Assembly (NCBI GenBank): GCA_963809665.1
Contig: CAWEKC010000003.1
Span: 25,277-89,276 of the forward strand
Reading direction: 5' to 3'
Length of the DNA: 64,000 nucleotides
DNA from: Candidatus Gottesmanbacteria bacterium
GTDB taxonomy: Bacteria > Patescibacteriota > Microgenomatia > UBA10105 > UBA927
Part shown: piece after piece, positions 1 through 64,000 of the stretch
How the letters are laid out: each line of letters begins with the position of its first letter
How positions within the stretch are numbered: position 1 is the stretch's first letter
Position numbers and translations under genes: made by a program
Notes under the pieces: generated by a model
What the model was told of the DNA's origin: nothing
The model's database searches: none
The model's input: the letters and a program-made list of their open reading frames with translations, nothing else

Positions 1-16
1 TAAAATAATCGAGGCT

Positions 17-1963
17 ATGGCTGCCACATACACCGTCAAACAGGTCGCAGAAATACTAGGATATAGCACAAATAGTATTTATACCTTCCTCAAAGAAAAA
101 CGCATCAAAGGCGTCCGGGTAGGCAAAGGCAGATTCCGCATTCCGCAAAGCGAATTGAACCGGTTACTTCTTATTTCCAAGAGTCAGACAAGCATGGCGA
201 AAGAGCAGACAGGTATGGTTCCCATAACCGGGACTATTATATCGCCGGATATGGGAGGTATTCCGTTACACGAACAACACCACGTCTTTTCTCTTTCGGT
301 ATTCGGCACAACAAGGACGGTGACTGCGAGCATTTTCGATTGGTTTCTTGGTACTGGGGCGCTGGTTTCCGGCGTTGCCCTGTTCCTTTTCAACCAGACG
401 TTCGACGTTGTACACGTCCAATCGGTGGCGCCGATCATGCCGGCAGTTCGTATTCTCCTCATCGGCGGTGGCATCGGAATACTCCTGACGAATCTTACCT
501 ATACCGCCCACCAAACATGGCACAGAGTATTCCATGGGATCCTGGGTATTGCCGGTATCATCATGACGGTACTTTTAGTATTGACCAGGGATATAGATGC
601 GGTTGCTATCTATGGAACATTAACAGGTGTGATTATCCTTACTATGTTTGTCCGATTGGGGAAAGTTATCCCGTTTGCCCTCTATCTTACGCTCTTGGCG
701 GCAACCGCACCTATTGTCGCGTTTATAGCACCAACTGATTTTCATGTGCTGGCCTTAACCAACGCACTGAATACGACACCTGAAATCACTACCATTATAT
801 TATCGATCCTGTGTATTGTATTCATTCTTCTCCTTTGGGTAGGTCTGTACTGGAAGAAGGTGCTGTTCTGGTTAAGCACCTATGCTGCGGCAACGGCATA
901 TTTTGCATTGGCGTTTTGGTGTGCGTACGACCAATTCTGGTCCCGTGCGTTCTTTTTCATGATTATCGCACTCACATGTATGTATCTGCCGTCGTGGAAT
1001 GACCTTATCACGACCCGGAATAAAAAAGCGCACACAGTAGCCATCGGTGTTTTTTTAGCGATCATAATGGTAGCCCTTACGGGTGTCACGATTGTTCACG
1101 TGACCCAGCTTAATGTTATCGCGACTGTTGAGCGGGAAAATACTCAGAAGGTAGATTATGCCCGTGCGTCCATGGAAGGCGATCTTCGGAGTGTTAAATC
1201 CACAATATCGACAGCATCCATCAATCCGGATTTGGTGACCGCAACTGAGGAAAAAAACACGACATCGCTTATGGATTTGAGCCGCATCATGTTCGACAGC
1301 AGCAACAGTATTCAGAGGCTAGTCATATTGGACAAAGACGGTCAGGTGCTCTTTATGTATCCATTGGGTCAGTCTGGTGAGACGGATTTATCGTTCCGCG
1401 ATTACTTTATCCAGGCGAGGGACACCGGCAGGCTTTATGTGTCCGATATTTTTGAAACGCGCGTTGATAATACGCACCGGAAAGTCGTTACAATCGCTTC
1501 TCCGATTGTTGACGCGGACAAGCAGTTCGTCGGAGTCCTGGCCGCATCCCTTGATTTGGAAGCTATCAGCGCCCGCCTGCAAAAAATTGCAGTGGTTGAC
1601 CGCGGAGAATACATCATTGTACTTGATAGACATGGGAAACGGATCATACATCCCGTATCGTCTCTCCTCGGTACGGATACGGAACCCACTGACCCGACAC
1701 TGTTAGCGTTTCAGGGAAAAACAGGAGTGGGAGAAGGCGATACGTACGATGGAATTCATTCCCTGATTGCGTATACTCCCATCAGCTCTCTTCAATGGGC
1801 GATTGCACTTAAAGCTCCATATAACAATATTTATGCGCTTTCCAGTACGGCGAACATTGTCGTTGCAGGATTTATCATCGTCAGTATCATAATTGCCGCT
1901 ATCATATTCCAACTGGACTACATATATAAATATAAGCAGAATAATGACGGAGGTGGTCCATGA
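17..1963 (+). CDS. Membrane-bound one-component regulator: N-terminal Xis/MerR-type HTH, polytopic membrane region, C-terminal extracytoplasmic Cache-like sensor domain
   Basis: 648-aa ORF. N-terminus ([40 protein letters not shown]) resembles excisionase-family HTH_17, like the small Xis protein at 23105-23305. About 8 hydrophobic helices follow. The C-terminal 250 aa ([38 protein letters not shown]...[12 protein letters not shown]) is Cache/dCache-like. The stop overlaps the start of the next gene (ATGA). Confidence 0.6.
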
Positions 1964-4900
1964 TGTCCCGTGAAATCACGGGAGATCAGACGGTTCCGCC
2001 CTCGGGCGGTCTTGTCATTTTATTGGGACGCGTAAAATTAGCCTCAAAAACCGGAATTTACAAGTTTTTACAAGTATTCACCAAAAAAAACACCTGTTTG
2101 TACTACTTTTCCCAAACCCAGGGTGGCGGAATTTCGATCTTTGCACTTCTATTCATGACTATCCTACTCTTTCTGGGTATTACGGTTATGAAGAGCGGGA
2201 TCATTATTCCTCAACAATTAACGTCGCTTGATATCAATACCTCACAGCAAACCGGTATTGCACCGATACCGGCTCTCACAGCTGACGTGTTCTCTAAAAG
2301 CGATTTTTCCGGACCGTTTCTTGTAGTGGTTACACGGGCCGACGGGTCGTATTCCTATGCAATAGTGGATCAGGGAATACTTGTGGACGGTCATTTTGAG
2401 GGAGATGTACGTCTGCATTATCCGAACGGCGATTATGGTGTCATGGTGGAGCAACCCGATAAGTCCGTTCTGTTTATGACCAAGAAAGGCGGACGAGAAA
2501 CGGTGATCCTTACTTATCCGCTCATTGCAGCAATAAGATTGCCGGATGAGTCTATGGTGCCGGTAGAATTCCGTGATGCAACAATCCGCGACGGGGCATT
2601 GGTCGGCGATTTTCTTTTTTTTGAATACGCTGATAGAAAGCAAGTAACGGGCTACGTGACGCCGCGCGGGCAAAAATCGCAATTATCGGCGACACCGACA
2701 CTGACATCGCCTGATCCGGCCACATTACTGACACAGCGAGAAATACTGAAGCTCTATTTTGATATAGTCGGAAACGGTGATGTCAACATATTGGGTGTTA
2801 CAACAGAGAATAACGACACCAACGGATCGGTTAGTATTCAGCCGGGCGGTTTGGTATCAAGCGTCATTGTGGCAGAGCGCAATATCGATGAAGGCACCGT
2901 CCGACTCGTTTCGCCGCAGGGAGTCGCTGTAGGGGCCAACGTAAATATATCACAGCTTCTTCCCCAACTTACCGGTGTCGGAGGTTCATCTTTAACACAA
3001 TTAATCACGCAACTCATTAATCAGGGCGGGAATATTTCGGGAATCGGTGGTGCTGGCGCTACCGGACCGACAGGCCCCGCGGGATCAAGCGGTACAAACG
3101 GTGCGTCTATTACCGGTCCGACGGGGGCTACCGGTGCCGGTGCAACAGGTGCAACAGGAATTCAGGGTGATTCCGGAAGTCAGGGACCGGTCGGTGCAAC
3201 CGGAGAAGCAGGGTCCGGTGGCAGCGGCGGACCAACGGGTAGTACCGGAGCCACGGGCAACGCAGGAGCAAACGGTGATGCAGGCCCAACAGGATCAACG
3301 GGAGCAACTGGAAATGTAGGTTCAAATGGTATAAGCGGTCCAACGGGCGCCACAGGAATGTATGGCCCGACTGGTTCAACAGGAGGAACCGGTTCAGCGG
3401 GTGCAAATGGTCCTACAGGATCCACCGGAGCAACCGGATCAGCTGGTGCGGTTGGACCAACCGGTAGTACCGGGAATATGGGATCTGCAGGAGCATCTGG
3501 TCCAACCGGATCAACGGGCGCGACAGGGAATATCGGGGTTATTGGTGAAACAGGACCGACAGGAACAATAGGTCCTACCGGATTTGCCGGAGGAGCAGGT
3601 CCAACCGGAAGTACTGGTAATAACGGGCCAACAGGATCTACCGGACCAACCGGAAATGTAGGAGCTAATGGAGAAGTTGGTCCAACCGGAGCAATGGGTG
3701 TCACCGGAACTGCCGGAGGTGCGGGTCCTACAGGTCCAACCGGCATAGTCGGAGCCGTAGGAGCTAATGGTCCTACTGGTTCAACCGGAACCAATGGGAG
3801 TATCGGAGAACAAGGATCAACCGGCGCAACCGGAATTATCGGAACACAAGGTAGTTCCGGTCCTACCGGGTCTACAGGTGCAACTGGATTTAATGGTTCA
3901 TCCGGTCCCACAGGATCAACAGGAGCAACGGGAACACAAGGAGCTGTTGGGAGTTCCGGACCTACCGGTTCTACCGGAGCAGGTGGAGCACAAGGCAATT
4001 CTGGACCAACCGGAAGTACCGGAGCCACAGGAACACAGGGAGCTGTAGGTTCTTCCGGACCTACCGGATCAACGGGAGCTACGGGAACAGGCGGAACTCA
4101 AGGGTCATCCGGACCGACAGGTTCAACAGGTGCAACTGGAAGTGCAGGGGCCAATGGTCCCACGGGTTCAACAGGTGCAACTGGAATTGAAGGGGCCAAT
4201 GGTCCCACGGGTTCAACGGGGGCTACCGGAACGGGCGGAGCTAATGGTGCTTCCGGACCTACGGGACCTACTGGCGCAGGCGGAGCACAAGGATCCTCCG
4301 GACCGACAGGTGCTTCCGGTGCAACTGGAATAGGTGGACTACAAGGTTCATCCGGTCCCACAGGATCAACAGGAGCGACAGGAACACAAGGAGCTGTAGG
4401 TAGTTCCGGACCTACTGGGTCAACCGGTGCCACAGGTGGAGGTGGAGCTAACGGTCCTACGGGTTCATCAGGATCTACAGGTTCAACAGGAGCTAATGGT
4501 CCCACAGGTTCAACAGGAGCTACGGGTTCAGCAGGAGCAAACGGCCCTACGGGTTCATCCGGATCTACAGGTTCAACAGGAGCTAATGGTCCTACAGGTT
4601 CAACAGGAGCCACAGGAACGCAAGGAGCTGTAGGTAGTTCCGGACCTACGGGATCAACGGGAGCAGGAGGACTACAGGGAGAATCCGGTCCTACAGGCGC
4701 AACAGGAGCTACAGGAACACAGGGAGCTGTAGGTTCTTCCGGACCTACCGGATCAACGGGAGCAGGCGGAACCCAAGGTTCCTCCGGTCCTACGGGTTCA
4801 ACAGGGGCCACGGGAAATCAGGGATCTATAGGTTCTTTCGGACCCACCGGGAGTACCGGCGCCGAAGGATTACAAGGGTCCTCCGGTCCTACGGGTTCAA

Positions 4901-7900
4901 CAGGGGCCACGGGAAATCAGGGATCTGTAGGTTCTTCCGGACCCACCGGGAGTACCGGCGCCGAAGGATTACAAGGGTCCTCCGGTCCTACGGGATCAAC
5001 GGGAGCAACCGGAGGTGCAGGAGCCAATGGACCTACGGGTTCAACAGGAGTCACAGGAACACAAGGAGCTGTTGGTAGTTCCGGACCCACCGGTTCAACC
5101 GGATCTACGGGTTTAGTAGGAGCCAATGGACCAACGGGTTCAACAGGAGCAACAGGAACACAAGGAGCAAATGGAGCTTCCGGACCAACCGGTTCAACCG
5201 GAGCAGGCGGAACTCAGGGTTCCTCCGGACCTACAGGTTCAACCGGCGCAACCGGAGATGCTGGCGCCAATGGTCCCACAGGTTCAACCGGCGCAACCGG
5301 AGGTGCTGGCGCCAATGGTCCAACTGGTGCAACAGGATCTACGGGTCCAGCAGGAGCAAACGGTCCTACGGGTTCATCAGGTGCAACAGGAACACAAGGA
5401 GCTGTAGGGAGTTCCGGACCTACGGGATCAACGGGAGCAGGAGGACTACAGGGAGAATCCGGTCCAACAGGTGCAACCGGTGCCACCGGAACACAAGGAG
5501 CTGTAGGGAGTTCCGGTCCCACAGGTGCAACCGGAGCTGCAGGATTACAAGGTTCCTCCGGACCTACCGGGAGTACGGGTGCCACCGGAACACAAGGAGC
5601 TGTTGGTAGTTCCGGACCCACCGGGTCAACGGGTGCAACCGGAGGTGCTGGTGCCAATGGTCCCACAGGATCTACAGGATCTACAGGTGCAGGCGGAGCT
5701 AATGGCCCCACAGGATCTACAGGATCTACGGGTGCAGGCGGAGCTAATGGCCCCACCGGGTCAACGGGAGCTACAGGAACAGGCGGAGGTGCTGGACCTA
5801 CGGGTTCAACAGGAGTCACAGGAACACAAGGAGCTGTTGGTAGTTCCGGACCCACCGGGTCAACGGGAGCTACAGGAACAGGCGGCGCTAATGGTGCTTC
5901 CGGACCTACGGGATCTACTGGCGCAAATGGTCAAGAAGGCCCCACTGGAGCAACGGGTCCTACCGGTTCACAAGGTGGAGCTGCGGGTGCTTCCGGTCCC
6001 AGTGGTGCGACCGGTCCCACAGGAACTGCCGGAGCACAAGGTTCATCCGGACCCACCGGGAATACCGGCGCCGAAGGACTCCAAGGAGAATCCGGTCCCA
6101 CAGGTGCAACCGGAGCCACAGGAACGCAAGGATCCGTAGGTTCTTCCGGTCCCACAGGTGCAACAGGATCTGCAGGATTACAAGGATCATCCGGACCTAC
6201 CGGGTCTACAGGATCTACGGGTACGGGCGGAAGTGCTGGTCCTACTGGGAGTTCGGGCGCAACCGGAACCCAAGGATCCGTAGGTTCTTCCGGTCCCACA
6301 GGGTCAACGGGAGCAGGAGGACTACAGGGAGAATCCGGTCCTACGGGTGCAACAGGTGCAGGCGGAGCCAATGGTCCCACCGGTGCAACCGGAGCCACCG
6401 GAACCCAAGGAGCCGTTGGGAGTTCCGGTCCCACCGGGTCAACCGGCGCCGGAGGGTTGCAAGGTTCTTCAGGACCAACCGGGCAACAGGAGCAACCGGA
6501 ACCGGAGGCGCTAATGGTGCATCCGGTCCCACCGGGTCAACGGGATCTGCAGGATTACAAGGGTCATCTGGTCCGACTGGAAGTACCGGTGCAACCGGAG
6601 GTGCAGGAGCCAATGGTCCCACAGGGTCTACCGGTACAGGCGGCGCTAATGGTGCATCCGGACCAACGGGCGCAACAGGTGCAGGTGGAGCCAATGGTCC
6701 CACCGGTGCAACCGGAGCCACCGGAACCCAAGGAGCCGTTGGGAGTTCCGGTCCCACCGGGTCAACGGGATCTGCAGGATTACAAGGGTCATCTGGTCCG
6801 ACTGGAAGTACCGGTGCAACCGGAGGTGCAGGAGCCAATGGTCCCACAGGGTCAACCGGCGCCGGAGGGTTGCAAGGTTCTTCAGGACCAACCGGGTCAA
6901 CAGGAGCAACCGGAACCGGAGGCGCTGATGGGTGCATCCGGTCCCACCGGGTCAACGGGATCTGCAGGATTACAAGGGTCATCTGGTCCGACTGGAAGTA
7001 CCGGTGCAACCGGAGGTGCAGGAGCCAATGGTCCCACAGGGTCTACCGGTACAGGCGGCGCAATGGTGCATCCGGACCAACCGGGTGCAACCGGAGCCAC
7101 CGGAACCCAAGGAGCCGTTGGGAGTTCCGGTCCCACCGGGTCAACGGGATCTGCAGGATTACAAGGGTCATCTGGTCCGACTGGAAGTACCGGTGCAACC
7201 GGAGGTGCAGGAGCCAATGGTCCCACAGGGTCTACCGGCGCAGGTCAGGCGGCGCAATGGTTGCATCCGGACCAACGGGCGCAACAGGTGCAGGTGGAGC
7301 CAATGGTCCCACCGGTGCAACCGGAGCCACCGGAACCCAAGGAGCCGTTGGGAGTTCCGGTCCCACCGGGTCAACGGGATCTGCAGGATTACAAGGGTCA
7401 TCTGGTCCGACTGGAAGTACCGGTGCAACCGGAGGTGCAGGAGCCAATGGTCCCACAGGGTCAACCGGCGCCGGAGGGTTGCAAGGTTCTTCAGGACCAA
7501 CAGGCAGCACTGGAGCAACCGGAACCGAAGGAGCGTTGGGCAGTTCCGGTCCCACCGGGTCAACGGGATCTGCAGGATTACAAGGGTCATCTGGTCCGAC
7601 TGGAAGTACCGGTGCAACCGGAGGTGCAGGAGCGAATGGCCCCACAGGATCTACCGGTACAGGCGGCGCCAATGGTGCGTCTGGACCAACCGGGTCAACC
7701 GGAGCAACCGGAACCCAAGGAGCCGTTGGGAGTTCCGGTCCCACCGGGTCAACGGGATCTGCAGGATTACAAGGGTCATCTGGTCCGACTGGAAGTACCG
7801 GTGCAACCGGAGGTGCAGGAGCCAATGGTCCCACAGGGTCAACCGGCGCCGGAGGGTTGCAAGGTTCTTCAGGACCAACAGGCAGCACTGGAGCAACCGG

Positions 7901-8124
7901 AACCGGAGGCGCTAATGGTGCATCCGGTCCCACCGGGTCAACGGGATCTGCAGGATTACAAGGGTCATCCGGACCTACGGGAAGTACAGGCGCAACAGGT
8001 GCAGGAGCCAATGGTCCCACAGGGTCAACCGGCACGGAACAGGAGCAGTGGAGTCCAGGTCCCACAGGGTCAACGGGACTGCAGGATTACAAGGGTCATC
8101 TGGTCCGACTGGAAGTACCGGTGA
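1960..8124 (+). CDS. Giant collagen-like (Gly-X-Y) surface protein, N-terminal part. A 360-aa N-terminal domain with a TM/signal-anchor is followed by [10 protein letters not shown]-type triple-helix repeats, in frame from about 3050 to 6485. Downstream of 6485 the ORF continues only in a shifted frame.
   Basis: ORF from ATGATG at 1960. A hydrophobic segment ([20 protein letters not shown]) is followed by a globular region. From about nt 3050 there is an uninterrupted (G-X-Y)n run of more than 1100 triplets rich in [10 protein letters not shown]. At about 6485 a 1-nt deletion relative to sister repeats (gggcaacagg versus gggtcaacagg) moves the GXY phase to another frame. Confidence 0.6.
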
Positions 8125-9240
8125 ACCAGGTGCAGGAGCCAATGGTCCCACCGGTGCAACCGGAGCCACCGGAACCCAAGGAGCCGTTGGGAGTTCCGGT
8201 CCCACCGGGTCAACGGGATCTGCAGGATTACAAGGGTCATCTGGTCCGACTGGAAGTACCGGTGCAACCGGAGGTGCAGGAGCCAATGGTCCCACAGGGT
8301 CAACCGGCGCAACAGGTGCAGGTGGAGCCAATGGTCCCACCGGTGCAACCGGAGCCACCGGAACCCAAGGAGCCGTTGGGAGTTCCGGTCCCACCGGGTC
8401 AACGGGATCTGCAGGATTACAAGGGTCATCTGGTCCGACTGGAAGTACCGGTGCAACCGGAGGTGCAGGAGCCAATGGTCCCACAGGGTCAACCGGCGCC
8501 GGAGGGTTGCAAGGTTCTTCAGGACCAACAGGCAGCACTGGAGCAACCGGAACCGGAGGCGCTAATGGTGCATCCGGTCCCACCGGGTCAACGGGATCTG
8601 CAGGATTACAAGGGTCATCTGGTCCGACTGGAAGTACCGGTGCAACCGGAGGTGCAGGAGCCAATGGTCCCACAGGGTCAACCGGCGCAACAGGTGCAGG
8701 TGGAGCCAATGGTCCCACAGGGTCAACCGGCGCAACAGGTGCAGGTGGAGCCAATGGTCCCACAGGATCTACCGGTACAGGCGGCGCTAATGGTGCATCC
8801 GGACCAACGGGCGCAACAGGTGCAGGTGGAGCCAATGGTCCCACCGGTGCAACCGGAGCCACCGGAACCCAAGGAGCCGTTGGGAGTTCCGGTCCCACCG
8901 GGTCAACGGGATCTGCAGGATTACAAGGGTCATCTGGTCCGACTGGAAGTACCGGTGCAACCGGAGGTGCAGGAGCCAATGGTCCCACAGGGTCTACCGG
9001 CGCCGGAGGGTTGCAAGGTTCTTCAGGACCAACCGGGTCAGCACAGGAGCAACCGGAACCGGAGGCGCTAATGGTGCATCCGGTCCCACCGGGTCAACGG
9101 GATCTGCAGGATTACAAGGGTCATCTGGTCCGACTGGAAGTACCGGTGCAACCGGAGGTGCAGGAGCCAATGGTCCCACAGGGTCAACCGGCGCAACAGG
9201 TGCAGGTGGAGCCAATGGTCCCATACAGGCGGCGCTAATG
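6480..9240 (+). pseudogene. Middle segment of the collagen-like gene with at least 7 frame-disrupting indels. The GXY phase hops between frames (about 6485, 6935, 7063, 7245, 8040-8110, 9046, 9226). Either the giant gene is pseudogenized or this is a repeat-assembly artefact.
   Basis: I aligned repeat copies by eye. Differences from the consensus copy include gctgatgggtgcatcc versus gctaatggtgcatcc (+1), gcgcaatggtg versus gcgctaatggtg (-1), a 2-nt insertion at about 9046 and a 13-nt deletion at about 9226. ORFs 6870..9071 (frame 0) and 8048..9238 (frame 2) carry GXY segments. Confidence 0.5.
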
Positions 9241-11300
9241 GTGCATCCGGACCAACGGGCGCAACAGGTGCAGGTGGAGCCAATGGTCCCACCGGTGCAA
9301 CCGGAGCCACCGGAACCCAAGGAGCCGTTGGGAGTTCCGGTCCCACCGGGTCAACGGGATCTGCAGGATTACAAGGGTCATCTGGTCCGACTGGAAGTAC
9401 CGGTGCAACCGGAGGTGCAGGAGCCAATGGTCCCACAGGGTCTACCGGCGCCGGAGGGTTGCAAGGTTCTTCAGGACCAACAGGCAGCACTGGAGCAACC
9501 GGAACCGGAGGCGCTAATGGTGCATCCGGTCCCACCGGGTCAACGGGATCTGCAGGATTACAAGGGTCATCTGGTCCGACTGGAAGTACCGGTGCAACCG
9601 GAGGTGCAGGAGCCAATGGTCCCACAGGGTCAACCGGCGCAACAGGTGCAGGTGGAGCCAATGGTCCCACAGGGTCAACCGGCGCAACAGGTGCAGGTGG
9701 AGCCAATGGTCCCACAGGATCTACCGGTACAGGCGGCGCTAATGGTGCATCCGGACCAACGGGCGCAACAGGTGCAGGTGGAGCCAATGGTCCCACCGGT
9801 GCAACCGGAGCCACCGGAACCCAAGGAGCCGTTGGGAGTTCCGGTCCCACCGGGTCAACGGGATCTGCAGGATTACAAGGGTCATCTGGTCCGACTGGAA
9901 GTACCGGTGCAACCGGAGGTGCAGGAGCCAATGGTCCCACAGGATCTACCGGTACAGGCGGCGCTAATGGTGCATCCGGACCAACGGGCGCAACAGGTGC
10001 AGGTGGAGCCAATGGTCCCACCGGTGCAACCGGAGCCACCGGAACCCAAGGAGCCGTTGGGAGTTCCGGTCCCACCGGGTCAACGGGATCTGCAGGATTA
10101 CAAGGGTCATCTGGTCCGACTGGAAGTACCGGTGCAACCGGAGGTGCAGGAGCCAATGGTCCCACAGGGTCAACCGGCGCCGGAGGGTTGCAAGGTTCTT
10201 CAGGACCAACAGGCAGCACTGGAGCAACCGGAACCGGAGGCGCTAATGGTGCATCCGGTCCCACCGGGTCAACGGGATCTGCAGGATTACAAGGGTCATC
10301 TGGTCCGACTGGAAGTACCGGTGCAACCGGAGGTGCAGGAGCCAATGGTCCCACAGGGTCAACCGGCGCAACAGGTGCAGGTGGAGCCAATGGTCCCACA
10401 GGGTCAACCGGCGCAACAGGTGCAGGTGGAGCCAATGGTCCCACAGGATCTACCGGTACAGGCGGCGCTAATGGTGCATCCGGACCAACGGGCGCAACAG
10501 GTGCAGGTGGAGCCAATGGTCCCACCGGTGCAACCGGAGCCACCGGAACCCAAGGAGCCGTTGGGAGTTCCGGTCCCACCGGGTCAACGGGATCTGCAGG
10601 ATTACAAGGGTCATCTGGTCCGACTGGAAGTACCGGTGCAACCGGAGGTGCAGGAGCCAATGGTCCCACAGGATCTACCGGTACAGGCGGCGCTAATGGT
10701 GCATCCGGACCAACGGGCGCAACAGGTGCAGGTGGAGCCAATGGTCCCACCGGTGCAACCGGAGCCACCGGAACCCAAGGAGCCGTTGGGAGTTCCGGTC
10801 CCACCGGGTCAACGGGATCTGCAGGATTACAAGGGTCATCTGGTCCGACTGGAAGTACCGGTGCAACCGGAGGTGCAGGAGCCAATGGTCCCACAGGGTC
10901 AACCGGCGCCGGAGGGTTGCAAGGTTCTTCAGGACCAACAGGCAGCACTGGAGCAACCGGAACCGGAGGCGCTAATGGTGCATCCGGTCCCACCGGGTCA
11001 ACGGGATCTGCAGGATTACAAGGGTCATCTGGTCCGACTGGAAGTACCGGTGCAACCGGAGGTGCAGGAGCCAATGGTCCCACAGGGTCAACCGGCGCAA
11101 CAGGTGCAGGTGGAGCCAATGGTCCCACCGGTGCAACCGGAGCCACCGGAACCCAAGGAGCCGTTGGGAGTTCCGGTCCCACCGGGTCAACGGGATCTGC
11201 AGGATTACAAGGGTCATCCGGACCTACGGGAAGTACAGGCGCAACAGGTGCAGGCGGAGCGAATGGCCCCACAGGATCTACCGGTACCGGCGGGGCCAAT
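6480..11300 (+). repeat. Tandem array of at least 6 near-identical 729-bp units (243 codons = 81 Gly-X-Y triplets; sub-blocks of about 501 + 228 bp) inside the collagen-like gene
   Basis: Identical antisense ORF images lie at 9964 and 10693 (729 bp apart). Identical sense strings (tgcatccggaccaacgggcgcaacaggtgcaggtggagcc...) recur at 9241, 9741, 9969, 10476 and 10699. Long stretches have no stops in 2 sense frames and 1 antisense frame. Confidence 0.85.
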
Positions 11301-13142
11301 GGTGCGTCTGGACCAACCGGTGCAACAGGAGCCACCGGAAGTGCAGGAGTTAATGGTCCCACAGGGTCAACCGGCGCCACCGGAGGTGCAGGAGCCAACG
11401 GTGCATCAGGTCCTACCGGCGCAACCGGGGCTACCGGGGAAGTAGGAAATGAAGGGCAAGTCGGACGAACCGGTCCTACAGGCTCAACGGGAGCCACGGG
11501 CAATGCTGGAGCAAATGGTCCAACAGGATCTACCGGCGCAACAGGAAATGCTGGAGGAAATGGTGTTGGTGGGCCTACGGGTTCAACCGGCGCAACCGGA
11601 ACTGGCGGAGGCGCCGGTGCCGGAGGTCCGACCGGGTCCACAGGCGCAACAGGTTCCGCCGGAGGCGGAGGAGCAAATGGTCCCACGGGTTCAACGGGTG
11701 CTACTGGTGGAGGTGGAGTAAACGGTCCCACTGGCCGAACAGGAGCCACCGGAGCCACGGGCAATGCTGGAGGCGCCGGTCCCACCGGGTCCACAGGCGC
11801 AACAGGTACTGCTGGCGGCGGAGGAGCCAATGGTCCTACCGGGTCAACAGGCGCAACAGGAAATGCTGGAGGAAATGGTGTTGGTGGTCCCACAGGATCA
11901 ACAGGTGCCACCGGAACTGGCGGAGGTGCCGGTGCCGGAGGCCCGACCGGGTCCACCGGCGCTACTGGTGGAGGCGGAGCAAACGGCCCCACCGGTCGAA
12001 CAGGAGCCACCGGAGCCACAGGGGTTGCAGGTGCGAATGGTCCCAGTGGATCAACCGGCGCAACCGGTGCAGCCGGAGCGATGGGCGCCGGAGGGACTGC
12101 ACTATTAACATCAGTTGCCAACCTTATTCAACCCTACCCGGCAAATGGTCTCAGTTTTGCTTTAGGGAATACCGGCGGCGGAGATCTTACCAATGCAGCC
12201 ACTTCTTCTGCGTACATCGTCTTTTTTGCCGCAAATCAACCCGGCGGTGGTGGATCAGCAGGGGATATTTATATGGGATCTACGTTGACGCTTGGTAATA
12301 ATACGACGGGTGGAACTATTACAACTAAAGATGCAGGAGAAGCGTTAACGATAGATACCAGTACGAACGGATCTATAAGTGTCAGTACGGGGACGACAGG
12401 AAAAACAATTTCAATCGGTACGAACGCATCTGCTGCAAATACAATTGCGATTGGTTCTTCCAATGCATCAGCAACACTTGCTCTTAATGGCGGCGACGAC
12501 TGGTCGGTTTCGACAGCAGGACTTGCGGTACTTGGTGTGACGGCAAACAGTTTTACTTTTAATCCCGGATCAGGTCCTGTGTATGCAGGGACTGCCCGGC
12601 CGACACGTAAAGTGACCCTTACACCCGAATATGCCGGTGCAGTGTTGACAGGGGCAGGGACAGGAACCATGACGTCTGATTTTTGTGAACAAGGGTATAG
12701 TGCCAACATCACGGATACTAATACGGGCGCGTGTGAATCCGGGCAAGTTCACAATTATTACACATGGACATCCGCATCCGGTTCAAATACGTATAGTATA
12801 TATGTACGGTGGAGGGTACCGGACAATTTCTCTGCTACCGGTTGGACATCAGCAGGGACAATTACCAATCCGATTACAGTTTGGGCCCGACGGTCTGATT
12901 CTACTGACGGAACGGTTACCGTAACCCTGTATGATACTGCCGGTACAGCCGAAAATACTACCAGCGGGACCCAAGTGGCGGGGTCCAACAGTACGTGGAC
13001 CCAGACGTCGCTTGAAGCAACACCATTTGAAGGAACGTATACCGCCGGTGGATATATCACCCTGAAGATTGATCTCCAAGTGACTGGTACAGATACAACC
13101 ATGGTAGGTGAGATAGATATTGATTATCTGTCAACAAATTAA
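9072..13142 (+). CDS. Collagen-like protein, C-terminal part. The frame is open from 9072 and the first ATG is at 9459. About 950 GXY triplets are followed by a 345-aa beta-rich C-terminal globular domain (candidate trimerisation or receptor-binding head).
   Basis: Uninterrupted GXY from about 9240 to 12100. The C-terminal segment ([14 protein letters not shown]...[27 protein letters not shown]) is Thr/Ser/Gly-rich and beta-strand-like, reminiscent of BclA/C1q-like or phage-fibre distal domains. Stop TAA at 13140-13142. Confidence 0.65.
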
Positions 13143-13143
13143 T

Positions 13144-16100
13144 ATGAAACACACAATAACGAAGTGGCTGTGTTTCATTACAATATTCAATGTATTGTCA
13201 GGGACTTTAATGCCCGTAGCAGTTGCGCAGGAGTCAGCTTCTACGTCTGCGACATCGGATATATCAAATCCCCCGGAAGCAACACCATCTACCCTTTTGG
13301 ATCAACTTGAGGCAACAGATAGCGCATCCATAAGCGCCATAATTGACACACCGGTTAGTTCAATATCTGCGGATCTTTTGACCCCGACCCCGACACTGGA
13401 AATGCTCACCGGTCCTTCCGGGGTATTATCTCCGTCTGCATCTATGAAAGGCCCACCTCACTTCCGTGCGATGATGAGACACGCGTTTCGGGCAGGAGAA
13501 GTCCCGTCCGTCATTGTTGATGCCCTTACCATATCATCTATAAAAACAACTGTGCGGGATAGTAAAGGTACGGTTATAGACAGCACCCCTTCTATAGAAA
13601 CGTATGACGGGGGAATACGTGTGTCCGTCATCCCGAAAACGTCCATGAAACCCGGGAAATATACAATAGTTATTGAAGACACCTCGACCGGAATGACCAT
13701 TACGCAGGATTTTTTATGGGGGGTCTTGGCTTTCAATACGGATCAGGCGACATACAATCCCGGAGATACGGCAGACATTGCGCTTGCGGTGTTGGATGAT
13801 ATAGGTATGATGGTTTGTGACGCAGATGTAACCCTTACTATTCTCAGTCCGGCGAGAACAACAACAACACTTTCTACTGCGGACGGGACGATCCGTGTAA
13901 CGCCGGCGTGTACACTTCATGATTTTACCCTCAAACCCGATTACGAGACCGAATTTCAAACATCCGATGAGGGAGTCTATCAGGTTTTGTTGTCTGCAAC
14001 GACAAAAAACGGCACCAATGCGATTCAGGATTCATTTCAGGTATCATCCGATATGCCGTTTCAGGTGAAACGAATAAGTGCGACCCGTATTTATCCGCCG
14101 AAACCGTATCCGATGACTATCGATATTACCGCCAATGAAGATTTTTCAGGGATTGTGACCGAAACGGTTCCAGAAGATTTTACCATTATGCCTCTTGCCG
14201 GGGTACAGCCGTATGCCGATATGGGGGCGGCCGCTCCCGTCACGGAGCCGCAAACACCCATACTGCTGAGCATGCCGTTTGAGGGGAATTACCCGGTGAC
14301 GCTCGGGTTTGGCGACCGTATTAAGGATCCGCAGGTGAAACAACTGTACGAGCAGAATGGTTTAAAAGGTCACGACGGAGCGGATTTTGCCATGCCAATC
14401 GGTACGCAGGTATTGGCAGTTGACGCGGGGACGGTTTCCCGTATTGCGGATAATCCGTACGGGACAACGGTTGTTATTGATCACCCGTGGGGACGAAGTT
14501 ATTATGGGCATCTGAGTGTTGTGCAGGTTAAAGTTGGGGACATGGTCAAGAAAGACGCGCCCATTGCGTTATCAGGGAATACGGGTCTTACGACCGGAGC
14601 GCATTTGCATTTTGGCATGAAACTGACAACAAATGATGTGAACAACGGGTATTACGGGAAAATAGACCCGATGCCGTACTTGACCTCATCGGTGACATAT
14701 CAATCCGAAAGCAAAGGAAAACAGATTTCCTGGAATGTGGATATCAAATCCGGTGAAAAAATTCAACTCGGTTATACATTTAAAGCGCCTGAGGTCAGCC
14801 CGCGATTTTATCTGATCGGACCGCTCACGTTCCGCGCGTCAAATCCCGCGGAGCCTGCTCCTGCCGTACCTGCGGATAATCCGTTTGTCCTGGGAATCGC
14901 TTCTGCAAGCGCGGCACCTTCGGAGGCGTCCGGGTCGGCAACAGCCACACCGTCGGCCGTTCTAGCAGCGACTGCTGCTGCACCAACAAATAGTATAGTG
15001 TATCAGGAGCCGCGCCGTTGGCAGATTGCGGCGGACGCAGTCGGTTTCATTGGGAGTGTCAGTAACGTTGGCAACACCAGTGGAGGCGATGTCACACTCA
15101 CTCTCTCAGGTCTTGGGCTTCAAGAGGATGATCTTGTTATTGCTGCCTACAGTATCGCTGATGCTGACAATGTTGATATGGCTATGGCGGAGGTGGGCGG
15201 GATTGGGGGATGGACGGAGGTTGCCGACTTGTTCTCTGATGATACGTATGATGCTAATCTCGGCGTATATTACAAGGTGATGGGTGCGTCACCGGACGCA
15301 TCGGTGATATTTGATGGTGTGGGCGGTACTGACACTCAAACAGGCGCGGTAGCGATGGCTTTCCGGGGCGTGGATCCGACGACCCCGATGGACGTGGCGG
15401 CGACCACAGTCTCGGGCGCCTCGGGTCTCAACACTATGCATCCCAACCCGCCATCCATTAATCACAATAATCCCTCCGGCGTCTGGACGGTTATCGCTGG
15501 CAGCAATGTCAATGGTACCCAAGGCGCCCGAACCTTCACGTTCCCGACCGGCTACACAACAAACGCGGTTCAGCGATCCTCAAATGATACCAGTGATGGT
15601 ATTGTCGGACTGGGGTATCGGACGAATCCCTCTGATCCCGAAGATCCCGGCCAGATGACTGCCAGCGGCACCGATGGCACCGGTTACGCTTTTGCCGCCG
15701 TCACCATGGCGCTCAGGCCCGCGCCTGAAGTTCCCGGCATTGACGGGTCGCTGGGCAAAACGTCTGACGGATGGGCCGGGGCAGTACCGGTTTATGGGAC
15801 GTTAACCGGTGGGTTAAGCCAGGGCGATTATCCGTATGCCAGGGCAGAGGTAACCACCGCTGCGAGCCAAACTTTCTATACAGATATGACCTGGGATAGC
15901 GGAGACAGCCGGTTTGAAGGCACAATTTATCCCGGTTCTAATTATTGTATGGGATGCGATGATCCGACATACGGTACGTTCAGTGTGACCGTGGAGTTGG
16001 ATGATAATGCCGGTTTTTCCTCCATTGATTATTCCTCCGACGCAGCCACATTTTCAACGGTCAGAACATACAAGAGGAGTTCTATGGATAATGTAACAAA

Positions 16101-17436
16101 CACTAACTATACTGATTTCAATCCGGTTTGGAGCACTGACCACTGGAATATGTCGATAAGTGATTTTGGGTTTGCTATGCAGAGCGGCACGGGCACAAAT
16201 TTTGCCGTTGCCGTTCCTATCCATCCTGACACGTCATCCCCGAGCAATTTTACCGTAGCCTATAACGGCTCGAGTGTTTCTGCGGGTAGTGCCGAATCAA
16301 CGTCTAACGCCTGGTGGTACAACAGCACATCCCACACACTATATCTGCAATTTGCCTCGCTGACAACCACACTGGTTGATGTGGATATTACGTTTGATAC
16401 CGACACGGACCTTTTCGCTACCAGGTTCAACTGGACGTATACGGCAGACATGGGTTCCCGTCGTTACGCGAACGGCATAATCATTGCCAACCAATACCTT
16501 ACTGCTCCCATATACGGACTGCCTCAAGCTGATTGCGCCAACGACAATGAGTGTGAAGCGGCCGGCATGCAGGCGGAGACGCGCGCCCATGAAGCAGGAG
16601 GACCCGACGAGTCCACCGACTGCATGGAACGGCCCGCGGTCCACGTGGATGATACGCCCGTAGCCGACAACAGGACGCTGGGATATCGGTATGATATCAA
16701 ATGGAAACCAACAGAATGGGCGGACTGGATAACGGAACAGGACAATAATCATTTTGTCATCGTCGAAAATTCGGATGACACGGCAACGACCGGCTGGGGT
16801 CAGCAATTGGACAATGGTATTGCCGCGTTAAGAACCCAAACGTATTATGCAGGGGAAAGATATATCAAGAATGTGTACGCCTTTACCAATAATGATTCCT
16901 CATCACATAAATATCCGATGGTCTGGGAGCGCGAACAATGGCACGCAACCGACAGGCAGGCGAACGATCACGGAAGATTCCAGGGCGATACGTCGGATGT
17001 GGTCATGGAACAAAGGGTATCAATGTCAGGGTACACCTGTCCCTGGCAGACTGCGTATGACAGCGGGACATATATTAATATGGGATTGGTTTATGACAAA
17101 AACAACCTTCCGGATTATGGTATTTTTGCAGTAGAGCCCTTTTTGGCACCGGATACGGCGGAATGGCCGATCGGTATAACAAGCAGTCACGGTACCCAGA
17201 CAACCGATCAGACCGGATTTGAAAAGACCTGGAGTTCGGTGGCTCCCGATGAAACAGTGAGTTTCACTTTCTGGCACGTTCATAACGCCGAAAGTTCCTG
17301 GGCAAACATAGAGTCTGCCATGGATGCAGATTGTGCAGAACTCAATACGTCTGCTCCGTCCGGTCCCACCACCGATCAGCAGATGCGCCACGGTAAATGG
17401 TTTGACAGTGGGGTAGAGCAGGGGTTTACATTCTAG
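13144..17436 (+). CDS. Giant secreted protein (about 1430 aa) with an embedded M23/LytM peptidoglycan endopeptidase domain
   Basis: Signal peptide MKHTITKWLCFITIFNVLSGTLMPVAVAQE. M23 motifs are present: HDGADFAMPIGTQVLAVDAGTV...YGTTVVIDHP...GHLS...SGNTGLTTGAHLHFG (HxxxD...HxH). Big-like beta domains lie N-terminal, and a long Cys-containing C-terminal region has unknown function. The gene starts 2 nt after the collagen gene stop (the ORF track starts at 13120, but the ATG at 13144 follows the stop). Confidence 0.75.
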   Translation: MKHTITKWLCFITIFNVLSGTLMPVAVAQESASTSATSDISNPPEATPSTLLDQLEATDSASISAIIDTPVSSISADLLTPTPTLEMLTGPSGVLSPSASMKGPPHFRAMMRHAFRAGEVPSVIVDALTISSIKTTVRDSKGTVIDSTPSIETYDGGIRVSVIPKTSMKPGKYTIVIEDTSTGMTITQDFLWGVLAFNTDQATYNPGDTADIALAVLDDIGMMVCDADVTLTILSPARTTTTLSTADGTIRVTPACTLHDFTLKPDYETEFQTSDEGVYQVLLSATTKNGTNAIQDSFQVSSDMPFQVKRISATRIYPPKPYPMTIDITANEDFSGIVTETVPEDFTIMPLAGVQPYADMGAAAPVTEPQTPILLSMPFEGNYPVTLGFGDRIKDPQVKQLYEQNGLKGHDGADFAMPIGTQVLAVDAGTVSRIADNPYGTTVVIDHPWGRSYYGHLSVVQVKVGDMVKKDAPIALSGNTGLTTGAHLHFGMKLTTNDVNNGYYGKIDPMPYLTSSVTYQSESKGKQISWNVDIKSGEKIQLGYTFKAPEVSPRFYLIGPLTFRASNPAEPAPAVPADNPFVLGIASASAAPSEASGSATATPSAVLAATAAAPTNSIVYQEPRRWQIAADAVGFIGSVSNVGNTSGGDVTLTLSGLGLQEDDLVIAAYSIADADNVDMAMAEVGGIGGWTEVADLFSDDTYDANLGVYYKVMGASPDASVIFDGVGGTDTQTGAVAMAFRGVDPTTPMDVAATTVSGASGLNTMHPNPPSINHNNPSGVWTVIAGSNVNGTQGARTFTFPTGYTTNAVQRSSNDTSDGIVGLGYRTNPSDPEDPGQMTASGTDGTGYAFAAVTMALRPAPEVPGIDGSLGKTSDGWAGAVPVYGTLTGGLSQGDYPYARAEVTTAASQTFYTDMTWDSGDSRFEGTIYPGSNYCMGCDDPTYGTFSVTVELDDNAGFSSIDYSSDAATFSTVRTYKRSSMDNVTNTNYTDFNPVWSTDHWNMSISDFGFAMQSGTGTNFAVAVPIHPDTSSPSNFTVAYNGSSVSAGSAESTSNAWWYNSTSHTLYLQFASLTTTLVDVDITFDTDTDLFATRFNWTYTADMGSRRYANGIIIANQYLTAPIYGLPQADCANDNECEAAGMQAETRAHEAGGPDESTDCMERPAVHVDDTPVADNRTLGYRYDIKWKPTEWADWITEQDNNHFVIVENSDDTATTGWGQQLDNGIAALRTQTYYAGERYIKNVYAFTNNDSSSHKYPMVWEREQWHATDRQANDHGRFQGDTSDVVMEQRVSMSGYTCPWQTAYDSGTYINMGLVYDKNNLPDYGIFAVEPFLAPDTAEWPIGITSSHGTQTTDQTGFEKTWSSVAPDETVSFTFWHVHNAESSWANIESAMDADCAELNTSAPSGPTTDQQMRHGKWFDSGVEQGFTF

Positions 17437-17446
17437 CCTTGAATGT

Positions 17447-17464
17447 TACTTGTTTTTACAAGTA
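17447..17464. promoter_or_regulatory. Perfect palindrome TACTTGT-TTTT-ACAAGTA between the M23 gene and the next gene: possible operator or weak terminator hairpin
   Basis: Seen directly in the sequence: 7-bp inverted repeat with a 4-nt spacer and no T-tract after it. Confidence 0.25.
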
Positions 17465-17525
17465 TGTACCAAAAATTGATATAGTTTATACTTCTGGATT
17501 CAAACAGTATTCTGCACCCCCGGTA

Positions 17526-17553
17526 TTGCAATTACACGTTCAGTCCCTATAAT
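17526..17553 (+). promoter_or_regulatory. Sigma70-like promoter TTGCAA-16-TATAAT, 7 nt upstream of the ATG at 17561 (near-leaderless)
   Basis: TTGCAA at 17526-17531 and TATAAT at 17548-17553. Confidence 0.4.
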
Positions 17554-17560
17554 ATGTCCT

Positions 17561-18289
17561 ATGGCCGTACCGTTACTTTCCCGTAAATATATACTCATAC
17601 TTGGGACAGTGATTCTTCTTATTGCTGCTGCCGCCCCGTCCGTTTATTTCTATCGTCAGTATCAAACCCTTCAAACACAAGTGACTAGAACGGAGACAAA
17701 GGATGACGTGGGCGCATTGACGGCCCGGGTCGGCAAACACATTTTGCTACCCACCGGTGAAACGCCGACGGTGATGACGGTAACGGATAAAGAAAAGCTT
17801 TCCGGTCAGCTGTTCTTTGCCAATTCAAAAAACGGGGATAAGGTGCTGGTGTACGAGAAAGCAAAAAAAGCATTTCTGTATGATCCTGTTGCGGATATTG
17901 TCATAGAGGTGGGGCCTATTGTGGTAACCGCTTCTTCCTCCGGGACACTTTCCACTGCGGTGCCGACGTCGGGGACAAGTTCGGCAACACTGACACCGGC
18001 GTTGCAAAAGACCTATACGTTTGCGCTCCTTAATGCAACACAAGTGTCAGGGCTGACAAAAACATTTGAAGTGAAACTACGGTCCGCCGTGCCTACTGCG
18101 CAGGTTGTATCGCGCGGTAATGCCAAAGGTGATTACTCCACATCGCTGCTTGTGGATGTAGCAGGGACACATAAAGAAGAAATGTCCGTACTTTCGCAGA
18201 CATTAGGGCTGAGCGTGTCTCCGTTGCCGGCCGGTGAATCGACACCTTCGGCGGATTTTCTCATAATATTAGCTGACAATAAAGAGTAA
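17561..18289 (+). CDS. Membrane-anchored LytR_C (LytR/CpsA/Psr C-terminal) domain protein
   Basis: N-terminal TM (ILILGTVILLIAAAAPSVYFY). The C-terminus (TYTFALLNATQVSGLTKTFEVKLRSA...RGNAKGDYSTSLLVDVAG...ADFLIILADN) matches the LytR_C pattern. Confidence 0.5.
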   Translation: MAVPLLSRKYILILGTVILLIAAAAPSVYFYRQYQTLQTQVTRTETKDDVGALTARVGKHILLPTGETPTVMTVTDKEKLSGQLFFANSKNGDKVLVYEKAKKAFLYDPVADIVIEVGPIVVTASSSGTLSTAVPTSGTSSATLTPALQKTYTFALLNATQVSGLTKTFEVKLRSAVPTAQVVSRGNAKGDYSTSLLVDVAGTHKEEMSVLSQTLGLSVSPLPAGESTPSADFLIILADNKE

Positions 18290-18360
18290 TCTTCTTGCTC
18301 CGGAGCCGCCGTTTTTTCTTGCAAAACGCTTTGTATCGTGCCATACTGTTTTTGCAACGT

Positions 18361-19131
18361 ATGTCTGATAATTTGCCGACGAACCCCATATTTGCCGATT
18401 TAGCCACAGAGCATGTACTCACGACGTTTTTCGAGCATATGCCGCTGTTAGGCGTCGGGCTTGATACCCAGGGGAAGGTCACATACATCAACCCGTTTTT
18501 TTTGACCGTCACGGGTTTCACATCCGAAGAAGTGATCGGGAAAAACTGGTTTGAGACATTTATCCCGCAACAGCAGCGTACCATGCTTGTTTCAACATTT
18601 ACGGAAATTCTTGCGAAGGAAAGTTTTACGCGGTACGAAAACGCTATTTTTACGAAATCCGGCGAACTGCGGCAAATCTCGTGGACAAATGCAGTTCTTA
18701 AAAACACTGCCGGGAAACCATCGGGTACGCTGAGTATCGGTGAAGATATAAGCAATCTGAAAAACGCGGAAGAATCCTTGCTGGAGAGCGAGGAACGGTT
18801 CCGGATCATGTCTGAATTGTCGCAGGAGGGTATTGCCATCCACGATCACGGCGTTATAGTATTTTGTAACCGGAAACTTTCGGACATGTCAGGATATACT
18901 GTTGCCGAAATGGTCGGCAAAAACGTTCTCTCATTCTTCCCGCCGGAGTCACAGGCCATTATGAAGAAACATATCGACGGAGAAATGGAAGGATGTTACA
19001 AGGTTATAGGGAATAAAAAAGACGGGGGAACCATGTCGGTCGAAATATGCGGTAAAATGGGAGAATACCGCGGCCACCGGGTCCGGATGACAACGTTACG
19101 GGAGCTTACCGGCTCAGACAGCGCAACATAA
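18361..19131 (+). CDS. Tandem PAS-domain protein with no output domain (the ORF track starts at 18295; the ATG at 18361 is more plausible)
   Basis: Two PAS-like blocks (FFLTVTGFTSEEVIGKNWFETFIP... and RFRIMSELSQEGIAIHDHGVIVFCNRKLSDMSGYTVAEMVGKNV...). Confidence 0.6.
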   Translation: MSDNLPTNPIFADLATEHVLTTFFEHMPLLGVGLDTQGKVTYINPFFLTVTGFTSEEVIGKNWFETFIPQQQRTMLVSTFTEILAKESFTRYENAIFTKSGELRQISWTNAVLKNTAGKPSGTLSIGEDISNLKNAEESLLESEERFRIMSELSQEGIAIHDHGVIVFCNRKLSDMSGYTVAEMVGKNVLSFFPPESQAIMKKHIDGEMEGCYKVIGNKKDGGTMSVEICGKMGEYRGHRVRMTTLRELTGSDSAT

Positions 19132-19184
19132 GGGGATCTTCTGCCGCATTGGTTTTTATTAGAAGATACGGTATAATTCTACTC

Positions 19185-19496
19185 ATGAGTTTCCACGACG
19201 ATAAACTTTGGCAGGAAGCATATACGTCGGTCATCGATCTGTGTGCCCTTACGGATGAAAATGAAGTGTGCAAGCAGGCACAGAAATTAGGACTTAAAAC
19301 CCTCACAATCATCGCAGATGGCCTATCGCGACGTGACCGCAGGGAGCGCGACATGAAGCTTAGGGAAGCAGCCGGAAAAGTCGCCGGAGTACGGAGTTTA
19401 CTCTCGGTTGCCTGGGCGCAGGATGCCGTGAATGATGATACGTTTGCAAAGCTTGACGGTGCATACGAATCCCTGGGAAATAAACTTCCAAAGTGA
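19185..19496 (+). CDS. Four-helix-bundle protein (23S rRNA intervening-sequence protein family-like)
   Basis: IADGLSRR and AAGKVAGVRSLLSVAWAQ resemble the IAEGsgR / ArGSlaEl motifs of TIGR02436-type proteins. Weak. Confidence 0.35.
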   Translation: MSFHDDKLWQEAYTSVIDLCALTDENEVCKQAQKLGLKTLTIIADGLSRRDRRERDMKLREAAGKVAGVRSLLSVAWAQDAVNDDTFAKLDGAYESLGNKLPK

Positions 19497-20128
19497 GCAC
19501 AATTGATATTATCCCCGGTATTTTGGAAAAAGAGTGGGAAATGGTTGAAGAGCGGCTTCGCCTGGTGACCGGGCTTACGGACTGGGTGCAGATCGGATTT
19601 GCAGATAATACACTAGTTCCTACGACCACATTCCTTGATTTCACAAAATTTGCTCTGCCTGCAAAGACTATATCACTTGAAGCGCATTTGATGGTCACAT
19701 CCCCTGAAAAGTATATCAAAGCAGCGTCGGATGCCGGTTTTAAACGGTTGATTGCCCATGTGGAAGCAGACGACCCCAGAGTATTTTTTGATCAGGTGAA
19801 ATATGAACAATTGGAAGTTGGCATAGCCATTGACGGACCGACGGAATTTGAGACGGTAGAGCCGTTTTTAGAGGAAGTGGATTTTGTCCTGGTGATGACG
19901 GCCGAAGCCGGGTTTTCCGGCGGGACCTTTTTACCTGAATGCATTGATAAAATCAAATCGATTCACTCGTATTTACCCGACTTGCCTATAGAAGTATCAG
20001 GAGGAATACAGGATACGACAGCGCGTCTGGTTGGTGATGCAGGGGCCGCACGTTTGGTATCCTCAAGCTACATATTTAAAGACCCCGCAAACGTTGCCTC
20101 GGCCTTGGACCGTCTCAGGAATTTGTGA
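19493..20128 (+). CDS. rpe: Ribulose-phosphate 3-epimerase family protein
   Basis: IIPGILEKEWEMVEERL...HLMV...VEVSGGI pattern of RPE TIM-barrel proteins. Confidence 0.55.
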   Translation: MSTIDIIPGILEKEWEMVEERLRLVTGLTDWVQIGFADNTLVPTTTFLDFTKFALPAKTISLEAHLMVTSPEKYIKAASDAGFKRLIAHVEADDPRVFFDQVKYEQLEVGIAIDGPTEFETVEPFLEEVDFVLVMTAEAGFSGGTFLPECIDKIKSIHSYLPDLPIEVSGGIQDTTARLVGDAGAARLVSSSYIFKDPANVASALDRLRNL

Positions 20129-20777
20129 TGATATCTATTGCGTGCGATGTGCCGATACGGGCAACACCGGCATCGATAAACGCTTTTGCCTCCGTATAGG
20201 TATTTATGCCGCCGGCAACTTTGATTTTCATTGCCGGTCCCACGGCTTCACGCACAATTTTTACGTCTTCAACCGACGGGCCTCTGGGCCCCATGCCGGA
20301 ACCGATTTTTACAAAATCTGCGCCGGATTGTTGGATCGCCAGAGCCATTTGTTTCATTTGATCTGCCGAATTCAGGTATCCGGGATCGAGGATAAACTTC
20401 ACGATTACGGGCCGGCCTACCATCCGCGCGCCTTCAACAATGGTTTTCATTTCGTTTAGAAATCCGTCGGTGTCGCCGGCTAAGAATGTGCCGATATTGG
20501 GGACGATATCCAACTCGTTTGCGCCGAGAGTAACCGCTTCGTTTGCAGCGGCAACTTTGGACGCAACCGTATCCTGTCCCAGGGGAAAAGATACGACCGT
20601 GCCGACCAGCGCTTTCCCGTTTAATAATTTTTTGGCAAACGCGATATAGGCGGCGTTGACAAATGCGGCATGGAACCCATATTTGATGACGTTTGCCGTC
20701 AGCTCTTCAATATTTGCCGGCGTCGCCGCCGCATGGTGATTGGCATAATCGAGATATTGGGCAAAAGGATGGGGCAT
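20115..20777 (-). CDS. deoC: Deoxyribose-phosphate aldolase
   Basis: VKFILDPGYL...FVKIGSGMGPRG...KIKVAGGINTYTEA resembles DeoC class I aldolase. Confidence 0.65.
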   Translation of the reverse strand: MPHPFAQYLDYANHHAAATPANIEELTANVIKYGFHAAFVNAAYIAFAKKLLNGKALVGTVVSFPLGQDTVASKVAAANEAVTLGANELDIVPNIGTFLAGDTDGFLNEMKTIVEGARMVGRPVIVKFILDPGYLNSADQMKQMALAIQQSGADFVKIGSGMGPRGPSVEDVKIVREAVGPAMKIKVAGGINTYTEAKAFIDAGVARIGTSHAIDIITNS

Positions 20778-20813
20778 TACGAGTAGTATATCAGATAAAA
20801 CAGGGTGGGAATA

Positions 20814-21188
20814 TTATTTCTTCTTGTATAGCCGTGACAGTAATTCAAGATTATTTTGTGCATCATCGGCATCCATACCGCGGATAAGTTGGCCCATATG
20901 ACTGATAAGCTCTTTCGGATTTGGTGTCCGGAGGTTAATTTCGTCTGTTAACGCGCCGCGGATGTGTTTCAGGGCTTTTTCCGGATCAGGAAAAATTGCA
21001 TGGCTGTAGGTTTTTCCCTTGAATTCCTCGTCCCGTAACCGGCGCATTTCTTCAACCGGAAGGTTATAAAGAGGAATCCCCTGATATTTTTTTTGTACCT
21101 GCTCGAGAATCAGGTTTTGAACTTTGGGACCGAGCTTTTTAAATCCAAATTCTTCCTGTTTCTCTTTTTTTTCTTCTGAATGGCTCAT
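20814..21188 (-). CDS. Lys/Glu-rich hypothetical protein
   Basis: 124-aa ORF with no recognisable motif. Confidence 0.35.
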   Translation of the reverse strand: MSHSEEKKEKQEEFGFKKLGPKVQNLILEQVQKKYQGIPLYNLPVEEMRRLRDEEFKGKTYSHAIFPDPEKALKHIRGALTDEINLRTPNPKELISHMGQLIRGMDADDAQNNLELLSRLYKKK

Positions 21189-21260
21189 AGCAAAGACCTA
21201 AACATAGTCTGTACAGGTGAATTATATCAGAAAGTAACAACAAGTGTGTATAATACTATC

Positions 21261-22214
21261 ATGTACCACCGCGTACTGGTTGCGGGCACGTTTGACGGAA
21301 TCCATGCCGGTCATGAGGCAATCCTCACGGCGGCAGTCGAGGCAGGGGAACACGTGACCGTAGGCCTCACGTCTGATGTATTTGTCGCAAAATTCAAAAA
21401 AAACCAACCTATTGCGACGTTTTCAGACCGGAAAGCAGGATTAGAGCAGTGGCTGGGCGTCCATGGATACTCGGACCGCGCGTTGATTATCCCGATAGAC
21501 GACCCGTACGAGCCGGCAGCCAGCCTCACCGACCTTGAGATGCTTGTGGTAACCCCCGACACCACATCGCGGGGCGAAGAGATTAACAGCATCCGTAAAG
21601 GTAAAGGCCTTGCGCCGTTAGGACTGCTCGTCGTGCCGCTCGTCCCCGCACAGGATTTAAAGCCCGTTTCTTCAACGCGCATACGTTCCGGAGAAATTGA
21701 TACAACCGGCCGACTCATCCTTCCGTTGACCTTGCGGCCGGAGTTGGGCAAACCCGTGGGGAACGTTTTAATCGGCGATGCGATCGGCAGTTCCATCGAA
21801 ACGCACCGCAGTGATGTTATTGTTGCCGTGGGCGATATTACGACCAAAACACTTCTTACAGCAGGTATAACCCCGTCACTTTCCATCGTAGATTTTCAGG
21901 TGAATAGAAAACCATACCCGGAACTGGACGGACGGTTTGCGGGCCTTGGCATTTTCCGCATCGTGGTACCCAGCGGTCCCGGTTTTATAGCTAAAGAGGC
22001 GATCGACGTGATTAAAAAATGGAGCACACATCCGGAAGAAAAGATCGTTCTGACGGTCACGGGTGAAGAGGATTTACTTGCCCTGCCCGCTATTGCCTAC
22101 GGGCCGGTCGGAGCAATCATATATTATGGTCAACCGGGGCAAGGTCTTGTTGAAGTAATCATAAATCAGGAAAAGAAAAATCAGGCGATTGCACTCCTGG
22201 AAAAGTTTACGTAA
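21261..22214 (+). CDS. Fusion of a PPAT-like cytidylyltransferase (HxGH) domain with a DUF359 domain (archaeal-type GTP-dependent dephospho-CoA kinase): candidate bifunctional CoA-synthesis enzyme
   Basis: N-terminus VLVAGTFDGIHAGHEAIL...STRIRSGEI is the nucleotidyltransferase HxGH/ISSTxxR pattern. The C-terminus VGDITTKTL...IVDFQVNRK...VTGEEDLLALPAI matches DUF359 hallmarks (GEEDL). Confidence 0.5.
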   Translation: MYHRVLVAGTFDGIHAGHEAILTAAVEAGEHVTVGLTSDVFVAKFKKNQPIATFSDRKAGLEQWLGVHGYSDRALIIPIDDPYEPAASLTDLEMLVVTPDTTSRGEEINSIRKGKGLAPLGLLVVPLVPAQDLKPVSSTRIRSGEIDTTGRLILPLTLRPELGKPVGNVLIGDAIGSSIETHRSDVIVAVGDITTKTLLTAGITPSLSIVDFQVNRKPYPELDGRFAGLGIFRIVVPSGPGFIAKEAIDVIKKWSTHPEEKIVLTVTGEEDLLALPAIAYGPVGAIIYYGQPGQGLVEVIINQEKKNQAIALLEKFT

Positions 22215-22223
22215 ACTGGAAGC

Positions 22224-23081
22224 ATGGCAAAATACGTTCCCGACGTTAAAACACAGCGGTGGGTAATTATTTCCGAAGCCAGGACGAAGCGTCCGGATGA
22301 AGCTGCGGCTCCCAAAACAGGAGTTACAGTCTGCGCATTTTGCGAGGGGAACGAAAGTTTCACCCCGCCGGAGGTGTACCGGATCGGAGCGGGGGAGAAA
22401 GATAAACCCGGCTGGCAGGTGCGTGTCGTGCCGAATAAATTCGCCATCACGGATATACACGAAGTCATCATCCATTCTCCCAATCATGCCGATGATTTGG
22501 AACACCTGCCTATTGAGCACGTAACCCGGATTCTGACGGCGTACCGTGACCGGTACCGCGCCCACGAGAACGACGGGCAGGTTATAATCTTCTGCAATCA
22601 CGGGTTCCATGCAGGAGCAAGCCTCATACATCCTCATTCGCAGCTGGTTGTCGTACCCAAACAGATTAATTTGGATTCGTTGTACCGTGAGCCTATTGCC
22701 AATATGATCGAGGATAATACATCATTTATCACGTACTGTCCGGATTTTTCGCAGTGGCCGTATGAGACGTGGATTGCTCCGAAAACCCAGGGGACAAAAT
22801 TCGGCGATACGCCCGAAGGGGAACTGCCGGAATTAGCTAAAGTACTCCAGAAGGTTCTTATAAAGCTGGAAAAAATATATTTGTCGTCTACGATTAAACC
22901 CAAAGACCGTTCTGACAATGCGTTTGTCTATAATTATTACATTTACCACGGTGCCGATTGGTTTATCCGTATTATTCCGCGCTTTATCCACCGAGCCGGT
23001 TTTGAGCTGGGGACGGGTTTAAACGTCAATGTGGTAGATCCCACGGATGCGGCCAAGGAAATTAAAGAAACTGCGGTATAA
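22224..23081 (+). CDS. galT: Galactose-1-phosphate uridylyltransferase (GalT/HIT-like) family
   Basis: CAFCEGNE (CxxC) plus IHPHSQ (HxHxQ) motifs. Confidence 0.65.
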   Translation: MAKYVPDVKTQRWVIISEARTKRPDEAAAPKTGVTVCAFCEGNESFTPPEVYRIGAGEKDKPGWQVRVVPNKFAITDIHEVIIHSPNHADDLEHLPIEHVTRILTAYRDRYRAHENDGQVIIFCNHGFHAGASLIHPHSQLVVVPKQINLDSLYREPIANMIEDNTSFITYCPDFSQWPYETWIAPKTQGTKFGDTPEGELPELAKVLQKVLIKLEKIYLSSTIKPKDRSDNAFVYNYYIYHGADWFIRIIPRFIHRAGFELGTGLNVNVVDPTDAAKEIKETAV

Positions 23082-23104
23082 CTTCGTACAACTCGTATAA
23101 CTCG

Positions 23105-23305
23105 TTAGACTGCGCCTTTTTGTTGAAGTCCCAGGAGCCAGAGTACCGCCTCCTTTTTATATCGGCGGTCGCCCCGCGAGTTAATACGTATTGCCGGCAA
23201 CTTTCCCCGTTTGCCCCACCGCTTGATCGTAAGGGGAGACACACGCAGAATTTTTGCTACCTCCCGGACGGTTAATAAATCCGGCCATTCATCACCAAGT
23301 GCCAT
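23105..23305 (-). CDS. Excisionase-family (HTH_17) small DNA-binding protein
   Basis: LLTVREVAKILRVSPLTIKRWGKRGKLPAIRI matches the Xis-type HTH. Confidence 0.65.
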   Translation of the reverse strand: MALGDEWPDLLTVREVAKILRVSPLTIKRWGKRGKLPAIRINSRGDRRYKKEAVLWLLGLQQKGAV

Positions 23306-24098
23306 AGTACTCCTTTTCGGGCAAGAAAATTATTTTGAAGCAGGATCAATATTCATCACAACAGTACATCAGTAATCAAACGTTGTCAAGAGACATCAAA
23401 TCTATGCAGCCAGTGTGATACATATTGTGATAGGAAACCAAAATGGTCTAAAAAAAATAAAAAAACTATCAATATCGTCCTGTTATCCGTGTTAATCCAA
23501 AAATTTTAGAGATTTGACAATAAAAACCTCATCGAGAGTTATTTGATAAAAGAATAGGAGGATTGGGCGACAGGAAACCGGGAAATTTTATGAAAAAATA
23601 CATAGGGTAGTTTTCCGGAAAAAAAGTAGGACCCGGGGCTTAATGAAATAAAGGGGTCCATGAGTTTATATTTTCCGACGGGTACGTCAGAAATATTTTT
23701 AGAAAAACATAATTTTGAGAAAATTATTATAGCTAAATAATTGAATACTATTAGTGTTCAATTATATCCTCAATAGTGCTCAAACAGTCCGTGTTGCTTC
23801 GTTATACGGAAAAATGCGGAAAACACGAAGAATTCTCAAAAACACGAAATGTGAAACTGTATCAAATTTGATCAACCTGTAGTAAATGGGTCTATTTCAT
23901 ATGCTGGCAGAAAGCCCGATAGAGCGCCATATATACTTTTTATGAAGTAGACGCAGGCGGGAAACCTGCGGCAAATAGCTCATTTTAACGCCATTTTCTG
24001 GCAGATTCCCATGCCAAGCGCCACAGCCTCTGTATTGCCCCTAGAGGCTCATTTTTTGCATAAAGTGGTGTATTTAAGGTATACTACACCTTCTTACT

Positions 24099-26453
24099 AT
24101 GCCACCTATATTGGAACGGCGCGCTATCTCGGATTCTCACGAAAACGTACACAGAAGTGTGCGGGTGTTTGCGGTAGCGCCTATATCGGCCGATAAATTG
24201 GCTTTTGAGCTGGAGGAGAGTTCCATTGATGACATTCCGCTTGTGGAAGTCATTTTGGGGAAAAAACCTTCTGTCGGACCAAGCGCAAACCGTCTTATTG
24301 CATTCGGGGGAGGAATTGAACCCGGCGAGTCTGTTGAGGAAGCGGCCATCCGGGAATTTGGGGAGGAAAGCACCATAACAGCCTTAAGTACCCAGGAAAC
24401 CTTGCAGGAGTGGAGAACGTCCCATGAGACCCTGAAGTCTTTTAACTACACCCCTCCGAAACGGCCGGAAAATCAGGTATATTTTTTAACCCTTCCGGTT
24501 GCAGGACAAGATGTCCAAAAATATGGTGTCCGGGGGATGCTTAAGGACAATATGGACGATGTAGTCGTGGTTACGCCGCATGAATTTCAATCCTTAATTG
24601 AGACAGGGGAAGTCAACGGCTTCAAAATTGTCGGCCACATGAGCAAACATAAAAATGATCACATCAGAATCAGACCGGAAGACGAAAACGTGAAAAATGA
24701 GGAGCTGGATCGCGTTGTGGCTGAGATCCATGCATTTGAACGGAAATTCCGGGAAAAGATACTGCAGGAGGTGAATAAAACCCGGCATTTCCGTAATTTG
24801 CCATACCTTCAAAATCTTTCTGAGTGCGGCCCGGAAGATTTACGCCCGGCATATATAGGAGCCCAGATGAAGATGGATTTATCATGCGAGCGGCAACAGG
24901 AACGGGCACTAGCCGCGTCTATACGCGAAGGACAGGATGCGGACGCATTACGGCACACCTTCTCGGTGAGTGCACAGGATCCGCTGAAAGCAGCGCCGTA
25001 CCTCTCACGGGAAAATTTTCTGAAACATCCTGAATTGTTGCTTTCACTCCCGACGGAAACGCTGGTTCACCAGGCGAATACTATAAAAAGAGCTGTGAAA
25101 CAAACGCTGGAATCCTCATCCTTTATGCAGAAAGGAAAGGATATATTTGCTGATTTACCCTGGAGCTTCGGACTTACGCAGGTCATACTTGCAGTCCGGG
25201 ACAGGTTGCAAACTTTACCGGCGGATTCACGGGCTGTCATTCTTTCGCGTCTCGATAATGATATGGCAGGAAATTTTGCGAGGTTAACCGGTGTAACGAA
25301 GGAAGCGGTCATCGAAGCGGTTACAGAAGGAGGAGATTTGTTATTTGATGAAGTTACGGCCAGCCTGAAGCGGAGATTCACCGTGTTTCAGGAACATCTT
25401 GCCGCGAACGAAATTGAGCATTCAGGGCTGTTCGGATACGTACTCCTAGCACTGCGTATTCATCCGGAATTGGTTGAACCTATGAATGATGCCCTCGAAG
25501 TGACGAAAAAAATGCAGTATGAAGCGATCCGTGAACTTGGACTTTTATTTCCGGCAGTCCGTGCGATCAAGGAATGGCACGCCTCTACCAATGACAGGCT
25601 GATTGATGTATTGTTTGCTGAATTTTTCGGTGTGCCGTTCGAGAAAGAAGAAGCGGAATTGGATGTAGATGGGAAGAAAGTGCCGCATACGATATATCAT
25701 CGCCGCGCGAATATAGAGATAATGGGAACATTTCCGCATGTTATTATCGATGACCGCGCAAAAAAAAGTAAAGTCGGATTACTTCGTAAATACTTGCTTG
25801 ATAACGGTCCGGTTCATGATAACCGTTCAACAAATATTGTCATTTCCGATGACAATTTCCGGAAAAAATTGAAGCTGGAAGACCGTTTGCAGTTTGCCGA
25901 ATTATTGAGGGATGAAATGGTGAAGTTTTTCCGTAAGAAATTAGGGAGTAGTTGGAGCGTGCGGATAGAATGGGATGCGGAAGACGAGCGATATAAAAAT
26001 GTCCGGAGATATGCAGCATTGCCCAAAAATGAGCGTTTTAACTATATCCGCGAACTTGTGCGTGCAGGAGGGAAGCGCCCGGGTTCACAAGGTTTCCGTT
26101 TTATACGCGATCAGTTTCGGCTGATAGTTGAGGGGCACAATACAAAGTTGGTGAGGGAAATTGACATATATCCCTTTGAGGATACGCATCATACGTTTAC
26201 CCCGGACCAATTGCGCAGTGCGGATCTATACTGGCAGAAATTACAAACATACAACAGTCTTTCAGATAAAGTTTTTGCATGGGGATGGCGTCAGAAACTG
26301 GGCGATCATACACTGGGGAATTACGAGGCAGCCCGGTATTATGCCAGAAGCACACGGTGGCAGACAGAGCCGTCATTATATGAACTGCTGTGGGCGTCAG
26401 CATATTATTATTTCTTAATTGAGCGGGTCCGCCTGCAGCAGGTTAAAAAATAA
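24099..26453 (+). CDS. Nudix hydrolase domain fused to an unrecognised 600-aa C-terminal domain
   Basis: Nudix box GGGIEPGESVEEAAIREFGEESTI (GX5EX7REUXEEXGU). No match is recognised for the C-terminal 600 aa. Confidence 0.6.
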   Translation: MPPILERRAISDSHENVHRSVRVFAVAPISADKLAFELEESSIDDIPLVEVILGKKPSVGPSANRLIAFGGGIEPGESVEEAAIREFGEESTITALSTQETLQEWRTSHETLKSFNYTPPKRPENQVYFLTLPVAGQDVQKYGVRGMLKDNMDDVVVVTPHEFQSLIETGEVNGFKIVGHMSKHKNDHIRIRPEDENVKNEELDRVVAEIHAFERKFREKILQEVNKTRHFRNLPYLQNLSECGPEDLRPAYIGAQMKMDLSCERQQERALAASIREGQDADALRHTFSVSAQDPLKAAPYLSRENFLKHPELLLSLPTETLVHQANTIKRAVKQTLESSSFMQKGKDIFADLPWSFGLTQVILAVRDRLQTLPADSRAVILSRLDNDMAGNFARLTGVTKEAVIEAVTEGGDLLFDEVTASLKRRFTVFQEHLAANEIEHSGLFGYVLLALRIHPELVEPMNDALEVTKKMQYEAIRELGLLFPAVRAIKEWHASTNDRLIDVLFAEFFGVPFEKEEAELDVDGKKVPHTIYHRRANIEIMGTFPHVIIDDRAKKSKVGLLRKYLLDNGPVHDNRSTNIVISDDNFRKKLKLEDRLQFAELLRDEMVKFFRKKLGSSWSVRIEWDAEDERYKNVRRYAALPKNERFNYIRELVRAGGKRPGSQGFRFIRDQFRLIVEGHNTKLVREIDIYPFEDTHHTFTPDQLRSADLYWQKLQTYNSLSDKVFAWGWRQKLGDHTLGNYEAARYYARSTRWQTEPSLYELLWASAYYYFLIERVRLQQVKK

Positions 26454-26478
26454 AATCCCCCTTTCGGGGGATTTTTAT
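26454..26478. terminator. Bidirectional rho-independent terminator (AAAATCCCCC-TTTC-GGGGGATTTTTATTT) between the convergent Nudix gene and rplL
   Basis: GC stem ATCCCCC/GGGGGAT with loop TTTC, A-run on one side and T-run on the other. Confidence 0.8.
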
Positions 26479-26862
26479 TTATGTAAGTTCAACTTTTGCA
26501 CCGGCTGCTTCGAGCTTTTTCTTTGCCTCTTGCGCGGTACTTTTATTGACTCCGGTTAAGACTTCTTTCGGTGCGCTCTCCACGAGCGTTTTTGCTTCCT
26601 GGAGCCCCAAGGTCGGCACGAGTTCGCGGACGGCTTTGATGGCGCCGATGCGGTTTGCTCCTGCTTCTTTAAGAACGACGTTGAATACCGTTTGTTCCTC
26701 TTTGGGTTCTCCGGCATCCGCGGCCGGAGCGGCTGCGGCAGCTGCGACGGGCGCGGCTGTGACACCAAATTTTTCTTCAAGGGCTTTTACCAGATCTGCG
26801 AGTTCTAACACCGTCATCTCACTTACTGATTTTAATATTTCATCTTTTGAAAGTTTTGCCAT
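26479..26862 (-). CDS. rplL: 50S ribosomal protein L7/L12
   Basis: [34 protein letters not shown]... followed by an Ala-rich hinge and ...[14 protein letters not shown]. Confidence 0.95.
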
Positions 26863-26902
26863 AATTGTGTGTCACCACCTCTCTTAGAAACGTTTAACGA
26901 GT

Positions 26903-27424
26903 TTAATTCGTTTTCTTCTCCTTTATCGAATTCAGTGCCCAGACGAGCTTGTTCAAATTCCAGTTGAGTGCGTAGTGGAGTCCCTGAATCGGGGCATTGA
27001 GCTGACTGACTAATTTTGTCAACAGGACGGGGCGCGGCGGCAATGCAGCGAGTGTCATAACATCGGTTTGCGTCAGTACTTTATCGCCCAGGAGCCCGCC
27101 TTTAGCTTTACCAAACCCGGCGGTTTTGAAAAATTTAAGAAGGACGGTCAGTGGGGCAACTTCGTCCGCATAGGCAAACAGTGCCGCCGTAGAATGTGTG
27201 AGTTGGGCCTCGATGGATTTGGCTTTATCGCCCAAGGCCTTTGCAAAAAGTCGGTTCTTCGTAACTGTAAAATCCGCGTTAGCTTTCTTAAGCGTACGGC
27301 GGAGCTCTTCCAGTTGTTTATGCTTGAGGCCGCTGTAATCCGCGAGCACTATGGATTTTGCCTTGGCAACTTTTCCGGTTAATTCGGTAACCGCATCGAT
27401 TTTTTTCTGTGTAGCCATATGCAA
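26903..27424 (-). CDS. rplJ: 50S ribosomal protein L10
   Basis: Located upstream of rplL. Sequence KKIDAVTELTGKVAKAKSIVLADYSGLKHKQLEELRRTLK. Confidence 0.9.
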   Translation of the reverse strand: MHMATQKKIDAVTELTGKVAKAKSIVLADYSGLKHKQLEELRRTLKKANADFTVTKNRLFAKALGDKAKSIEAQLTHSTAALFAYADEVAPLTVLLKFFKTAGFGKAKGGLLGDKVLTQTDVMTLAALPPRPVLLTKLVSQLNAPIQGLHYALNWNLNKLVWALNSIKEKKTN

Positions 27425-27542
27425 TAAAAAAACACCACGAGGGTGCTTTATACGCGTTTCCCTCGGTAGGATTTATTCAGCTCTTCGAGAGAGCTAGACC
27501 TACGGTCTTTAGGTTAGAAAGATTATATCAATTGCCCGGGTG

Positions 27543-28403
27543 TTATGCAACCTCAATTTTTACTCCCGGCCCCATGGTAGAGGCCAGTGTCGCCTTTGCG
27601 ATTTTACCCCGACCGACGGCGTTCAATATTGCGGTTACGTTATCCTCAAGCTTTTTGTCATCAAACGATACTTTGCCTACGATCATATGGATAAGCGGCT
27701 GATCGGGCTCGGTTTTGAAGTTTACCTTGCCGGTCGTCAGTTCTTTTGCGCGTTTTACGGCATCTTCCGTTACGGTGCCTGTTTTCGGGTTGGGCATAAG
27801 ACCTTTGGGCCCCAAAATCCGGGCAACTTTGGCAAGTTTCGGCATCATGGCCGGCGTCGCGACAAGGATATCAAAATTGATTTTTCCCTCCGCAACATCT
27901 GCGACAATGGTATCATCGGCAATAAGCACACGTACCTGTTTTCCTGTTCCGTGCGGCAGGGACACCGAGCCCCGCAAATCCTTTTTCTCGCCCATGGAAG
28001 CCGGATTAAGATTAATATGCAGTTCTACGGATCCGTCAAACATCGTCAGGCTTGTTTTTTTTACAAGGGAGACTGCATCCGTCAGGGGATAGGTTTTGGA
28101 TTTATCCACGAGTGACGCTGCTTCCACATACCGTTTGGAGCGGACGCGCATCTTTTTCTGTTTTTTCGCTTTTTTTGCGGATTCGGCAGGTTTTTCGCCG
28201 CTTTCTACTTCATTGATAAGTTTTTTGAATTCGGGATTGATATCGGTTCCTTCAACGACCGAGACGCGCTGGCCGCCTTTCATGCCGACGCCTTCCACCT
28301 TTTGTTTTTTGGAATCTTTCGTCTGGCGTCGGGCCTCGGCCCGCCGTTTTTGTTCTTTTTCCTGCTTTTCGTCGCCCATGGCGACGGCTCTGATTTTACC
28401 CAT
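27543..28403 (-). CDS. rplA: 50S ribosomal protein L1 with an 84-aa Lys/Glu-rich N-terminal extension (alternative start at 28151 gives a canonical L1)
   Basis: Canonical L1 begins at MRVRSKRYVEAASLVDKSKTYPLTDAV. The upstream in-frame 84 aa are K/E-rich and abut the rplK stop. Confidence 0.85.
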   Translation of the reverse strand: MGKIRAVAMGDEKQEKEQKRRAEARRQTKDSKKQKVEGVGMKGGQRVSVVEGTDINPEFKKLINEVESGEKPAESAKKAKKQKKMRVRSKRYVEAASLVDKSKTYPLTDAVSLVKKTSLTMFDGSVELHINLNPASMGEKKDLRGSVSLPHGTGKQVRVLIADDTIVADVAEGKINFDILVATPAMMPKLAKVARILGPKGLMPNPKTGTVTEDAVKRAKELTTGKVNFKTEPDQPLIHMIVGKVSFDDKKLEDNVTAILNAVGRGKIAKATLASTMGPGVKIEVA

Positions 28404-28406
28404 AGA

Positions 28407-28835
28407 TTATCCTTCCACCTCAATACCCATGCTCTTTGCCGTTCCGATGACGACTTTCATAGCCGCTTCGACGCTGTCGGTATTCAAATCCGGTAATTTA
28501 TCGGTCGCGATTTTCTTCACCTGTTCGCGTGTCAGTTTACCTGCCGATTCATGGCCCGGTTTCCCGCCTGCCTTATCAAGGGCGAGAAGTTTTTTGATCA
28601 TCGCAGCCACAGGGGGAAGTTTGGTGATAAAGCTGAATGTCCGGTCTTCGTAGACGGTGATCACGGCAGGGATCGTTTCGCCTTTAAGTTTGGCGGTCCG
28701 TTCGTTATACGCTTTTACAAACTCCATGATGGGGAGTCCGTGCTGTCCCAATGCCGGCCCGACCGGAGGCGCGGCTGTCGCTGCACCCGCGGGCAAATTG
28801 AGTTTGATAATGGTTTTAACTTTTTTAACTGCCAT
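28407..28835 (-). CDS. rplK: 50S ribosomal protein L11
   Basis: [33 protein letters not shown]. The ORF track extends upstream to 29018, but the true start is the MAVKK codon at 28835. Confidence 0.9.
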
Positions 28836-28959
28836 AATTTTGGGGAAACGGAAAGGGAACGGGGGAATACATTTGTATTGTCGAAACCCTTTCGGTTTCT
28901 CCCACGCGTGTGCGTAGTAAGAGAGAGTATAGCAAAAGAGAAGGATAATGGCAAGGCTG

Positions 28960-29886
28960 CTAAATTTTTGGCAGGTTTGCAGCAAACGGGATGCCCCAAA
29001 CCGTCTTATTATCTGCACGGCCTCCGGTTAATAATGACAGGCATTTTCCGTTTTGTGTCACTATCGCGGCCCCCGACATACCGTCATCTGCCGCTCCTTT
29101 GAATTCATGAAGCCGGAGATCTCCGGAGAGGTGTGGTACGGTGGTTATTCCTTTGTATTTCAATTCGGTAAACGTCAGACTCCCATTAGTACCGGCGGGA
29201 AATCCTCCGCAATAAAAAATATCACCCTGTTTTGGTTCTGCCTGATCCTGAGCCAATTTTGTGTACTCGGGACGTGTGACATATTGTTTAAAGCCTACCG
29301 GCTTTTTGATTGTGATAGCGCGTATCGGGTGATATATGCCCGTATCGATATCCGATTCCGGGGACACATTCTCAATCCACCAGTCGGTGTCCGTTGGTTT
29401 AGGTCCGTTTGGTGCTCCGATTCGTGCATCAACCCGGAGTTGCTTCATTTGATCGCCGTACGGGAATGAAATGTCGACATTTTTCCAAAACATACCTTTT
29501 CCGAGATGCTCCGCCGTAAGTAGGACGAGATGCGTGTCTGTTTCAAAATAAACCTGGCCGGCACCGACACTCTGCGTTCCGTCTCCTGAATAACGTTCCA
29601 GCGACGTGATATTGATTTGTGCTAAGCCGGAAAGAAATGGGGGAGGAAGCAGGTCCGCAATTCTTTGCCCCTCAGGGGTATTTGCCTGCTGCGTTGCCTG
29701 AACTTCGATCGGTGAAAGGTGAGTCCGGCTGGCACATCCGGCAAGGGCAGCAGCTCCCAAGCCTGCGCCAACAAGCTTTATAAAAGCCCTGCGTGAAACA
29801 TTACCGCTTCCCGTATATACAATATTTGAGTCATTTTTTGATTCTGCCATAAGAATAAGCATAGAGGAAGCATCCAATGGAATCAA
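28960..29886 (-). CDS. TAT-signal lipoprotein with a trypsin-like (S1) serine-peptidase fold, inserted between nusG and rplK
   Basis: [21 protein letters not shown] is a twin-arginine motif plus lipobox. LLTAEHLG resembles the TAAHC His motif, and [10 protein letters not shown] resembles GDSGGP. Start uncertain (29850-29886). Confidence 0.45.
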
Positions 29887-29901
29887 GATCGGGGTGAGCT
29901 T

Positions 29902-30516
29902 TTACAGCTTGGCAACCTGCAGGAAGTCCAGTTCTACGGGAGTTTCACGGCCGAAGATAGAAACCAGCACTTTGATCTTCCCTTTTTCTTCATCAATTGT
30001 GTCAATCGTGCCCAAAAAGTCCGCAAACGGCCCGTCGACGATTTTGACGGCTTCACCCACCGAAAACGACGCCTTGTATTTCGGTGCTTCCATCTGCATG
30101 AATTTCAGAATCGTATCTACTTCTTTATCGGAAATCGGGGTAGGTTTGTTGCCGGCGCCGACAAACGCAGTGACGCCCTGTGTCGTCCGTACGGCCAGCC
30201 ATGACGTGTCATCCAGTACCATTTTGACCAGAATATAGCCGGGGAAAATTTTTTCCTTTTGTTCTTCTTTTTTACCGTGTTTAACGGTAACGATATTGCG
30301 GGTAGGGACGATAATTTCAAATATTTTATCCGCGAGCTTCATCGTGTCGATCCGCTGTTTCAGATTTGCGGCGACCTTGTTTTCGTGGCCGGAATATGTG
30401 TGTACGACATACCATTTGGCATTTGCAGGAGCCTGGGTTTTCGGGGTTTCCGTGATTGTTGCAGCGCTCGGAGCGGCTGGTTTTTTTTCTTCAGCTACTT
30501 TTTGAGTGTCGTTCAT
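29902..30516 (-). CDS. nusG: Transcription antitermination factor NusG
   Basis: WYVVHTYSGHENKV NGN domain and a C-terminal KOW (FSVGEAVKIVDGPFADFLGTI). Confidence 0.9.
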   Translation of the reverse strand: MNDTQKVAEEKKPAAPSAATITETPKTQAPANAKWYVVHTYSGHENKVAANLKQRIDTMKLADKIFEIIVPTRNIVTVKHGKKEEQKEKIFPGYILVKMVLDDTSWLAVRTTQGVTAFVGAGNKPTPISDKEVDTILKFMQMEAPKYKASFSVGEAVKIVDGPFADFLGTIDTIDEEKGKIKVLVSIFGRETPVELDFLQVAKL

Positions 30517-30519
30517 AGT

Positions 30520-30735
30520 TTATCGTTTAAATAATAGCGTTGTAATACGTAAAAATAACGAGTCCAGTCCGCCGATAAATGCTCCGACGAGTATCGAAAT
30601 GATGATGACGATAATCGTCAGCTTCACCGTTTCTTCCCGCGTGGGCCAGGTGACTTTTTTAAGTTCCGCAACCACTTCGCGCAGGAACCTTCCGGGCGCT
30701 ACATTCGGTATACTGGGCTTCTGTGCTGCGTCCAT
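30520..30735 (-). CDS. secE: Preprotein translocase subunit SecE
   Basis: 71 aa. FLREVVAELKKVTWPTREE followed by a single TM segment. Lies immediately upstream of nusG. Confidence 0.85.
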   Translation of the reverse strand: MDAAQKPSIPNVAPGRFLREVVAELKKVTWPTREETVKLTIIVIIISILVGAFIGGLDSLFLRITTLLFKR

Positions 30736-30767
30736 ATACGTATGATATCAGGTTTTTTCCTAAACAA

Positions 30768-30785
30768 AACCCCCTCCCAGGGGTT
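30768..30785 (-). terminator. Rho-independent terminator (AACCCC-loop-GGGGTT plus T-tract on the minus strand) after the 30831..32540 gene and before secE
   Basis: Hairpin seen directly; a T-rich run follows on the minus strand. Confidence 0.55.
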
Positions 30786-30830
30786 ATGGGTATGAGTATA
30801 TCAAAGGAGGTAAAAAAAGTAAAGATTAGC

Positions 30831-32540
30831 TTAGCAGCCGGCCGGCCACGTGGGGAGTGAAACACCCGGAGCCATAGTGGAATAAATAAGCTGCAGTTCC
30901 TGTATATACCCGTCAATTTTTGCTTTATTTGCGGACGAGAGCGTATTGTAACAGCCATTGCCGATCCAATACATTGCGACGAAATCCCGCAGCGTTTTCC
31001 CCGGACATGTAGCCGCATAGGAGGCAGGTAATTTGAGAAACCGGTCCAGCTGTTCGCTGAAATTTCCGGCGATACTTTGAATATTGACGCCGAAATCCTG
31101 GATCGTTCGGCCGGTTAACTGCCTGCCGCAGGTGTAATTGCTTGCACCGGATTCATGAAGCCAGATGGCGAGGGCAAATAACGGGTCAACACATGCCTTG
31201 ACGGCCCTTGCGATGACATCGTTTTTACACATTTTCCACGCATTATCCGTGCCGGCGGCACATCCGCCGTACACTCTGTCGGCGTATGACTGACCCCCAT
31301 CCGGATTTAATCCCTTGACGGTTTGTTCCGAGACACTTGTATCACAGTTCCACCCGCCGGTTGTCGTTGAACCCACCCAATTTTTGTTACAGGTGTCGCT
31401 CATTCCTGCGATTGTCTGATAGTCTGCCGGCATGAGCGTGCAGTTCGTATAATCTCCGGCGGCCTCGACGCGTGCGGCAAATGCATTTGCGTTGGAAGCC
31501 TGTATTGTTGTCTTGGTTATGGTTTGATCCCATTGTTGTTGATCGCCGTTAGCATTAAGGGCGGATTTATATGTCGGATCAATTTCATCCTGCCGGTACA
31601 TGCTGTTGACGAATCCGCCTGCAGCGCAGAGCTTCTGTTTTTGTTCGTCAGATGCGTAACTTAAGGATGCTAAATCCGATGATGTCGCGCATCCGGCAGT
31701 CAGCGCATCGGCATGGCCGGCAAACGGATTTTGAGCGGTGCCTACGATCTGGGCAGTGGCGGTGAGCGTTCCGCTTGCGCTGGACGTTCCACCACTTCCG
31801 GTTAAAAGTTTAATCATGGCAGCTGTAAACTTATAGACAAGACCAGCAAATGCCGTTGAGGCACTTGATCCATAGCTGTTATTAAATTGGGAGGGTTTGG
31901 TTTCGAGCGGTTTACTTTCACCGGTTGGTATAGAATCGCACGGGAGTGCTGCATCCTGTTTAATAGTGATAGGAGGCAGAGTGTAGTCCTGCGATTCCTG
32001 TACATATCCGGTCGTGAATGATGAGAGCCTGCGGGACCCTTCGCCCTGTGCACGGAGCCACGGCTGATCGGCAGTGACTATAGTCGTTTCACTTACAGCG
32101 TCCCTGTATTGACCGGTTTTCGGATCTAAAACGCAGATTCGACTGGTCATGGAAGCTGATTTTGACGATTCGTCATGCTGTTCGTTTTCCTGGAGCTGTG
32201 CAGGATTTAATTCAAAATCGCTTGCTGATTGGATTTGATTTGCGAATGAATCGAGTTTAGGATTTCCGTTGTAATACGTTTCGTTGTGCGGTTGTAATAT
32301 TCCAAGCCAGTTCAGTGTATAGGATCGGTTGAGAAGAGCGTCGATAGTATTTGCGACATCAGCAATTTCCTGCTGTAACGGTATGACTGTATTTACCCCA
32401 TCGCCGGTTGTCGCGCACGGTTTGGTGGGGTCAGTGCAATCGCGGACGGTAAACAGGGAATCAACGGCACGCGCGTGGGATATTCCGGCAAGACAGAAGT
32501 ATATAGCAAAAACAATAACAAAATTCCGGATATTCCGCAT
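30831..32540 (-). CDS. Secreted 569-aa protein. The C-terminal region has a possible lytic-transglycosylase/lysozyme-like motif (AIWLHESGASNY).
   Basis: Signal peptide MRNIRNFVIVFAIYFCLAGISHA. ES motif weakly SLT-like. Confidence 0.4.
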   Translation of the reverse strand: MRNIRNFVIVFAIYFCLAGISHARAVDSLFTVRDCTDPTKPCATTGDGVNTVIPLQQEIADVANTIDALLNRSYTLNWLGILQPHNETYYNGNPKLDSFANQIQSASDFELNPAQLQENEQHDESSKSASMTSRICVLDPKTGQYRDAVSETTIVTADQPWLRAQGEGSRRLSSFTTGYVQESQDYTLPPITIKQDAALPCDSIPTGESKPLETKPSQFNNSYGSSASTAFAGLVYKFTAAMIKLLTGSGGTSSASGTLTATAQIVGTAQNPFAGHADALTAGCATSSDLASLSYASDEQKQKLCAAGGFVNSMYRQDEIDPTYKSALNANGDQQQWDQTITKTTIQASNANAFAARVEAAGDYTNCTLMPADYQTIAGMSDTCNKNWVGSTTTGGWNCDTSVSEQTVKGLNPDGGQSYADRVYGGCAAGTDNAWKMCKNDVIARAVKACVDPLFALAIWLHESGASNYTCGRQLTGRTIQDFGVNIQSIAGNFSEQLDRFLKLPASYAATCPGKTLRDFVAMYWIGNGCYNTLSSANKAKIDGYIQELQLIYSTMAPGVSLPTWPAGC

Positions 32541-32600
32541 GTAAATTCATCATAGCAAATTGACAAGCATCTTGCAGGAGCGATACAATCCTAAGTACCG

Positions 32601-33476
32601 ATGAAAAAACAGACCGTCCGCAAAGCAGTCATCCCAGCCGCAGGATTCGGGACCAGATTCCTGCCCCAGACCAAGGCCATGCCCAAGGAAATGCTTCCGA
32701 TCGTTGATAAGCCCGTCATTCAGTATGTGGTTGAAGAACTGGTTGCCTCGGGTATTACCGATATCGTTATTGTCACAGGATGGAATAAACGCGCCATTGA
32801 AGACCATTTTGATTATCCGAACGAGCTAATTCAGATGTTAAAGGAACAAGGGAAACATGAGCTTATCGAGTCGGTAAAAAAAACCGCGGAACTTGCTAAT
32901 TTCATCTATATCCGGCAAAAAGGCCCATACGGCAACGGGACACCGGTTCTTTGCGCTAAATCCGTCATTGGCGATGAACCGTTTGTGACTATATGGGGTG
33001 ACGAATTTATTTACGCACACCCGCCGCGGGCCAAACAATGCATCGACGTATTTGAAAAATACGGAGATCCGGTTATTTCGGCAATTCGCGTGCCTAAGAA
33101 TGACGTTTCACGCTACGGGATAGTTGAGGTTACCGAAATTGAAAAAAACGTCGGTCAGATTAAACGACTGCTTGAAAAACCGAGTAAAGAAGAAGCGCCT
33201 GGTAACTTGGCGGCACACGGTTGTTATGTGTTAACACCGGATATTTTTCCGATTCTTGAACATTTAGCTCCGGGGAAAGCAGGGGAAATTTGGCTTACCG
33301 ATGCCATTAAAGAATTAATGAAGTCCCGTCCTGTCTATTCATGTGAGGTGACGGATGCGAAATATTACGATACGGGAAACAAGCTGGAATACCTTAAAAC
33401 CGTCGTCGAGTTTGCGCTCCAGCACAAAGATTTAAACGGTGATTTCCGGCAGTACCTCAAGAGTTTGAAGCTCTAA
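32601..33476 (+). CDS. galU: UTP--glucose-1-phosphate uridylyltransferase
   Basis: VRKAVIPAAGFGTRFLPQTKAMPKEMLPIVDKPVIQYVVEE is the canonical GalU N-terminus. Confidence 0.85.
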   Translation: MKKQTVRKAVIPAAGFGTRFLPQTKAMPKEMLPIVDKPVIQYVVEELVASGITDIVIVTGWNKRAIEDHFDYPNELIQMLKEQGKHELIESVKKTAELANFIYIRQKGPYGNGTPVLCAKSVIGDEPFVTIWGDEFIYAHPPRAKQCIDVFEKYGDPVISAIRVPKNDVSRYGIVEVTEIEKNVGQIKRLLEKPSKEEAPGNLAAHGCYVLTPDIFPILEHLAPGKAGEIWLTDAIKELMKSRPVYSCEVTDAKYYDTGNKLEYLKTVVEFALQHKDLNGDFRQYLKSLKL

Positions 33477-33478
33477 TA

Positions 33479-34183
33479 TTACTCCGACGGTGGAATTCCG
33501 TAGATAACCACTTCCGTTCCGGGATTACCCGGATTTGCCAGCGTACTCCATGCTCTGGGATTGGTAACTACCGGAGTGGTCCAGTCATAAAGTTTTGCCG
33601 CATCGTCAGTCTGCATATTAATGCATCCGTGACTCATCGGATGGCCGAAGTTGTGGTGCCAGTACGTGCCGTGGAAACTGTACCCGAGATATTTGGCAAC
33701 CTGATTGTTATAAAAGAATTGCACGTAGGGGACATTCGGCAGATAATAATAGGTTCCGTCTGACTGATTGCCGCCGGACATAAGTTGGCTGCGGACTTTA
33801 GCCCAGATGCGGAATGTGCCTGTCGGTGTCCGGCCCCATTTGCCGGTAGAGACGGTGAAATCGAATATCTTGGTATTTCCCTGATACGCGTAGACTTTTT
33901 GATTGGTAAGGTCTACCTCGATTCTTTTATCATTGGGTGAAGCAACTCCGAGGACACGGCTGGTTTGCTTCAGATCCGCCAGTTGCACGGGAATTACTTC
34001 CGATCCGTGAAACACTGCGTAATGCTCGTCCGCCGGCTGACCGAGTATTTCTCCGGCAATAAGTTTGGAAAGGGAAACCGGATCCGCAAGCGGTTCAGTT
34101 TTAGCGGATGTATGTTTTGTCTGAAGTAAGAAAAAAGAAGCGAGAAATAGCACAAAGAAGCTGACAAAGAATTTCAATTTCAT
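33479..34183 (-). CDS. Secreted L,D-transpeptidase (YkuD) domain protein
   Basis: Signal peptide. Catalytic HG...SHGCINM motif. Confidence 0.75.
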   Translation of the reverse strand: MKLKFFVSFFVLFLASFFLLQTKHTSAKTEPLADPVSLSKLIAGEILGQPADEHYAVFHGSEVIPVQLADLKQTSRVLGVASPNDKRIEVDLTNQKVYAYQGNTKIFDFTVSTGKWGRTPTGTFRIWAKVRSQLMSGGNQSDGTYYYLPNVPYVQFFYNNQVAKYLGYSFHGTYWHHNFGHPMSHGCINMQTDDAAKLYDWTTPVVTNPRAWSTLANPGNPGTEVVIYGIPPSE

Positions 34184-34185
34184 AC

Positions 34186-34923
34186 TCAGGGTTTTGTAAA
34201 TATAAATGTATCCGATTCGATTTCTTTGCCCGATATCCGAATGGTAAAAAAGTATCGGTAGGTTCCGGCAGGAACATTCGGAATTGTAAGTTGGTGAGTC
34301 CGGTTGTTTTGGCTTTGCAACGGGGCGGTAAAATTATTAAGTGCCGGAATGTGCACCGTGAGAGCGGCATTCATATTGGTTGTAGCGGTGACGAGTACAG
34401 TACTATTATCAGTAACAGTGTATATTGCATAGCCGGTGAGAATCTGTTTGGCCTGTGACTCTACAGTTTGCCGCTGTTGTATCCCCCTGATGGTTATTGC
34501 GAGTCCTCCGGATAAGAGAAGAAGCAGCATGCTGCCCAAGAGAATACTGCTGACATTGGGTGCGGGAATATGCCAGAGTTTGTGATATTCAATTTTTGTT
34601 TGTTGAGCACGCTTGAATGCGGCAAGTTGTCCCGTAGGGAAAAAATACCCGTGATCATTCGGGCAGTCAAAGATGAATACGTCGTCAGGGACATTGTCTC
34701 CTGAACTCCGTGTGAGCAGCTTCCCGCATACCGGACAGTAATATGTTGCGTGCAGTGAGATTGCCCGGGGTGCCGCAGTGGTATTTGTTTTAATATAATT
34801 AGCGGAAAATGAATCCATCCAGTATCCATGACACACGGGACAGGTAGAATAGGAGACCGTCAAGCCGCTTTCACCCTGCGCGGTATGGTTGGTTAAATCT
34901 GCATCAGCCGCGGGACACTTCAT
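34186..34923 (-). CDS. Zinc-ribbon (double CPxCG) membrane protein with an extracytoplasmic beta domain
   Basis: CPVCHGYW and CPVCGKLL motifs, one TM segment. Confidence 0.4.
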   Translation of the reverse strand: MKCPAADADLTNHTAQGESGLTVSYSTCPVCHGYWMDSFSANYIKTNTTAAPRAISLHATYYCPVCGKLLTRSSGDNVPDDVFIFDCPNDHGYFFPTGQLAAFKRAQQTKIEYHKLWHIPAPNVSSILLGSMLLLLLSGGLAITIRGIQQRQTVESQAKQILTGYAIYTVTDNSTVLVTATTNMNAALTVHIPALNNFTAPLQSQNNRTHQLTIPNVPAGTYRYFFTIRISGKEIESDTFIFTKP

Positions 34924-34942
34924 AGATCCAGTATAACGTATT

Positions 34943-35653
34943 TTAGTTCCCCCACGTAAAGAATTCGTTTACCGTCATGTGGTTGATAATATAAAACGCG
35001 AGGCTTCTGACAACGGTACCGATTGGTCCCATAAATTGTGAATTGTGCGCGCGGAGCGCCCTGAGTTTGGTAAGGGTATCCGCCCAGTTCAACTGAAGTT
35101 CCACATCGGGTTTGATTGGTTTGATACCGGGTTTTTTCGCCATCTTTGCTGCAGATTCCGGCACGCGGTAGGAAGGGGAGACGGTGATGTAGAGTAACCG
35201 CGTGGGTCTCCGGACGACCGATCTGACATATTCACTTAACGCGATATGGTCGGGGTGGCCGTACACGCCGTGCGGCTCGAGGGTTACAACGTACGTCGGA
35301 CGGAAATCCCCAATATTTGTGCGGATTGTCTGTTTTATTTTCTCGCCGATATATTCCAATCCGCCGTCAGGATATGTATATGTATGAAAATTTTTTACAC
35401 CAAGGATGGAAAGTGCGCGTCCGAATTCTTTTTCGCGAATACGGCCGAGATTATCCGTTGGTTTCAGGCCGAATCGTAGGGTGCTGTTTTCCCCTCTTGT
35501 CATTGTGATAACACGGATCGGAATTTTTGAAGTATATAAACGGTGGATGAAACCGCCGCAGAAAATCGTTTCGTCGTCCGGATGGGGCATTACAACAAGA
35601 ATACGGCTGGCGGCGTCAATACCGAGCGTGGAAAGCGAACCTGTCGTAATCAT
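34943..35653 (-). CDS. PIG-L/LmbE family N-acetylglucosaminyl deacetylase
   Basis: ILVVMPHPDDETIFCGG and HPDHIA motifs. Confidence 0.75.
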   Translation of the reverse strand: MITTGSLSTLGIDAASRILVVMPHPDDETIFCGGFIHRLYTSKIPIRVITMTRGENSTLRFGLKPTDNLGRIREKEFGRALSILGVKNFHTYTYPDGGLEYIGEKIKQTIRTNIGDFRPTYVVTLEPHGVYGHPDHIALSEYVRSVVRRPTRLLYITVSPSYRVPESAAKMAKKPGIKPIKPDVELQLNWADTLTKLRALRAHNSQFMGPIGTVVRSLAFYIINHMTVNEFFTWGN

Positions 35654-35663
35654 GAGAGATTAC

Positions 35664-36857
35664 TCAGGCCACCGGAGGCGTAGGCGGCGGTTGGATAAAG
35701 GGCGTGGGGGGCGTTTTTTTCTTGCGTAACAGCAGGAAGGCTGCGGCGATTGCAGCAAGGACTCCGATTACCCACCATACGAGATTTCCGAGAGGATTTT
35801 TAGAAGGCTCAAGGGCAAGCGTCGGGGTGACACTTGGCGTGGGTGTCAAGGAGACGATTGCGACGACTTCGGGTGTCGGCGTAATATTTGTATAAGCGAT
35901 AACCCGCTGGTAGTACGTTGCAGGGGTGGTTGTAGAGGGATTGATGACGATTACCCGTTTACAGTCGTTGGAAAAACCGGAAAAAACATTATTATTGTCG
36001 CGCACGCGGCATAATGCCCCCAGCGATCCGATTGTTGAATAGGTATGAGTTGTCGAAATAGATCCCGGGCTGCCGGCGTTTTTGTACACCGTATCAATCG
36101 TTCCGTCGCCGAAGGTAAATTCCGCGGCGTTGATATACCCGTCGGGGTCGATACCGGAACAGGTAAATGTTACGGAGAGCGGGGCGCCGGTGCCGGTCGT
36201 CGTATTGCTTGTGAGCGTGACACACGTGGGTGTTGTATTATTTCCTCCACCAGACTGACCGGGTGTCGGAGTCGGCGTTGGGGTTCCTGCACCGACCGTC
36301 GGCGTGGGGGTGGGTGCGGTGCCGTTACTATACGTCAGGGCAACCGAATTTGTTTGTGATGAGCAGGACGAGAGAACATTTTGGGCAGGGGAGATAGTGT
36401 AGATGTGAGTATTTGCGCAGTCGATTGAAACGGTACTGCTCCCTGAAGATTTTTTTGCTTTGAAAACAACCGTTGCATAGTTGCCGTTGCCGCTCGTGCC
36501 GATGGGTGACGATGTGTATGCATGGAGTTCAAGCACGTTATTTGCGGGGTCAGGTGCAGAACTGAAAAACGGGAAAAAATTTCCGTTTGATGCTGATACA
36601 AAATCCAGATCATTGGCCGCATACCGGATATAGACATCGCTGGTTTGTACCGAACCGGAGTCCGCATTGACACTTAATGTCAGTGTCACCGTGTTATTTT
36701 GTACTACGACGGCGCTCGTCGGGCTGAACAGCAAACTTGGAGCCGCCTGCGCTTGTGCCGCAGGAAAAGCTAATGCAAGAAAACCGACTGTGACTGCAGT
36801 GAGGAATCGGAGCAGTTTAGTTTTCATCGTAGCGCGTCTCCAGTGTTTGAAAAACAA
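35664..36857 (-). CDS. Cell-surface protein with a PKD-like domain and a C-terminal TM anchor
   Basis: Signal peptide; FTCSGIDPDGYINAAEFTFGDGT (PKD); C-terminal LVWWVIGVLAAIAAAFLLLRKKK. Confidence 0.5.
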   Translation of the reverse strand: MFFKHWRRATMKTKLLRFLTAVTVGFLALAFPAAQAQAAPSLLFSPTSAVVVQNNTVTLTLSVNADSGSVQTSDVYIRYAANDLDFVSASNGNFFPFFSSAPDPANNVLELHAYTSSPIGTSGNGNYATVVFKAKKSSGSSTVSIDCANTHIYTISPAQNVLSSCSSQTNSVALTYSNGTAPTPTPTVGAGTPTPTPTPGQSGGGNNTTPTCVTLTSNTTTGTGAPLSVTFTCSGIDPDGYINAAEFTFGDGTIDTVYKNAGSPGSISTTHTYSTIGSLGALCRVRDNNNVFSGFSNDCKRVIVINPSTTTPATYYQRVIAYTNITPTPEVVAIVSLTPTPSVTPTLALEPSKNPLGNLVWWVIGVLAAIAAAFLLLRKKKTPPTPFIQPPPTPPVA

Positions 36858-38307
36858 GGCTTAGATCCAACGAATCGACTTTGCCGCTGTAATTAACATC
36901 TGCTGTTAAGAGGTCCTGCGGTGTTTGTTGTGAACTGGGTTTGTTGAAAAGGTCCGTGATGAGCTTGATATCGTCGGTATTCACTTTTCCGTCATGATTC
37001 AGGTCGCCGGGTGGCAGCGGCCTGCCGGTAAAGTCGAACGTATCTGATTGCGTTGCTATGTATTCCGTGTCATTACACGGTTCTGTCTGTCCTGATGGTC
37101 GGCAGAAAACAATCTGTGAATGTTTCTCGCCTTTAATAAGTACACGGTACTCCGTAGGCGCGGGAAGGGGATTTGTAACTGTCGCGGTTGCCGTATATAC
37201 ACCGTTTCCGAGCGGGTTTAGCACTAATGGTTTATCAAGCTGAAGTACTGTACCGTTCTTGAGTTTAAGCTTCACTGTTATTGTTGCTCCCTGGGCCTCT
37301 GCTCCGTTTACTCCCATGAGTTTTACCCTAAATGTCATTATTCTCGGCAGAAGTATCGGGGTGGGAGTCGGTGTCGGTGTCAGATATTGTGAAACAGTAG
37401 GATAGGGAGGCCGTGTCGGTGTCGGCGTCATATAGTATGACGGAGTAGGATATCTGGTCGGTGACGGAGAGATCGGGATGCAGCGGTAATTCTGACAAAT
37501 ACCGGGTTGAGCAAGTACAGACAGGACTTCGGACAGCGGATAACTAGTACCGGCAGGTGAGGTCGGGCAGGAGAAAGTGGTAAAAGTGCAGCTCGATCCG
37601 TTTGGTGAACAACTCACTCCTGAAGGCGTCGGATAATAGGACGGAGTGGGATACCGTGTCGGTGTCGGCGTGAGCCATGTTTCACAACGCCCGCTGATAC
37701 AGACTCCACCGCGTGTTGTGCATTTATCGATACAATTCGGTGTACCCGGCGGGCATGCCGGCGCGCACGTATCGGTACACGCGGAACCCTCTGTTTTTCC
37801 CGAACAAACATTCGTACCGGGTGTGGGTGTAATCCATGTTTCACATTTGCCGCTTATACAGAATCCGCTGCGTGTCGTACATTGATCCGTACACACTTTT
37901 ACATCCGGCGGGCATGCTCTCGCACAGGTATCGGTACACGCAGAACCCTCTGTTTTTCCCGAACAGACATTCGTACCGGGCGTGGGTGTAGCCATACTGC
38001 AGTTGGGGATAAAAGGTTTACCGTTTGATATCCAGGCGTTGTATCCGGTTAGCTCTTCTTCCGTCAGGGGGACAAGTACAGCAGCACATCCTTGGGCGTT
38101 CGGGTTCCCTTTGCAGCCATCAGGCCAGTTAAGCTTACCGTCAAACTCGGTAACGCGGTTCCAGCAGATTTCAGCAGTTGTTGTCGCAGCGCGTTTTCGA
38201 AGTTCAATCCGCTGCGTCGCGACTGCCCATATGAAGATAGGAAGTCCTACAATCAAAAAGACTGCAATAAGTAATTTGATCCATGGAATCCGTTTGGTTC
38301 CGATCAT
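36817..38307 (-). CDS. Membrane-anchored surface protein with two duplicated 8-Cys modules, Pro/Thr/Tyr linkers and a C-terminal type-I dockerin
   Basis: N-terminal TM. Duplicated module TPTPGTNVCSGKTEGSACTDTCA(R/P)ACPP...C(I)SG(K/R)CETW. Dockerin repeats DLNHDGKVNTDDIKLITDLF and DVNYSGKVDSLDLSLVFQTL. Confidence 0.65.
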   Translation of the reverse strand: MIGTKRIPWIKLLIAVFLIVGLPIFIWAVATQRIELRKRAATTTAEICWNRVTEFDGKLNWPDGCKGNPNAQGCAAVLVPLTEEELTGYNAWISNGKPFIPNCSMATPTPGTNVCSGKTEGSACTDTCARACPPDVKVCTDQCTTRSGFCISGKCETWITPTPGTNVCSGKTEGSACTDTCAPACPPGTPNCIDKCTTRGGVCISGRCETWLTPTPTRYPTPSYYPTPSGVSCSPNGSSCTFTTFSCPTSPAGTSYPLSEVLSVLAQPGICQNYRCIPISPSPTRYPTPSYYMTPTPTRPPYPTVSQYLTPTPTPTPILLPRIMTFRVKLMGVNGAEAQGATITVKLKLKNGTVLQLDKPLVLNPLGNGVYTATATVTNPLPAPTEYRVLIKGEKHSQIVFCRPSGQTEPCNDTEYIATQSDTFDFTGRPLPPGDLNHDGKVNTDDIKLITDLFNKPSSQQTPQDLLTADVNYSGKVDSLDLSLVFQTLETRYDEN

Positions 38308-38406
38308 ACGGGTATATGACTTCTTGTTCTTATCGTACCCAACAGGAAAAATAATTGCAAGTACCTATCTACCATTATATATACGTTCACAGATGCGTTG
38401 TGTGGG

Positions 38407-38477
38407 CAGGGCCACGTGGAGTCGAACCACGATCAGAGGTTTTGGAGACCCCCATTCTACCATTGAACTATGGCCCT
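38407..38477 (-). tRNA. trnW: tRNA-Trp (anticodon CCA)
   Basis: Cloverleaf folded by hand: acceptor AGGGCCA/TGGCCCT, D-arm GTTC/GAAT, anticodon loop CTCCAAA, T-arm CGTGG-TTCGACT-CCACG. Confidence 0.8.
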
Positions 38478-38493
38478 AGATGGATTAATTATA

Positions 38494-39003
38494 TCACGGG
38501 AGTAGCCGGAGGGTTTTGACTGCAGCGTTAAACGAAGCTCCGTAACCGGCGATGTAGCTGTCTAAGCCTTTTACCGGATGTGTGAAAATGACGATATCAA
38601 TAGGCGTTCCGTCCCGGGCTGAACTGTCGTGATAGAGTTTTGCCGATATGGTCGCACTACCGGAGGCCGGAATAGAGAGGGTTTCGATTTTATCCACAGG
38701 AAGAGCGGGTCTGGGGATATCCTTTTGGCATGTGACGGTGATGGACTGAGTTTTATCCGATGTGTTATTGAAGATTGCGCTGCCTGATGCATTTTCCAGA
38801 ACGGTAAACGTTGACGGATACGACAGCGAAAATCCGCAATAAGTATCCATATATGTTTGCGTGATAATTTCAGGTTCGGGCGAGGGAGTTTGTACGGGGG
38901 AAGGAGAAGGGGGTTTAGTCATTCGGCTACCCACATTCACGCCGATAAGCACTGCGGCACATACGGCAAGAATACTCACCAGAAGAAGGGTGTTCCGATG
39001 CAT
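38494..39003 (-). CDS. Secreted hypothetical protein
   Basis: Signal/TM MHRNTLLLVSILAVCAAVLIGV. Confidence 0.4.
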   Translation of the reverse strand: MHRNTLLLVSILAVCAAVLIGVNVGSRMTKPPSPSPVQTPSPEPEIITQTYMDTYCGFSLSYPSTFTVLENASGSAIFNNTSDKTQSITVTCQKDIPRPALPVDKIETLSIPASGSATISAKLYHDSSARDGTPIDIVIFTHPVKGLDSYIAGYGASFNAAVKTLRLLP

Positions 39004-39009
39004 ACGGTG

Positions 39010-39183
39010 TTAGTCTAATTTACTAGTTTCTTTATGTAGCGTGTGTTTTTTACAATACCGGCAATACTTAGTAAGCGCGAGTTTTTCCGGAGTATTTACT
39101 TTATTGCGCACGGAAATATAGTTCTGATGTTTACAGACAGAGCAAACGAGCGCGAGTAATTGCCGTTGGTCCTTTTTTGCCAT
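39010..39183 (-). CDS. rpmG: 50S ribosomal protein L33 (C4 zinc type)
   Basis: MAKKDQRQLLALVCSVCKHQNYISVRNKVNTPEKLALTKYCRYCKKHTLHKE. The ORF track extends upstream to 39390, which is spurious. Confidence 0.8.
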   Translation of the reverse strand: MAKKDQRQLLALVCSVCKHQNYISVRNKVNTPEKLALTKYCRYCKKHTLHKETSKLD

Positions 39184-39211
39184 AGGGCTTATTATACCGT
39201 AGCTGTGAGGC

Positions 39212-40105
39212 TTACTCAAGCAGATGGTTTGTGCTAATGGCCTCCGCAACTTTCCGGGCAAACAAGATCCGTCCGGAGTCGGAATAATGGATGTGGTCGC
39301 CGCCGTTAATATAGGTGAGATTTCCTTCTCCGGCACCCGTGAGGCTTGCGTGGTACGCGTCGGCCAAAGGAAGGTGCGCACCGGCGGCAAATTTTACCGT
39401 ACTGTCGAGGTATTGCTTGATCACCGAAGTACGCGTAATTTTATCCTCCCTGCTGAATGCGATGCCGGGGGCTCCGTCACCGAAGATCATACTGTTAGGT
39501 GCGATTGTCGATGCGATAATAATTTTGGCGCCGGGAATATTACTGCGGATAGTATCAACGGCGCGGGCCATCGCTATCCAATGACGGTCAAGCCCGCCCT
39601 CACCGGGAAACGGATTATAGGCGAAGGATTCGATAACGACGATATCGGGACGGGTAGAAGCCAGCGGCGGGATTTGGTTTCCCAGATATGAATACCCATT
39701 GGTTATCCTTTCTATCCCGAAATCTATATTGGTGCCACCGTCGCCGTAATTCAACAGGGTAAATTTGGTAGCCGGGTACATATTTTTCAAAAGGGCATGC
39801 AATGCAGGAATTCCGGGGCCGAGTGTATCAATCATCGAATCACCCAGGAGTGCGATCGTATATGATTGCTTTTTTGCCGTGCCGGCCGTAACCGTAGGCG
39901 AACGCTGGGGTGTGGGTTGAAGTGTGGGATTGGCTGTTGGTGTTGGCGTGATACCCGAAGTTTCACCCAGCACATCAACGATTTGCCCAAAAGAAACCCC
40001 GGGTTTCGGTGGAGGTGATGTTGCGGTGATCACGTCGTCCGGAATCGGGGAAATCACCGTGCCTGCGGCATATATGGTGAATGTGAAGAGTGCCAGCAGG
40101 TTCAT
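39212..40105 (-). CDS. Secreted SGNH/GDSL hydrolase
   Basis: Signal peptide, Pro-rich linker, ALLGDSMID (GDS block) and GGDHIHYSDSG (DxxH block). Confidence 0.65.
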   Translation of the reverse strand: MNLLALFTFTIYAAGTVISPIPDDVITATSPPPKPGVSFGQIVDVLGETSGITPTPTANPTLQPTPQRSPTVTAGTAKKQSYTIALLGDSMIDTLGPGIPALHALLKNMYPATKFTLLNYGDGGTNIDFGIERITNGYSYLGNQIPPLASTRPDIVVIESFAYNPFPGEGGLDRHWIAMARAVDTIRSNIPGAKIIIASTIAPNSMIFGDGAPGIAFSREDKITRTSVIKQYLDSTVKFAAGAHLPLADAYHASLTGAGEGNLTYINGGDHIHYSDSGRILFARKVAEAISTNHLLE

Positions 40106-40149
40106 AGATCTATGATAACGGATTTATAGAGGATTTATCAGAGGTGCAA

Positions 40150-40536
40150 TTACTCCCGCATGATGAGGTGTTCTTCGAACCGCTTCGCCTCAAAAAATTT
40201 TACGCAGAAATCGCGGGTCATTTGCGGGTCATACCACGCGCAGGAAAAAATATTCAGGTAGACGCTTTTTTTATATTCTGAAAAATGTGCCGTAACGGAA
40301 CTGGTTTCTATAAGTTGTACAAGTGAGTATCCGCTTGTCATTGGGTTTTCGTGACCGAAATGGGGGATGAACGGTTCTCCATACCGTTTCATTTTTATGA
40401 CGTTGTCGCAGAGTTCGATGACAAATTTTTTAATTTCCGCGCCTGAGGATATTTTTTCCAAACTGCAGTTATACAAATTCAGCGTGAGTTCCTGTCCGAA
40501 ATATTGGTCGTATTTTTTATCCGGGGCATTTAACAT
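40150..40536 (-). CDS. speH: Pyruvoyl-dependent S-adenosylmethionine decarboxylase-like proenzyme
   Basis: FGHENPMTSGYSLVQLIETSSVTAHFSE carries an ES self-cleavage motif similar to SpeH. Confidence 0.5.
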   Translation of the reverse strand: MLNAPDKKYDQYFGQELTLNLYNCSLEKISSGAEIKKFVIELCDNVIKMKRYGEPFIPHFGHENPMTSGYSLVQLIETSSVTAHFSEYKKSVYLNIFSCAWYDPQMTRDFCVKFFEAKRFEEHLIMRE

Positions 40537-40682
40537 AGAAATAAAAATAAATTCTTTCTATACATAGATAATGGTATTTTGCATTGAATGTCAATGACTA
40601 TTTTCATTATGATTACTTTTCTATAAGAGTCAAGCATTTTTGTATTTGACAACCGGGTAAAAAATATATATACACATGACGC

Positions 40683-43293
<2,611 letters not shown>

Positions 43294-43294
<1 letters not shown>

Positions 43295-43365
43295 GCCTGG
43301 AGGGAGAATCGAACTCCCAGTCAACTCCTTACCATGGAGTCGTTTTACCACTAAACTATCCAGGC
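43294..43365 (-). tRNA. trnT: tRNA-Thr (anticodon GGT)
   Basis: Acceptor GCCTGGA/TCCAGGC, anticodon loop ATGGTAA, T-arm GGGAG-TTCGATT-CTCCC. Confidence 0.75.
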
Positions 43366-43956
43366 CTGTTTTGTTTTATCTAATTCTTTGATCAGCCATG
43401 CTTTCAATTTGATATTACTTACTGTGATAGCGCAAACACCAAATTGAGATTTTTTCTTATACGACCCCTTTCCTTGAGGTGGTATGCTGACAATTGTACC
43501 AAATTTATCCGCGGAAATCCCGAGCTCTTTAGACCAGTATATTCGCACTGCCTCAGGATCAGTGTCATTGAACGTTACAATACTGTAATGTATTTTGTCG
43601 TTTTGAATCCCGCATATGATTTTCAGAAAGGATCGAAACGTTTTTATCATGGCGGGATCAGTATTCGAAATGCGAGTAGCGTAGGTAATTGCTTTTGTAC
43701 CTTCGCCCCAATACAGGCCGAGACCCAGATAAAAAAGATGTTGCTGTATTAAACTCAATCTCGATTTGATATGAAAAGGGTCACCATGAGGGTTTTCTTT
43801 AAGGTATGCAGCATCGCTGTGGCTTCTTCTCTCCAGCTGATATTTATCCATCCAATATTTGACCTTATGGACGGAACAATGCAGTATATCTGCAATATCC
43901 GTCATTGATTTTCCTGATTTATACTCTCGGGTAAGGAGGTTTTTAGTTATGGTCAT
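43351..43956 (-). CDS. HTH-containing protein with a degenerate LAGLIDADG-like motif (possible homing-endonuclease relic). Its 3' end overlaps the tRNA-Thr.
   Basis: FYLGLGLYWGEGTK resembles LAGLIDADG. N-terminal HTH (SMTDIADILHCSVHKVKYWM). Overlaps the tRNA by 15 nt. Confidence 0.35.
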   Translation of the reverse strand: MTITKNLLTREYKSGKSMTDIADILHCSVHKVKYWMDKYQLERRSHSDAAYLKENPHGDPFHIKSRLSLIQQHLFYLGLGLYWGEGTKAITYATRISNTDPAMIKTFRSFLKIICGIQNDKIHYSIVTFNDTDPEAVRIYWSKELGISADKFGTIVSIPPQGKGSYKKKSQFGVCAITVSNIKLKAWLIKELDKTKQAWIV

Positions 43957-44036
43957 GTTACATCTATGATAGTAATACCTTAAGGGTAATCGTTCAAGTG
44001 AATGATTTGGTATAATAACCCGACTATATTACTGTC

Positions 44037-44975
44037 ATGAAAAAAATATTGGTTACCGGGGCATTCGGACAAATCGGATCTGAACTTGTGCCTGCGCTCC
44101 AGAAATCATACGGCAAAAATAACGTCATCGCCGTAGGGCACCATCATATTCCGAAGGATTTTGACGGAATTGTTGAATCTGTAGAAATCACCGAAAAAAA
44201 TGCAGTAACGGCAATTTTAAAGAAACATAACGTCGGTACCGTCTACCACCTTGTGTCCCTTCTTTCGGCCAACGGAGAAATTGATCCGTCTCTCACATGG
44301 AATATTAATATGAACGGCCTTAAAACCGTACTGGATTATGCGGTGGAAAACAAACTGAAGGTCTTTTGGCCCAGTTCCATTGCCGTATTCGGTCCGACAA
44401 CTCCAAGAGTCAGAACCGCGCAGCGGACGATACTTGAACCAACGACGATGTACGGTGTAACAAAATTAGCCGGGGAAAATCTTGTGAATTATTATCACCT
44501 TAAATACGGTGTTGACGTGAGGAGTGTACGGTACCCCGGCCTTATCAGCTGGAAAACACCGCCCGGTGGGGGAACGACGGATTTTGCAGTCGCAATATTT
44601 TATGACGGGTTGCAAAAAGGTTCATACACATGCTTTGTCCGGCCGGACACGACGTTGCCGATGATGTATATGGATGACGGCATCCGCGCGACAATTGAGC
44701 TTATGGAAGTTGACCCCAAGAAACTAACGATTCACAACAGTTATAATCTTGCGGCTATCAGTTTTACAGCGGCGGAGCTTTCGCGCGAAATCAATAAGCA
44801 CATCAAGGTGCGCGTGACGTATAAACCGGATTTCCACCAGCAAATTGCCGATTCCTGGCCGCAGTCCATCGATGATACGCTGGCCCGCCGTGATTGGGGA
44901 TGGCGCCACGGGTATAATCTTGATAAAATGACACGCGTCATGATTAAAGAGCTGAAAAAGAAGTTTCATATATGA
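44037..44975 (+). CDS. tdh: NAD-dependent epimerase/dehydratase-fold L-threonine 3-dehydrogenase
   Basis: [16 protein letters not shown] Rossmann motif. Paired with and overlapping the downstream kbl. Confidence 0.6.
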
Positions 44976-46159
44976 ACGATCCGCTTGAACCGTATTACAA
45001 AACAATTATTGAGATGAAATCAAAAGGGTTATATACGACTCTTCGCGTTGTTGAATCCCCGCAGGGATCCTGGTTAAAAGTGAACGGTAAACGGGTACTA
45101 AATTTTTGCTCCAATAACTATTTGGGGTTTGCATCGGATAAGAGACTAGTGGACGCGGTCGTCCGGGCGGTGCACGAATACGGGGTCGGGCCCGGGGCGG
45201 TACGTACACTGTCGGGAAATCTCAGGCTTCATGTACAGGCAGAGGCGGAGATTGCCAATTTTAAAAAAGCTGAAGCGGCATTTCTTTTGCCCAGCGGATT
45301 CGTTGCCAACATCGTTGCCATACAAACGGTCATGGGTAAAGAAGATATCGTGGTTTCGGACGAACTGAATCACGCATCCATTATTGATGCCATTAAAATC
45401 GCCCAGATTAAAAATAAATTCATTTTTAAACACGGTGACATGAAAGACCTGGAGCGTGTACTAAAGGAAGCGAAGAAAATTCCGGGACATCATATCATCA
45501 TGATTGCAACGGACGGCGTATTTAGTATGGATGGCGATATTGCGCGCCTTCCGGCGATTGTGAAGCTGGCAAAAAAATACGGGGCTATCACAATGGTGGA
45601 CGATGCGCACGGTGAGGGGGTCTTAGGCGGGGGACGGGGCATCGTGCATCATTTTAATCTTCACGGAAAAGTGGATATAGAAGTAGGGACGTTTTCCAAG
45701 GCATTCGGCGTATTGGGCGGGGTCATTGCCGGTAAATCGGAGCTCATTGATTATTATAAGCAAAAAGCCCGTCCGTTTTTGTTTTCAACGGGCCTCACTG
45801 TTGCCGATACTGCGGCTATTATTGAGGCGATCAGAGTGCTGACAAAATCAAGCACACTGGTTAAGAAATTGTGGGATAATGCCCAATATCTTAAACGCGG
45901 ATTTAAGAAACTCGGGTTCGATACGGGCAGAAGCGAAACTCCTATTACTCCCGTTATGCTCGGGGATGAAAACCTTGCGAAAAATTTTTCCGCGAAACTT
46001 TTTGAAAACGGGGTGTTTGCTACGCCGATTAAATACCCCATGGTGGCATTAGGTAAAGCGCGTATACGTGTGATGCCCTCTGCAAGTCACTCGAAAAAAG
46101 ACCTCGATGTGGGACTTGCCGTCTTTGCCAAAGTTGGAAAAGAATTAGGCGTGCTGTAA
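44972..46159 (+). CDS. kbl: 2-amino-3-ketobutyrate CoA ligase (glycine C-acetyltransferase)
   Basis: PLP-dependent alpha-oxoamine synthase pattern ([14 protein letters not shown]...SMDGD...). Confidence 0.8.
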
Positions 46160-46168
46160 ACTGGGGGC

Positions 46169-47179
46169 ATGAGAAAAATTCTCCCGGGCATACTCATAGG
46201 TGTTGCGTTGACGGTTGGCGTGTATTTTGCAAGACAGGCGGCAATTTCGTATATTACTTCGCTGGCGACTGTCTCTCCGCTTTCAAAAATTCTTGAAAAA
46301 CCTCTGGAAAAATATTCGATCCTACGCCTCAGCGGAAGAACGTATACCGGAAGCCGGATTACGCTGGATCAACCCACGTCGACGACATCAGCATACACCG
46401 TGTACCCGTTTTATTTTGTCAGCGACGGAAAGAAGGTTACGGGTATTGCCCACCTGCCTGCGCAGGCAGGTATACCAAATGAAAATAAAAAATTTCCCGT
46501 TATAGTCCAATTTCGCGGATATGCAGATCGGGAATCTTATTTTCCCGGCCAGGGGACCGAGCCGAGCGCCGAGGTCTATGCAGCAAACGGATTTATATCG
46601 CTCGCCCCGGATTTTTTGGGATACGGCGGGAGCGATATGCCCTCGCCCGACGTATTTGAAGAACGGTTTGAAACATATACCACTGCATTAAATCTCATTG
46701 CATCGGTCGGTACGCTGCCGATGGCGGATCCCGTGAACGTGGGAATTTGGGGCCACAGCAACGGCGGACAAATAGCGCTTACTGTGTTGGAAATATTAGG
46801 AAGACCGGTGCCGGCCGTACTGTGGGCCCCGGTTTCCAAACCGTTCCCGTATTCTATTTTGTATTATACCGATGATGCAGATGATCACGGGAAATTATTG
46901 CGCCGTGAATTAGCCCAATTTGAGAGTCAGTATGATGCCGAAGCGTATTCGCTGACTAATTATTTAAACCGGATTACGGGTCCGCTGCAAATCCATCAGG
47001 GTTCGGCCGATACTGCGGTACCAATTGCGTGGAGCGATGCACTGGTGAAAAATCTGGAGGCAAGCAATAGTGCAGTGAATTATTTTACGTATCCCGGCGC
47101 GGACCATAACATGCGACCGGATGCATGGGGCTCTGTCGTTGCCCGCGACATTACATTCTTCGGAAAGTATCTCCCTTAA
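46169..47179 (+). CDS. Alpha/beta hydrolase (S9/dienelactone-hydrolase-like)
   Basis: N-terminal TM, GIWGHSNGGQIAL nucleophile elbow, ADH in the C-terminal region. Confidence 0.55.
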   Translation: MRKILPGILIGVALTVGVYFARQAAISYITSLATVSPLSKILEKPLEKYSILRLSGRTYTGSRITLDQPTSTTSAYTVYPFYFVSDGKKVTGIAHLPAQAGIPNENKKFPVIVQFRGYADRESYFPGQGTEPSAEVYAANGFISLAPDFLGYGGSDMPSPDVFEERFETYTTALNLIASVGTLPMADPVNVGIWGHSNGGQIALTVLEILGRPVPAVLWAPVSKPFPYSILYYTDDADDHGKLLRRELAQFESQYDAEAYSLTNYLNRITGPLQIHQGSADTAVPIAWSDALVKNLEASNSAVNYFTYPGADHNMRPDAWGSVVARDITFFGKYLP

Positions 47180-47679
47180 GGAGCAGGGAACAGGAACGTC
47201 GAACTGCAGGTTGAGGATGCTTTGAGATCATCCTTCAACGTGATATCCACGACTGTCGGTATATTGGGTGTAATTTCGATAGATGGCGTCGTACACCGGA
47301 ATGTCCCCCCGCCCCGCTGTGGTTTATCCGTCAGAGGACTGGAGGTGGTTTGAGTTGCGACGAGTTTGTTATCTACGGTTACGGTAAACGTACAGTCAAC
47401 TTTTGTGGCCGTAGAAATGTCGCCCCCCTCTACAGACAGATAATATTTTGGTAATCCGATGACTGGATTGTAATACTGCGTATCGCACCCAAGACCAGTA
47501 ATGGGGCCCGGCGTCGGAGTCGGGGTTGTCACGTCAGCTACCGGTGTCGGTGTTGCGGCGGGGGTTGCCGATTTGCCGCGCAGCAAATACCCGGCAACTA
47601 CGATGGCAATTAGTACAATGATACCGAGGACATAATATTGTTTTGTTCCCATTGACTGGGGTTGTTCTTGATTTTCCAT
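47176..47679 (-). CDS. Membrane-anchored or secreted hypothetical protein
   Basis: TM YYVLGIIVLIAIVVAGYLL, Thr/Pro-rich. Confidence 0.35.
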   Translation of the reverse strand: MENQEQPQSMGTKQYYVLGIIVLIAIVVAGYLLRGKSATPAATPTPVADVTTPTPTPGPITGLGCDTQYYNPVIGLPKYYLSVEGGDISTATKVDCTFTVTVDNKLVATQTTSSPLTDKPQRGGGTFRCTTPSIEITPNIPTVVDITLKDDLKASSTCSSTFLFPAP

Positions 47680-47770
47680 ATATGTGTAATATAAAAGTAT
47701 TTTTTCAGAATTGCAAGAGGGCAGTTTGCAACATCAATCAAATACTCTTATTTGCTATAATACGGGGTAT

Positions 47771-47855
47771 GTCAGGATGGCGGAGCGGTCAAACGCAACA
47801 GTCTGTAAAACTGTCGCCCTAACAGGCTACCCAGGTTCGAATCCTGGTCCTGACA
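47771..47855 (+). tRNA. trnY: tRNA-Tyr (anticodon GTA), class II with a long variable arm
   Basis: Acceptor GTCAGGA/TCCTGAC, anticodon loop CTGTAAA, T-arm CCAGG-TTCGAAT-CCTGG. TATAAT at 47756-47761 lies upstream. Confidence 0.75.
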
Positions 47856-47858
47856 CAT

Positions 47859-48173
47859 ATGAAAGCATTTTTAATCGGTGTTATTTTTCTCGTAATCGTC
47901 GGCGCCGGTGCGTATATAGGGTTGAAATATTTTTATACACCGCCGGCCGGATCGCAGACGTTTAAAACAGCTGTATTGACAAAAACAGGGACACTTCAGA
48001 AATCAACAATTGCGAAAAGCGATTTTACCCATGTTCTTGTGAGCACAGGTGAGTCTGTCGGTGTGGCATCCTATACGCTCAATTTAGATGATTACATCGG
48101 GAAGAAAGTTACCGTCACGGGACAATTTTCCGGCAACACACTCTACGCTGACAATATAACCGTTGTTCAATAA
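47859..48173 (+). CDS. Small membrane-anchored hypothetical protein
   Basis: MKAFLIGVIFLVIVGAGAYIGL TM segment. Confidence 0.35.
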   Translation: MKAFLIGVIFLVIVGAGAYIGLKYFYTPPAGSQTFKTAVLTKTGTLQKSTIAKSDFTHVLVSTGESVGVASYTLNLDDYIGKKVTVTGQFSGNTLYADNITVVQ

Positions 48174-48179
48174 ACCCCT

Positions 48180-48461
48180 ATGCTCTCCAGAGTTAGCTTG
48201 TATAACAAAATTAAACCCGCCGCGGGGAAGCTTCATGCAATCGGAAATACGACGCGGTTATCCATTCTCTATATATTAGTGCGGGAACCGATGGAATGTA
48301 ACCGGCTCAGCAGCAGATTGAAGATACCTGCAAGTCTTCTTTCACATCATCTAAAGCGGCTAGCCGAAACGGGGTGGCTGACAAAAACAAAGGTAGGGAA
48401 GTCAGTAACATATTATGTTGCGGATGATGCGGTGAAGGGCAATGGGCATGGTGCTTCGTAA
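48180..48461 (+). CDS. ArsR/SmtB family transcriptional regulator
   Basis: LHAIGNTTRLSILYILVREPMECNRLSSRLKIPASLLSHHLKRLAETGWL winged HTH. Confidence 0.7.
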   Translation: MLSRVSLYNKIKPAAGKLHAIGNTTRLSILYILVREPMECNRLSSRLKIPASLLSHHLKRLAETGWLTKTKVGKSVTYYVADDAVKGNGHGAS

Positions 48462-48466
48462 ATTCT

Positions 48467-48539
48467 TGAGCCCCCAGTCAGAATCGAACTGACATCAGCG
48501 GTTTACAAAACCGTCGCTCTGCCACTGAGCTATGGAGGC
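48467..48539 (-). tRNA. trnT: tRNA-Thr (anticodon TGT)
   Basis: Acceptor GCCTCCA/TGGGGGC, anticodon loop TTTGTAA, T-arm GTCAG-TTCGATT-CTGAC. Confidence 0.7.
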
Positions 48540-48814
48540 ACGAGGTCATTGTACCAAAAACAAACAGGGAACGGTAATGGACGGGGGTGTCAAGAAAAAG
48601 TTTCGCGGTTCAATTATTTCGCCCGGTGGCTTGAAGCATTTTTCCCGATCGAGTCAATCGGATGGACTGGTTCCAAAGCAACAGCAATGGAAACACTTGG
48701 TCCTGTTTCCCGCCGATTTGGCGGGATACCTCATTTGTGTTGAACTTGTAGAGAAAAATTAAACTTCAAGTTCTCACACGGGCATACTAATGGTAAATCG
48801 GCAAAAATGTATTG

Positions 48815-49483
48815 TCAAGTATGGGATATGCGCCGTATTTCCTTGACCTGATGTGACAGACCTTCAGGTGTATGTCCCTTATTAAGATGGACCGCATGGA
48901 GTTCGATCCGGTCCTCCGGCAGATGGGCGCGAAGTACAGCGGCTACGAATTGTTTTGCATATTTAGTCATTTCCGTCAGTTCACCCTCAACCCCATGCTG
49001 TTTATATATTGTATCCATTGACCCGCCTTCACCACCGGTAAAGTGTTTGGCTCCTCCGCAAACCTCTGTATGGAAGGCAAATTTAAATTTTGCCCGGGGG
49101 TTAACGCGGTGCATTGCGATTGCTAAATTCACCATTGCCTCACGGCGGATATTATCAGGCTGAACCACGCCGCCAGCCGAGGCGAATACGACATCTGCTT
49201 GAAATTCCTGTGCCGCTTTATGTGATTGCCGAAAATCCTCGCAAATAAATGCGATAGTACCAGCCTGCTTAATTGCTTCGAGTTCTTCCGGAGTTCCATC
49301 GGGAATCCGGGCATTATAGTTACCTTCTGACAGGGGTGTAACCATATTGCCTTCTGTGACGTCGACCTTGTGAGCTATGGCGCCCGGACGTACAAGATTT
49401 GCATCGTTACTATAGACCTTTTGCACAGCAAGGATCGCGATATTTAGTTCTTCCATCGGTTTCACAGGCACCTCCTTCATCAT
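48815..49483 (-). CDS. Beta-class carbonic anhydrase-like protein
   Basis: CEDFR (CxDxR) and HTEVCGG (HxxCGG) zinc-ligand motifs with the expected spacing. Confidence 0.5.
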   Translation of the reverse strand: MMKEVPVKPMEELNIAILAVQKVYSNDANLVRPGAIAHKVDVTEGNMVTPLSEGNYNARIPDGTPEELEAIKQAGTIAFICEDFRQSHKAAQEFQADVVFASAGGVVQPDNIRREAMVNLAIAMHRVNPRAKFKFAFHTEVCGGAKHFTGGEGGSMDTIYKQHGVEGELTEMTKYAKQFVAAVLRAHLPEDRIELHAVHLNKGHTPEGLSHQVKEIRRISHT

Positions 49484-49541
49484 AGGTAAAAATAAAAAAA
49501 CGACTATGTGTCGCCGCCAATACTATACCAAATAGTTGCGG

Positions 49542-50196
49542 TTATAGCAACGGAGAGGAAGGAAGAAGGATATTGAGAATTCCACTAATAACCGGCGAAA
49601 TTATCTTTATAATCGGTGCCGTTCCCCCGAAAATAGGGAACAGAAGGAAAATCAGGAAAATAATTCCGTATCGCTCAAGTCCATGCCATTCGCGCGCCTG
49701 CTCTTCGGGCAAAATTCCCTCGACTATTTTAAAACCGTCCAACGGATGTATAGGAACGAGATTAAAAATACCCAGCACCACATTCATAACGATAATTTGC
49801 TGAAGTAGCGCGCTAATGATCATGATGGTCAGGGATCCTGGAGCGGGGATTCGAAATAGTACCAGTAGAAGTATGGAGATTATAGTGGCCATAATCATAT
49901 TGGATACCGGTCCGGCGATTGAGATGAGCGCACTGTCACGGCGTGGATTTCTCAGGTTAAACGGGTCAAACTGCACGGGTTTCCCCCAGCCGAATCGTAC
50001 GAGGATGAGGAGGATTGTTCCTATAGGATCTAAATGAGCCAAAGGGTTTAAGGTCAACCGGCCCTGCAGACGCGGCGTAGGATCTCCCGAGACGCTCTGC
50101 AGCCCATGCATGGGAAAATTCATGAATATCTATGGCCACAATGAGCGCCACTAAGCCAAAAACGAAGTCAAGAAGGTTGAAAGACGTACCAAACAT
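49542..50196 (-). pseudogene. M50 (site-2 protease-like) zinc metallopeptidase disrupted by a +1 frameshift in a GGG run at about 50085
   Basis: The N-terminal fragment carries HEFSHAW (HExxH). The C-terminal fragment carries [15 protein letters not shown]. Removing one G from ctcGGGagatcct restores [24 protein letters not shown]. Confidence 0.6.
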
Positions 50197-50215
50197 ATGG
50201 TATAGTATAACCCTT

Positions 50216-50467
50216 ATGGCCTACCAATGCGAGATTTGCAGTAAGAAAACCATGGCCGGCCGGCAGCACACTCATCATACGGGAGTCGCCGGAGGTCAAT
50301 GGAAAAAGCGTGCGCAAACCACGTTCCGGCATTTCGCGCCGAATTTGCATTACGTTACGATGAAAATTGACGGCGTTGCTACCCGGGTACGTGCCTGTGC
50401 AAGCTGTATAAAACGTGTGCGTTTTGACCTTAAGAAAGCGACCGCTACAAAATCCGCTACCGCCTGA
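50216..50467 (+). CDS. rpmB: 50S ribosomal protein L28 (zinc-ribbon variant)
   Basis: MAYQCEICSKKT...FAPNLHYVTMKIDGVATRVRACASCIKR. Compare E. coli RRFLPNLH. Confidence 0.65.
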   Translation: MAYQCEICSKKTMAGRQHTHHTGVAGGQWKKRAQTTFRHFAPNLHYVTMKIDGVATRVRACASCIKRVRFDLKKATATKSATA

Positions 50468-50735
50468 GCGTTGACGGCGTTGGTTGGATACAGAAGTACT
50501 TTAGACAGCCATCCGAATCCCTTTTAAACGTCCACCCGCCTGAACAATCTTCAGCACGCGGCATTGGTGGAATTGCACACGTTAATCCTGCTTTGCTTCG
50601 GACGTCAAAGGTGAGACGGTTCATCGCGGATAGAACGACGACCAAAAGAATGAATGCGAGCGTCAGAAAGATTATAAAATTCCAGGACATGAGATCAGTT
50701 TTTCTACGACCTACCCGCACAATTCTTTTAGCCAT
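50457..50735 (-). CDS. Small single-TM hypothetical protein
   Basis: TM NFIIFLTLAFILLVVVLSA. Overlaps the rpmB end by 11 nt. Confidence 0.3.
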   Translation of the reverse strand: MAKRIVRVGRRKTDLMSWNFIIFLTLAFILLVVVLSAMNRLTFDVRSKAGLTCAIPPMPRAEDCSGGWTFKRDSDGCLKYFCIQPTPSTLRR

Positions 50736-50777
50736 ATTGCCTCCTTACTCCTACCGTAATGTCATAGACTTATGCTG

Positions 50778-51581
50778 TCAAGAGGGAAGATACGCAGTCC
50801 GGAATTGGGCAAATGGGACGGGTTTCTTGCCTTCCAACTGAACGGTAACCGGCTGTACATCAAAATCCAGAATTTTTAACCGTTTCCCGTTTACTTTCGT
50901 CCACAGCCCGGGCCAGGGATGGAATGCGCGAAACTTACGGTTGATTCGGTCTGATTCTTTTGGATCCATGATTTTTTCCCACGGTTCAAGTCCGTCATCC
51001 CGGGTAAGACGCCGCGCATATGGTTCTCCGTCATTCGGTTGTACTCTCCCTTTGTTTTTTCCGGAAAGAAACTCCGGAAGAACCGATACAAGCAGCTCTG
51101 CTCCGATAGTAAAAAGTTTAGTCCGAAGCGGGTCGGAAACATCAGTGTGTGCTATGGGTATCTTTTTTTGCGCGACGATGCGGCCCTGATCGAATTTTTC
51201 CGAAAGCGTTACAACGGTAACACCGATGTCTGTATCTCCCATCAAAATTGCCCAGGGGACAGGATCTCCTCCGCGCCATCTCGGCAGAAGCGAGGGGTGG
51301 ACATTTAATCCGCCGAAGCGGGCGCAGCGTATAAACTCAATGGGAATTTTTTCTCCGTAACTTGCGGTAATGAGAAGATCAACGCTCATCTCCGGCACCT
51401 CGGTGAATACGGGCACACGGAGGTTTCTCGCCCATGTTTCCACCGGTGTCGGAGTAACAACTTTATTTCTGCCGACAGGTTTTGGGGGTTGGGTAACGAC
51501 AGCTACTACGGTATCGAGTTTTTCTAATACCAGGACGGAATCCGATGTGGAACCGAAAAATAGGATATGTACGGGGTTCAT
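50778..51581 (-). CDS. fmt: Methionyl-tRNA formyltransferase
   Basis: LNVHPSLLPRWRGGDPV signature. Lies downstream of def. Confidence 0.85.
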   Translation of the reverse strand: MNPVHILFFGSTSDSVLVLEKLDTVVAVVTQPPKPVGRNKVVTPTPVETWARNLRVPVFTEVPEMSVDLLITASYGEKIPIEFIRCARFGGLNVHPSLLPRWRGGDPVPWAILMGDTDIGVTVVTLSEKFDQGRIVAQKKIPIAHTDVSDPLRTKLFTIGAELLVSVLPEFLSGKNKGRVQPNDGEPYARRLTRDDGLEPWEKIMDPKESDRINRKFRAFHPWPGLWTKVNGKRLKILDFDVQPVTVQLEGKKPVPFAQFRTAYLPS

Positions 51582-51582
51582 A

Positions 51583-52128
51583 CTATTTTAAATCTACTTC
51601 TTCCAGTATTTCTTTTCCGTCTTCATCTGTCTCGGATTGAAACAATTTGCCTTTTTGTTCCAGCACGCGTTGGACGAAGAGAACGCCGTTGGTATGGTCG
51701 GTTTCATGCTGGATGATGGTGGCCAGGAAGCCTGAAAATGAATCCGTGTGAACCACACCCGATTCATCCTGGTATTTTATCGTGAGTTTGGTTGCACGTT
51801 TCACACGCCCCCAGATTTTGGGGATAGAAAGGCATCCTTCCAGCTTATTATCGCGCTCCGGTACGCCTTCGGTAAGATCTTCCGACTTTGCAATAATTTC
51901 TGGATTGATGAATACGCGGATATCGCCTTTTTCCGTCGGGCGGGTGATAAATACACGCCATGATTCACCGATCTGAGGGGCTGCAAGTCCCACGCCTTTG
52001 GGATTTGTTGCCGCCCGGAGCGCGCTTTTCATGTTACGGATAAGGACTTCCAGTCGTTTGTCAAAAAATGTAACGGATCTGGCCGGTGTATTCAGTACCG
52101 GATTTGGGGTGGTGACAACGGATTTCAT
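51583..52128 (-). CDS. def: Peptide deformylase
   Basis: GLAAPQIG, EGCLSIP and HETDHTNG (HExxH) motifs. Confidence 0.9.
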   Translation of the reverse strand: MKSVVTTPNPVLNTPARSVTFFDKRLEVLIRNMKSALRAATNPKGVGLAAPQIGESWRVFITRPTEKGDIRVFINPEIIAKSEDLTEGVPERDNKLEGCLSIPKIWGRVKRATKLTIKYQDESGVVHTDSFSGFLATIIQHETDHTNGVLFVQRVLEQKGKLFQSETDEDGKEILEEVDLK

Positions 52129-54233
52129 TGTGTAAGCCTTGATTGAAAATCGCGGTCGGCCGGGTCCACGTGGTCCAGATACTGTTGAAGTTCGGCGCGG
52201 GCTGCATCGGGCTCTTTCATTTCCGTATAGAAGACGTACAAACCAAAATATGCGTCGCGGTAATCGGATTTCAGTTTTTTGGCAGTATTCAAAAGCTGCA
52301 CTGCTTTGGTATTGTCTCCCTGCCGGCCATAGAGAATCGCAAGATTATATAATATTTTTGGGTCATTCGGCGAAAGGGTTTGGGCAATTTCCAGTGCGCT
52401 GATTGCCGCCTGATTCAGCTGCGGGTCAAACGTGGAGAATGTGTAATAGAGTTTTGTCCGCGTTTTCCAGAAGTTGACATTCTTAGGGGATGTTCGTAGT
52501 GCTATATCGTTTTCAGCGAGGCTTTGTTTTGCCAATGATGCCGCGAGTGTTGCATTTTTGGCGTCGATTGCAGCGATCGCCAGAGATCCGAGAGTGGTCG
52601 CCAGTTCATCGTGATACATGGGTTCGCCGGGATTGAGGGAGATTGCCTGTGTGTCCGGCCCTTGCGCCCGGGCAAACTCGTTGGCGCGTGCAAGCCGGTA
52701 CCCGCCGGAAAACAACGTATCCGCCTGCCAATAGCGGTACAGCATCACGATTGCGGCAAGTGTTGCCGCAGTCACAATCCAGCATATGATGCGTTCCTGT
52801 TTTTTGAGCCGGGCAAGACTTATAATCCGGTACGACGGATGTGCAACGATTGCAATGATCAGAGCCGGAAACAGGAAAAAGAAAAGCTGTATAACCACGA
52901 CCGAAAATCCGAAAAAATTGGTGACAAGGATTGATACCCAACCCGCAAAAAGTGCAAACGGTACTATTTTTTGTTCAGGTTTTTCTTTCGTCAGGTTTTT
53001 TATAAACCAAAATATAAATGTACCGATGACCAGGAGATAGCTTCCGAGCCCGAACGCTCCGGTTGTCGCCAAATAGTTGAGGTATTCGTTGTGTGCTTTG
53101 TTATATAGGAAATCCCATTCGCTCGTCATATTATGCCCTGCGGGACGGTATTGGTAGAACGCAAATGCGAACGTTTCCGTTCCCGTTCCTACGAGCATAT
53201 TCTTTGTACTTCCACGCCATGCAGATACTGCAGCCTCCCAGACATATTTTCTGATAGTTCCGGATTCCGTACCCCCGGATTCCAAAAGAGTCCCTGTCGG
53301 CGCTTTTTGGACAACAGGAGCTGGCGCCGATACACGGGTGATACGCGTTTTCCATGCAGAAAAGGTGACCCATCGGTCGATTTGATCGACATAGATACCG
53401 TTAAAAAATACGATGACTGCAAAAATCGCATGAAGGATAATAAAAGGACGGACGATTCGTTTTTTTTCTTCCGTTGCAAGATACAGGAGTACCCAGAACA
53501 GAATGTCTGCAACAGCCAATCCCAAAAGTCCGGAGCGGGAACGTGTATAGAGGATAACGAGAAAAAACAGGATGACGGTTAATACGCCAACCAGATATTT
53601 AATACCCTGCATCGCGGTTGCCTGGAGCCTGCCGTTTTTGATCGTTGGTTGATTAAAAACTGCAAAAAATAACGAGATAGGCAGGACTGCTGCTAAAAAC
53701 GCTGCAAGCCAATTGGGCTGGCCCAGTGTCGAGAACACGCGGCTCTGGACGTCCTGGACCCATAAATTCTTGTCTATACCGAAATGTTCGGCAACCCCGT
53801 AGATAGCGACTAGCGTAGCCGTGGCAAGAATGGTATTGAGCGTTTTTTTAACCGGCGGAAAGTGTGTGACAAATGCATAAAACAGGATGACGTACGAGAA
53901 TATAGACCACATGCCGCCGTTAAAACGGGAATAGTATCCGAACCACGAAACGTGCGGGTCCATCGAGAATATTGAGCTCACCAGCTGCGAGACAACGAAA
54001 AGTACGATGGGAATATCCAGGGGTGTTTTGGCAATACGGATCTCGTGGTCGCTTATCATCTGGATAAGCCAGGCTCCGAAAATAACGGCCGTGAGGCCGT
54101 ATGTGACGACCATTTTGTTGTACTCAAACAGTTCGTAGTTCCACGGTGTGAGGATAAGGGGAACAAGAATAAAAAGTAAATAAAAGCCGATCTGGATAAC
54201 CCTCGTGCACCACGCGCTGACATTCATAGGCAT
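52125..54233 (-). CDS. Polytopic membrane protein with an O-antigen ligase/polymerase (Wzy_C)-like core and C-terminal TPR repeats
   Basis: More than 10 TM segments, a YTRSRSGLLG motif and a C-terminal TPR-like region (KILYNLAILYGRQGDNTKAVQLL...). Confidence 0.5.
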   Translation of the reverse strand: MPMNVSAWCTRVIQIGFYLLFILVPLILTPWNYELFEYNKMVVTYGLTAVIFGAWLIQMISDHEIRIAKTPLDIPIVLFVVSQLVSSIFSMDPHVSWFGYYSRFNGGMWSIFSYVILFYAFVTHFPPVKKTLNTILATATLVAIYGVAEHFGIDKNLWVQDVQSRVFSTLGQPNWLAAFLAAVLPISLFFAVFNQPTIKNGRLQATAMQGIKYLVGVLTVILFFLVILYTRSRSGLLGLAVADILFWVLLYLATEEKKRIVRPFIILHAIFAVIVFFNGIYVDQIDRWVTFSAWKTRITRVSAPAPVVQKAPTGTLLESGGTESGTIRKYVWEAAVSAWRGSTKNMLVGTGTETFAFAFYQYRPAGHNMTSEWDFLYNKAHNEYLNYLATTGAFGLGSYLLVIGTFIFWFIKNLTKEKPEQKIVPFALFAGWVSILVTNFFGFSVVVIQLFFFLFPALIIAIVAHPSYRIISLARLKKQERIICWIVTAATLAAIVMLYRYWQADTLFSGGYRLARANEFARAQGPDTQAISLNPGEPMYHDELATTLGSLAIAAIDAKNATLAASLAKQSLAENDIALRTSPKNVNFWKTRTKLYYTFSTFDPQLNQAAISALEIAQTLSPNDPKILYNLAILYGRQGDNTKAVQLLNTAKKLKSDYRDAYFGLYVFYTEMKEPDAARAELQQYLDHVDPADRDFQSRLTQ

Positions 54234-54338
54234 AAGTATACCATATATGTTGCGTTTGGGAGCTTGACTTTACGGCTGAATATCTATAATATAAGCCATT
54301 CAAACTATATCATTTAATGTTGAGGAAAAGGAAAAATT

Positions 54339-54683
54339 ATGATTACCGTTGAACAGAAAAAGGACAAAGCTCAAATGTCCGACCGTATCATTGTGGAAAA
54401 ATTCGGGTTAACTAAACCCGCAATGTTTATAGAGGGGATGAATAGAGACTTACATATTGATTCCATATTGAACCCGTCGGAATTCTCTGAAAGTATATCC
54501 CAGGGAGTTTTACTTCTTTCAGAGATGAAAAAGGCCGCGCAGACAATAACCCCTGCGGAAATATTTGAACAGATGACGAAAGCTATGCCCGAATTCTATG
54601 AGAACATTAGACAGTTGCCGCATGGGGAGCAATCGTTTCATGAGGCAGCCGGAGAATATCTGGTTGCACTGACAAAAAGTTGA
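54339..54683 (+). CDS. Hypothetical protein
   Basis: 114-aa ORF with no recognisable motif. Confidence 0.3.
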   Translation: MITVEQKKDKAQMSDRIIVEKFGLTKPAMFIEGMNRDLHIDSILNPSEFSESISQGVLLLSEMKKAAQTITPAEIFEQMTKAMPEFYENIRQLPHGEQSFHEAAGEYLVALTKS

Positions 54684-54803
54684 TGTCCGGTCGGTTACGA
54701 AACGGGTACAAGCGCATGAATCTCCAAAAGATGACGCCAATTCTCGGAGCAGCCGGACCACGTTAACCGGTTTTGTCGCCCCGCCGCAGTCAGTTCTGAG
54801 GGA

Positions 54804-55452
54804 ATGATGTTGCCGGTCTCTGACAAGAAAAACGATCTTTCTATGAAATTTGATTTACGGGATTACGTTACGGATGAGATACAAAATCAAAAAATTAAAC
54901 CGCTCATTGCAGCGCTTGTTGTTTTCGGTACGTCCGGATATTTTTCATTAAAGTTTATTGCACAAGGCACCGGATTGCCGGGGGCTGATGGATTTGTAGC
55001 GGGGATTTTAATTAACGCATGGGAAAGTTTCGGGTTGGACCTCATGCTAACCGAACCGGGCACCACAAAAGGCGGGCCCGTCATGACAAGTGAAACGAGG
55101 AAAAAAATCAAGGTAATTTTGCAGAAAGCGTTAGTGTATTCAATTCCGCTTGCGTACGCGCTCGATGCAAGCTTTACCGGCATGGGAATTTTTCAGAAAT
55201 ATCCGTTGCCACCGGCAGAGGCAGGATTTCCTGCACAGGCGCTCGCTGTTGCCGGGAGGCTCTTTCATTGCAGGACTGGTTGCGGTTGCACCTGAAGTAA
55301 GTTTGAATGCCATTTCAAAATACGTGAAAGACTCTTCGGAAATAATCCCGGAAATCAATGCAGCCAAATTAACCTGTTCGGCGCTGTGCGTGCCGAAGCG
55401 GCTGCTCGGGACGGGTATTCCGGATGCTCGTCACACGGAAGATAAGGAATAG
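54804..55452 (+). CDS. Hypothetical internal-repeat protein, apparently frameshifted at about 55215-55255 (ORFs 54804..55295 and 55150..55452)
   Basis: Repeated motif GTGLPGADGFVAGILINAWESFGLDLM in frame 0 and SLLPGGSFIAGLVAVAPEVSLNAI in the +1 frame suggest one protein with two repeats. Confidence 0.35.
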
Positions 55453-56039
55453 ATCATCAAGGTAATCTGGAAGGTGATCTGGTATCCCAACTGTTTATTC
55501 TTCGGGACATGTCGTTTATCCCATCCTCAACACCATCGCAAGTAGGCTCTATAGCCTCCGTAAACGTATCCCGCTGAGGAGGGATCGTGGTAGGATCTCT
55601 GATGTACTCTGCTCTTTTTTGAAAACTTCCGATTTCGCATTATTTAAAAGTCTAGCGGTAATCTGATGTCCTTTTTCTGTCTCGAAAGATCAAATGACAT
55701 ATTTGAACACGCTAAGTTGACTTGACAGATTCTTCGGGGTCTCGGTTTCCTCTTTACCATCCGCAAAATTGTGCTTGATGCAAGAGAAGCAGCCCGGGTT
55801 CCCCATAAACTTCTGTACCGACTAAGGATTTATATTGCGTATCTTCTTCGGTGAATATATGACGTGTGATTCTATCCGGCCCTCTCTGGTGTATTTTTCA
55901 GGATTCTATGGTGATTTTTGCGTCTGTGCCTTCCGAGCATTGAAACGACACGTATTGCCCCGACGTACGCTTTATTTCCGGTTACCATATGCCATATTAT
56001 ACCAAGGGTATGCAAGTTTTGTGCTAGAATAGCTCTACA

Positions 56040-57094
56040 ATGCTTGATTGGTTATTCGGGCTTCTTTCGCATGACTTAGGGATAGATCTCGGGACGGCAA
56101 ATACCCTCGTGTATGTACGCGGTAAAGGGATTGTAATCCGCGAGCCTTCTGTCGTGGCGCGGCACCGTAAAACCAAACAGATTGTTGCCATCGGTATGGA
56201 AGCTAAAAAAATGCTCGGGAAGACCCCGACGACCATTGAGGCATTCCGGCCTTTGAAAGACGGTGTCATTGCCGATTTCGATGCGGCTGAGGCAATGCTC
56301 AAACATTATATACAGCTTGTCCACGCCTCACCCCAGCATTCCCTTCTACCCAAAATTCCCCGTCCGAAAGTGGTCATCGGTATTCCTTCGGGGTCACGGA
56401 GGTCGAAAGACGGGCCGTGCAGGAAGCGGCGATTATGGCAGGCGCGCGGGAAGCATACCTTATCGAGGAACCCATGGCGGCGGCAATCGGCGCCGGACTC
56501 CCGGTCCAGGAAACCAACGGAAGCTTTATCTGTGACATTGGCGGGGGGACTAGCGAAATTGCTGTACTGTCTTTGGGAGGCATTGTTATTTCCCGTAGTA
56601 TCCGCATCGCCGGCGATGAGATGGACGAGGCAGTCGTTAACTTTATGCGGCTCAAATATTCACTCATGATCGGTGAGCAGACAGCCGAAGATATAAAAAT
56701 TGCCGTAGGGTCTGCGTACCCGGTTGACAAATCGGAACGGCAAACGGTGGTACGCGGCCGGGATATCGAAACCGGATTGCCAAAATCCATTCGCGTGAAC
56801 GAATCCGAAATCCGTGAAACGCTCGCATCGGTTATCCACGAAATTGTTGAAGGTATAGCCGAAACCATCGAGGAAACTCCGCCGGAGCTAATCGGTGACA
56901 TCATGGAACATGGGATTGTGCTTGCCGGCGGGGGGGCATTAATCCGCGGAATCGATAAGCTTATTGCCACGGAAGTTAAAATGCCGGTCTGGATAACCGA
57001 TGACCCGCAGACGGCAGTCGTACGCGGCTGCGGGATGCTGCTGGATGACGATATATTGCTTCATAAGGTAAAGGTTGCCGCACGCAAATTATGA
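56040..57094 (+). CDS. mreB: Rod-shape determining protein MreB with an apparent -1 frameshift in a G-run at 56390-56393
   Basis: The N-terminus ...PKVVIGIPSG continues in the +2 frame as VTEVERRAVQEAAIMAGAREAYLIEEPMAAAIGAG...VLAGGGALIRGIDK. One extra G restores the frame. Confidence 0.85.
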
Positions 57095-57660
57095 CGAAAC
57101 GAATTGCAACTGTTGTTTCCTGGATATTTGAACCTATCACCATGTTTTTTTGTCTTTTTGTTCTGACATTTATCCGCGGAAATGTTACGGGTGTGTTTAT
57201 ATGGATAGTTTCGGCGGCACTTCTTATCGGCGTACCCCTGGCACTCATTTTAATTGCACTCCGTAAAAAAATCGTGAGCAATTGGGATGTAAGCGAGCGG
57301 CGACAACGGCCGAAAGTGCTGGTGGTGTTGTTGGCATGGGAAGCTGCAAATGTATTTATACTCCGCGTTTTGGTTCCGTCAGGCGTACTGACAACGTTTC
57401 TATTTCTATTGACGGTTCTTGTTGGTTTTACCCTTATTACTCTGCGGTGGAAAATTTCCGGACATGCATTGGCCGCGGCACTGGCGAGTGGTATGATCGT
57501 TTCGTGGTACGGCTGGCGCTGGTGGCCGCTACTATCAATTGTCCCGTTGGTCGGGTGGGCGAGAGTCGTCAGGCGGGATCATACAGTAGGCCAGGTTGTT
57601 GCAGGAGCGGCGTATCCATGGATCCTCATCGGGATTTTCACAAAATTTTTTACTATTTAA
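57091..57660 (+). CDS. Five-TM membrane protein with degenerate PAP2-like motifs, located between mreB and PBP2
   Basis: KISGHALAA (PSGH-like) and RVVRRDHTVGQVVAG (SRx5Hx3D-like). Confidence 0.35.
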   Translation: MTKRIATVVSWIFEPITMFFCLFVLTFIRGNVTGVFIWIVSAALLIGVPLALILIALRKKIVSNWDVSERRQRPKVLVVLLAWEAANVFILRVLVPSGVLTTFLFLLTVLVGFTLITLRWKISGHALAAALASGMIVSWYGWRWWPLLSIVPLVGWARVVRRDHTVGQVVAGAAYPWILIGIFTKFFTI

Positions 57661-57675
57661 ATCTACATTCAAAGT

Positions 57676-59496
57676 ATGAAGTTAGGGAAAGCATTTTCGG
57701 ATAGTATTTCAGTGACACAAAAATCAGCGACGCGTGTTCCGCGGACGCACGGGGAGAGTTGGTGGCTTGGCGCCGGCCGCGCTCTCATATTCGCTACCAT
57801 ATTGTTTGTAGCATTTTTTGTACTGGCGTGGCGGATGTTTGATCTTACCATTATTCAAGGCCGGGAATTCCGCGCCTTGGCAGACAACAACCGGACACGG
57901 GAACTCATCATTCACGCGCCCCGCGGACTGCTTTTAGACCGGACCGGCAAACCGCTGGTTAGCAACATTGCGCAGTACCGGCTTGTCGGGAATACCACGA
58001 AAACGATTTCCAAAGAGGAAGGCGACCGTCTGGCTGGCAGCGGAATTCCACCGGGAACATTTTTAGAAGTTGACTGGCGTAGGGCGTATCTGTATCCGGA
58101 TAGTTTAAGCCAGGTGACCGGGTATACCGGTGAACTTACGGATACGGAATTGCACGACGAGTACTATCAACTGCGTGAGTATCAAGCCGGTGACAAAATC
58201 GGCAGGATGGGAGCCGAAGCATATTTTGAAGATACGCTTCGCGGTCGTGACGGTAAAGAACTTGTCGAAGTGGATGCGACCGGTAAGATTCTGCGGGTCC
58301 TGGGTCGTCAGGAAGCAATTCCCGGCGAGGACGTTACATTGTCAGTGGACGCATCATTATCCGAAGCAGTTGCTCATGCATTCCCGGTGGGAGAGAAAGG
58401 AGCGATTATAGTTGCTAAGCCCGGTACCGGAGAAGTGCTGGCATTGTATTCTGCTCCCACATTCTCCGCAAACAGGTTTTCATTGGGCATGTCGACGGGG
58501 GAATATACGGCGCTTTTAAACAATCCGGACAGGCCTATGTTTAACCGTGCAATCGGAGGCACCTATCCGCCGGGATCGACATTTAAGATTGTTCTTGCCA
58601 TAGGTGGAATGGAAGAAGGCTACGTCAAAGCGGATACGATTGTCGAGGATAACGGGACTATCACCATCGGGCAGTTTACGTTTCCGAACTGGTATTTTCT
58701 TCAGTACGGGAAAACCGAAGGCCCTGTGGATATCGTGAAAGCACTGCAACGGAGTAACGACATATTTTTCTATAAAGTCGGGGAGATGTTGGGGATTACC
58801 AAAATTGCAAAATGGGCGCGTATTGTGGGGTTGGGCAAACCATCGGGTATTGAATTATCCGGGGAGGCGACTGGTCTGGTGCCGGATCCCGCATGGAAGG
58901 CTGTTGCATTTAATACGCCCGCGGATTTGGCCGCGCATAATGATCAATGGTATTTGGGAGATACGTATCATGTGGCAATCGGACAGGGATATTTATTAAC
59001 GACACCGCTGCAGGTTAACGTGTGGACGAATATTATCGCCAGCAGCGGAAAGTTATGCCGGCCGACGATTGCCAAAATTACCGACGGAAAAGGCGACTGT
59101 AAAGATATCGGTATTAAACCTGAAACCATTAAATTGATTTCCACCGGTTTAGAGGAGGCTTGTGCAACCGGAGGCACCGGTTGGCCGTTGTTTGATTTCG
59201 GTATCAAGCGTGACGTGAGTGGCGTTGCCACGTCCTCTGGAACGTTAACCAGTATTCCGGTTGCGTGCAAAACCGGTACGGCGGAATTCGGTGATCCTCA
59301 AAACCGGACACACGCCTGGTTTACCACATTTGCACCCGTTCCGGCAGACGACGTAGCGCCGGAGGATAAAAAAGGTCCGACACTCACCGGTGACCCGGAA
59401 CTTTCCATCACGGTATTAATCGAAGGCGCGGGTGAGGGCAGTAATGTCGCCGCACCGGTTGCCAAAAAGATTTATGAGGAATGGTTCAGCCGGTAA
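57676..59496 (+). CDS. mrdA: Penicillin-binding protein 2 (elongasome transpeptidase)
   Basis: N-terminal TM, STFK (SxxK), SND and KTGTA motifs. Confidence 0.85.
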   Translation: MKLGKAFSDSISVTQKSATRVPRTHGESWWLGAGRALIFATILFVAFFVLAWRMFDLTIIQGREFRALADNNRTRELIIHAPRGLLLDRTGKPLVSNIAQYRLVGNTTKTISKEEGDRLAGSGIPPGTFLEVDWRRAYLYPDSLSQVTGYTGELTDTELHDEYYQLREYQAGDKIGRMGAEAYFEDTLRGRDGKELVEVDATGKILRVLGRQEAIPGEDVTLSVDASLSEAVAHAFPVGEKGAIIVAKPGTGEVLALYSAPTFSANRFSLGMSTGEYTALLNNPDRPMFNRAIGGTYPPGSTFKIVLAIGGMEEGYVKADTIVEDNGTITIGQFTFPNWYFLQYGKTEGPVDIVKALQRSNDIFFYKVGEMLGITKIAKWARIVGLGKPSGIELSGEATGLVPDPAWKAVAFNTPADLAAHNDQWYLGDTYHVAIGQGYLLTTPLQVNVWTNIIASSGKLCRPTIAKITDGKGDCKDIGIKPETIKLISTGLEEACATGGTGWPLFDFGIKRDVSGVATSSGTLTSIPVACKTGTAEFGDPQNRTHAWFTTFAPVPADDVAPEDKKGPTLTGDPELSITVLIEGAGEGSNVAAPVAKKIYEEWFSR

Positions 59497-60145
59497 TATA
59501 TATACCGTTACACTTGCAAACCCTAAGTATCCGAAATTACTGAAAGAAATTTCCGATCCTCCGGAAGTATTATATGTACGCGGAACCGGTTCCAGAATAA
59601 ATCTTGAAAAGACAATTGCGGTTGTGGGAACACGGTATGTAACGGCGTACGGGGTTACCGTGACAAAAAAATTGGTAACGGACCTTGTCGCCCTCGGGTA
59701 CACGATTGTTTCCGGACTCGCATACGGAGTGGATGCGGTGGCTGCCGCGGCAGCCATAGATGCAGGCGGAAAAACGATTGCGGTCCTGGGTTGTGGTATT
59801 GACATTATCTCCCCGCCACGTAACACTGATCTGTACTGGCGCATCGTACATGGTAATGGTGCAGTCATTTCCGAGGTGCCGCCCGGTGAACGTCCGGGTA
59901 AGAAAAAATTCGTGACGAGAAACAGAATTATCAGCGGTTTGTCCCTTGGTGTCGTAGTTACGGAAGGAGCCAAAAATAGCGGTTCACTGATTACGGCAAA
60001 TTATGCGGCCCAACAGGGGAGAGATGTGTTTGCAGTATCCGGTCCGGTGACGAGCAAATATAGCGGTGCAGCATCGTTTCTTTTGAAAAACGGCGCAAAA
60101 CTGGTAGAATCCGCGGATGATATTATTGAAGAATTAAATATATAA
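59474..60145 (+). CDS. dprA: DNA processing protein DprA (Smf), minimal Rossmann-only form
   Basis: VVGTRYVTAYGVTVTKKLVTDLVALGYTIVSGLAYGVDAVAAAAAIDAGGKTIAVLGCGID. Confidence 0.75.
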   Translation: MRNGSAGNIYTVTLANPKYPKLLKEISDPPEVLYVRGTGSRINLEKTIAVVGTRYVTAYGVTVTKKLVTDLVALGYTIVSGLAYGVDAVAAAAAIDAGGKTIAVLGCGIDIISPPRNTDLYWRIVHGNGAVISEVPPGERPGKKKFVTRNRIISGLSLGVVVTEGAKNSGSLITANYAAQQGRDVFAVSGPVTSKYSGAASFLLKNGAKLVESADDIIEELNI

Positions 60146-60198
60146 AATAGAAAAATAGAAAATTATTACTGTAATTTTTGAATAATTTCGATAGATAT

Positions 60199-62247
60199 AT
60201 GAAATTAATAATTGTTGAATCGCCTACAAAAGCACGGACGCTCACCCGGTATTTAAAGGGGAAATATCATGTCGTGGCGACGATGGGCCATATCCGGGAC
60301 CTGCCTAAAAGCGATCTGGGCGTGGATGTGGAGCATGACTTTGCCCCGCGGTACATTGTCCCGCGCGATAAGGCAAAGCATGCGAAGGAATTAAAAGTAA
60401 CCGCAAAAGATGCCGATACTATTATTCTGGCAACCGATCCGGACCGGGAGGGGGAAGCCATTGCATGGCATGTGGCATTTTTATTATCACAGGAGGAAAG
60501 GAAAACAAAGAAAAAGCCGGTTGTCGACAAACCGCGCGACCCCTCAACGTTCCAGCGCATCGCATTTCATGAAATTACTGAACATGCGATTGCAGAGGCG
60601 CTCAAAAATCCGAGATCCATAGATCTCAAACTTGTTGATGCCCAGCAGGCCCGCCGTATTCTTGACCGGCTGGTAGGATATAAATTATCGCCGCTTTTAT
60701 GGCAAAAACTTTCCAAACGCTGGCTTTCTGCCGGCCGCGTCCAGTCCGTTGCCGTCCGGCTTATTGTCGAGCGGGAACGGGAGATTTCCCGGTTCCAGAA
60801 AAAAGAATTTTGGACGATTGAAGGCGACTTTTTAAGTCGTTCCGACCTTTCGTCGGGAGCACACATAATCGCACAATTGATTTCTAAAGAAGGCGTGAAG
60901 TATGAAGAAGTGTTGAGTTTTGATTTATTCGACGGAAAATATACGACAAGTTCTACCTCAATAGCCGACGAAGTTTCCGCCAAAATTATTGTCGCGGACT
61001 TGAAACCGCCGTTCACGGTAGCCGCCGTCGATAAAAAAGAAGTCCGCCGCACTCCGGCTGCGCCGTATACAACAAGTACGCTTCAGCAGGATGCGGGCCG
61101 TAAACTTTATTTTTCCGCTAAAAAAACCATGCAGCTTGCCCAGAAATTATACGAGGAAGGGTACATTACGTATCACCGGACAGACTCATTGAATCTTTCC
61201 GATAAATTTTTGGACGAAGCCCGCGCGTATATTGCCGGTACGTATGGGAAGGAATACGTGTCTGCTTCAGTGCGAAAATATCATACAAAATCGAAAGTAG
61301 CTCAGGAAGCTCACGAGGCAATCCGGCCGACGACCGTTACTACACTGAGTAACTCGCTTGACGGTGACGGGGAGGTCAACCGCGATCATCACCGCCTGTA
61401 TGAATTAATTTGGAAGCGGGCGGTCGCGTCACAGGCCGCGGAAGCCGTCTTCGATTCAACAACGATCGATATCACGAGTAGCAATTCGTATGTGTTTGAA
61501 GCGCAAGGGTCGGTCATAAAATTCGAGGGGTTTTTGAAAATCATGGGTAGGGATGTTGATGAAATAATTATCCCCAACGTGACCGTAGGGCAAATCATTA
61601 AACTCGAAAGCGCCACTCCCACCCAACATTTTACCAACCCGCCGCCGCGATACACGGAGGTCTCCCTTATCAAAACGCTGGAAGAGAAAGATATCGGCCG
61701 TCCCAGTACCTACGCGCCGATTATCTCCACGATCCAGGATCGTCAGTACGTCACGAAGGAAGATAAGAAACTTATTCCCACGGAGCTGGGTAATTCCGTG
61801 ACGGATTTTCTGGTGCAGTATTTTCCGGATATCCTCGAGTTGCCGTTTACCGCCAAAATGGAACACGATTTGGACGCTATCGCCAACGGAGAGGTCGAGT
61901 GGGTGCCGGTCATCCGCGAATTTTACACGCCGTTTGAAAAAGATCTGAATGCCGCATATGACAAAGCAGATAAGGTAAAAGTCGCCGAGGAAGTCATCGA
62001 CGAGGCGTGCCCGTTATGCGGGAACCCCCTGGTTATCCGTATGGGCAGGTTCGGTAAATTTATCGCATGCAGTACGTTCCCGGCATGCAAATATACGCGC
62101 CAGTTTTCCGAAAAAATCGACATGAAGTGCCCCAGAGACGGGGGAGACATCGTCATTAAGCGGACCCGCCGCGGCAGAACATTTTACGGATGCAGCAATT
62201 ACCCGAAGTGCACCTTCGCCGCGTGGAAGAAAGAAGACATAAAGTGA
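60199..62247 (+). CDS. topA: DNA topoisomerase I
   Basis: MKLIIVESPTKARTL Toprim N-terminus and C-terminal zinc ribbons (CPLCGNP...CSTFPAC; CPRDGG...CSNYPKC). Confidence 0.9.
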   Translation: MKLIIVESPTKARTLTRYLKGKYHVVATMGHIRDLPKSDLGVDVEHDFAPRYIVPRDKAKHAKELKVTAKDADTIILATDPDREGEAIAWHVAFLLSQEERKTKKKPVVDKPRDPSTFQRIAFHEITEHAIAEALKNPRSIDLKLVDAQQARRILDRLVGYKLSPLLWQKLSKRWLSAGRVQSVAVRLIVEREREISRFQKKEFWTIEGDFLSRSDLSSGAHIIAQLISKEGVKYEEVLSFDLFDGKYTTSSTSIADEVSAKIIVADLKPPFTVAAVDKKEVRRTPAAPYTTSTLQQDAGRKLYFSAKKTMQLAQKLYEEGYITYHRTDSLNLSDKFLDEARAYIAGTYGKEYVSASVRKYHTKSKVAQEAHEAIRPTTVTTLSNSLDGDGEVNRDHHRLYELIWKRAVASQAAEAVFDSTTIDITSSNSYVFEAQGSVIKFEGFLKIMGRDVDEIIIPNVTVGQIIKLESATPTQHFTNPPPRYTEVSLIKTLEEKDIGRPSTYAPIISTIQDRQYVTKEDKKLIPTELGNSVTDFLVQYFPDILELPFTAKMEHDLDAIANGEVEWVPVIREFYTPFEKDLNAAYDKADKVKVAEEVIDEACPLCGNPLVIRMGRFGKFIACSTFPACKYTRQFSEKIDMKCPRDGGDIVIKRTRRGRTFYGCSNYPKCTFAAWKKEDIK

Positions 62248-62261
62248 TATACTGACGGTGT

Positions 62262-62480
62262 ATGGATGATAGGCGCCGCACACTTGCTGCCATTACCCTG
62301 ATAGTCGGATTTTTGGTTTTGGTTGCCGTCATTGTCGGCGTTCTGCTGTCCGGTAAAAAAGTTCTTTCTCCCGTACCGGAGGATGAGAGCGCCATCAAAA
62401 TTATTTTTATTACGCCGACCCCTACTCAGGCCCCTATCGCATCACCAACGGTAAAACCTAAGGCAACTCCTACGCCATAA
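62262..62480 (+). CDS. Small single-TM protein with a Pro/Thr-rich tail
   Basis: TM LAAITLIVGFLVLVAVIVGVLL. Confidence 0.35.
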   Translation: MDDRRRTLAAITLIVGFLVLVAVIVGVLLSGKKVLSPVPEDESAIKIIFITPTPTQAPIASPTVKPKATPTP

Positions 62481-62484
62481 ACTC

Positions 62485-63093
62485 ATGTACCAACTGCTCA
62501 TTTCAGCCGATCACAGGATTTTCCTTTTTATCAATCACTGGCCGCATACACCCCTCACCGATGCCGTCGCCCTCACCCTGTCCGGTGTGTTTGCCTCAAC
62601 GGTTGTTATCTGGTTACTTTTGAGCGTTTGGTTATTTGTACGGGAAGAGACGAAGGACCATTGGTTTTTCCTGCCCGTGGCATTGGCCTCTGCGTTGAGT
62701 ATTCTGGTCACGGATATATTTCTTAAGAATTTTTTCAGCCGTAACCGTCCGCCCGTAACACTGGGCACCATCAATATAGGCGGCCCTCTTCTGGATCATT
62801 CGTTCCCGTCGGGCCACGCGACGTTTGCATGGGCGCTGGCGGTAGTTCTCGCGTCGAAGGAACCCCGCGCCAGGTGGTTGTTTTACGGATTGGCGTTTTT
62901 TATCTCCCTTTCCCGCGTATATCTTGGTGTACATTATCCCTACGACGTGATTGCAGGATCACTTATCGGTTTGGGAATCGGCAATATTTCTCTTTGGGTT
63001 GAGCAAAACATGATAAAATACCCTCATGTTAAAGTTAAACGCGAAAGAGCTTCGCACAACTCCGGTGGATCCCGAAGCGGCAAAAGACATTAA
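62485..63093 (+). CDS. PAP2 family phosphatase (undecaprenyl-diphosphatase/BcrC-like)
   Basis: KNFFSRNRP, PSGHA and SRVYLGVHYPYDV motifs. Confidence 0.8.
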   Translation: MYQLLISADHRIFLFINHWPHTPLTDAVALTLSGVFASTVVIWLLLSVWLFVREETKDHWFFLPVALASALSILVTDIFLKNFFSRNRPPVTLGTINIGGPLLDHSFPSGHATFAWALAVVLASKEPRARWLFYGLAFFISLSRVYLGVHYPYDVIAGSLIGLGIGNISLWVEQNMIKYPHVKVKRERASHNSGGSRSGKRH

Positions 63094-63559
63094 AAAAAAT
63101 CCGATCACGATAATTGTTGATAACGTACTGGATACATATAATGTGGGATCCATTTTCCGTCTGGCGGATGCCGTGGCGGCCCGAAAGGTTATCTTGTGCG
63201 GAGCGACCCTCACCCCTCCCAACTCGCGGATTAAAAAGGCGTCAATCAACACCACAGGCTGGGTGACGTGGGATTATGAAAAAAACACCATGGATGCTGT
63301 GGATAAACTGAAAGAACAGGGGGTCAAGATTGTGGCTGTCGAACAGGATCCCAGAAGTAAACCATTCTACCGGGTTACGTACGAATTCCCTTTGGCTATA
63401 ATTGTCGGCAATGAAACGACGGGAATTGCCACAGACGTACTGGATGCATCGGATCTGATCGTCGAGCTCCCGATGTGGGGGATAAATAAAAGCTTAAATG
63501 TCATGGTCAGCTGCGGCATAATTCTCTACGAGATCATGAAGCAGGCGCGCTTGACTTAG
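63026..63559 (+). CDS. SpoU/TrmH family RNA 2'-O-methyltransferase
   Basis: ITIIVDNVLDTYNVGSIFRLADA, GNETTGI and ELPMWGINKSLNVMVSCGIILYE motifs. The ATG ORF overlaps the PAP2 gene by 68 nt, so the true start may be a non-ATG codon further downstream. Confidence 0.7.
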   Translation: MLKLNAKELRTTPVDPEAAKDIKKNPITIIVDNVLDTYNVGSIFRLADAVAARKVILCGATLTPPNSRIKKASINTTGWVTWDYEKNTMDAVDKLKEQGVKIVAVEQDPRSKPFYRVTYEFPLAIIVGNETTGIATDVLDASDLIVELPMWGINKSLNVMVSCGIILYEIMKQARLT

Positions 63560-63633
63560 CCCCCGTATCCCCCTATAATTGACAAGCAATGAGTGCCTAA
63601 GCCGTAAGACCATTGGTAAAAGGGTACAACCGT

Positions 63634-63657
63634 CCCGACCAACTGGTCGGGTTTTTT
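63634..63657 (+). terminator. Rho-independent terminator CCCGACC-AACT-GGTCGGG-TTTTTT
   Basis: Perfect 7-bp GC-rich stem followed by T6. Confidence 0.7.
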
Positions 63658-63743
63658 GGCCTCATTTTGCCTCGTTCTTTGACACTCAAATGGTGGTAGG
63701 AATTTTAATTAATGTAAGCAGTAACATGTCTTACGTTAATTCT

Positions 63744-64000
63744 TTTTGAGAGTTTGATCCTGGCTCAGGATAAACGCTGGCGGCGTGCCTTAAGCATGCA
63801 AGTCGTACGGAGATTGTGCATAGCACTAAGATAATTAGTGTTTGCTCTCCATAACTTGTTATGCCAAGCACATAATGTCAGTCATTCATATGTATTTTTT
63901 GGCGTAACGAGTGGAGCAAATGATTCTAATTATTTTCGTGCTATGCATGAAATCAGTGGCGGACGGGTGAGTATAAGCAAGGAACGTACCCTTTATTGTG
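63744..64000 (+). rRNA. rrs: 16S rRNA, 5' partial (continues beyond the window), with an expanded V1 (helix 6) region
   Basis: Contains GAGAGTTTGATCCTGGCTCAG...GCAAGTCG...CAGTGGCGGACGGGTGAGTA. About 150 nt lie between GCAAGTCG and AGTGGCGGACGGGTGAG, against about 40 nt typically. Confidence 0.9.

Follow-up and report, generated by a model that had tools for sequence, protein, structure and literature searches.

Several bacterial surface proteins carry a Gly-X-Y triple-helix stalk, among them streptococcal Scl1 and Scl2, Legionella Lcl, the BclA and BclA-like exosporium glycoproteins of Bacillus and Clostridioides, and the Pcl adhesins on the spore surface of Pasteuria, which is an obligate parasite; Pcl proteins are a few hundred residues long. 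In BclA, the stalk is rich in GPT triplets, its polymorphic repeat number sets the length of the filament, and a C-terminal globular domain promotes trimerisation (PMC10470788), while specific host attachment by the collagen-like Pasteuria protein Pcl7 is mediated by its C-terminal globular domain (PMC10987987).

We compared these systems with a three-part fibre locus found on the + strand at 1960-13142 of the window, the 64,000-nt stretch of DNA analysed here, which is bacterial chromosome as judged from its ribosomal proteins, NusG, MreB, PBP2, topoisomerase, tRNAs and 16S start. The locus encodes an N-terminal part with a transmembrane (TM) anchor, a Gly-X-Y stalk and a C-terminal part. The initial annotation had drawn these parts at the same coordinates as one open reading frame; parts and coordinates stood up to inspection, but the single reading frame did not, six frameshifts having been overlooked. 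That the three parts form a single gene, as it also assumed, is borne out by L002, P0072 and P0054, in each of which they lie in one intact ORF. The nearest genome, that of Candidatus Gottesmanbacteria RIFOXYB1_FULL_47_11, shows 87% amino acid identity in the C-domain and ~70% nucleotide identity across the syntenic flanks, in agreement with the CPR-like organism originally proposed. The features of the locus and its neighbours are:

17..1963, + strand: upstream HTH_17-dCache_1 gene, 648 aa (Pfam HTH_17 E=1.2e-9, dCache_1 E=2.3e-24)
1960..3045, + strand: N-terminal part of the fibre, 362 aa (possible leader, TM helix, N-domain, linker)
3046..6488, + strand: first block of the Gly-X-Y stalk, ~1,145 aa, sharing the reading frame of the N-domain (Pfam Collagen E=9e-134)
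6489..9223, + strand: frame-disrupted Gly-X-Y block (register tracking; alignment to clean paralogous units)
9224..12095, + strand: last block of the Gly-X-Y stalk, ~955 aa, sharing the reading frame of the C-domain
12096..12512, + strand: T/S/G/N-rich neck joining collagen to head, ~139 aa (AF2 pLDDT; similar repeats in relatives)
12513..13142, + strand: predicted C-terminal β-jelly-roll head, ~209 aa plus stop codon (AF2 model)
13144..17436, + strand: large downstream gene for a secreted M23 peptidoglycan metallopeptidase with an MG2-like domain (Pfam Peptidase_M23 E=2.9e-23)

Because both end domains have homology on the + strand, we took this to be the coding strand. GC content is 0.58-0.65 within the Gly-X-Y stretch versus 0.47 in the flanks. 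Minus-strand ORFs such as 9068-12121 (1017 aa, with 'PVAPVGP' repeats) are an antisense shadow of the Gly-X-Y coding.

The N-terminal part, annotated as about 360 aa with a TM segment, indeed has 362 aa and one hydrophobic helix at residues ~57-77 (~2128-2190), for which we propose an N-in orientation by the positive-inside rule. Ahead of the helix lies a possible cytoplasmic leader of 55 aa with an uncertain start; at 1996-2009, within this putative leader, a GC hairpin precedes a run rich in T. A β-rich N-domain follows at ~2230-2770, and a helical linker leads from there to the first Gly-X-Y triplet. No solved-structure match to the N-domain (~200-280 aa) was found, its profile retrieved from PDB sequences only collagens, matched via the Gly-X-Y tail of the profile, and the N-terminal part had no PHROG match.

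Word-indexed searches with the N-domain retrieved just one or two proteins, while an exhaustive profile search recovered a family of 64 representatives, 31 of them with E < 1e-30. Full-length members are 938-3,062 aa long and always carry the TM segment and N-domain first, followed by collagen or T/S/G-rich fibre repeats, with C-terminal ends that vary from a Peptidase_S74 chaperone to PT-rich tails and CBM-like domains. One member (P0071) ends in this Peptidase_S74 domain, an intramolecular chaperone that is a hallmark of trimeric fibres; a reading of P0071 as a second N-domain fibre gene in locus L073 was checked and proved false. Judged by its sequence, the window protein is a member of this CPR family of modular fibres, which is defined in this analysis; a literature search found no paper describing it, nor did searches on CPR, Patescibacteria or Gottesmanbacteria turn up relevant work on collagen-like proteins from them. 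Directly before the TM segment, family members carry a G-F-x-P-x-hydrophobic motif (RGFTPLF, SGFIPIF, HGFTQIM), and the window copy has GGG-ISIF at the same place, following the 55-aa leader. A type IV pilin-like class III signal, in which a short basic leader with a final Gly precedes Phe and a hydrophobic helix carrying Glu at +5, was rejected, as four motif-bearing members scanned from the N-terminus showed no Glu at +5 and no N_methyl match.

The collagen-like nature of the stalk is clear from the PF01391 match over 3046-6480 (E=9e-134, 435.8 bits against a cut-off of 27.2), which places it among collagen triple-helix repeats as Pfam defines them. Across the ~9 kb of Gly-X-Y-coding sequence (3046-12095), Gly makes up 37% of residues and 978 triplets sit in runs of at least four; the commonest are GPT (n=188, ranking first), GST and GAT, and Thr occupies 483 of the 978 Y positions (49%), a GPT-rich and Thr-rich composition like that of the BclA-type collagen region. 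The whole stalk amounts to ~2,998 residues, or ~1,000 triplets, so the ~3000 triplets of the initial annotation were a threefold overstatement, whereas its estimate of a fibre on the order of a micrometre agrees with the ~0.86 µm obtained at 0.286 nm per residue. The ~9 kb extent was likewise right, but the array is not uninterrupted: besides the six frameshifts, the Gly register is broken naturally, within the frame, at three points (~3108, ~3139 and ~5977), the last of which ('GSQGGAAGA') is kept in the orthologue L002. Repeat units are more diverged in the first block (3046-6488), and in the last block (9224-12095) a 729-nt super-unit recurs with 99.7% identity and no gaps. We infer that the stalk forms a triple helix within a trimer, on the strength of its own sequence and of the S74 trimer chaperone in a family paralogue. 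Its Thr residues would be candidates for O-glycosylation, and the orthologous loci L002 and L003 have glycosyltransferase genes in their vicinity.

The C-terminal part comprises 348 aa (12096-13139, stop codon at 13140-13142) and is T/S/G-rich, close to the 345-aa Thr/Ser/Gly-rich domain first reported. AF2 modelled its last ~210 aa with pLDDT 80-93 as a β-sandwich jelly roll that superposes on carbohydrate-binding modules (CBMs). The resemblance, to CBM61, CBM4, CBM36, CBM16, CBM6/35 and other jelly-roll binders (MAM, Fbs1 SBD, Cry domain III), is at the level of fold (8-16% identity), and no sequence-profile match of the C-terminal part to any Pfam CBM or PDB chain was found. The BclA/C1q-like head suggested earlier was rejected, the fold being CBM-like rather than C1q-like. 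Foldseek gave weak matches of the C-terminal part to phage tail-fibre and collagen-repeat proteins, with viral structural matches at TM <=0.3, and PHROG had no match to it. The neck (residues 1-140 of the C-terminal part) was modelled poorly as a monomer (pLDDT 46-67) and may be a trimeric β-structure; relatives carry similar 'TIxIGT' repeats. The close subfamily of the C-domain keeps two Cys without exception, which fits an extracytoplasmic location of the head. A profile scan of GTDB genomes found the same C-domain terminating 69 loci, C-terminally placed in ORFs of 600 to >3,500 aa, in genomes labelled WWE3, Saccharibacteria, Woesebacteria, Magasanikbacteria, Peribacteria, Gottesmanbacteria, or just Patescibacteria or 'bacterium'; ~19 loci labelled Pseudomonadales, Gammaproteobacteria or Burkholderiales are presumed to be mislabelled.

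Set against the described systems, the window protein shares with BclA and BclA-like proteins an N-terminal attachment part, a GPT-rich stalk and a C-terminal globular domain, yet the BclA N-terminal domain is a 38-aa segment bound to BxpB whereas the window N-part has a TM anchor and a ~280-aa domain, the 134-aa BclA C-terminal domain is C1q/TNF-like rather than CBM-like, and the window organism forms no spores. The stalk is much longer than those of BclA, Scl and Pcl, exceeding the BclA stalk at least ~10-fold. An exosporium-targeting motif of the LVGPTLPPIPP type (PMC10987987) was absent from the 362-aa N-part by inspection. With the Pasteuria Pcl proteins it has in common a collagen-like fibre bearing a C-terminal attachment head, the logic that we propose for an epibiotic or parasitic CPR cell, but the terminal domains share no sequence relationship, and Pcl are spore-surface proteins whereas the window protein combines a TM anchor with ~3,000 Gly-X-Y residues. 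Although the Gly-X-Y region scored 264.8 bits for Scl2, 245 for Lcl (NF046116) and 212.7 for Scl1 with the NCBIfam models, the curated cut-offs are 325, 500 and 400 bits, and membership of these families was rejected; the C-terminus has neither an LPXTG motif nor a hydrophobic tail. Scl proteins are moreover anchored C-terminally with a variable N-terminal head, the opposite polarity to the window protein, which has no LPXTG anchor. Phage tail fibres and tailspikes, whose shafts are collagen-like or β-helical and whose C-terminal domains bind receptors or act as chaperones, resemble it in their modular shaft and exchangeable C-terminal tip, and in the Peptidase_S74 chaperone of the paralogue P0071; they differ in that the window gene has a TM anchor and sits beside housekeeping genes in a bacterial chromosome. 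Phage origin was rejected given this context and the lack of a PHROG family for either end part.

For the genes on either side, we found close packing and conserved order. The upstream gene encodes an N-terminal HTH_17 DNA-binding domain, a long multi-pass hydrophobic stretch (read by eye off the orthologue translation) and a dCache_1 sensor domain, and its stop codon overlaps the fibre start (ATGA). An HTH_17-dCache_1 gene lies directly 5′ of the N-domain fibre gene in all seven loci with a visible upstream side, namely the window, L002, L003, L073, L074, ERZ1426827 (P0078) and L076 (dCache only). The downstream gene begins 1 nt past the fibre stop and has a signal-peptide-like N-terminus (MKHTITKWLCFITIFNVLSGTLMPVAVA|QE); its NCBIfam and PHROG matches are peptidoglycan endopeptidases and endolysins, its MG2 match (E=1.7e-6) is below the MG2 cut-off, and the M23 gene is kept downstream at L001, L002, L017 and L074. 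Such a cassette of HTH_17-dCache, fibre and M23 genes may be co-regulated.

Length polymorphism across related CPR genomes, a check proposed with the initial annotation, was found. L002 has the full architecture in one ORF (5771-11071, about 1,716-1,766 aa) with the same neighbours, and two further intact proteins, P0072 (1364 aa) and P0054 (1640 aa), combine the N-domain and collagen with the C-domain seen here. Stalks of intact relatives span 486-1,038 Gly-X-Y residues versus ~3,000 in the window.

In the window, by comparison, ORF 1960-8124 leaves the Gly register at ~6489 and the C-domain is reached only by ORF 9459-13142. We traced six net frameshifts, at ~6489, 6931, 7243, 8084, 9039 and 9224, with a dense indel cluster at 7990-8140 on top of them. 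The disrupted block (6489-9223) is still Gly-X-Y-coding despite the frame jumps; aligned to clean paralogous units, it shows insertions and deletions of 1-2 nt and one 13-nt deletion (~9215). Its marker spacings (190, 230, 131, 141, 191, 257) are not multiples of 3, as against 189, 225 and 315 in the clean block.

We consider it quite probable that these six breaks are assembly artefacts, namely consensus errors made within near-identical repeats, rather than biology, because MreB in the same window is split at ~56392 by a GGGG versus GGGGG run and because relatives with the same architecture and neighbours have the gene intact in one ORF. Short-read assemblies of two relatives (L001, L017) break exactly within the Gly-X-Y region, and a noisy long-read contig (L003) has frameshifts throughout. 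Against this reading, the sequence as given cannot yield one translated protein, and the block whose repeats are most nearly perfect (9224-11400) is clean, something that the simple argument that repeats cannot be polished does not predict. Several indels lie outside homopolymers, one of them the 13-nt deletion, which leaves room for real decay or a strain mixture; a true pseudogene, inactivated in this lineage by slippage and indels in the array and making only fragments, if any, would also account for the six net frameshifts and the dense cluster, and the ~25 other window ORFs scanned against Pfam looked intact except MreB, so the assembly is not generally poor. We nonetheless judge inactivation unlikely, since the indels crowd into 2.8 kb mid-array, both end domains and 6.3 kb of Gly-X-Y in the flanking blocks remain open and in register with neither stop codons nor missense decay, the orthologues are intact, and the window holds at least one classic homopolymer error, that in MreB. 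Just as unlikely, in our estimate, is a real gene whose ~9 kb array was inflated or shuffled by the assembler from a true stalk nearer 0.5-1 k residues. In the disrupted block, units that match those of 9224-11400 at 85-97% identity are pieced together as a mosaic, its noisy junctions at 7990-8140 resemble poor consensus, and the intact relatives have the shorter stalks given above; but the order of units across 6427-9224 (225-189-189-225-189-189-189...) is no simple duplicate of the clean-block super-unit (189-315-225), and the first 3.4 kb of Gly-X-Y is diverged, unique sequence that alone is already longer than any relative's stalk.

CPR bacteria, or Patescibacteria, have ultra-small cells measuring a few hundred nanometres; most are uncultured, and those in culture live attached to other cells. 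Cultivated CPR epibionts require multiple protein adhesins (PMC10633639), and how hosts are found and held is largely obscure beyond type IV pili and a few Saccharibacteria adhesins (PMC10633639, PMC12206443). The interpretation that we favour, with confidence somewhat better than even, is that the locus encodes a membrane-anchored, trimeric, collagen-like surface fibre or adhesin of a Gottesmanbacteria-like CPR bacterium, its frame breaks being most likely assembly errors. At its base, the N-terminal TM segment (N-in) and the compact β-rich domain of the CPR-specific family would sit at the cell; the ~1,000 GPT, GST and GAT-type triplets would run outward as a triple helix of ~0.86 µm, and the T/S/G-rich neck with its CBM-type head would form the natural trimerisation end, exposed and distal from the cell. 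The most likely ligand of the head is a glycan on another cell or surface, and the fibre, encoded in a conserved cassette between a putative sensor/regulator and a secreted peptidase, would then act as a long-reach adhesin or tether. A role in host attachment is plausible because of the topology, the glycan-binding type of tip and the secreted M23 peptidase encoded next to it. Should the assembled array length be correct, the fibre would exceed its own cell in length.

The same protein might instead serve another role, as an envelope, spacer or 'nap' layer like the BclA hair, or be turned the other way round, with the conserved C-terminal jelly roll as an anchor on the wall polysaccharide of its own cell and the N-domain at the far end; both seem to us unlikely. 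The C-domain is a conserved element common to very different giant proteins, as is usual for wall-anchoring modules, CBM-like folds also work as cell-wall-binding domains, and some family members (P0012, L002) have cleavable-looking signal peptides; yet across the N-domain family the TM-proximal N-terminus is invariant and the C-terminal ends vary, a pattern of fixed base and exchangeable tips, and the C-terminal globular domain is distal or adhesive in known trimeric fibres (BclA, Pasteuria Pcl7). Extending the favoured adhesin reading, we put forward as a long shot that sensor, fibre and peptidase make up a CPR-specific contact-sensing and attack module, in which a micrometre collagen tether with an exchangeable glycan-binding tip would catch a host several cell diameters off, the signal of tip engagement would pass at the membrane from the base domain, with its novel fold, to the Cache sensor/regulator encoded alongside, and the regulator would then activate the peptidoglycan hydrolase together with further attachment functions. 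In a variant of this scheme, the conserved G-F-x-P would be a prepilin-type signal lacking Glu5 and the fibres would be displayed as type IV pilus tip subunits.

The window fibre is one of a wider family of modular giant fibres in which the base is fixed while shaft and tip can be exchanged, and the sensor-regulator linkage in 7/7 loci offers concrete candidates for how Microgenomates recognise hosts. Such genes are systematically missed or truncated by automatic gene callers and by short-read assemblers; in L002, for example, the JGI gene call covers just 356 aa of the 1,766-aa ORF.

The locus at 1960-13142 is genuine: an unusually long gene for a collagen-like surface fibre of a candidate phyla radiation (CPR) bacterium, with six frameshifts in this assembly. 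Translation of the plus strand bore out the coordinates and three-part layout given by the initial annotation:

1960-3045 (+), N-terminal part, 362 aa, with a single hydrophobic helix
3046-12095 (+), Gly-X-Y coding region, about 9 kb, with a Pfam Collagen match (E=9e-134)
12096-13139 (+), C-terminal part, 348 aa, T/S/G-rich; stop codon at 13140-13142

Glycine makes up 37% of the Gly-X-Y part, Thr occupies 49% of Y positions and X positions are mainly A, S or P, the commonest triplets being GPT, GST and GAT; GC content is 0.58-0.65 across this region versus 0.47 in the flanks. As assembled, the stalk has about 2,998 residues, or about 1,000 triplets rather than the roughly 3000 originally claimed; at the collagen helix rise of 0.286 nm per residue, its computed length is about 0.86 µm, in keeping with the proposed micrometre scale. 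The window itself is bacterial chromosome, carrying genes for ribosomal proteins L1 and L11, NusG, MreB, PBP2 and topoisomerase I, together with four tRNAs and the beginning of a 16S rRNA gene. The 5′ end of this bacterial 16S gene lies at 63742-64000 (+) and continues past the window end; if extended, it could place the organism taxonomically.

In this assembly no one ORF spans the locus, and the description of an uninterrupted Gly-X-Y run does not strictly hold. The ORF at 1960-8124 departs from the Gly register near 6489, and only the ORF at 9459-13142 reaches the C-domain. By tracking the 9-nt Gly periodicity, we located six net frameshifts (near 6489, 6931, 7243, 8084, 9039 and 9224), with indels densely clustered at 7990-8140. 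Alignment of disrupted units to clean paralogous units revealed 1-base insertions (for example, AATGGTGCA appearing as GATGGGTGCA or AATGGTTGCA), 1-base deletions, one 2-nt insertion and one 13-nt deletion. Markers lie 189, 225 or 315 nt apart in the clean 3′ block, each distance a multiple of 9, and 190, 230, 131, 141, 191 and 257 nt apart in the disrupted block; the 3′ block also repeats a 729-nt super-unit at 99.7% identity, gap-free. Three further register breaks are natural and in frame (about 3108, 3139 and 5977), the last of which ("GSQGGAAGA") is kept in the orthologous locus L002, though neighbouring repeats differ, and might serve as a kink or hinge.

We consider it likely that the frame breaks are an assembly artefact. 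MreB at 56040-57094 (+) is split into two overlapping ORFs by a break at about 56385-56400, where a GGGG run stands in place of the GGGGG needed for ...VVIGIPSG-VTEVERRAV..., and this homopolymer-type frameshift indicates that the assembly carries indel errors. The fibre-gene indels are limited to 2.8 kb in mid-array, the region most distant from unique anchors; both end domains are open and in register, as are the 6.3 kb of Gly-X-Y sequence flanking the disrupted stretch. Assemblies of relatives are broken as well: the short-read contigs L001 and L017 end inside Gly-X-Y repeats (L001 1-2088; L017 1-1154), and the noisy long-read contig L003 has frameshifts throughout, its neighbouring sensor gene included. 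Since relatives with the same architecture in one intact ORF also exist, these observations together favour an artefact over a true pseudogene. Three observations count against assembly error: some of the indels are not of homopolymer type, the 3′ block is clean even though it holds the most perfect repeats, and, MreB aside, about 25 other ORFs scanned against Pfam look intact. Unit order differs between the disrupted and clean blocks, so the former is not a simple duplicate copy of the latter. On balance, the frameshifts in the fibre gene are probably technical.

The orthologue L002, on a 100-kb JGI contig, contains the entire architecture in a single ORF (5771-11071) of 1766 aa, or about 1,716 aa from the probable Met start, comprising a TM segment, an N-domain with 35% identity to that of the window, 1,038 Gly-X-Y residues and the C-part, with the same neighbours as in the window. 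The length comparison among relatives that the initial annotation had proposed thus gives 1,038 stalk residues in L002 versus about 2,998 in the window. For L002 the JGI call consists of only the last 356 aa of the 1,766-aa ORF plus spurious antisense ORFs; fibre genes of this kind systematically escape both public gene calling and short-read assembly.

Relatives of the end domains establish the CPR origin of the gene. A search with the C-part found 48 proteins, all from metagenomes or metagenome-assembled genomes (MAGs), the few with source names being Patescibacteria, Woesebacteria or "bacterium". A scan of GTDB gave 69 loci, in records named as WWE3, Saccharibacteria, Woesebacteria, Magasanikbacteria, Peribacteria or Gottesmanbacteria, or merely as Patescibacteria or "bacterium"; about 19 MAGs carrying the domain are labelled Pseudomonadales, Gammaproteobacteria or Burkholderiales, and these look like taxonomic mislabels. 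The closest genome, Candidatus Gottesmanbacteria RIFOXYB1_FULL_47_11, agrees with the CPR-like organism first suggested (C-domain 87% amino acid identity; syntenic flanks about 70% nucleotide identity). Across the GTDB loci the C-domain always forms the extreme C-terminus of a large ORF (600 to more than 3,500 aa); the majority of these ORFs are non-collagenous, and many are truncated by contig ends.

Word-indexed searches with the N-domain returned two proteins only, and an exhaustive profile search used instead yielded 64 cluster representatives, with full-length members of 938-3,062 aa. In every full-length member a TM helix and the N-domain follow a short basic leader, and the chain then runs into Gly-X-Y (0-639 residues) and T/S/G-rich fibre repeats. 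P0054 and P0072 share the CBM-like end domain of the window protein, P0071 ends in Peptidase_S74 "chaperone of endosialidase", a mark of trimeric fibres, and others end in different conserved domains with PT-rich tails. Judged from these sequences, the pattern is a fixed, putatively cell-proximal base combined with interchangeable shafts and tips. Just ahead of the TM helix is a conserved Gly-Phe-x-Pro/x-hydrophobic motif (RGFTPLF, SGFIPIF, RGFVPVL or HGFTQIM; carried by P0051, P0052, P0059, P0060, P0100 and L002 from 5918 onward), with GGG-ISIF as the window version (2119-2145). The motif resembles a class III (prepilin-type) signal that lacks Glu+5; Pfam N_methyl had no match in the family N-termini scanned.

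Neither end domain of the fibre protein matched Pfam, NCBIfam or PHROGs. In a model of the C-part built from a 49-sequence alignment (mean pLDDT 74.8), the last 210 or so residues form a beta-sandwich (pLDDT 80-93) and the neck, the first 140 or so, is of low confidence. The modelled head has a CBM-like fold, and the idea of a BclA/C1q-like trimer head was wrong, no C1q-like head being found. The protein falls within the broad Pfam Collagen class and, by fold, among CBM-like jelly rolls. It would work like BclA and Pasteuria Pcl-type fibres, yet belongs to neither family, and shares the modular logic of phage tail fibres without being a member. We rejected exosporium family membership (no exosporium-targeting motif), Scl/Lcl membership (NCBIfam scores below cut-offs and no LPXTG anchor) and phage origin (neither a match to phage families nor a phage-type gene neighbourhood).

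The upstream gene, whose stop overlaps the fibre ATG, encodes 648 aa with an N-terminal HTH_17, a long hydrophobic multi-pass stretch by sequence inspection and a dCache_1 sensor domain. A gene of this kind lies directly upstream of N-domain fibre genes in 7/7 loci with a visible upstream side, including that of P0078, a non-collagen member of 3,062 aa. One nucleotide 3′ of the fibre stop begins a 1,430-aa protein in which a probable signal peptide is combined with an MG2-like region and a peptidoglycan metallopeptidase domain of the M23 family; an M23 gene follows in five loci (window, L001, L002, L017 and L074) and is absent downstream in L073, L075 and L076. The M23 peptidases in four of these loci have a conserved extreme C-terminus, "...QMRHG(K/N/A)(W/F)F..G.E..F(T/S)F", which may act in sorting or anchoring:

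17380-17436, window
about 4490-4546, L001
about 13750-13805, L002
about 3520-3573, L017

The fibre start at 1960 is preceded by a GGAGGT Shine-Dalgarno. At 1996-2009 (+), 33 nt past the upstream stop and inside a putative 55-aa leader, a GC-rich hairpin (CCGCCCTCGGGCGG) precedes a T-rich stretch; the peptide that the hairpin would encode is conserved in L003. The hairpin may be a terminator or attenuator, with the true start then further downstream (TTG 2098), so the first 46-55 residues are uncertain. With 7 K/R versus 2 D/E in the pre-TM segment, the positive-inside rule leads us to expect an N-in/C-out orientation.

Domain order, both end-domain families, the CBM-like fold of the head, the cassette and the CPR origin are established. 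In the assembly we propose, each of three chains would be anchored through an N-terminal helix, trimer formation would be nucleated by the head and neck at the C-terminus, and about 1,000 triplets would zip into a triple helix. Because the protein would lack hydroxyproline, the Thr-rich Y positions may be O-glycosylated, which would stabilise the helix as in BclA; the orthologous loci L002 and L003 have genes for glycosyltransferases nearby. The ligand of the head could be a glycan carried by a host cell or surface, making the fibre a long-reach adhesin or tether, expressed alongside the secreted peptidoglycan hydrolase and perhaps under the control of the neighbouring Cache sensor/regulator. 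An adhesin role is plausible, and two precedents fit it: cultivated CPR epibionts require multiple adhesins (PMC10633639), and the C-terminal domain of the Pasteuria collagen-like Pcl7 is sufficient for host attachment (PMC10987987). Literature searches for collagen-like or N-domain fibres in CPR found no description; new here are end domains specific to CPR (one of them with no match to a solved fold), the extreme stalk length and the conserved sensor-fibre-peptidase cassette.

Elsewhere in the window, an ORF at 35664-36857 (-) has weak cohesin and PKD domains, the cohesin just under the Pfam cut-off, and the adjacent overlapping ORF at 36817-38307 (-) has a C-terminal type I dockerin, which points to a cohesin-dockerin pair for surface assembly or, perhaps, to a single gene interrupted by a frameshift.

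Follow-up and report, generated by a model that had tools for sequence, protein, structure and literature searches.

The gene occupying positions 17–1963 of the window, the 64-kb stretch of DNA analysed here, probably encodes a transmembrane one-component transcription regulator (TTR) dedicated to the adjoining collagen-like fibre locus. A membrane regulator of the fibre genes had been proposed in the preliminary description, and this remained the best-supported reading, resting on a conserved gene pair and on phased repeat arrays that co-occur with the HTH domain. A TTR is defined by a DNA-binding domain and a transmembrane (TM) region in one protein, and the predicted product of the gene combines both. 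Coordinates are collected in Table 1.

Table 1. Positions of the features in the window.
Feature	Position	Strand	Details
Whole gene, 648-aa HTH_17 / 9-TM / dCache_1 / TM10 protein	17..1963	+	ATG start, TGA stop 1961-1963
Predicted cytoplasmic excisionase/BldC-type winged HTH, residues 1-53	17..175	+	Pfam HTH_17 residues 5-51
Disordered linker, residues 54-101, weakly conserved	176..319	+	pLDDT <50; 17% identity
Nine-helix transmembrane bundle, residues ~102-365	320..1111	+	family-specific
Predicted extracytoplasmic double-Cache sensor, residues ~366-605	1112..1831	+	Pfam dCache_1 residues 369-597
TM10 and short basic cytoplasmic tail	1832..1960	+	final codons GGA GGT
Giant collagen-like fibre gene, first ORF	1960..8124	+	TM anchor at residues ~58-78, then Gly-X-Y array
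Terminator-like GC hairpin and T-rich tail	1996..2019	+	CCGCC-CTCG-GGCGG at 1996-2009
Three 10-bp-phased TTGTAA-type units	2058..2083	-	TTGTAAAAACTTGTAA and TGGTGA; candidate HTH operator
Second TTACAAG-repeat element, ~35 nt	17443..17478	-	after last fibre-cluster ORF, ~90 nt upstream of ORF 17561-18289
Stand-alone 66-aa HTH_17/MerR_1 protein	23105..23305	-	HTH_17 42.8 bits, MerR_1 40.8 bits

The start codon is preceded by a GAGG Shine-Dalgarno sequence. The N-terminal domain scored 38.8 bits against Pfam HTH_17 (PF12728, gathering threshold 27) and 34.1 bits against the NCBIfam family TIGR01764, 'excisionase family DNA-binding' (cutoff 28.8), which places it in a recognised DNA-binding family. 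Its best natural relative in the PDB was the mycobacteriophage Pukovnik Xis Gp37 (4j2n, E = 0.0057). The stand-alone protein at 23105–23305, which had been described as belonging to the same family, indeed shares the Pfam family, but pairwise similarity was weak (33% over 30 aa, E = 3e-4) and no other link to the gene was found.

By topology prediction and in the AF2 model (pLDDT 81.5 overall, with a moderate value of about 64 in the HTH portion), nine TM helices separate the HTH from the Cache domain and a tenth follows it. The order of HTH, TM helices and Cache domain proposed earlier was thus upheld, while the earlier count of about eight helices was too low. In the model, the linker of about 50 aa closes with a short beta-hairpin just ahead of TM1, and TM9 runs unbroken into the first Cache helix (helix 336–401).

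The C-terminal Cache domain, previously suspected from the sequence, was recovered by the dCache_1 profile (PF02743) with 86.7 bits against a gathering threshold of 45. Foldseek comparison of the AF2 model returned a true double-Cache fold, with TM-scores of up to 0.84 to the Mlp24 ligand-binding domain. The domain is flanked by TM9 and TM10 and predicted to lie outside, so that both its modelled fold and its predicted location are those of dCache_1. Positive-inside counts placed it outside in 40/40 family members; in the loops of the bundle, mean K+R content was 7.2 inside and 2.9 outside, with inside exceeding outside in every one of the 40 proteins. KinD of B. subtilis was the closest dCache_1 sensor by sequence (E = 6e-6). 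Residue R461, an arginine in 34/40 sequences, aligns with the residue substituted in the R131A structure of KinD, and Y448, P449 and Y463 are invariant.

Conserved residues of the membrane bundle comprise a NIFDWF motif at the start of TM1, R145, W168 and W308-S-R310. Foldseek of the bundle against the PDB gave no matching fold (best E = 0.18), and the DUF6056 profile matched only partially and below threshold (26.7 bits against 27). The bundle was accordingly not assigned to GT-C-like membrane enzymes or to DUF6056, and its interpretation as a known transporter or glycosyltransferase found no support. A profile built from the nine helices retrieved only 197 clusters among 1.84 billion proteins, with the module in the same position in all of them; in this search it was found neither without a Cache domain nor outside the family. 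As far as sequence comparison can tell, it appears to be a membrane module not described before and confined to this context.

TTRs are widespread, polytopic ones included, since 27% have more than two TM regions and some have up to 22 (PMC10269533), and transcription factors are one of the listed output classes of Cache domains (PMC4822843). The text of the TTR survey (PMC10269533) mentions neither HTH_17, Cache nor Patescibacteria. Like ToxR, CadC, TcpP, VtrA and ArnR (PMC10269533), the predicted protein unites a cytoplasmic DNA-binding domain, membrane segments and an extracytoplasmic sensor in one polypeptide, and its gene lies beside the surface genes it would control, as TTR genes lie beside their surface or virulence genes. 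In contrast to ToxR and CadC, which carry an OmpR-type winged helix, its HTH is of the HTH_17 Xis/BldC type, and it has ten TM helices, including the private 9-TM module, and a dCache_1 sensor. With no match to the Trans_reg_C profile and with ten TM helices, it does not belong to the ToxR/CadC family. It shares the fold of the dCache_1 sensors Mlp24, PctA-C, CtaA, Tlp3 and KinD, and the placement between two TM helices. In chemoreceptors and kinases of this type, however, the output is a C-terminal kinase, MCP or GGDEF domain, whereas here nine TM helices lie between the sensor and an N-terminal DNA-binding output.

A partial parallel is BcrR, the bacitracin sensor of Enterococcus, in which sensor and regulator are one protein, with several TM helices behind an N-terminal HTH. 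BcrR differs in its XRE-type HTH, its four TM helices and its lack of an extracytoplasmic domain.

The search for this domain architecture in other genomes, suggested in the preliminary description, yielded 228 homologues, nearly all of 610–705 aa and with both domains. The family is lineage-restricted (about 200 clusters, with named records from Gottesman- and Roizmanbacteria) and appears to be confined to a group of ultra-small (CPR) bacteria. Across it the HTH is nearly invariant, with a mean pairwise identity of 80%, compared to 34% in the TM bundle, 39% in the Cache domain and 17% in the linker; a constraint so far above that of the other regions fits a conserved nucleic-acid target. A gene for a giant collagen-like, membrane-anchored fibre lies 3' of the regulator in about 37 of 42 species-level loci, at identities of 23–74%. 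Upstream flanking genes encode MreB, WecG and GT4/GT5, and downstream ones an M23 peptidase, PAS, Rpe, DeoC, GalT-like and L10 proteins. A divergent protein of about 311 aa is always encoded upstream; its weak DeoR-like wHTH (19–21.5 bits against a gathering threshold of 21, exceeded only in locus L009) makes it a second putative DNA-binder.

These neighbourhoods bear directly on the idea that the gene encodes an excisionase, that is, the recombination directionality factor of an integrated mobile element. The above-threshold TIGR01764 and HTH_17 matches, the phage Xis as best natural PDB relative and the inverted direct-repeat arrays on both sides of the gene would agree with it, but no integrase or recombinase was present in any neighbourhood examined, the flanks consist of conserved housekeeping and cell-envelope genes whose synteny is stable in about 45 species, and the domain forms one polypeptide with a 600-aa membrane sensor. 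This extremely improbable explanation was rejected, as no recombinase was present and chromosomal synteny is conserved.

The junction of regulator and fibre gene proved to be more complex than a translationally coupled operon. The overlap of ATG 1960–1962 with TGA 1961–1963, noted earlier, is present in the sequence, and GGAGG at 1949–1953 forms a Shine-Dalgarno sequence within the last codons of the regulator; ATG 1960 is a possible functional start of the fibre gene, and a TTG at 2098 is a candidate start further downstream. A terminator-like hairpin lies 33 nt past the regulator stop, inside the 5' part of the fibre ORF as annotated, and this conserved hairpin and a repeat array both fall within the first 125 nt of that ORF. 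Hairpin and array thereby separate the regulator stop from the conserved fibre-protein start. Many lineages have a separate ATG for the fibre gene, 75–155 nt downstream and past both elements. The 5' part of the ORF may be an N-terminal extension; a conserved juxtamembrane domain of about 300 aa lies between the TM anchor and the Gly-X-Y array, and the Gly-X-Y frame runs on past 8124, with frame switches, to about 12,100; the frameshifts at 6,200–9,200 may be assembly errors.

A MAFFT alignment of the post-stop hairpins misregistered their variable stems, so that RNAalifold detected nothing in it. In a loop-anchored count, the 100% pairing was by construction, so that only the diversity of self-complementary stems, their fixed position and a control rate of 8% carry weight. 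Rfam gave no credible family for the leader and junction of locus L001, and no sigma-70-type promoter of the fibre gene was convincingly identified. Literature searches on Gottesmanbacteria and collagen, and on CPR collagen-like surface proteins, returned nothing specific.

The window includes just 16 nt ahead of the ATG, so that promoter and leader arrays could be seen only in relatives, the closest of which with DNA was 74% identical. TTGTAA-N4-TTGTAA dimers were found 37 times in 11 kb of leaders, all on the + strand (3.3/kb, about 100-fold enriched), and 13 times in the 400 nt past the regulator stop, all on the - strand (about 30-fold enriched). None occurred in 86 kb of regulator coding sequence, the density elsewhere was 0.02–0.03/kb, and the dimer count expected from shuffling was 0.11. 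The peaks of unit spacing were 10 bp (47) and 11 bp (13), a harmonic appeared at 20–22 bp, and the opposite strands gave no hits. The sole perfect copy of the array in the window, at 2058–2073, is in the homologous position. Further arrays follow the divergent gene on its 3' side, in one orientation or the other, and a simple operator model leaves these unexplained.

This geometry resembles that of known operators of the HTH_17 class. Operators of the RDF/Xis type consist of direct repeats spaced by one turn of the helix, to which the proteins bind cooperatively, and transcription is regulated by some members of this group (PMC7498355); BldC forms head-to-tail oligomers on direct repeats with a variable number of units (PMC5859096). 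The candidate operators are likewise one-turn direct repeats of variable unit number, although BldC, Xis and Apl are small (about 55–80 aa), soluble and stand-alone, whereas the domain described here is tethered to a 600-aa membrane sensor.

Phased pairs were present in 40/45 HTH-bearing and in 0/4 HTH-less loci (Fisher p = 0.0006, uncorrected for phylogeny, with just four HTH-less loci and loci that are not phylogenetically independent), while GATAAG and the TTGACA promoter were kept in the HTH-less locus L059. This co-occurrence, together with the typical one-turn repeats of Xis/BldC domains, makes it decidedly unlikely that the arrays are sites of another factor, -35-like boxes (TTTACA) or elements acting at the RNA level, with the HTH_17 domain binding something else. 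Several observations would nevertheless suit such an explanation: the divergent DeoR-like protein always adjoins as a second candidate DNA-binder to which the TTGTAA arrays or the GATAAG repeats could belong, a point that also counts against the TTR reading; arrays occur at the 3' end of its gene; and the fibre-proximal repeats read TTTACA, near the -35 consensus, on the + strand, with TTTACA at 17456 standing 19 nt ahead of TATAGT. RNA-level action was considered because the leader (+) arrays are the reverse complement of the post-stop (-) arrays, so that the two are mutually complementary, but the variable orientation of the third array speaks against RNA pairing. GATAAG-N5-GATAAG was downgraded as a candidate HTH operator, since the strict pattern occurred in just 26/46 loci, and these repeats may belong to the divergent DeoR-like protein.

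Rare HTH-less members were found in three unrelated neighbourhoods (L058, L060 and L062), and in each a homologous collagen-like fibre ORF overlaps the gene, with no hairpin or array separating the two. A further apparent case, P0179, was rejected, as its contig is truncated and the HTH wing can be read in frame upstream. Retention of the fibre partner indicates that the TM-Cache core has a role independent of the HTH and is linked to the fibre by more than transcription.

It is possible, if somewhat unlikely, that the core role is non-regulatory, the 9-TM/dCache part being a membrane partner of the fibre (an anchor, an assembly or export platform, or a glycan- or fibre-binding chaperone) and the HTH a later add-on that would either tether the locus to the membrane for transertion, the insertion of the giant protein during transcription, or give feedback from assembly state. 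Besides the HTH-less loci, the constant association of the 9-TM module with Cache and its restriction to the family are consistent with this, the TM anchor and conserved juxtamembrane domain of the fibre would sit beside the Cache domain, and overlap or abutment of the ORFs suggests co-production. A precedent is the TTR-driven transertion proposed for the T3SS2 of V. parahaemolyticus (PMC9977878). On the other hand, the bundle resembles no known transporter, glycosyltransferase or assembly factor in the PDB search, and for the HTH-bearing clade, recognition of specific DNA sequences is indicated by the extreme conservation of the HTH and by phased repeats peculiar to the locus. The regulatory and fibre-partner roles are not mutually exclusive.

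In the predicted structure, the cytoplasmic HTH hangs on a flexible tether of about 50 residues, with the nine-helix bundle as anchor and the outward-facing Cache domain clamped between TM9 and TM10. In the preferred reading as a regulator, HTH monomers would bind head-to-tail and cooperatively to the 10-bp-phased TTGTAA direct repeats at two sites. The leader array, within the regulator's own transcript, would mediate autoregulation, probably repression by roadblock, and the array past the terminator-like hairpin, ahead of the conserved fibre-protein start, would control fibre expression. The Cache domain and bundle would report an extracellular cue, which could be a small ligand of the carboxylate type or else the condition of the fibre or envelope itself. 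The cue would change how far the tethered HTHs oligomerise or are available, and with it their cooperative filament formation on the repeats. The disordered 50-aa linker argues against this scheme, as it offers no obvious rigid path from the Cache signal to the HTH. In the clade of the window, no stop codon interrupts the fibre frame between the ATGA and the far side of the hairpin, so that, more speculatively, re-initiating ribosomes could suppress termination there.

A rather unlikely combination of both roles was also considered, in which the 9-TM/dCache part is a physical fibre partner that senses fibre presence, load or host contact, and the tethered HTH and cis-cassette were acquired in Gottesman- and Roizmanbacteria. 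If true, this would constitute a self-contained feedback of a surface organelle, passing from fibre state to fibre transcription at the membrane. In the clade of the window, ribosomes that start at the ATGA and read through the terminator would superimpose antitermination dependent on translation.

In the tiny genomes of CPR/Patescibacteria, few regulators can be recognised. For the way in which these presumed episymbionts sense and attach to partners, the family offers a concrete candidate circuit readable from sequence in about 45 species, with an output domain, a candidate operator and a fibre target of several thousand residues, in which an Xis/BldC-type domain would serve as the output of a transmembrane sensor. 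Its HTH-less variants provide a natural comparison between a regulatory and a structural role.

The open reading frame at the start of the window stood as drawn in the preliminary description, and the excisionase-family helix-turn-helix (HTH) proposed for the N-terminus of its product, the regulator, was recovered at residues 5–51 by Pfam HTH_17 (38.8 bits, gathering threshold 27) and by the NCBIfam model TIGR01764, 'excisionase family DNA-binding' (34.1, cutoff 28.8). Pfam dCache_1 matched residues 369–597 with 86.7 bits (gathering threshold 45). An AlphaFold2 model based on 40 homologues reached a pLDDT of 81.5 and a pTM of 0.69, and its layout concurred with hydropathy. The expected multi-helix membrane region was present, with nine helices before the Cache domain and one after it instead of about eight.

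Features of the regulator, the fibre locus and its candidate regulatory elements (res, residues of the regulator; other positions are those of the window)
Feature	Position	Strand	Remarks
Regulator ORF	17-1963	+	648 aa; ATG start, GAGG in front
Small winged HTH	res 1-53		pLDDT ~64
Disordered linker	res 54-101		pLDDT <50
Nine TM helices	res 106-362		hydropathy, AlphaFold2
TM9 continuous with long first Cache helix	helix 336-401		AlphaFold2
Double-Cache domain	up to ~605		AlphaFold2
Tenth TM helix, then short basic tail	res 610-633/644		hydropathy, AlphaFold2
Terminator-like hairpin	1996-2019	+	CCGCC-CTCG-GGCGG + TCTTGTCATT; window copy
Sole perfect dimer copy in the 64-kb window	2058-2073	-	pattern search
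Three phased TTGTAA-type units	2058-2083	-	95 nt past regulator stop
Overlapping fibre ORFs	1960-8124, 6870-9071, 8048-9238, 9238/9459-13142		Gly-X-Y frame switches
Near-identical ~35-nt TTACAAG-repeat element	17443-17478	-	directly after last fibre-cluster ORF, ~90 nt before ORF 17561
Stand-alone HTH gene	23105-23305	-	HTH_17 42.8 bits, MerR_1 40.8 bits

With the HTH in the cytoplasm, nine helices place the Cache domain outside the cell, and the tenth returns the C-terminus inside. Lys and Arg residues in the predicted bundle loops averaged 7.2 on the cytoplasmic and 2.9 on the outer side in the 40 aligned homologues, the inside count being the higher in all 40, and the extracytoplasmic position claimed for the domain was upheld by topology prediction. 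In Foldseek searches of the PDB, the C-terminal domain resembled the dCache ligand-binding domains of Mlp24, Mlp37, PctA/B/C, CtaA, Tlp3, KinD and DctB (target-normalised TM-scores up to 0.84). By sequence, the nearest solved relative was the B. subtilis sensor KinD (E = 6e-6); R461 of the regulator aligned to the position altered in the KinD R131A structure and was kept as arginine in 34 of 40 homologues, and Y448, P449 and Y463 were invariant.

The TM region modelled alone gave a pLDDT of 84.4 and a pTM of 0.84. No solved structure resembled this model in Foldseek against the PDB (best E = 0.18, TM-score ≤0.28), and its sole Pfam echo was a partial, sub-threshold match to DUF6056. An HMM of the region returned only 197 clusters from 1.84 billion representative proteins, all of which either were fragments or had the module in one fixed place within a ~600–690-aa protein, so the nine-helix bundle is a private module of this architecture.

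The architecture was sought in other genomes, and a sequence search yielded 228 homologues, almost all of them 610–705 aa long and bearing both domains; where a record was named, which was seldom, it read 'DNA-binding protein' or 'excisionase family DNA binding protein', from Candidatus Gottesmanbacteria. About 44 full-length loci (contigs, one genome per species) were titled Gottesmanbacteria, Roizmanbacteria or Patescibacteria group, and many 'uncultured Gammaproteobacteria'. Such titles, or 'Pseudomonadales', stood on automated TPA assemblies (L014, L016, L019, L023, L024, L026 and others) and are almost certainly placeholder or wrong names. Given this distribution, the window almost certainly derives from a CPR genome of Gottesmanbacteria type. 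Mean pairwise identity was 80% for the HTH, 39% for the Cache domain, 34% for the TM bundle and 17% for the linker; the recognition helix and wing (S17-T-N-S-I-Y-x-F-L-K26 and R34-x-G-x-G-R-F-R41) were invariant. The kinship proposed with the stand-alone HTH gene holds at the level of the Pfam family, sequence similarity between the two HTHs being slight (33% over 30 aa, E = 3e-4).

In relatives sharing between 74% and ~23% identity, the regulator was followed on the same strand by a giant ORF as the next gene; its product has a TM anchor, a juxtamembrane domain of ~300 aa that is conserved, and an extended run of Gly-X-Y repeats. This collagen-like fibre ORF lay directly 3' of the regulator in roughly 37 of 42 loci, with an ATGA/GTGA overlap or TGATG abutment in ~25 and a gap of 58–174 nt in the rest. 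Upstream, synteny was kept over MreB, a WecG-type GT, several GT4s and a GT5, then a divergent ~311-aa protein whose only signal was a weak C-terminal DeoR-like wHTH. A mobile-element excisionase was excluded, because no integrase or recombinase occurred in the examined neighbourhoods and the downstream genes of the window are housekeeping.

In the window, the regulator's TGA (1961–1963) overlaps the fibre ATG (1960–1962), with GGAGG at 1949–1953; the reported ATGA junction is genuine in the sequence, and translational coupling is possible. The term 'operon' proved oversimplified, as a terminator-like element and a candidate operator lie in between and, judged from sequence, would set the two genes functionally apart. 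At 26–47 nt past the stop, about 37 of 46 loci had a GC-rich hairpin followed by a T-rich tail, versus 8% of control windows, and window positions 1955–2110 folded better than shuffles (z = −2.7). There were 11 different inner stems, each paired with its own complement; the hairpins had been preselected as perfect stems, and the evidential weight lies only in stem diversity, fixed position and control rate. In many lineages the fibre has its own ATG 75–155 nt past the regulator stop, downstream of hairpin and repeat array. In the window's clade the frame is open from the ATGA through both, and compensatory changes in the hairpin come with a different encoded peptide (PPSGG versus PRLRRG), which suggests that selection acts on the structure of the nucleic acid.

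Shine-Dalgarno-like sequences occurred within the regulator's last codons in 28 of 41 loci. The conserved C-terminal 'GG(x)P' coincides with the GGAGG and the CCATGA junction (window 1941–1960 and homologous positions), so it is probably constraint on the nucleotides that keeps this motif conserved. A second perfect 7-bp hairpin, CCCGTGA-AAT-TCACGGG (1966–1985, plus strand), directly follows the ATGA; it is common to the related locus L001 and absent from more distant relatives.

The window starts 16 nt before the regulator ATG, and the promoter is visible in relatives only; there, a TTGACA box was present in 46/46 upstream regions, and arrays of TTGTAA-type units sit downstream of the promoter and ahead of the start codon. 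The dimer pattern T[TA]GT[AG]A-N4-T[TAG]G[TG][AG]A matched 37 times in 11.25 kb of leaders (3.3/kb; 0.11 matches expected from shuffled leaders), always on the plus strand, and 13 times within 400 nt past the regulator stop, always on the minus strand. It was absent from 86 kb of regulator coding sequence and occurred elsewhere at 0.02–0.03/kb, where 17 of 20 dimers were locus-linked (just past the 3' end of the divergent gene or ~2.5–2.7 kb upstream). Unit-to-unit distances were most often 10 bp (47) or 11 bp (13), a harmonic showed at 20–22 bp, and no such pairs occurred on the opposite strands. Cooperative head-to-tail binding to direct repeats one helical turn apart is documented for RDFs such as Apl and Xis (PMC7498355) and for BldC (PMC5859096), and some proteins of this HTH class are transcription regulators (PMC7498355).

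About 8% of the TM-region clusters begin straight at the bundle, without HTH. Four loci were genuinely HTH-less (L058, L059, L060, L062); P0179, a further homologue, was a contig-truncation artefact with the HTH wing 'RFRISEDELRRV' in frame upstream. Phased TTGTAA pairs were found in 40 of 45 HTH-bearing and 0 of 4 HTH-less loci (one-sided Fisher p = 0.0006, kinship between loci ignored). The presence of the arrays thus follows that of the HTH, in support of a role as its operator; that the arrays belong to another factor, or serve as promoter boxes or RNA, is improbable. The GATAAG/TTGACA promoter was retained in HTH-less L059, which points to another factor for the GATAAG repeats.

A homologous collagen-like ORF overlapped the stop in all three HTH-less loci with downstream sequence, in wholly different neighbourhoods (UDP-glucose dehydrogenase, a lone response-regulator receiver, ribosomal protein L33). 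This partnership is independent of the HTH and indicates a fibre-related role beyond transcription. The TM-Cache core could accordingly be the fibre's partner in structure or assembly, the HTH having been added for tethering or feedback; this account, compatible with a regulatory role, is the less likely one, though a serious candidate.

Architecture, predicted topology, conservation pattern and gene pairing, together with the placement, phasing and strand preference of the repeats and their occurrence alongside the HTH, make it fairly probable that the protein is a membrane-spanning one-component regulator that serves the fibre locus specifically. The HTH would bind TTGTAA repeats as head-to-tail oligomers, the array in the leader, past the promoter and ahead of the start codon, mediating autoregulation and the array past the terminator-like hairpin controlling fibre expression. 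Cache domain and bundle would modulate this binding, most plausibly via oligomeric state, since the flexible linker gives no rigid coupling.

Membrane-bound one-component regulators are widespread (50,302 in one survey, 27% with more than two TM regions; PMC10269533), and the outputs catalogued for Cache proteins include transcription factors as a class (PMC4822843). The regulator falls within the definition of transmembrane transcription regulators (PMC10269533) but differs from ToxR/CadC in its DNA-binding domain and in being polytopic. A literature search found no publication on the HTH_17/9-TM/dCache_1 family. New are the combination of a Xis/BldC-type HTH with a private nine-helix module and dCache_1, its confinement to Gottesman- and Roizmanbacteria, its near-obligate pairing with a giant collagen-like fibre, and a cis-regulatory cassette of candidate elements readable from sequence.

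Several minor observations concern the surroundings. GATAAG-N5-GATAAG direct repeats lay 30 or ~41 nt upstream of the TTGACA box in 26 of 46 loci (e.g., L001:9779-10000 and L009:9725-10000, upstream of the homologue of the window start), and 14 loci had a mirrored copy facing the divergent gene; the ~311-aa protein encoded by that gene may use these repeats as its operator. In L060, the TM-dCache gene is preceded, at a distance of 84 nt, by a stand-alone response-regulator receiver gene (5545-5916, 123 aa), a hint that variants lacking the HTH may signal through another partner. The L062 fibre (L062:7703-12100) matched Pfam Collagen and, weakly, Peptidase_S74, a domain that serves as an intramolecular chaperone in phage fibre and tail-spike proteins, a combination suggestive of trimeric, self-processing fibres.

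Between 6,200 and 9,200 of the window's collagen-like array (within 1960-13142), the Gly-X-Y frame runs f0→f2→f0→f2→f1→f2, which breaks the 'giant gene' into overlapping ORFs; the 2054-aa ORF ends in repeat sequence read out of frame. The switches could be genuine frameshifts, or indel errors of long-read assembly in a repeat of ~9 kb. The cluster closes with a 1438-aa ORF (13120-17436, plus strand; Peptidase_M23 82 bits, weak MG2 match), which could encode a surface protein, or a hydrolase acting on the cell wall, co-located with the fibre. A promoter-like TTTACA-N19-TATAGT arrangement overlaps the TTACAAG-repeat element that follows; downstream (17561-19131, plus strand) are a 242-aa ORF of no known function and a double-PAS gene (18295-19131), which may be further members of the same regulon.

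Follow-up and report, generated by a model that had tools for sequence, protein, structure and literature searches.

How should a collagen-like gene be read whose coding sequence passes through all three reading frames within 2.75 kb, and keeps to one frame on either side? The gene lies in the window analysed here, a stretch of 64,000 nucleotides of contig CAWEKC010000003.1. The original prediction had offered three answers: mis-consensus or collapse of a repeat in the assembly, a pseudogenised giant gene, or a slippage-tolerant variable surface protein. The host is a Patescibacteria bacterium near Candidatus Gottesmanbacteria. An archaeal origin, considered on account of Pfam matches to DUF359 and DUF515, was ruled out because MreB, PBP2, M23 and YkuD are present and homologues and related contigs carry Gottesmanbacteria or Patescibacteria names. 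A phage origin was likewise rejected: no DNA match was found in the phage collection, and the context is chromosomal (ribosomal proteins, NusG, PurA, TopA, PBP2). The locus is laid out as follows.

17..1963, forward strand: sensor gene upstream of the collagen-like gene, 648 aa (Pfam domains HTH_17 and dCache_1).
1960..13142, forward strand: conceptual single collagen-like gene, 11.2 kb, about 3,727 codons after repair, with N-terminal domain, Gly-X-Y tract and C-terminal domain.
1960..8124, 6870..9071, 8048..9238, 9238..11445 and 9459..13142, forward strand: open reading frames (ORFs) of this gene as deposited.
1960..3045, forward strand: N-terminal non-collagen domain, frame 1.
3046..6482, forward strand: upstream part of the Gly-X-Y tract, frame 1, about 380 triplets, Collagen PF01391.
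6483..9230, forward strand: frame-hopping segment, a mosaic of 45/99/189/225-nt modules with 93-99% match to the clean unit.
9231..12101, forward strand: downstream part of the Gly-X-Y tract, frame 0, 319 unbroken triplets running on into the C-terminal domain.
12102..13142, forward strand: conserved C-terminal domain, 346 aa, frame 0.
13120..17436, forward strand: downstream gene, 1438 aa, with a Peptidase_M23 domain (Pfam).

The stop codon of the sensor gene overlaps the ATG of the collagen-like gene at 1960. According to its translation, the N-terminal domain contains a hydrophobic membrane-anchor segment at about residues 56-78 (nt 2125-2193). This domain has one homologue, P0001 (66% identity), and an orthologue of equal layout on contig L002; it gave no match in a Pfam search, and a scan of the genome contigs with it as query found no relatives. 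The Gly-X-Y tract contains consecutive GGN-N6 runs of 316, 319, 101 and 82 triplets, is composed of G (39%), T (19%), A (16%), S (11%) and P (6%), and is identified as Gly-X-Y coding by a Pfam match of 3046-4500 to Collagen PF01391 (E=6.9e-58). Upstream of the frame-hopping segment its copies are diverged (60-70% identity) and free of frameshifts. Once repaired, the translation of 1960..13142 has no stops, and its peptide motifs match those of the clean region save for one garbled stretch, TEQEQWSP (nt 8033-8058). The C-terminal domain is 75-79% identical to its relatives over the whole length and has 40 homologues, mostly partial proteins on Patescibacteria metagenome contigs. Its residues 140-346 (nt 12519-13139) were modelled by AlphaFold as a β-sandwich (pLDDT 75-93), for which a Foldseek search against the PDB returned carbohydrate-binding modules (CBMs) and phage tailspikes (E about 1e-4 to 1e-5, target-normalised TM at most 0.60). 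The head is thus predicted to resemble CBMs and the C-terminal domains of phage tailspikes; a sequence-family match was not found in Pfam.

Bacterial collagen-like proteins are marked by a long Gly-X-Y tract matching PF01391 and by non-collagen terminal domains together with a means of surface attachment; the gene here has the tract, non-collagen domains at both ends and, as putative attachment, the N-terminal hydrophobic segment. The locus is a real gene, single and probably intact, for a giant collagen-like cell-surface protein. Bacterial collagen-like surface proteins (PF01391) include Scl1 and Scl2 of Streptococcus and BclA of Bacillus anthracis. Like these, the protein combines a long unbroken Gly-X-Y tract, rich in Thr, Ala, Ser and Pro, with a globular non-collagen end domain, and the tract is made of tandem DNA repeats whose number varies among relatives (about 1000 triplets in the whole stalk here, 347 in L002, 253 in L009). 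It differs from Scl1/Scl2 and BclA in its anchor, which is an N-terminal transmembrane segment instead of an LPXTG motif or exosporium attachment, in a stalk several times longer, in its head, a CBM-like β-sandwich by fold search, in its Patescibacteria host and in its conserved neighbours, an HTH/dCache sensor gene and an M23 peptidase gene. The HTH_17/dCache_1 gene also adjoins the collagen-like gene in L002 and L001, the M23 peptidase gene in L002 and L003. A protein-database search with the repaired Gly-X-Y translation returned generic collagen-like proteins (best identity 44-71%) and no match from the same organism, and a literature search on collagen-like proteins in Patescibacteria yielded nothing relevant.

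Concerning the repeats, at least six near-identical 729-bp units had been postulated. Only 2.6 units are in register, accompanied by one displaced copy.

9224..11140, forward strand: the sole true 729-bp tandem array, 2.63 units of 81 triplets each.
8301..9000, forward strand: 700-nt copy of the unit, displaced by 952 nt.

Units of the array are 99.7-99.9% identical, without gaps or indels. Ungapped identity at offset 729 reaches 90-100% only for 9200-10400 and is 14-46% everywhere upstream. The displaced copy aligns without gaps to 9253-9952 and 9982-10681 (99.6-99.7% identity) and stands in frame 2 solely because of indels upstream of it. Positions 6427-8300 are a mosaic of sub-repeats (TRF periods 45, 99, 189, 225 and 448) which match the clean unit by 93-97% at irregular offsets. 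Recent expansion or concerted evolution, as originally proposed, can therefore be upheld for the 2.6 clean units and not for the remainder.

Expressed as coordinate mod 3, the Gly-X-Y phase is 1 for 3046-6489, 0 for 6489-6938, 1 for 6931-7245, 0 for 7269-8006, 2 for 8075-9043, 1 for 9046-9225 and 0 for 9231-12101; with a further, compensated excursion at 7062-7083, the order across the segment is 1→0→1→0→1→0→2→1→0. The segment contains the following indels.

Single indels: -1 at 6483, +1 at 6930, -1 at 7062, +1 at 7083.
Cluster at 7237-7261: +6, -1, -1, +1.
Compensated pair at 7535-7543, and -3 at 7997.
Garbled cluster at 8033-8058: +2, -1, +1, -2.
Downstream indels: -1 at 8078, +2 at 9037, -13 at 9224.

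The original prediction of at least seven indels (+1, -1, +2, -13) moving the phase through all frames was accurate; we count about 17 events that are not multiples of three. It was also right that the flanks stay in frame, over 3.4 kb upstream (3046-6482) and over 3.9 kb downstream to the stop at 13142 (9231-13142). All eight net frame changes fall within 27% of the span of Gly-X-Y tract and C-terminal domain (P about 3e-5 under a uniform distribution). Overall, the frame stays shifted: the N-terminal part is in frame 1 and the C-terminal part in frame 0. Within otherwise identical repeats, garbled indel clusters of 10-30 nt are found at 7237-7261, 7535-7543 and 8033-8058, and other indels compensate each other in pairs separated by 8-21 nt. 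Several change the length of a short G or T run by a single base; many lie away from homopolymers. About three of ten sites are near a GATC, which was put down to chance, since every module contains GATC.

Do the shifts serve a function? Over the 956 codons of 9231-12101, 2 stops occur in the +1 frame, whose peptide is rich in P, Q, V and E; the +2 frame has 10 stops and an R content of 31%, and one antisense frame has none, in agreement with the open alternative frames and the P/Q/E-rich or R-rich shifted peptides foreseen earlier. With two sense frames and one antisense frame nearly stop-free, every indel still leaves a long ORF. Tandem-repeat surface proteins are often variable, and a slippage-tolerant or phase-variable surface protein, or programmed ribosomal frameshifting, could be envisaged. 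However, the codon composition itself leaves alternative frames open, in the undamaged part too; such frames are a by-product of GGN-NCN-rich coding and no evidence of tolerance. Phase-variable contingency genes, which also comprise repeat-bearing surface-protein genes with frame changes, switch at a single homopolymer or short-repeat tract, whereas here about 17 events are scattered and none lies in a long tract. The longest homopolymer in the collagen region (2901-12200) is 5, and neither a long homopolymer nor a short tandem tract was found there at the switch points. Programmed frameshifting, as in dnaX, prfB and insertion-sequence transposases, likewise changes the frame inside one gene, but it would here require at least eight successive recoding events, in both directions, with the net frame unrestored and the shifts not conserved in orthologues. 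XXXYYYZ slippery heptamers were not found within ±15 nt of the shift sites (the only three in the tract lie elsewhere), and the scattered sites revealed no common motif. Clean relatives have no shift at all. Functional frameshifts are thus very unlikely, and the slippage-tolerant surface protein was not borne out.

The relatives give a consistent picture. In all six clean-assembly relatives in which Gly-X-Y sequence adjoins the C-terminal domain (L002, L003, L008, L009, L010, L011), the tract is in a single frame, namely that of the C-terminal domain. L002 carries at 5771..11071 a complete syntenic orthologue of like architecture in one ORF. In contrast to these clean assemblies, the noisy assembly L001 has at least four frameshifts in the upstream sensor gene, one in the N-terminal domain, and a Gly-X-Y tract that hops between frames likewise. 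Moreover, the contig carries comparable breaks in other conserved single-copy genes, which are intact in relatives.

MreB, 56040..56669 and 56417..57094: split, matching Pfam profile positions 2-104 and 113-321.
M50 peptidase: +1 insertion near 50090, intact in L004.
Conserved 340-aa protein, 54339-55382: at least three indels (A-run, C-run, inserted C), intact in L004.

Addition of one G to the GGGG run ending at 56393 restores a 351-aa MreB which is 93% identical to P0045 without gaps; a relative has GGGGG at this site. Altogether, comparable conserved coding sequence of the contig contains at least five frameshifts in 17.5 kb. Neither the repaired versions of MreB and the M50 peptidase nor the as-is ORFs had a match in exact look-ups. 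These frameshifts could in principle be real mutations.

The substitutions point in the same direction. Between broken and clean copies we counted 50, of which 40 (80%) are at third positions of the Gly-X-Y frame, and the split between synonymous and non-synonymous changes is 39 to 11. The Gly-X-Y frame was therefore under selection. Given the single-frame relatives, the frameshifts in other genes of the contig, the substitutions in the Gly-X-Y frame and the garbled clusters of 25 nt, we conclude that the frame-hopping of 6483-9230 most likely consists of non-biological consensus errors of the assembly (probability about 0.7). Of the first answer offered originally, mis-consensus in a repeat is thereby best supported, on circumstantial evidence. 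The indels would be residual errors of a metagenome consensus built from long reads, concentrated where reads from similar but non-identical repeat modules resist placing and polishing. The 203.5-kb contig spans the 9-kb repeat, short-read assemblies break at it (a Logan contig ends near window position 3924; L003, L008 and L010 start inside), and long reads probably underlie the assembly. An identical copy of the 648-aa sensor protein occurs in the Logan assembly of ERR12037368; for the partial product of 655 aa predicted from the Logan contig, an exact look-up gave no match. A literature search for the run accession found nothing.

In nanopore assemblies, homopolymer indels and frameshifts are a documented defect (PMC9262707). 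Compared with that account, the present case is alike in its single-base indels, several of them at homopolymers, which split conserved genes, and in the frame-hopping of the related noisy contig L001; it differs in that many repeat indels lie off homopolymers, at some 20 times the background of the contig. In 6483-9230 there is about one indel per 160 nt, as compared to 1 per 3.5 kb in ordinary genes of the contig, while the most repetitive part, 9224-11140, and the gene's other 8.4 kb have none; a repeat-specific failure of polishing or consensus therefore has to be assumed. A homopolymer-length census of the window and its relatives did not tell the explanations apart.

The assembly may in addition be structurally wrong, with repeats collapsed, expanded or mis-joined, such that module order or number in 6.4-9.2 kb is unlike the genome. 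The 13-nt deletion at 9224 lies exactly where the irregular mosaic gives way to the 729-bp array; being untypical of base-calling error, it may have arisen from stitching or may be real. Upstream, the modules are offset irregularly (by 413, 987, 1030 and 952), and the garbled clusters could mark pile-ups of reads from different copies. On the other hand, the L002 orthologue has irregular modules too in its clean ORF, and collagen-like genes normally have sub-repeats arranged in a hierarchical mosaic. N runs, inversion or abrupt composition change were not seen in the region, and the flanks are syntenic with relatives. Collapse or misjoining is accordingly possible but doubtful; it is compatible with consensus errors, and both can hold.

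If the indels are real, the gene would be a very recent pseudogene, or a disrupted allele of the dominant strain. As deposited, it would encode a headless, membrane-anchored protein of 2054 aa (1960..8124), whose last 550 or so residues are mostly out of frame. The indels do stand in the deposited sequence, the net frame is unrestored, and the protein collection holding other products of the contig has none for this gene. A one-T deletion from GGCGGCGCTAATGG is shared by two copies, at 7062 and 7256, as expected from duplication of a mutated module; it could be a real mutation, later duplicated. Yet the damage is limited to 2.75 kb and spares the 3.9 kb downstream including the 346-aa C-terminal domain. 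Neither damage all along the gene nor an even spread of substitutions over codon positions, the signature of a pseudogene, was found. No relaxed selection is seen. Normal pseudogene decay would show the opposite of the ratio counted here, about 17 indels to 10 substitutions outside third positions; the garbled clusters and compensating pairs do not resemble natural mutation, and essential-type genes on the contig show like defects. With purifying selection in the Gly-X-Y frame and the undamaged 3.9 kb downstream, pseudogenisation is tenable only as a very recent event, and we regard it as unlikely. Less probable still, and improbable by any measure, is that a 2.7-kb repeat block gained about 17 frameshifts in a natural Patescibacteria population while its codons kept the signature of selection. 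Real indels would imply a burst of repeat-associated indel mutagenesis, e.g. by error-prone repair during repeat recombination, and could imply that a headless, frame-scrambled stalk is expressed as a variant surface structure.

Since the indels are most likely consensus errors, the finding is an ordinary one. The frame-hopping is mainly a quality warning: indels remain uncorrected in this contig, and neither the gene calls at the repeat and its surroundings nor those of MreB, the M50 peptidase and the 340-aa protein should be taken for pseudogenes. The underlying collagen-like gene is of modest interest. It is a member of a family, conserved in Patescibacteria, of collagen-like stalk proteins that have a membrane anchor and a CBM-like head, encoded beside a sensor and an M23 peptidase, which is almost always truncated in short-read assemblies because contigs break inside the repeat. 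The protein putatively forms a stalk bearing an adhesive head, and its distal β-sandwich may bind glycans. Such a collagen-like fibre could plausibly play a part in the attachment of these episymbiotic bacteria to their hosts.

The block at 3.0-12.1 kb is distinguished by a strong purine skew and a G+C content of 58-65%, as compared to 47-50% in the rest of the window. It is Gly-X-Y coding: its longest series of consecutive GGN-N6 triplets numbers 319, and it matches Pfam Collagen (E=6.9e-58). The frame-hopping described in the original prediction is present in the sequence: between 3046 and 12101 the Gly-X-Y phase (coordinate mod 3 of the triplets) passes through all three values, and the flanks of the frame-hopping segment each keep one frame.

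Gly-X-Y segments and their phase
3046-6489, phase 1
6489-6938, phase 0
6931-7245, phase 1
7269-8006, phase 0
8075-9043, phase 2
9046-9225, phase 1
9231-12101, phase 0

A further short, compensated phase excursion lies at 7062-7083. About 17 indels of a length other than a multiple of three were counted in the tract, and those named individually beforehand were all recovered (-1 at 6483, +1 at 6930, +2 at 9037, -13 at 9224). The alternative frames of 9231-12101 also correspond to their earlier description, in that 2 of the 956 codons of the +1 frame, which is rich in P, Q, V and E, are stops, while the R-rich +2 frame contains 10 stops and one antisense frame contains none. These open frames are a by-product of composition; they occur in the undamaged part of the tract as well.

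The repeat itself does not have the predicted structure of at least six near-identical 729-bp units. Ungapped identity at offset 729 reaches 90-100% only in 9200-10400 and is 14-46% throughout upstream of 9200. With gaps allowed, the sole 729-bp tandem array is found at 9224-11140, where 2.63 units are 99.7-99.9% identical and gap-free. An additional 700-nt copy (8301-9000) matches with 99.6-99.7% identity at a displacement of 952 nt, and 6427-8300 is a mosaic of 45-, 99-, 189- and 225-nt modules which match the clean unit by 93-97% at irregular offsets.

The frame-hopping of the collagen-like gene is most likely an assembly artefact. In-frame relatives, defects in conserved genes, the substitution pattern, the form of the indels and the local nature of the damage together point to consensus error in an assembly that was probably built from long reads. 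The 203.5-kb contig spans a 9-kb repeat where short-read assemblies break, and homopolymer indels and frameshifts are a known weakness of nanopore assemblies (PMC9262707).

Concerning the relatives, the syntenic gene in the 100-kb JGI contig L002 is one ORF (5771..11071) with 347 triplets in a single frame, and in the related contigs L003, L008, L009, L010 and L011 the Gly-X-Y tract next to the C-terminal domain shares the frame of that domain. Frame-hopping among relatives is seen in L001 only (ENA ERZ25039479 contig_55471, 8026-12736), where the N-terminal domain is 66% identical and the collagen-like tract also hops ahead of the contig end. L001 is noisy throughout, with at least four frameshifts in the sensor gene and one in the N-terminal domain; thus, a noisy assembly reproduces the phenomenon.

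Moreover, ordinary conserved genes of the contig studied here are affected likewise, with 5 frameshifts in 17.5 kb of sequence comparable with relatives:

49569-50196, minus strand, M50-family peptidase homologue with a +1 insertion near 50090 (CTCGGGAGATCCT instead of the expected CTCGGGGATCCT), intact in the related contig L004
54339-55382, plus strand, conserved 340-aa hypothetical protein between the Wzy_C gene and mreB, with at least three indels, at about 54680 (A-run), 54770 (C-run) and 55265 (inserted C)
56040-57094, plus strand, MreB, divided into two ORFs at 56390-56393, with GGGG here versus GGGGG in L004

Addition of one G to the GGGG of mreB restores 351 residues which align gap-free with the intact relative at 93% identity. 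A further indel probably lies close to the end of the gene for the 340-aa protein, and the next 650 nt or so, up to mreB, contain no ORF, as compared to a 66-nt gap in relatives.

Broken and clean copies of the repeat differ by 50 substitutions, 40 of them at third codon positions in the Gly-X-Y frame and 39 synonymous (11 not), which indicates that the broken copies evolved under selection in the very frame that the indels now destroy. With some 17 frame-breaking indels against 10 substitutions outside the third position, the balance is the reverse of what the ordinary decay of a pseudogene produces. Several indels crowd into garbled stretches of 10-30 nt amid otherwise identical repeats (7237-7261, 7535-7543, 8033-8058), others form compensating pairs spaced by 8-21 nt, and several are one-base length changes in short G or T runs. 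The damage ends at 9230; the following 3.9 kb, including the entire C-terminal domain, are clean.

Indels occur about once per 160 nt in 6483-9230, roughly 20 times the contig background, while the most repetitive part of the gene is free of them; a repeat-specific failure of consensus or polishing therefore has to be assumed. This density, the recurrence of the same deletion in two modules (7062 and 7256) and the 13-nt deletion at 9224, which is unlike a base-calling error, leave some room for a very recent real disruption of the gene, which we consider unlikely. Lying exactly on the boundary of mosaic and regular array, the 13-nt deletion fits an assembly seam, even though it could also be a real deletion. 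Functional readings of the shifts, such as recoding or switching, are without support. The surroundings of every shift (15 nt to either side) lack a slippery heptamer, homopolymers in the Gly-X-Y tract do not exceed a length of 5, and the shift sites have no motif in common; furthermore, the N-terminal and C-terminal parts finish in different frames.

With frames joined, 1960-13142 is a single stop-free gene of about 3,727 codons, comprising an N-terminal domain in which residues 56-78 form a hydrophobic anchor, a tract of about 1000 Gly-X-Y triplets and a C-terminal domain of 346 residues. The 40 homologues of the latter are nearly all short partial proteins from metagenome contigs, several of them named Patescibacteria. 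Its last 200 residues are predicted with confidence (pLDDT 75-93) to form a β-sandwich. In a Foldseek comparison with solved structures, this fold came closest to carbohydrate-binding modules and to the C-terminal domains of phage tailspikes (E about 1e-4 to 1e-5). Relatives keep the gene order of HTH/dCache sensor, collagen-like gene, M23 peptidase and ribulose-phosphate epimerase. Further features were observed downstream:

13120-17436, plus strand, M23-peptidase protein of 1438 aa (910 and 801 aa in relatives), its extra middle part including a weak MG2-domain match
21180-22214, plus strand, cytidylyltransferase-like domain fused to DUF359, a family associated with archaea; conserved in L002 and L003
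27543-30516, minus strand, NusG, L11 and L1 gene cluster
28960-29886, unannotated 308-aa ORF between nusG and rplK, with no Pfam match
35664-38307, minus strand, two neighbouring proteins of secreted type, the first containing a PKD domain and the other a terminal type I dockerin domain
38403-38478, tRNA-Trp, just upstream of this gene pair

The genome is bacterial, carrying MreB, PBP2, M23, YkuD, ribosomal proteins, PurA and TopA. The organism is present in the sequencing run ERR12037368. Its best genomic relative, RIFOXYB1_FULL_47_11, together with the names in the MreB cluster, places it close to Candidatus Gottesmanbacteria. The product of the locus is a bacterial collagen-like surface protein of an already known kind, unusually long and from a Patescibacteria lineage.

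Follow-up and report, generated by a model that had tools for sequence, protein, structure and literature searches.

In E. coli, secE-nusG, rplKA and rplJL(-rpoBC) are separate units of transcription and autoregulation. The concept of chromosomal hotspots, at which accessory genes lie between core genes, was reportedly set out by Oliveira et al. in 2017. One study describes the classical rplKAJL locus with the promoters of rplK and rplJ, and also Bradyrhizobium diazoefficiens and Actinomyces israelii, in which genes separate rplKA from rplJL (PMC12993453). In Mycobacterium tuberculosis, hadABC belongs to a seven-gene operon with four translation genes that responds to (p)ppGpp (PMC5541348). 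In Streptococcus pneumoniae, pbp2a lies in a putative operon with rpmG-secE-nusG, whose core unit keeps its own promoter (PMC5036317).

This study examined the same cluster in a stretch of 64,000 nucleotides (hereafter the window), the source of which is Candidatus Gottesmanbacteria (Microgenomates, CPR), the best NusG matches being Gottesmanbacteria at 79-100% identity. The cluster is encoded entirely on the minus strand, in the order rpmG, a gene for a 169-aa membrane protein, tRNA-Trp, an interval of 7,667 bp, secE-nusG, a gene for a 308-aa TAT lipoprotein, and rplK-rplA-rplJ-rplL. The core features are as follows.

39219-39191, minus strand: promoter-like site of rpmG (promoter scan)
39010-39183, minus strand: rpmG (L33); Pfam Ribosomal_L33, E=2e-18
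38403-38478, minus strand: tRNA-Trp(CCA); ARAGORN, and Rfam tRNA at 63.8 bits
30520-30735, minus strand: secE; Pfam SecE, E=1.5e-21
29902-30516, minus strand: nusG; Pfam NusG and KOW, E=5e-30
28407-28835, minus strand: rplK (L11); Pfam L11_N and L11
27543-28403, minus strand: rplA (L1), 286 aa; Pfam Ribosomal_L1
27418-27531, minus strand: L10-leader-like element; Rfam RF00557, full-length but sub-threshold (31.9 bits vs a gathering score of 44, E=0.1)
26903-27424, minus strand: rplJ (L10); Pfam Ribosomal_L10
26479-26862, minus strand: rplL (L7/L12), the final gene of the cluster; Pfam Ribosomal_L12 and L12_N

The split order and the tRNA-Trp call, both made in a first-pass annotation of the letters alone, were confirmed, and the distances given there were close to those measured. 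The gap from rpmG to tRNA-Trp is 531 bp and holds one gene, that from tRNA-Trp to secE (put at 7.7 kb) holds seven, and that from nusG to rplK is 1,066 bp with one gene; the three sum to approximately 9.3 kb, compared with the "about 9 kb" of interruption first reported. Conversely, secE-nusG and rplK-rplA are each separated by 3 bp, rplJ-rplL by 40 bp and rplA-rplJ by 118 bp, the last spacer being filled by the L10-leader-like element. A bona fide L10 leader (61.9 bits) occupies the same position in a Woesebacteria locus (L040), and none was detected in the related loci L081, L083 and L086. The rplA product carries a Lys/Glu-rich N-terminal extension, and its homologues in close relatives measure 264-299 aa. 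Between rplL and a convergent NUDIX gene lies a bidirectional terminator-like hairpin (26452-26475).

The genes that occupy the three large gaps are the following.

38494-39003, minus strand: sec169, membrane-anchored protein of 169 aa, between rpmG and tRNA-Trp
36817-38307, minus strand: dock496, secreted protein with a C-terminal type I dockerin; Pfam Dockerin_1, E=3e-10
35664-36857, minus strand: pkd397, surface protein with a signal peptide and a C-terminal TM anchor; Pfam PKD and Cohesin
34943-35653, minus strand: PIG-L family deacetylase (BshB/MshB-like); Pfam PIG-L, E=5e-32
34186-34923, minus strand: znf245, three CxxC-type zinc-ribbon motifs and one TM helix
33479-34183, minus strand: YkuD-type L,D-transpeptidase (ykuD) with a signal peptide; Pfam YkuD, E=2.5e-23
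32601-33476, plus strand: galU, UTP-glucose-1-phosphate uridylyltransferase; TIGR01099, 327.4 bits vs a cutoff of 326.8
30831-32540, minus strand: sec569, secreted Cys-rich protein of 569 aa, between galU and secE
28960-29886, minus strand: tat308, TAT-signal lipoprotein of 308 aa, at the nusG/rplK junction

The initial labels dockerin, PKD, PIG-L, L,D-transpeptidase and galU on the opposite strand are supported by Pfam and TIGR01099, NCBIfam matches of the PIG-L deacetylase remaining under the equivalog cutoffs. For znf245, the zinc-ribbon membrane protein, the CxxC motifs and the TM helix stand, with a weak, sub-threshold match to Zn_ribbon_TFIIB. The "SLT-like" label of sec569 found no backing, as Pfam, NCBIfam and PDB sequence searches, and a Foldseek search with a model of pLDDT 72, returned no match. 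The sec169 protein had no Pfam match above threshold, the weak PsbP-like match being at E=0.01. The two Cys-rich modules of dock496 are an internal 159-nt duplication at 37661-37990 (repeats D1/D2), and the start of pkd397 shares a 41-nt overlap with dock496.

In tat308, the TAT lipoprotein signal can be read off the sequence itself (SRRAFIK...LAGC), and the homologue P0151 scored above the cutoff of TAT_signal. The "trypsin-like" part of its earlier description fared less well: Trypsin_2 matched weakly (E=0.002-0.19) in three family members, with H, D and GMSG conserved, and the AlphaFold model was unusable (pLDDT 43). The protein is predicted to be, probably, a chymotrypsin-fold serine peptidase. 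Only 5 homologues were found among 5.8 billion proteins.

The breaks in the cluster are not placed at random among its junctions. Among 80 Microgenomates loci, counting a gap as open above 500 bp, secE-nusG was open in 0/77 loci (largest gap 415 bp), rplJ-rplL in 0/39 (largest 308 bp) and rplK-rplA in 5/72. In contrast, the gap from tRNA-Trp to secE was open in 19 of 21 loci, with a median of 6.6 kb, and in approximately 25 further loci the 9-10 kb upstream of secE contained no tRNA-Trp in the same orientation; nusG-rplK was open in 26/76 loci and rplA-rplJ in 23/42, each reaching 8.5 kb (Fisher p ~1e-8 to 1e-9). The breaks are thus confined to tRNA-Trp/secE, nusG/rplK and rplA/rplJ, whereas secE-nusG, rplK-rplA and rplJ-rplL stay tight, and these tight pairs match the classical transcription units. 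The rplA/rplJ junction is closed in the window, although it is open in over half of the Microgenomates loci. Such insertions had been thought rare; across 90 related loci the split cluster is the norm, so that the window follows the rule of its lineage.

Comparison with relatives demonstrated that most of the layout is shared. Of 72 Microgenomates loci, 47 have galU on the opposite strand no more than 3 kb upstream of secE, at a distance of 500 bp or less in 20 of them, and this recurrence largely contradicts the idea of an insertion peculiar to this genome. Across Gottesmanbacteria, the backbone ykuD-galU-569aa-secE-nusG recurs together with the dockerin and cohesin/PKD pair; in L081, L083, L086, L087 and L088 (NusG identity 90-96%) the order is (dockerin)(cohesin/PKD)...ykuD-galU(-)-~590aa-secE-nusG, and ykuD adjoins galU in most Gottesmanbacteria loci. 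A member of the sec569 family is found in the interval from galU to nusG in 16 of 20 Gottesmanbacteria loci, and the few of its 27 homologues with source names are Gottesmanbacteria; judged from these sequences, sec569 appears to be Gottesmanbacteria-specific and fixed between galU and secE. Homologues of sec169 occupy the same spot in L001, L008, L012 and L086, and those of znf245 are found in L001, L004, L081, L086 and L087. In each of the four loci examined for the tat308 family, namely the window, L008 (inverted), L089 and L090, a member is found between nusG and rplK. The relatives share this layout by descent, which makes it a long-standing trait of the lineage rather than a recent insertion or a mobile island.

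The alignment of the window with L086 and L001 (A6) stops exactly at the 3' end of tRNA-Trp. This is a classic integrase insertion position, but the fast decay of intergenic homology equally predicts such a stop.

A genomic island or integrative element recently inserted at tRNA-Trp, with a second insertion at nusG/rplK, would account for foreign envelope genes in the cluster. The block between tRNA-Trp and secE does abut the tRNA 3' end at which homology is lost, its content is accessory-like surface proteins, and dock496-pkd397-PIG-L (3.45 kb) is missing at this spot from L086, a close and otherwise collinear relative. This absence is best read as a deletion, because many other Gottesmanbacteria (L002-L004, L006, L081, L083, L087 and L088) carry the dockerin and cohesin/PKD pair upstream of ykuD-galU. 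In L004, L081, L083, L087 and L088 it is the orthologous pair of pkd397 and the dockerin protein, and in L002, L003 and L006 the pkd397 orthologue is paired with family c29 in place of the dockerin protein. The PIG-L gene, missing from L081, L083 and L086, is at the same position in L001, and diverged tat308 relatives (53-70% identity) are also resident at nusG/rplK. Domain searches found no integrase, recombinase or transposase in any block gene. Junction ORFs of relatives (114 and 133) matched 60 and 94 Pfam families, the 25 commonest of which include no integrase or transposase. The tRNA-Trp 3' end has no second copy in the 64-kb window, and the direct repeats proposed at the outset as a check on insertion were not found around it. 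The other proposed check, deviating composition, also came out against insertion: block GC is 0.46-0.52 and GC3 0.47-0.54, and the codon usage of the block lies at a distance of 0.26-0.36 per gene, or 0.16 when pooled, from that of other window genes, compared with a mean of 0.29 for the rest of the window and 0.19 for the pooled core cluster, so that the block is indistinguishable from the rest of the window in all three measures. The island explanation is very improbable and already largely refuted.

An error of assembly or binning, in which a chimeric contig joins unrelated fragments inside the cluster, was also considered, as the window comes from a metagenome-assembled genome and the exact dock496 protein is on record in no other assembly. 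An independent Logan contig (ERR12037368, 8.7 kb) repeats sec569-secE-nusG-tat308-rplKAJL-NUDIX; its NusG is identical and its gene lengths agree with those of the window. Therefore, the part from sec569 to NUDIX is not an assembly artefact. Further, the backbone recurs in over 20 independent MAGs obtained in different studies, and composition is uniform across the region. We regard such an error as hardly credible.

The earlier suggestion of a hotspot for envelope genes proved partly right, because junction content differs between relatives and is enriched in surface and wall proteins; the notion of rare insertion attached to it did not survive. The nusG/rplK interval alone held 39 ORFs from 30 families across 17 Gottesmanbacteria loci, varying between subclades, and pkd397 paralogues lie there on the opposite strand in 8 of 17 loci. 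Signal or anchor N-termini were present in 39% of junction ORFs vs 23% of flanking ORFs, an estimate that rests on a crude hydropathy rule, on ORFs called greedily and on loci that are not phylogenetically independent. This envelope excess is not expected under strict neutrality. The Pfam census of junction ORFs is dominated by Ig-like, dockerin and cell-wall enzyme families, and housekeeping genes (NDK, RNase HII, hexokinase and ABC transporters) are also present.

These data raise the question of functional recruitment, in which envelope genes would have been placed and kept in the translation/transcription supercluster so as to couple the building of wall and surface to growth through shared regulation, possibly by read-through from strong rpmG, tRNA or secE-nusG promoters or by stringent control. 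The model is M. tuberculosis hadABC among translation genes, and precedents exist in that species (PMC5541348) and in S. pneumoniae pbp2a (PMC5036317). Consistent with such recruitment, junctions are enriched in signal/anchor proteins and envelope families, galU, ykuD and sec569 have long been fixed beside secE-nusG, tat308 directly follows nusG (15-39 bp), and six of the seven genes in the block between tRNA-Trp and secE are co-oriented with the cluster at spacers of -41 to 19 bp (10, 19 and 2 bp on the same strand after dock496/pkd397). However, the most conserved neighbour, galU, is transcribed divergently from the cluster, the tat308 homologue of L008 is inverted, and the heterogeneous junction content extends to the housekeeping genes named above. 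In the nusG/rplK gap, orientation is unbiased, with 28 of 57 genes co-oriented with the cluster; therefore, co-transcription with the cluster is not required. The promoter scan, which returned 15 sites against 18 expected in shuffled sequence and thus no excess, placed promoter-like sites directly upstream of rpmG, galU, secE and rplK; the best in the region is at galU (32560-32589), and that of rplK (TTGCCA-17-TATACT with TG, 28954-28926, in the spacer after tat308) is a consensus match only. As such sites precede secE and rplK, the core units appear to be self-sufficient. Functional recruitment, although compatible with vertical inheritance of the layout, is rather unlikely as the explanation.

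The tight same-strand spacing in the window block could mean that functional operons read into the cluster.

Beyond rpmG, the window holds the following further features.

39212-40105, minus strand: GDSL hydrolase (Pfam), between rpmG and tRNA-Thr(GGT)
40150-40536, minus strand: speD (Pfam), in the same interval
40683-42029, plus strand: purB (Pfam), in the same interval
42026-43294, plus strand: purA (Pfam), in the same interval
43293-43365, minus strand: tRNA-Thr(GGT) (ARAGORN)
47771-47856, plus strand: tRNA-Tyr (ARAGORN)
48468-48539, minus strand: tRNA-Thr(TGT) (ARAGORN)

The stretch 39212..43365 is a further part of the same ancestral array, and tRNA-Tyr and tRNA-Thr(TGT) are displaced, partly inverted leftovers of the ancestral Thr-Tyr-Thr-rpmG-Trp array. 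Compact arrays of this kind are present in L040 (Woesebacteria), L056 (Woykebacteria), L033 and L020, the first two keeping the ancestral form, and in compact relatives tRNA-Thr(GGT) is 25-94 bp from rpmG.

We observed the gene identities, a junction-specific pattern, conservation among relatives and no sign of foreign DNA or of integration; on this basis, the arrangement is probably a vertically inherited chromosomal layout of Candidatus Gottesmanbacteria. The ancestral array would have been tRNA-Thr/Tyr/Thr-rpmG-tRNA-Trp-secE-nusG-rplK-rplA-rplJ-rplL, pulled apart over a long time solely at boundaries between autonomous expression units. The tRNA-Trp/secE, nusG/rplK and rplA/rplJ spacers, and to a lesser degree Thr/rpmG and rpmG/Trp, would tolerate other genes, and their occupants would be ordinary native chromosomal genes, many of them for the cell envelope: galU, the L,D-transpeptidase, the PIG-L deacetylase, the dockerin and cohesin/PKD pair, the putative TAT lipoprotein peptidase and orphan secreted proteins. 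Some may be ancient and fixed, namely galU beside secE across Microgenomates, sec569 between galU and secE and sec169 between rpmG and tRNA-Trp in Gottesmanbacteria, and tat308 at nusG/rplK in a subclade; others would turn over through local deletion, replacement and inversion. By analogy with E. coli secE-nusG, rplKA and rplJL, the tight pairs may be kept by co-transcription, translational coupling and autoregulation. We infer that genes can land in the spacers almost without selective effect, and the spacers would therefore reflect the flexible gene pool of these small genomes, which is rich in envelope genes. The feature is real, ordinary and of modest interest.

The window shares with the classical tuf/rpmG-secE-nusG-rplKAJL-rpoBC locus the order and orientation of rpmG, tRNA-Trp, secE, nusG, rplK, rplA, rplJ and rplL, and the transcription and autoregulation units of that locus correspond to the three tight pairs. 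It differs in that its units are non-contiguous, with approximately 9.3 kb between them and another 4.1 kb between tRNA-Thr and rpmG, that no tuf lies between the tRNAs and rpmG, and that a convergent gene for a 784-aa NUDIX protein, instead of rpoBC, follows rplL. In M. tuberculosis (rpmG2-hadABC-secE-nusG-rplKA ... rplJL) the same junctions are broken as here, rplA/rplJ presumably by further mycolate genes (the mmaA cluster). The genes are unrelated, with fatty-acid dehydratases there and galU, YkuD, PIG-L, dockerin/cohesin and orphan secreted proteins here; in the window galU runs against the cluster, and the operon and the (p)ppGpp response are those of M. tuberculosis. The S. pneumoniae arrangement pbp2a-rpmG-secE-nusG provides an envelope link like that of the window, with a peptidoglycan enzyme gene possibly co-transcribed with the core genes, although it involves a single gene upstream of rpmG and leaves the cluster unbroken inside. 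B. diazoefficiens and A. israelii are broken at the junction that is open in 23/42 Microgenomates loci, but as isolated cases in conserved phyla, whereas in Microgenomates all three inter-unit junctions are commonly open class-wide. Finally, like tRNA-linked islands and hotspots, the intervals lie between persistent core genes, with one beside a tRNA, and vary in content between related genomes; unlike them, they come without an integrase, an att repeat or compositional deviation. As much of the junction content is conserved at the family or class level, its turnover is slow.

Every member of the rpmG-tRNA-Trp-secE-nusG-rplKAJL supercluster was identified in the window by Pfam, ARAGORN and Rfam, in canonical order on the minus strand:

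26479-26862, minus strand: rplL (Pfam)
26903-27424, minus strand: rplJ (Pfam)
27543-28403, minus strand: rplA (Pfam)
28407-28835, minus strand: rplK (Pfam)
29902-30516, minus strand: nusG (Pfam)
30520-30735, minus strand: secE (Pfam)
38403-38478, minus strand: tRNA-Trp(CCA) (ARAGORN; Rfam, 63.8 bits)
39010-39183, minus strand: rpmG (Pfam)

The contiguity of the cluster is broken by unrelated genes at three gaps, namely 531 bp between rpmG and tRNA-Trp (one gene, for a membrane-anchored protein of 169 aa), 7,667 bp between tRNA-Trp and secE (seven genes) and 1,066 bp between nusG and rplK (one gene, 308 aa); the remaining spacers measure 3 bp (secE-nusG), 3 bp (rplK-rplA), 118 bp (rplA-rplJ) and 40 bp (rplJ-rplL). 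The first-pass annotation had described the cluster as split by other genes, and this description was correct, including the coordinates and sizes. Since the gene order from sec569, which encodes a secreted 569-aa protein upstream of secE, to a NUDIX protein gene beyond rplL was reproduced in an independent assembly, chimeric assembly is unlikely as the origin of the split.

The NUDIX protein (24099-26453, plus strand; 784 aa, a single NUDIX domain near the N-terminus) converges on rplL in the usual place of rpoB, and its homologues occupy the same position in the related Microgenomates loci L086 and L087; rpoBC is unlinked to rplL in the window. Sub-threshold Rfam matches to the rimP leader (~31 bits, gathering score 47; window 26422-26523, plus strand, and L083 13415-13505, plus strand) sit at the hairpin just after rplL and most likely reflect the terminator there rather than a genuine rimP leader. 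The rplA product L1 (27543-28403, minus strand; 286 aa) is lengthened at its N-terminus by a Lys/Glu-rich stretch of ~60-85 aa that precedes the usual L1 start, and this seems to be a lineage trait, since L1 measures 264-299 aa in close relatives.

Concerning the labels of the interrupting genes, Dockerin_1 was found in the 496-aa protein (dock496), a PKD domain, a cohesin domain and a C-terminal transmembrane (TM) anchor in the 397-aa surface protein (pkd397), and YkuD in the 234-aa L,D-transpeptidase; the PIG-L label of the 236-aa deacetylase was likewise sustained, and galU lies on the plus strand, with a TIGR01099 match slightly over its cutoff. The zinc-ribbon membrane protein (znf245) possesses CxxC motifs and one TM helix, although its profile match is sub-threshold. 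A 25-nt stretch comprising the znf245 start codon and the sequence upstream of it (34919-34943) is 84% identical to the equivalent stretch of the GDSL hydrolase gene (40101-40125), and the znf245 copy is also kept in L086; the likeness may be a shared translation-initiation or promoter motif, or chance.

The 308-aa protein between nusG and rplK (tat308) had been called a TAT-lipoprotein trypsin-like peptidase. The first half of this label stands, the TAT motif and lipobox being textbook-like (SRRAFIK...LAGC) and one homologue passing the Pfam TAT_signal cutoff, but the second half is only hinted at: Trypsin_2 matched three family members, all below cutoff (E=0.017, 0.0019 and 0.19), SplA matched tat308 weakly (E=0.49), and H (in TAEH), several D and S (in GMSG) are invariant in the family. 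These features hint at a putative chymotrypsin/trypsin-fold serine peptidase. The AlphaFold model of tat308, from an alignment of five sequences, was too poor for use (pLDDT 43.5). The SLT-like label of sec569 was not supported, as profile, PDB and fold searches gave no match. Pfam and NCBIfam were negative at E up to 10 for the whole protein, its C-terminal domain alone and four homologues; the PDB profile search returned no matches; and Foldseek comparison of the AlphaFold model (pLDDT 72.5) against the PDB returned none at E up to 0.001. We therefore do not retain the SLT/lytic transglycosylase label.

For comparison with related genomes, GTDB species representatives were scanned with a NusG alignment, which provided 80 loci from Gottesman-, Levy-, Davies-, Woese-, Curtiss-, Ames-, Beckwith- and Blackburnbacteria and others; ten extra loci were added from exact-protein look-ups, and in each locus the window proteins were marked by tblastn and tRNAs by ARAGORN. 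NusG homologues were 79-100% identical, and the few with source names belonged to Candidatus Gottesmanbacteria or Patescibacteria. The compact Thr-Tyr-Thr-rpmG-Trp-secE-nusG-rplKAJL array, which is the ancestral state, is kept in two loci, L040 (Woesebacteria) and L056 (Woykebacteria), and is stretched in all the others. The stretching is specific to certain junctions, as follows.

Gaps longer than 500 bp at each junction among the loci compared
secE-nusG: 0/77
rplJ-rplL: 0/39
rplK-rplA: 5/72
tRNA-Trp-secE: 19/21, median 6.6 kb
nusG-rplK: 26/76, up to 8.5 kb
rplA-rplJ: 23/42, up to 8.5 kb

The pairs secE-nusG, rplKA and rplJL stay adjacent in the relatives and the junctions between pairs open up (Fisher p ~1e-8 to 1e-9 for the within-pair versus between-pair contrasts); in ~25 more loci, a co-oriented tRNA-Trp was absent within 9-10 kb upstream of secE. 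These pairs are the classical units, known as operons in E. coli. Their locus has been described in PMC12993453. The comparison thus shows the stretched cluster, with junction-specific breaks, to be the norm, and the idea of a rare insertion is not supported by it, the split being the inherited state among relatives and the compact array occurring in just two loci. Although a split cluster beside a tRNA resembles an island, the split is here the inherited state of an entire CPR lineage.

The remainder of the ancestral array (39212-48539) is likewise exploded in the window. The 4.1-kb interval between tRNA-Thr(GGT) and rpmG contains a GDSL hydrolase gene, speD and the oppositely oriented purB-purA; tRNA-Tyr lies 4.4 kb beyond, inverted, followed by tRNA-Thr(TGT), and the whole Thr-Tyr-Thr-rpmG span is <0.5 kb in the compact relatives. 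Immediately beside tRNA-Thr(GGT), a gene for a 201-aa protein (43351-43956, minus strand) with weak HTH_28/HTH_23 matches is the GC-poorest of the region (0.39 versus ~0.48) and is possibly a remnant of a mobile or homing element.

Recent or foreign insertion of the envelope-gene block was also evaluated directly. The block genes have a GC of 0.46-0.52, and their GC, GC3 and codon usage could not be told apart from those of other window genes; by a Karlin-type codon distance, calculated per gene and pooled, the block stood at 0.16 (pooled) versus 0.19 for the core cluster genes. The compositional deviation that foreign DNA might show was therefore absent per gene and pooled, and nothing in the window's composition points to a foreign origin. 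The direct repeats looked for around tRNA-Trp were not found either: even at a tolerance of 3 mismatches, the 31-nt 3' part of tRNA-Trp has no second copy in the window, the block is free of flanking direct or inverted repeats across 28.0-40.5 kb, and the sole real repeat of that region is a 159-nt duplication inside dock496. Integrase, recombinase and transposase domains were absent from the nine interrupting genes and from the 25 commonest Pfam families of the relatives' 247 junction ORFs. An empty tRNA-Trp-secE site was seen in no Gottesmanbacteria locus; the sole absence concerns dock496-pkd397-PIG-L at L086, and other relatives do carry these genes. One island-like trait was noticed, in that sequence similarity to L086 and L001 ends exactly at the tRNA-Trp 3' end, but a stop of this kind, here without an att repeat, would equally result from ordinary decay of intergenic sequence. 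With no tRNA 3'-end copy elsewhere in the window, no repeats flanking the block, no integrase in it and no empty site among the Gottesmanbacteria loci, a tRNA-integrated island was rejected.

The only part of the window that deviates in composition is the stretch of collagen-repeat genes at 2-13 kb. Two very large ORFs at 1960-13142 (plus strand; 2,054 and 1,227 aa), which may be a single gene interrupted at 8.1-9.5 kb, encode G-X-Y repeats of the collagen triple helix (Pfam Collagen, E=1e-136 and 2e-79), and these explain the 58-65% GC and strong AT skew there versus ~48% GC elsewhere. Directly after them, a 1,438-aa protein with Peptidase_M23 and a weak MG2 (alpha-2-macroglobulin-like) match (13120-17436, plus strand) may belong to some large apparatus with a surface or lytic role.

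The genes lodged in the cluster are native, many of them are conserved, and they include old occupants and variable ones. Among the 72 loci with enough upstream sequence, galU lies on the opposite strand ≤3 kb upstream of secE in 47, and it directly adjoins secE (within 500 bp) in 20 loci; therefore, the galU/secE neighbourhood spans much of Microgenomates. A sec569 homologue of 550-690 aa stands between galU and secE in 16 of the 20 Gottesmanbacteria loci; its family has only 27 members, and the few with source names are Gottesmanbacteria. The L,D-transpeptidase gene ykuD recurs beside galU in most Gottesmanbacteria loci. Upstream of ykuD-galU, a cohesin/PKD gene preceded by one of dockerin type was observed in five loci (L004, L081, L083, L087 and L088), and in L002, L003 and L006 the gene preceding the cohesin/PKD gene belongs to a different, non-dock496 family. 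The gene for the 169-aa protein is kept at the same spot in L001, L008, L012 and L086. As for tat308, five homologues only were found among 5.8 billion proteins, and the four with readable context (53-100% identity) share the position between nusG and rplK, one in inverted orientation.

In the window, dock496 overlaps pkd397 by 41 nt (35664-38307, minus strand), and the pkd397 product ends in its TM anchor. In this CPR bacterium, the two genes look as if they form a minimal cohesin-dockerin module for surface display. The tandem 159-nt duplication of dock496 (37661-37990, minus strand; 77-91% identical) encodes two Cys-rich modules (TPTPGTNVCSGKTEGSACTDTCA...C), and the exact dock496 protein had no match on record in the independent contigs looked up.

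The closest collinear relative, L086, has the order speD-GDSL-rpmG-169aa-Trp-znf245-ykuD-galU-571aa-secE-nusG, without dock496-pkd397-PIG-L. In L081 and L083 the dockerin/cohesin pair is present, PIG-L is missing and the upstream neighbours differ; in L001 PIG-L is present, with a polysaccharide deacetylase where the dockerin pair would stand. By parsimony, this distribution places the window arrangement near the ancestral state of its subclade, genes having been lost elsewhere. In L083, where Wzy_C and other genes replace speD-GDSL-rpmG-169aa-tRNA-Trp, a short fragment beside purB (954-1040) matches 23% of the SpeD protein at 59% identity and is probably the scar of a rearrangement.

The spacer between nusG and rplK was the most variable: by rough ORF calling and clustering, 15 of 17 Gottesmanbacteria loci were occupied there, with 39 ORFs in 30 families, in contrast to 10 families over 20 loci, with sec569 in 16, for the galU-to-nusG interval. 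Its commonest occupant is a cohesin/PKD paralogue on the opposite strand (8 loci). An N-terminal signal or anchor was predicted in 39% of junction ORFs versus 23% of the non-cluster ORFs from those loci (odds ratio 2.1, p=1.6e-4), by crude hydropathy on greedy ORF calls from related loci, so that the counts are not independent. The Pfam census was similar in character, with Big_13, Dockerin_1, Big_6, beta-lactamase/S11 and LPG synthase at nusG-rplK and rplA-rplJ, and galU, YkuD, PAP2, class A PBPs, sugar epimerases/dehydratases and cohesin/dockerin at tRNA-Trp-secE; housekeeping genes (NDK, hexokinase, RNase HII and ABC transporters) are also lodged in the junctions. The proposal of a hotspot for accessory envelope genes is partly supported as regards variable, envelope-enriched content, and not supported as regards rarity of insertion.

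Such an envelope bias might reflect genuine co-regulation of envelope synthesis with growth, for which precedents exist in M. tuberculosis hadABC (PMC5541348) and S. pneumoniae pbp2a-rpmG-secE-nusG (PMC5036317). Nevertheless, we consider this explanation unlikely here, because galU is divergent, gene orientation at nusG-rplK is random and junction content is heterogeneous. Indeed, 28/57 (49%) of the genes in the nusG-rplK gap are co-oriented with the cluster, which argues against a need for co-transcription with it, and a co-transcription reading of the junction genes was rejected on this orientation test.

Most likely, each pair (secE-nusG, rplKA and rplJL) acts as an autonomous expression unit; genes between the units would therefore do no harm and would be free to be gained, lost or inverted, and an insertion within a pair would disrupt autoregulation or the coupling of translation. 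On this view, the envelope bias may simply mirror the flexible gene pool of small, presumably surface-attached cells. Promoter-like sites were found directly upstream of rpmG, galU, secE and rplK, in a promoter/terminator scan that was not enriched over shuffles. A bona fide L10 leader is present in L040; the L10-leader-like element in the rplA-rplJ spacer of the window scored 31.9 bits, below the cutoff of 44, and no L10 leader was found in L081, L083 or L086 at E up to 1. Being sub-threshold in the window and absent from these three close relatives, the leader is weak evidence and was set aside as proof of an autonomous rplJL unit.

Breaks of the supercluster at unit boundaries are already known in other phyla (PMC12993453), as are envelope genes lodged in it (PMC5541348, PMC5036317), and our literature search revealed no earlier description of the split cluster in CPR genomes. 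The split is a real feature, best regarded as a further example, at lineage level, of a known phenomenon, and the findings are not surprising enough to alter current views. They correct the tempting misreading of a tRNA-adjacent split "universal" cluster as an island. Further, the ~90 Microgenomates loci provide a natural experiment on which linkages selection protects in very small genomes: as breaks fall between, and hardly within, secE-nusG, rplKA and rplJL, the protected linkages are shown. The conserved galU/secE neighbourhood, the Gottesmanbacteria-specific orphan secreted protein fixed upstream of secE, and the conserved dockerin and cohesin gene pair may bear on surface building in these presumed episymbionts.

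A bolder reading, which we regard as quite improbable, is that Gottesmanbacteria and other Microgenomates preferentially and actively use the inter-unit spacers as sites for exchanging surface-display genes. These sites would be foremost nusG-rplK and the tRNA-Trp-proximal end, and the genes exchanged would be those for cohesin/PKD anchors, dockerin and Ig-like proteins, and TAT lipoprotein peptidases. If so, variability of the envelope and of host attachment would lie beside the most expressed and most stably placed genes of a tiny genome, tying surface remodelling to growth in the manner of mycobacterial hadABC.
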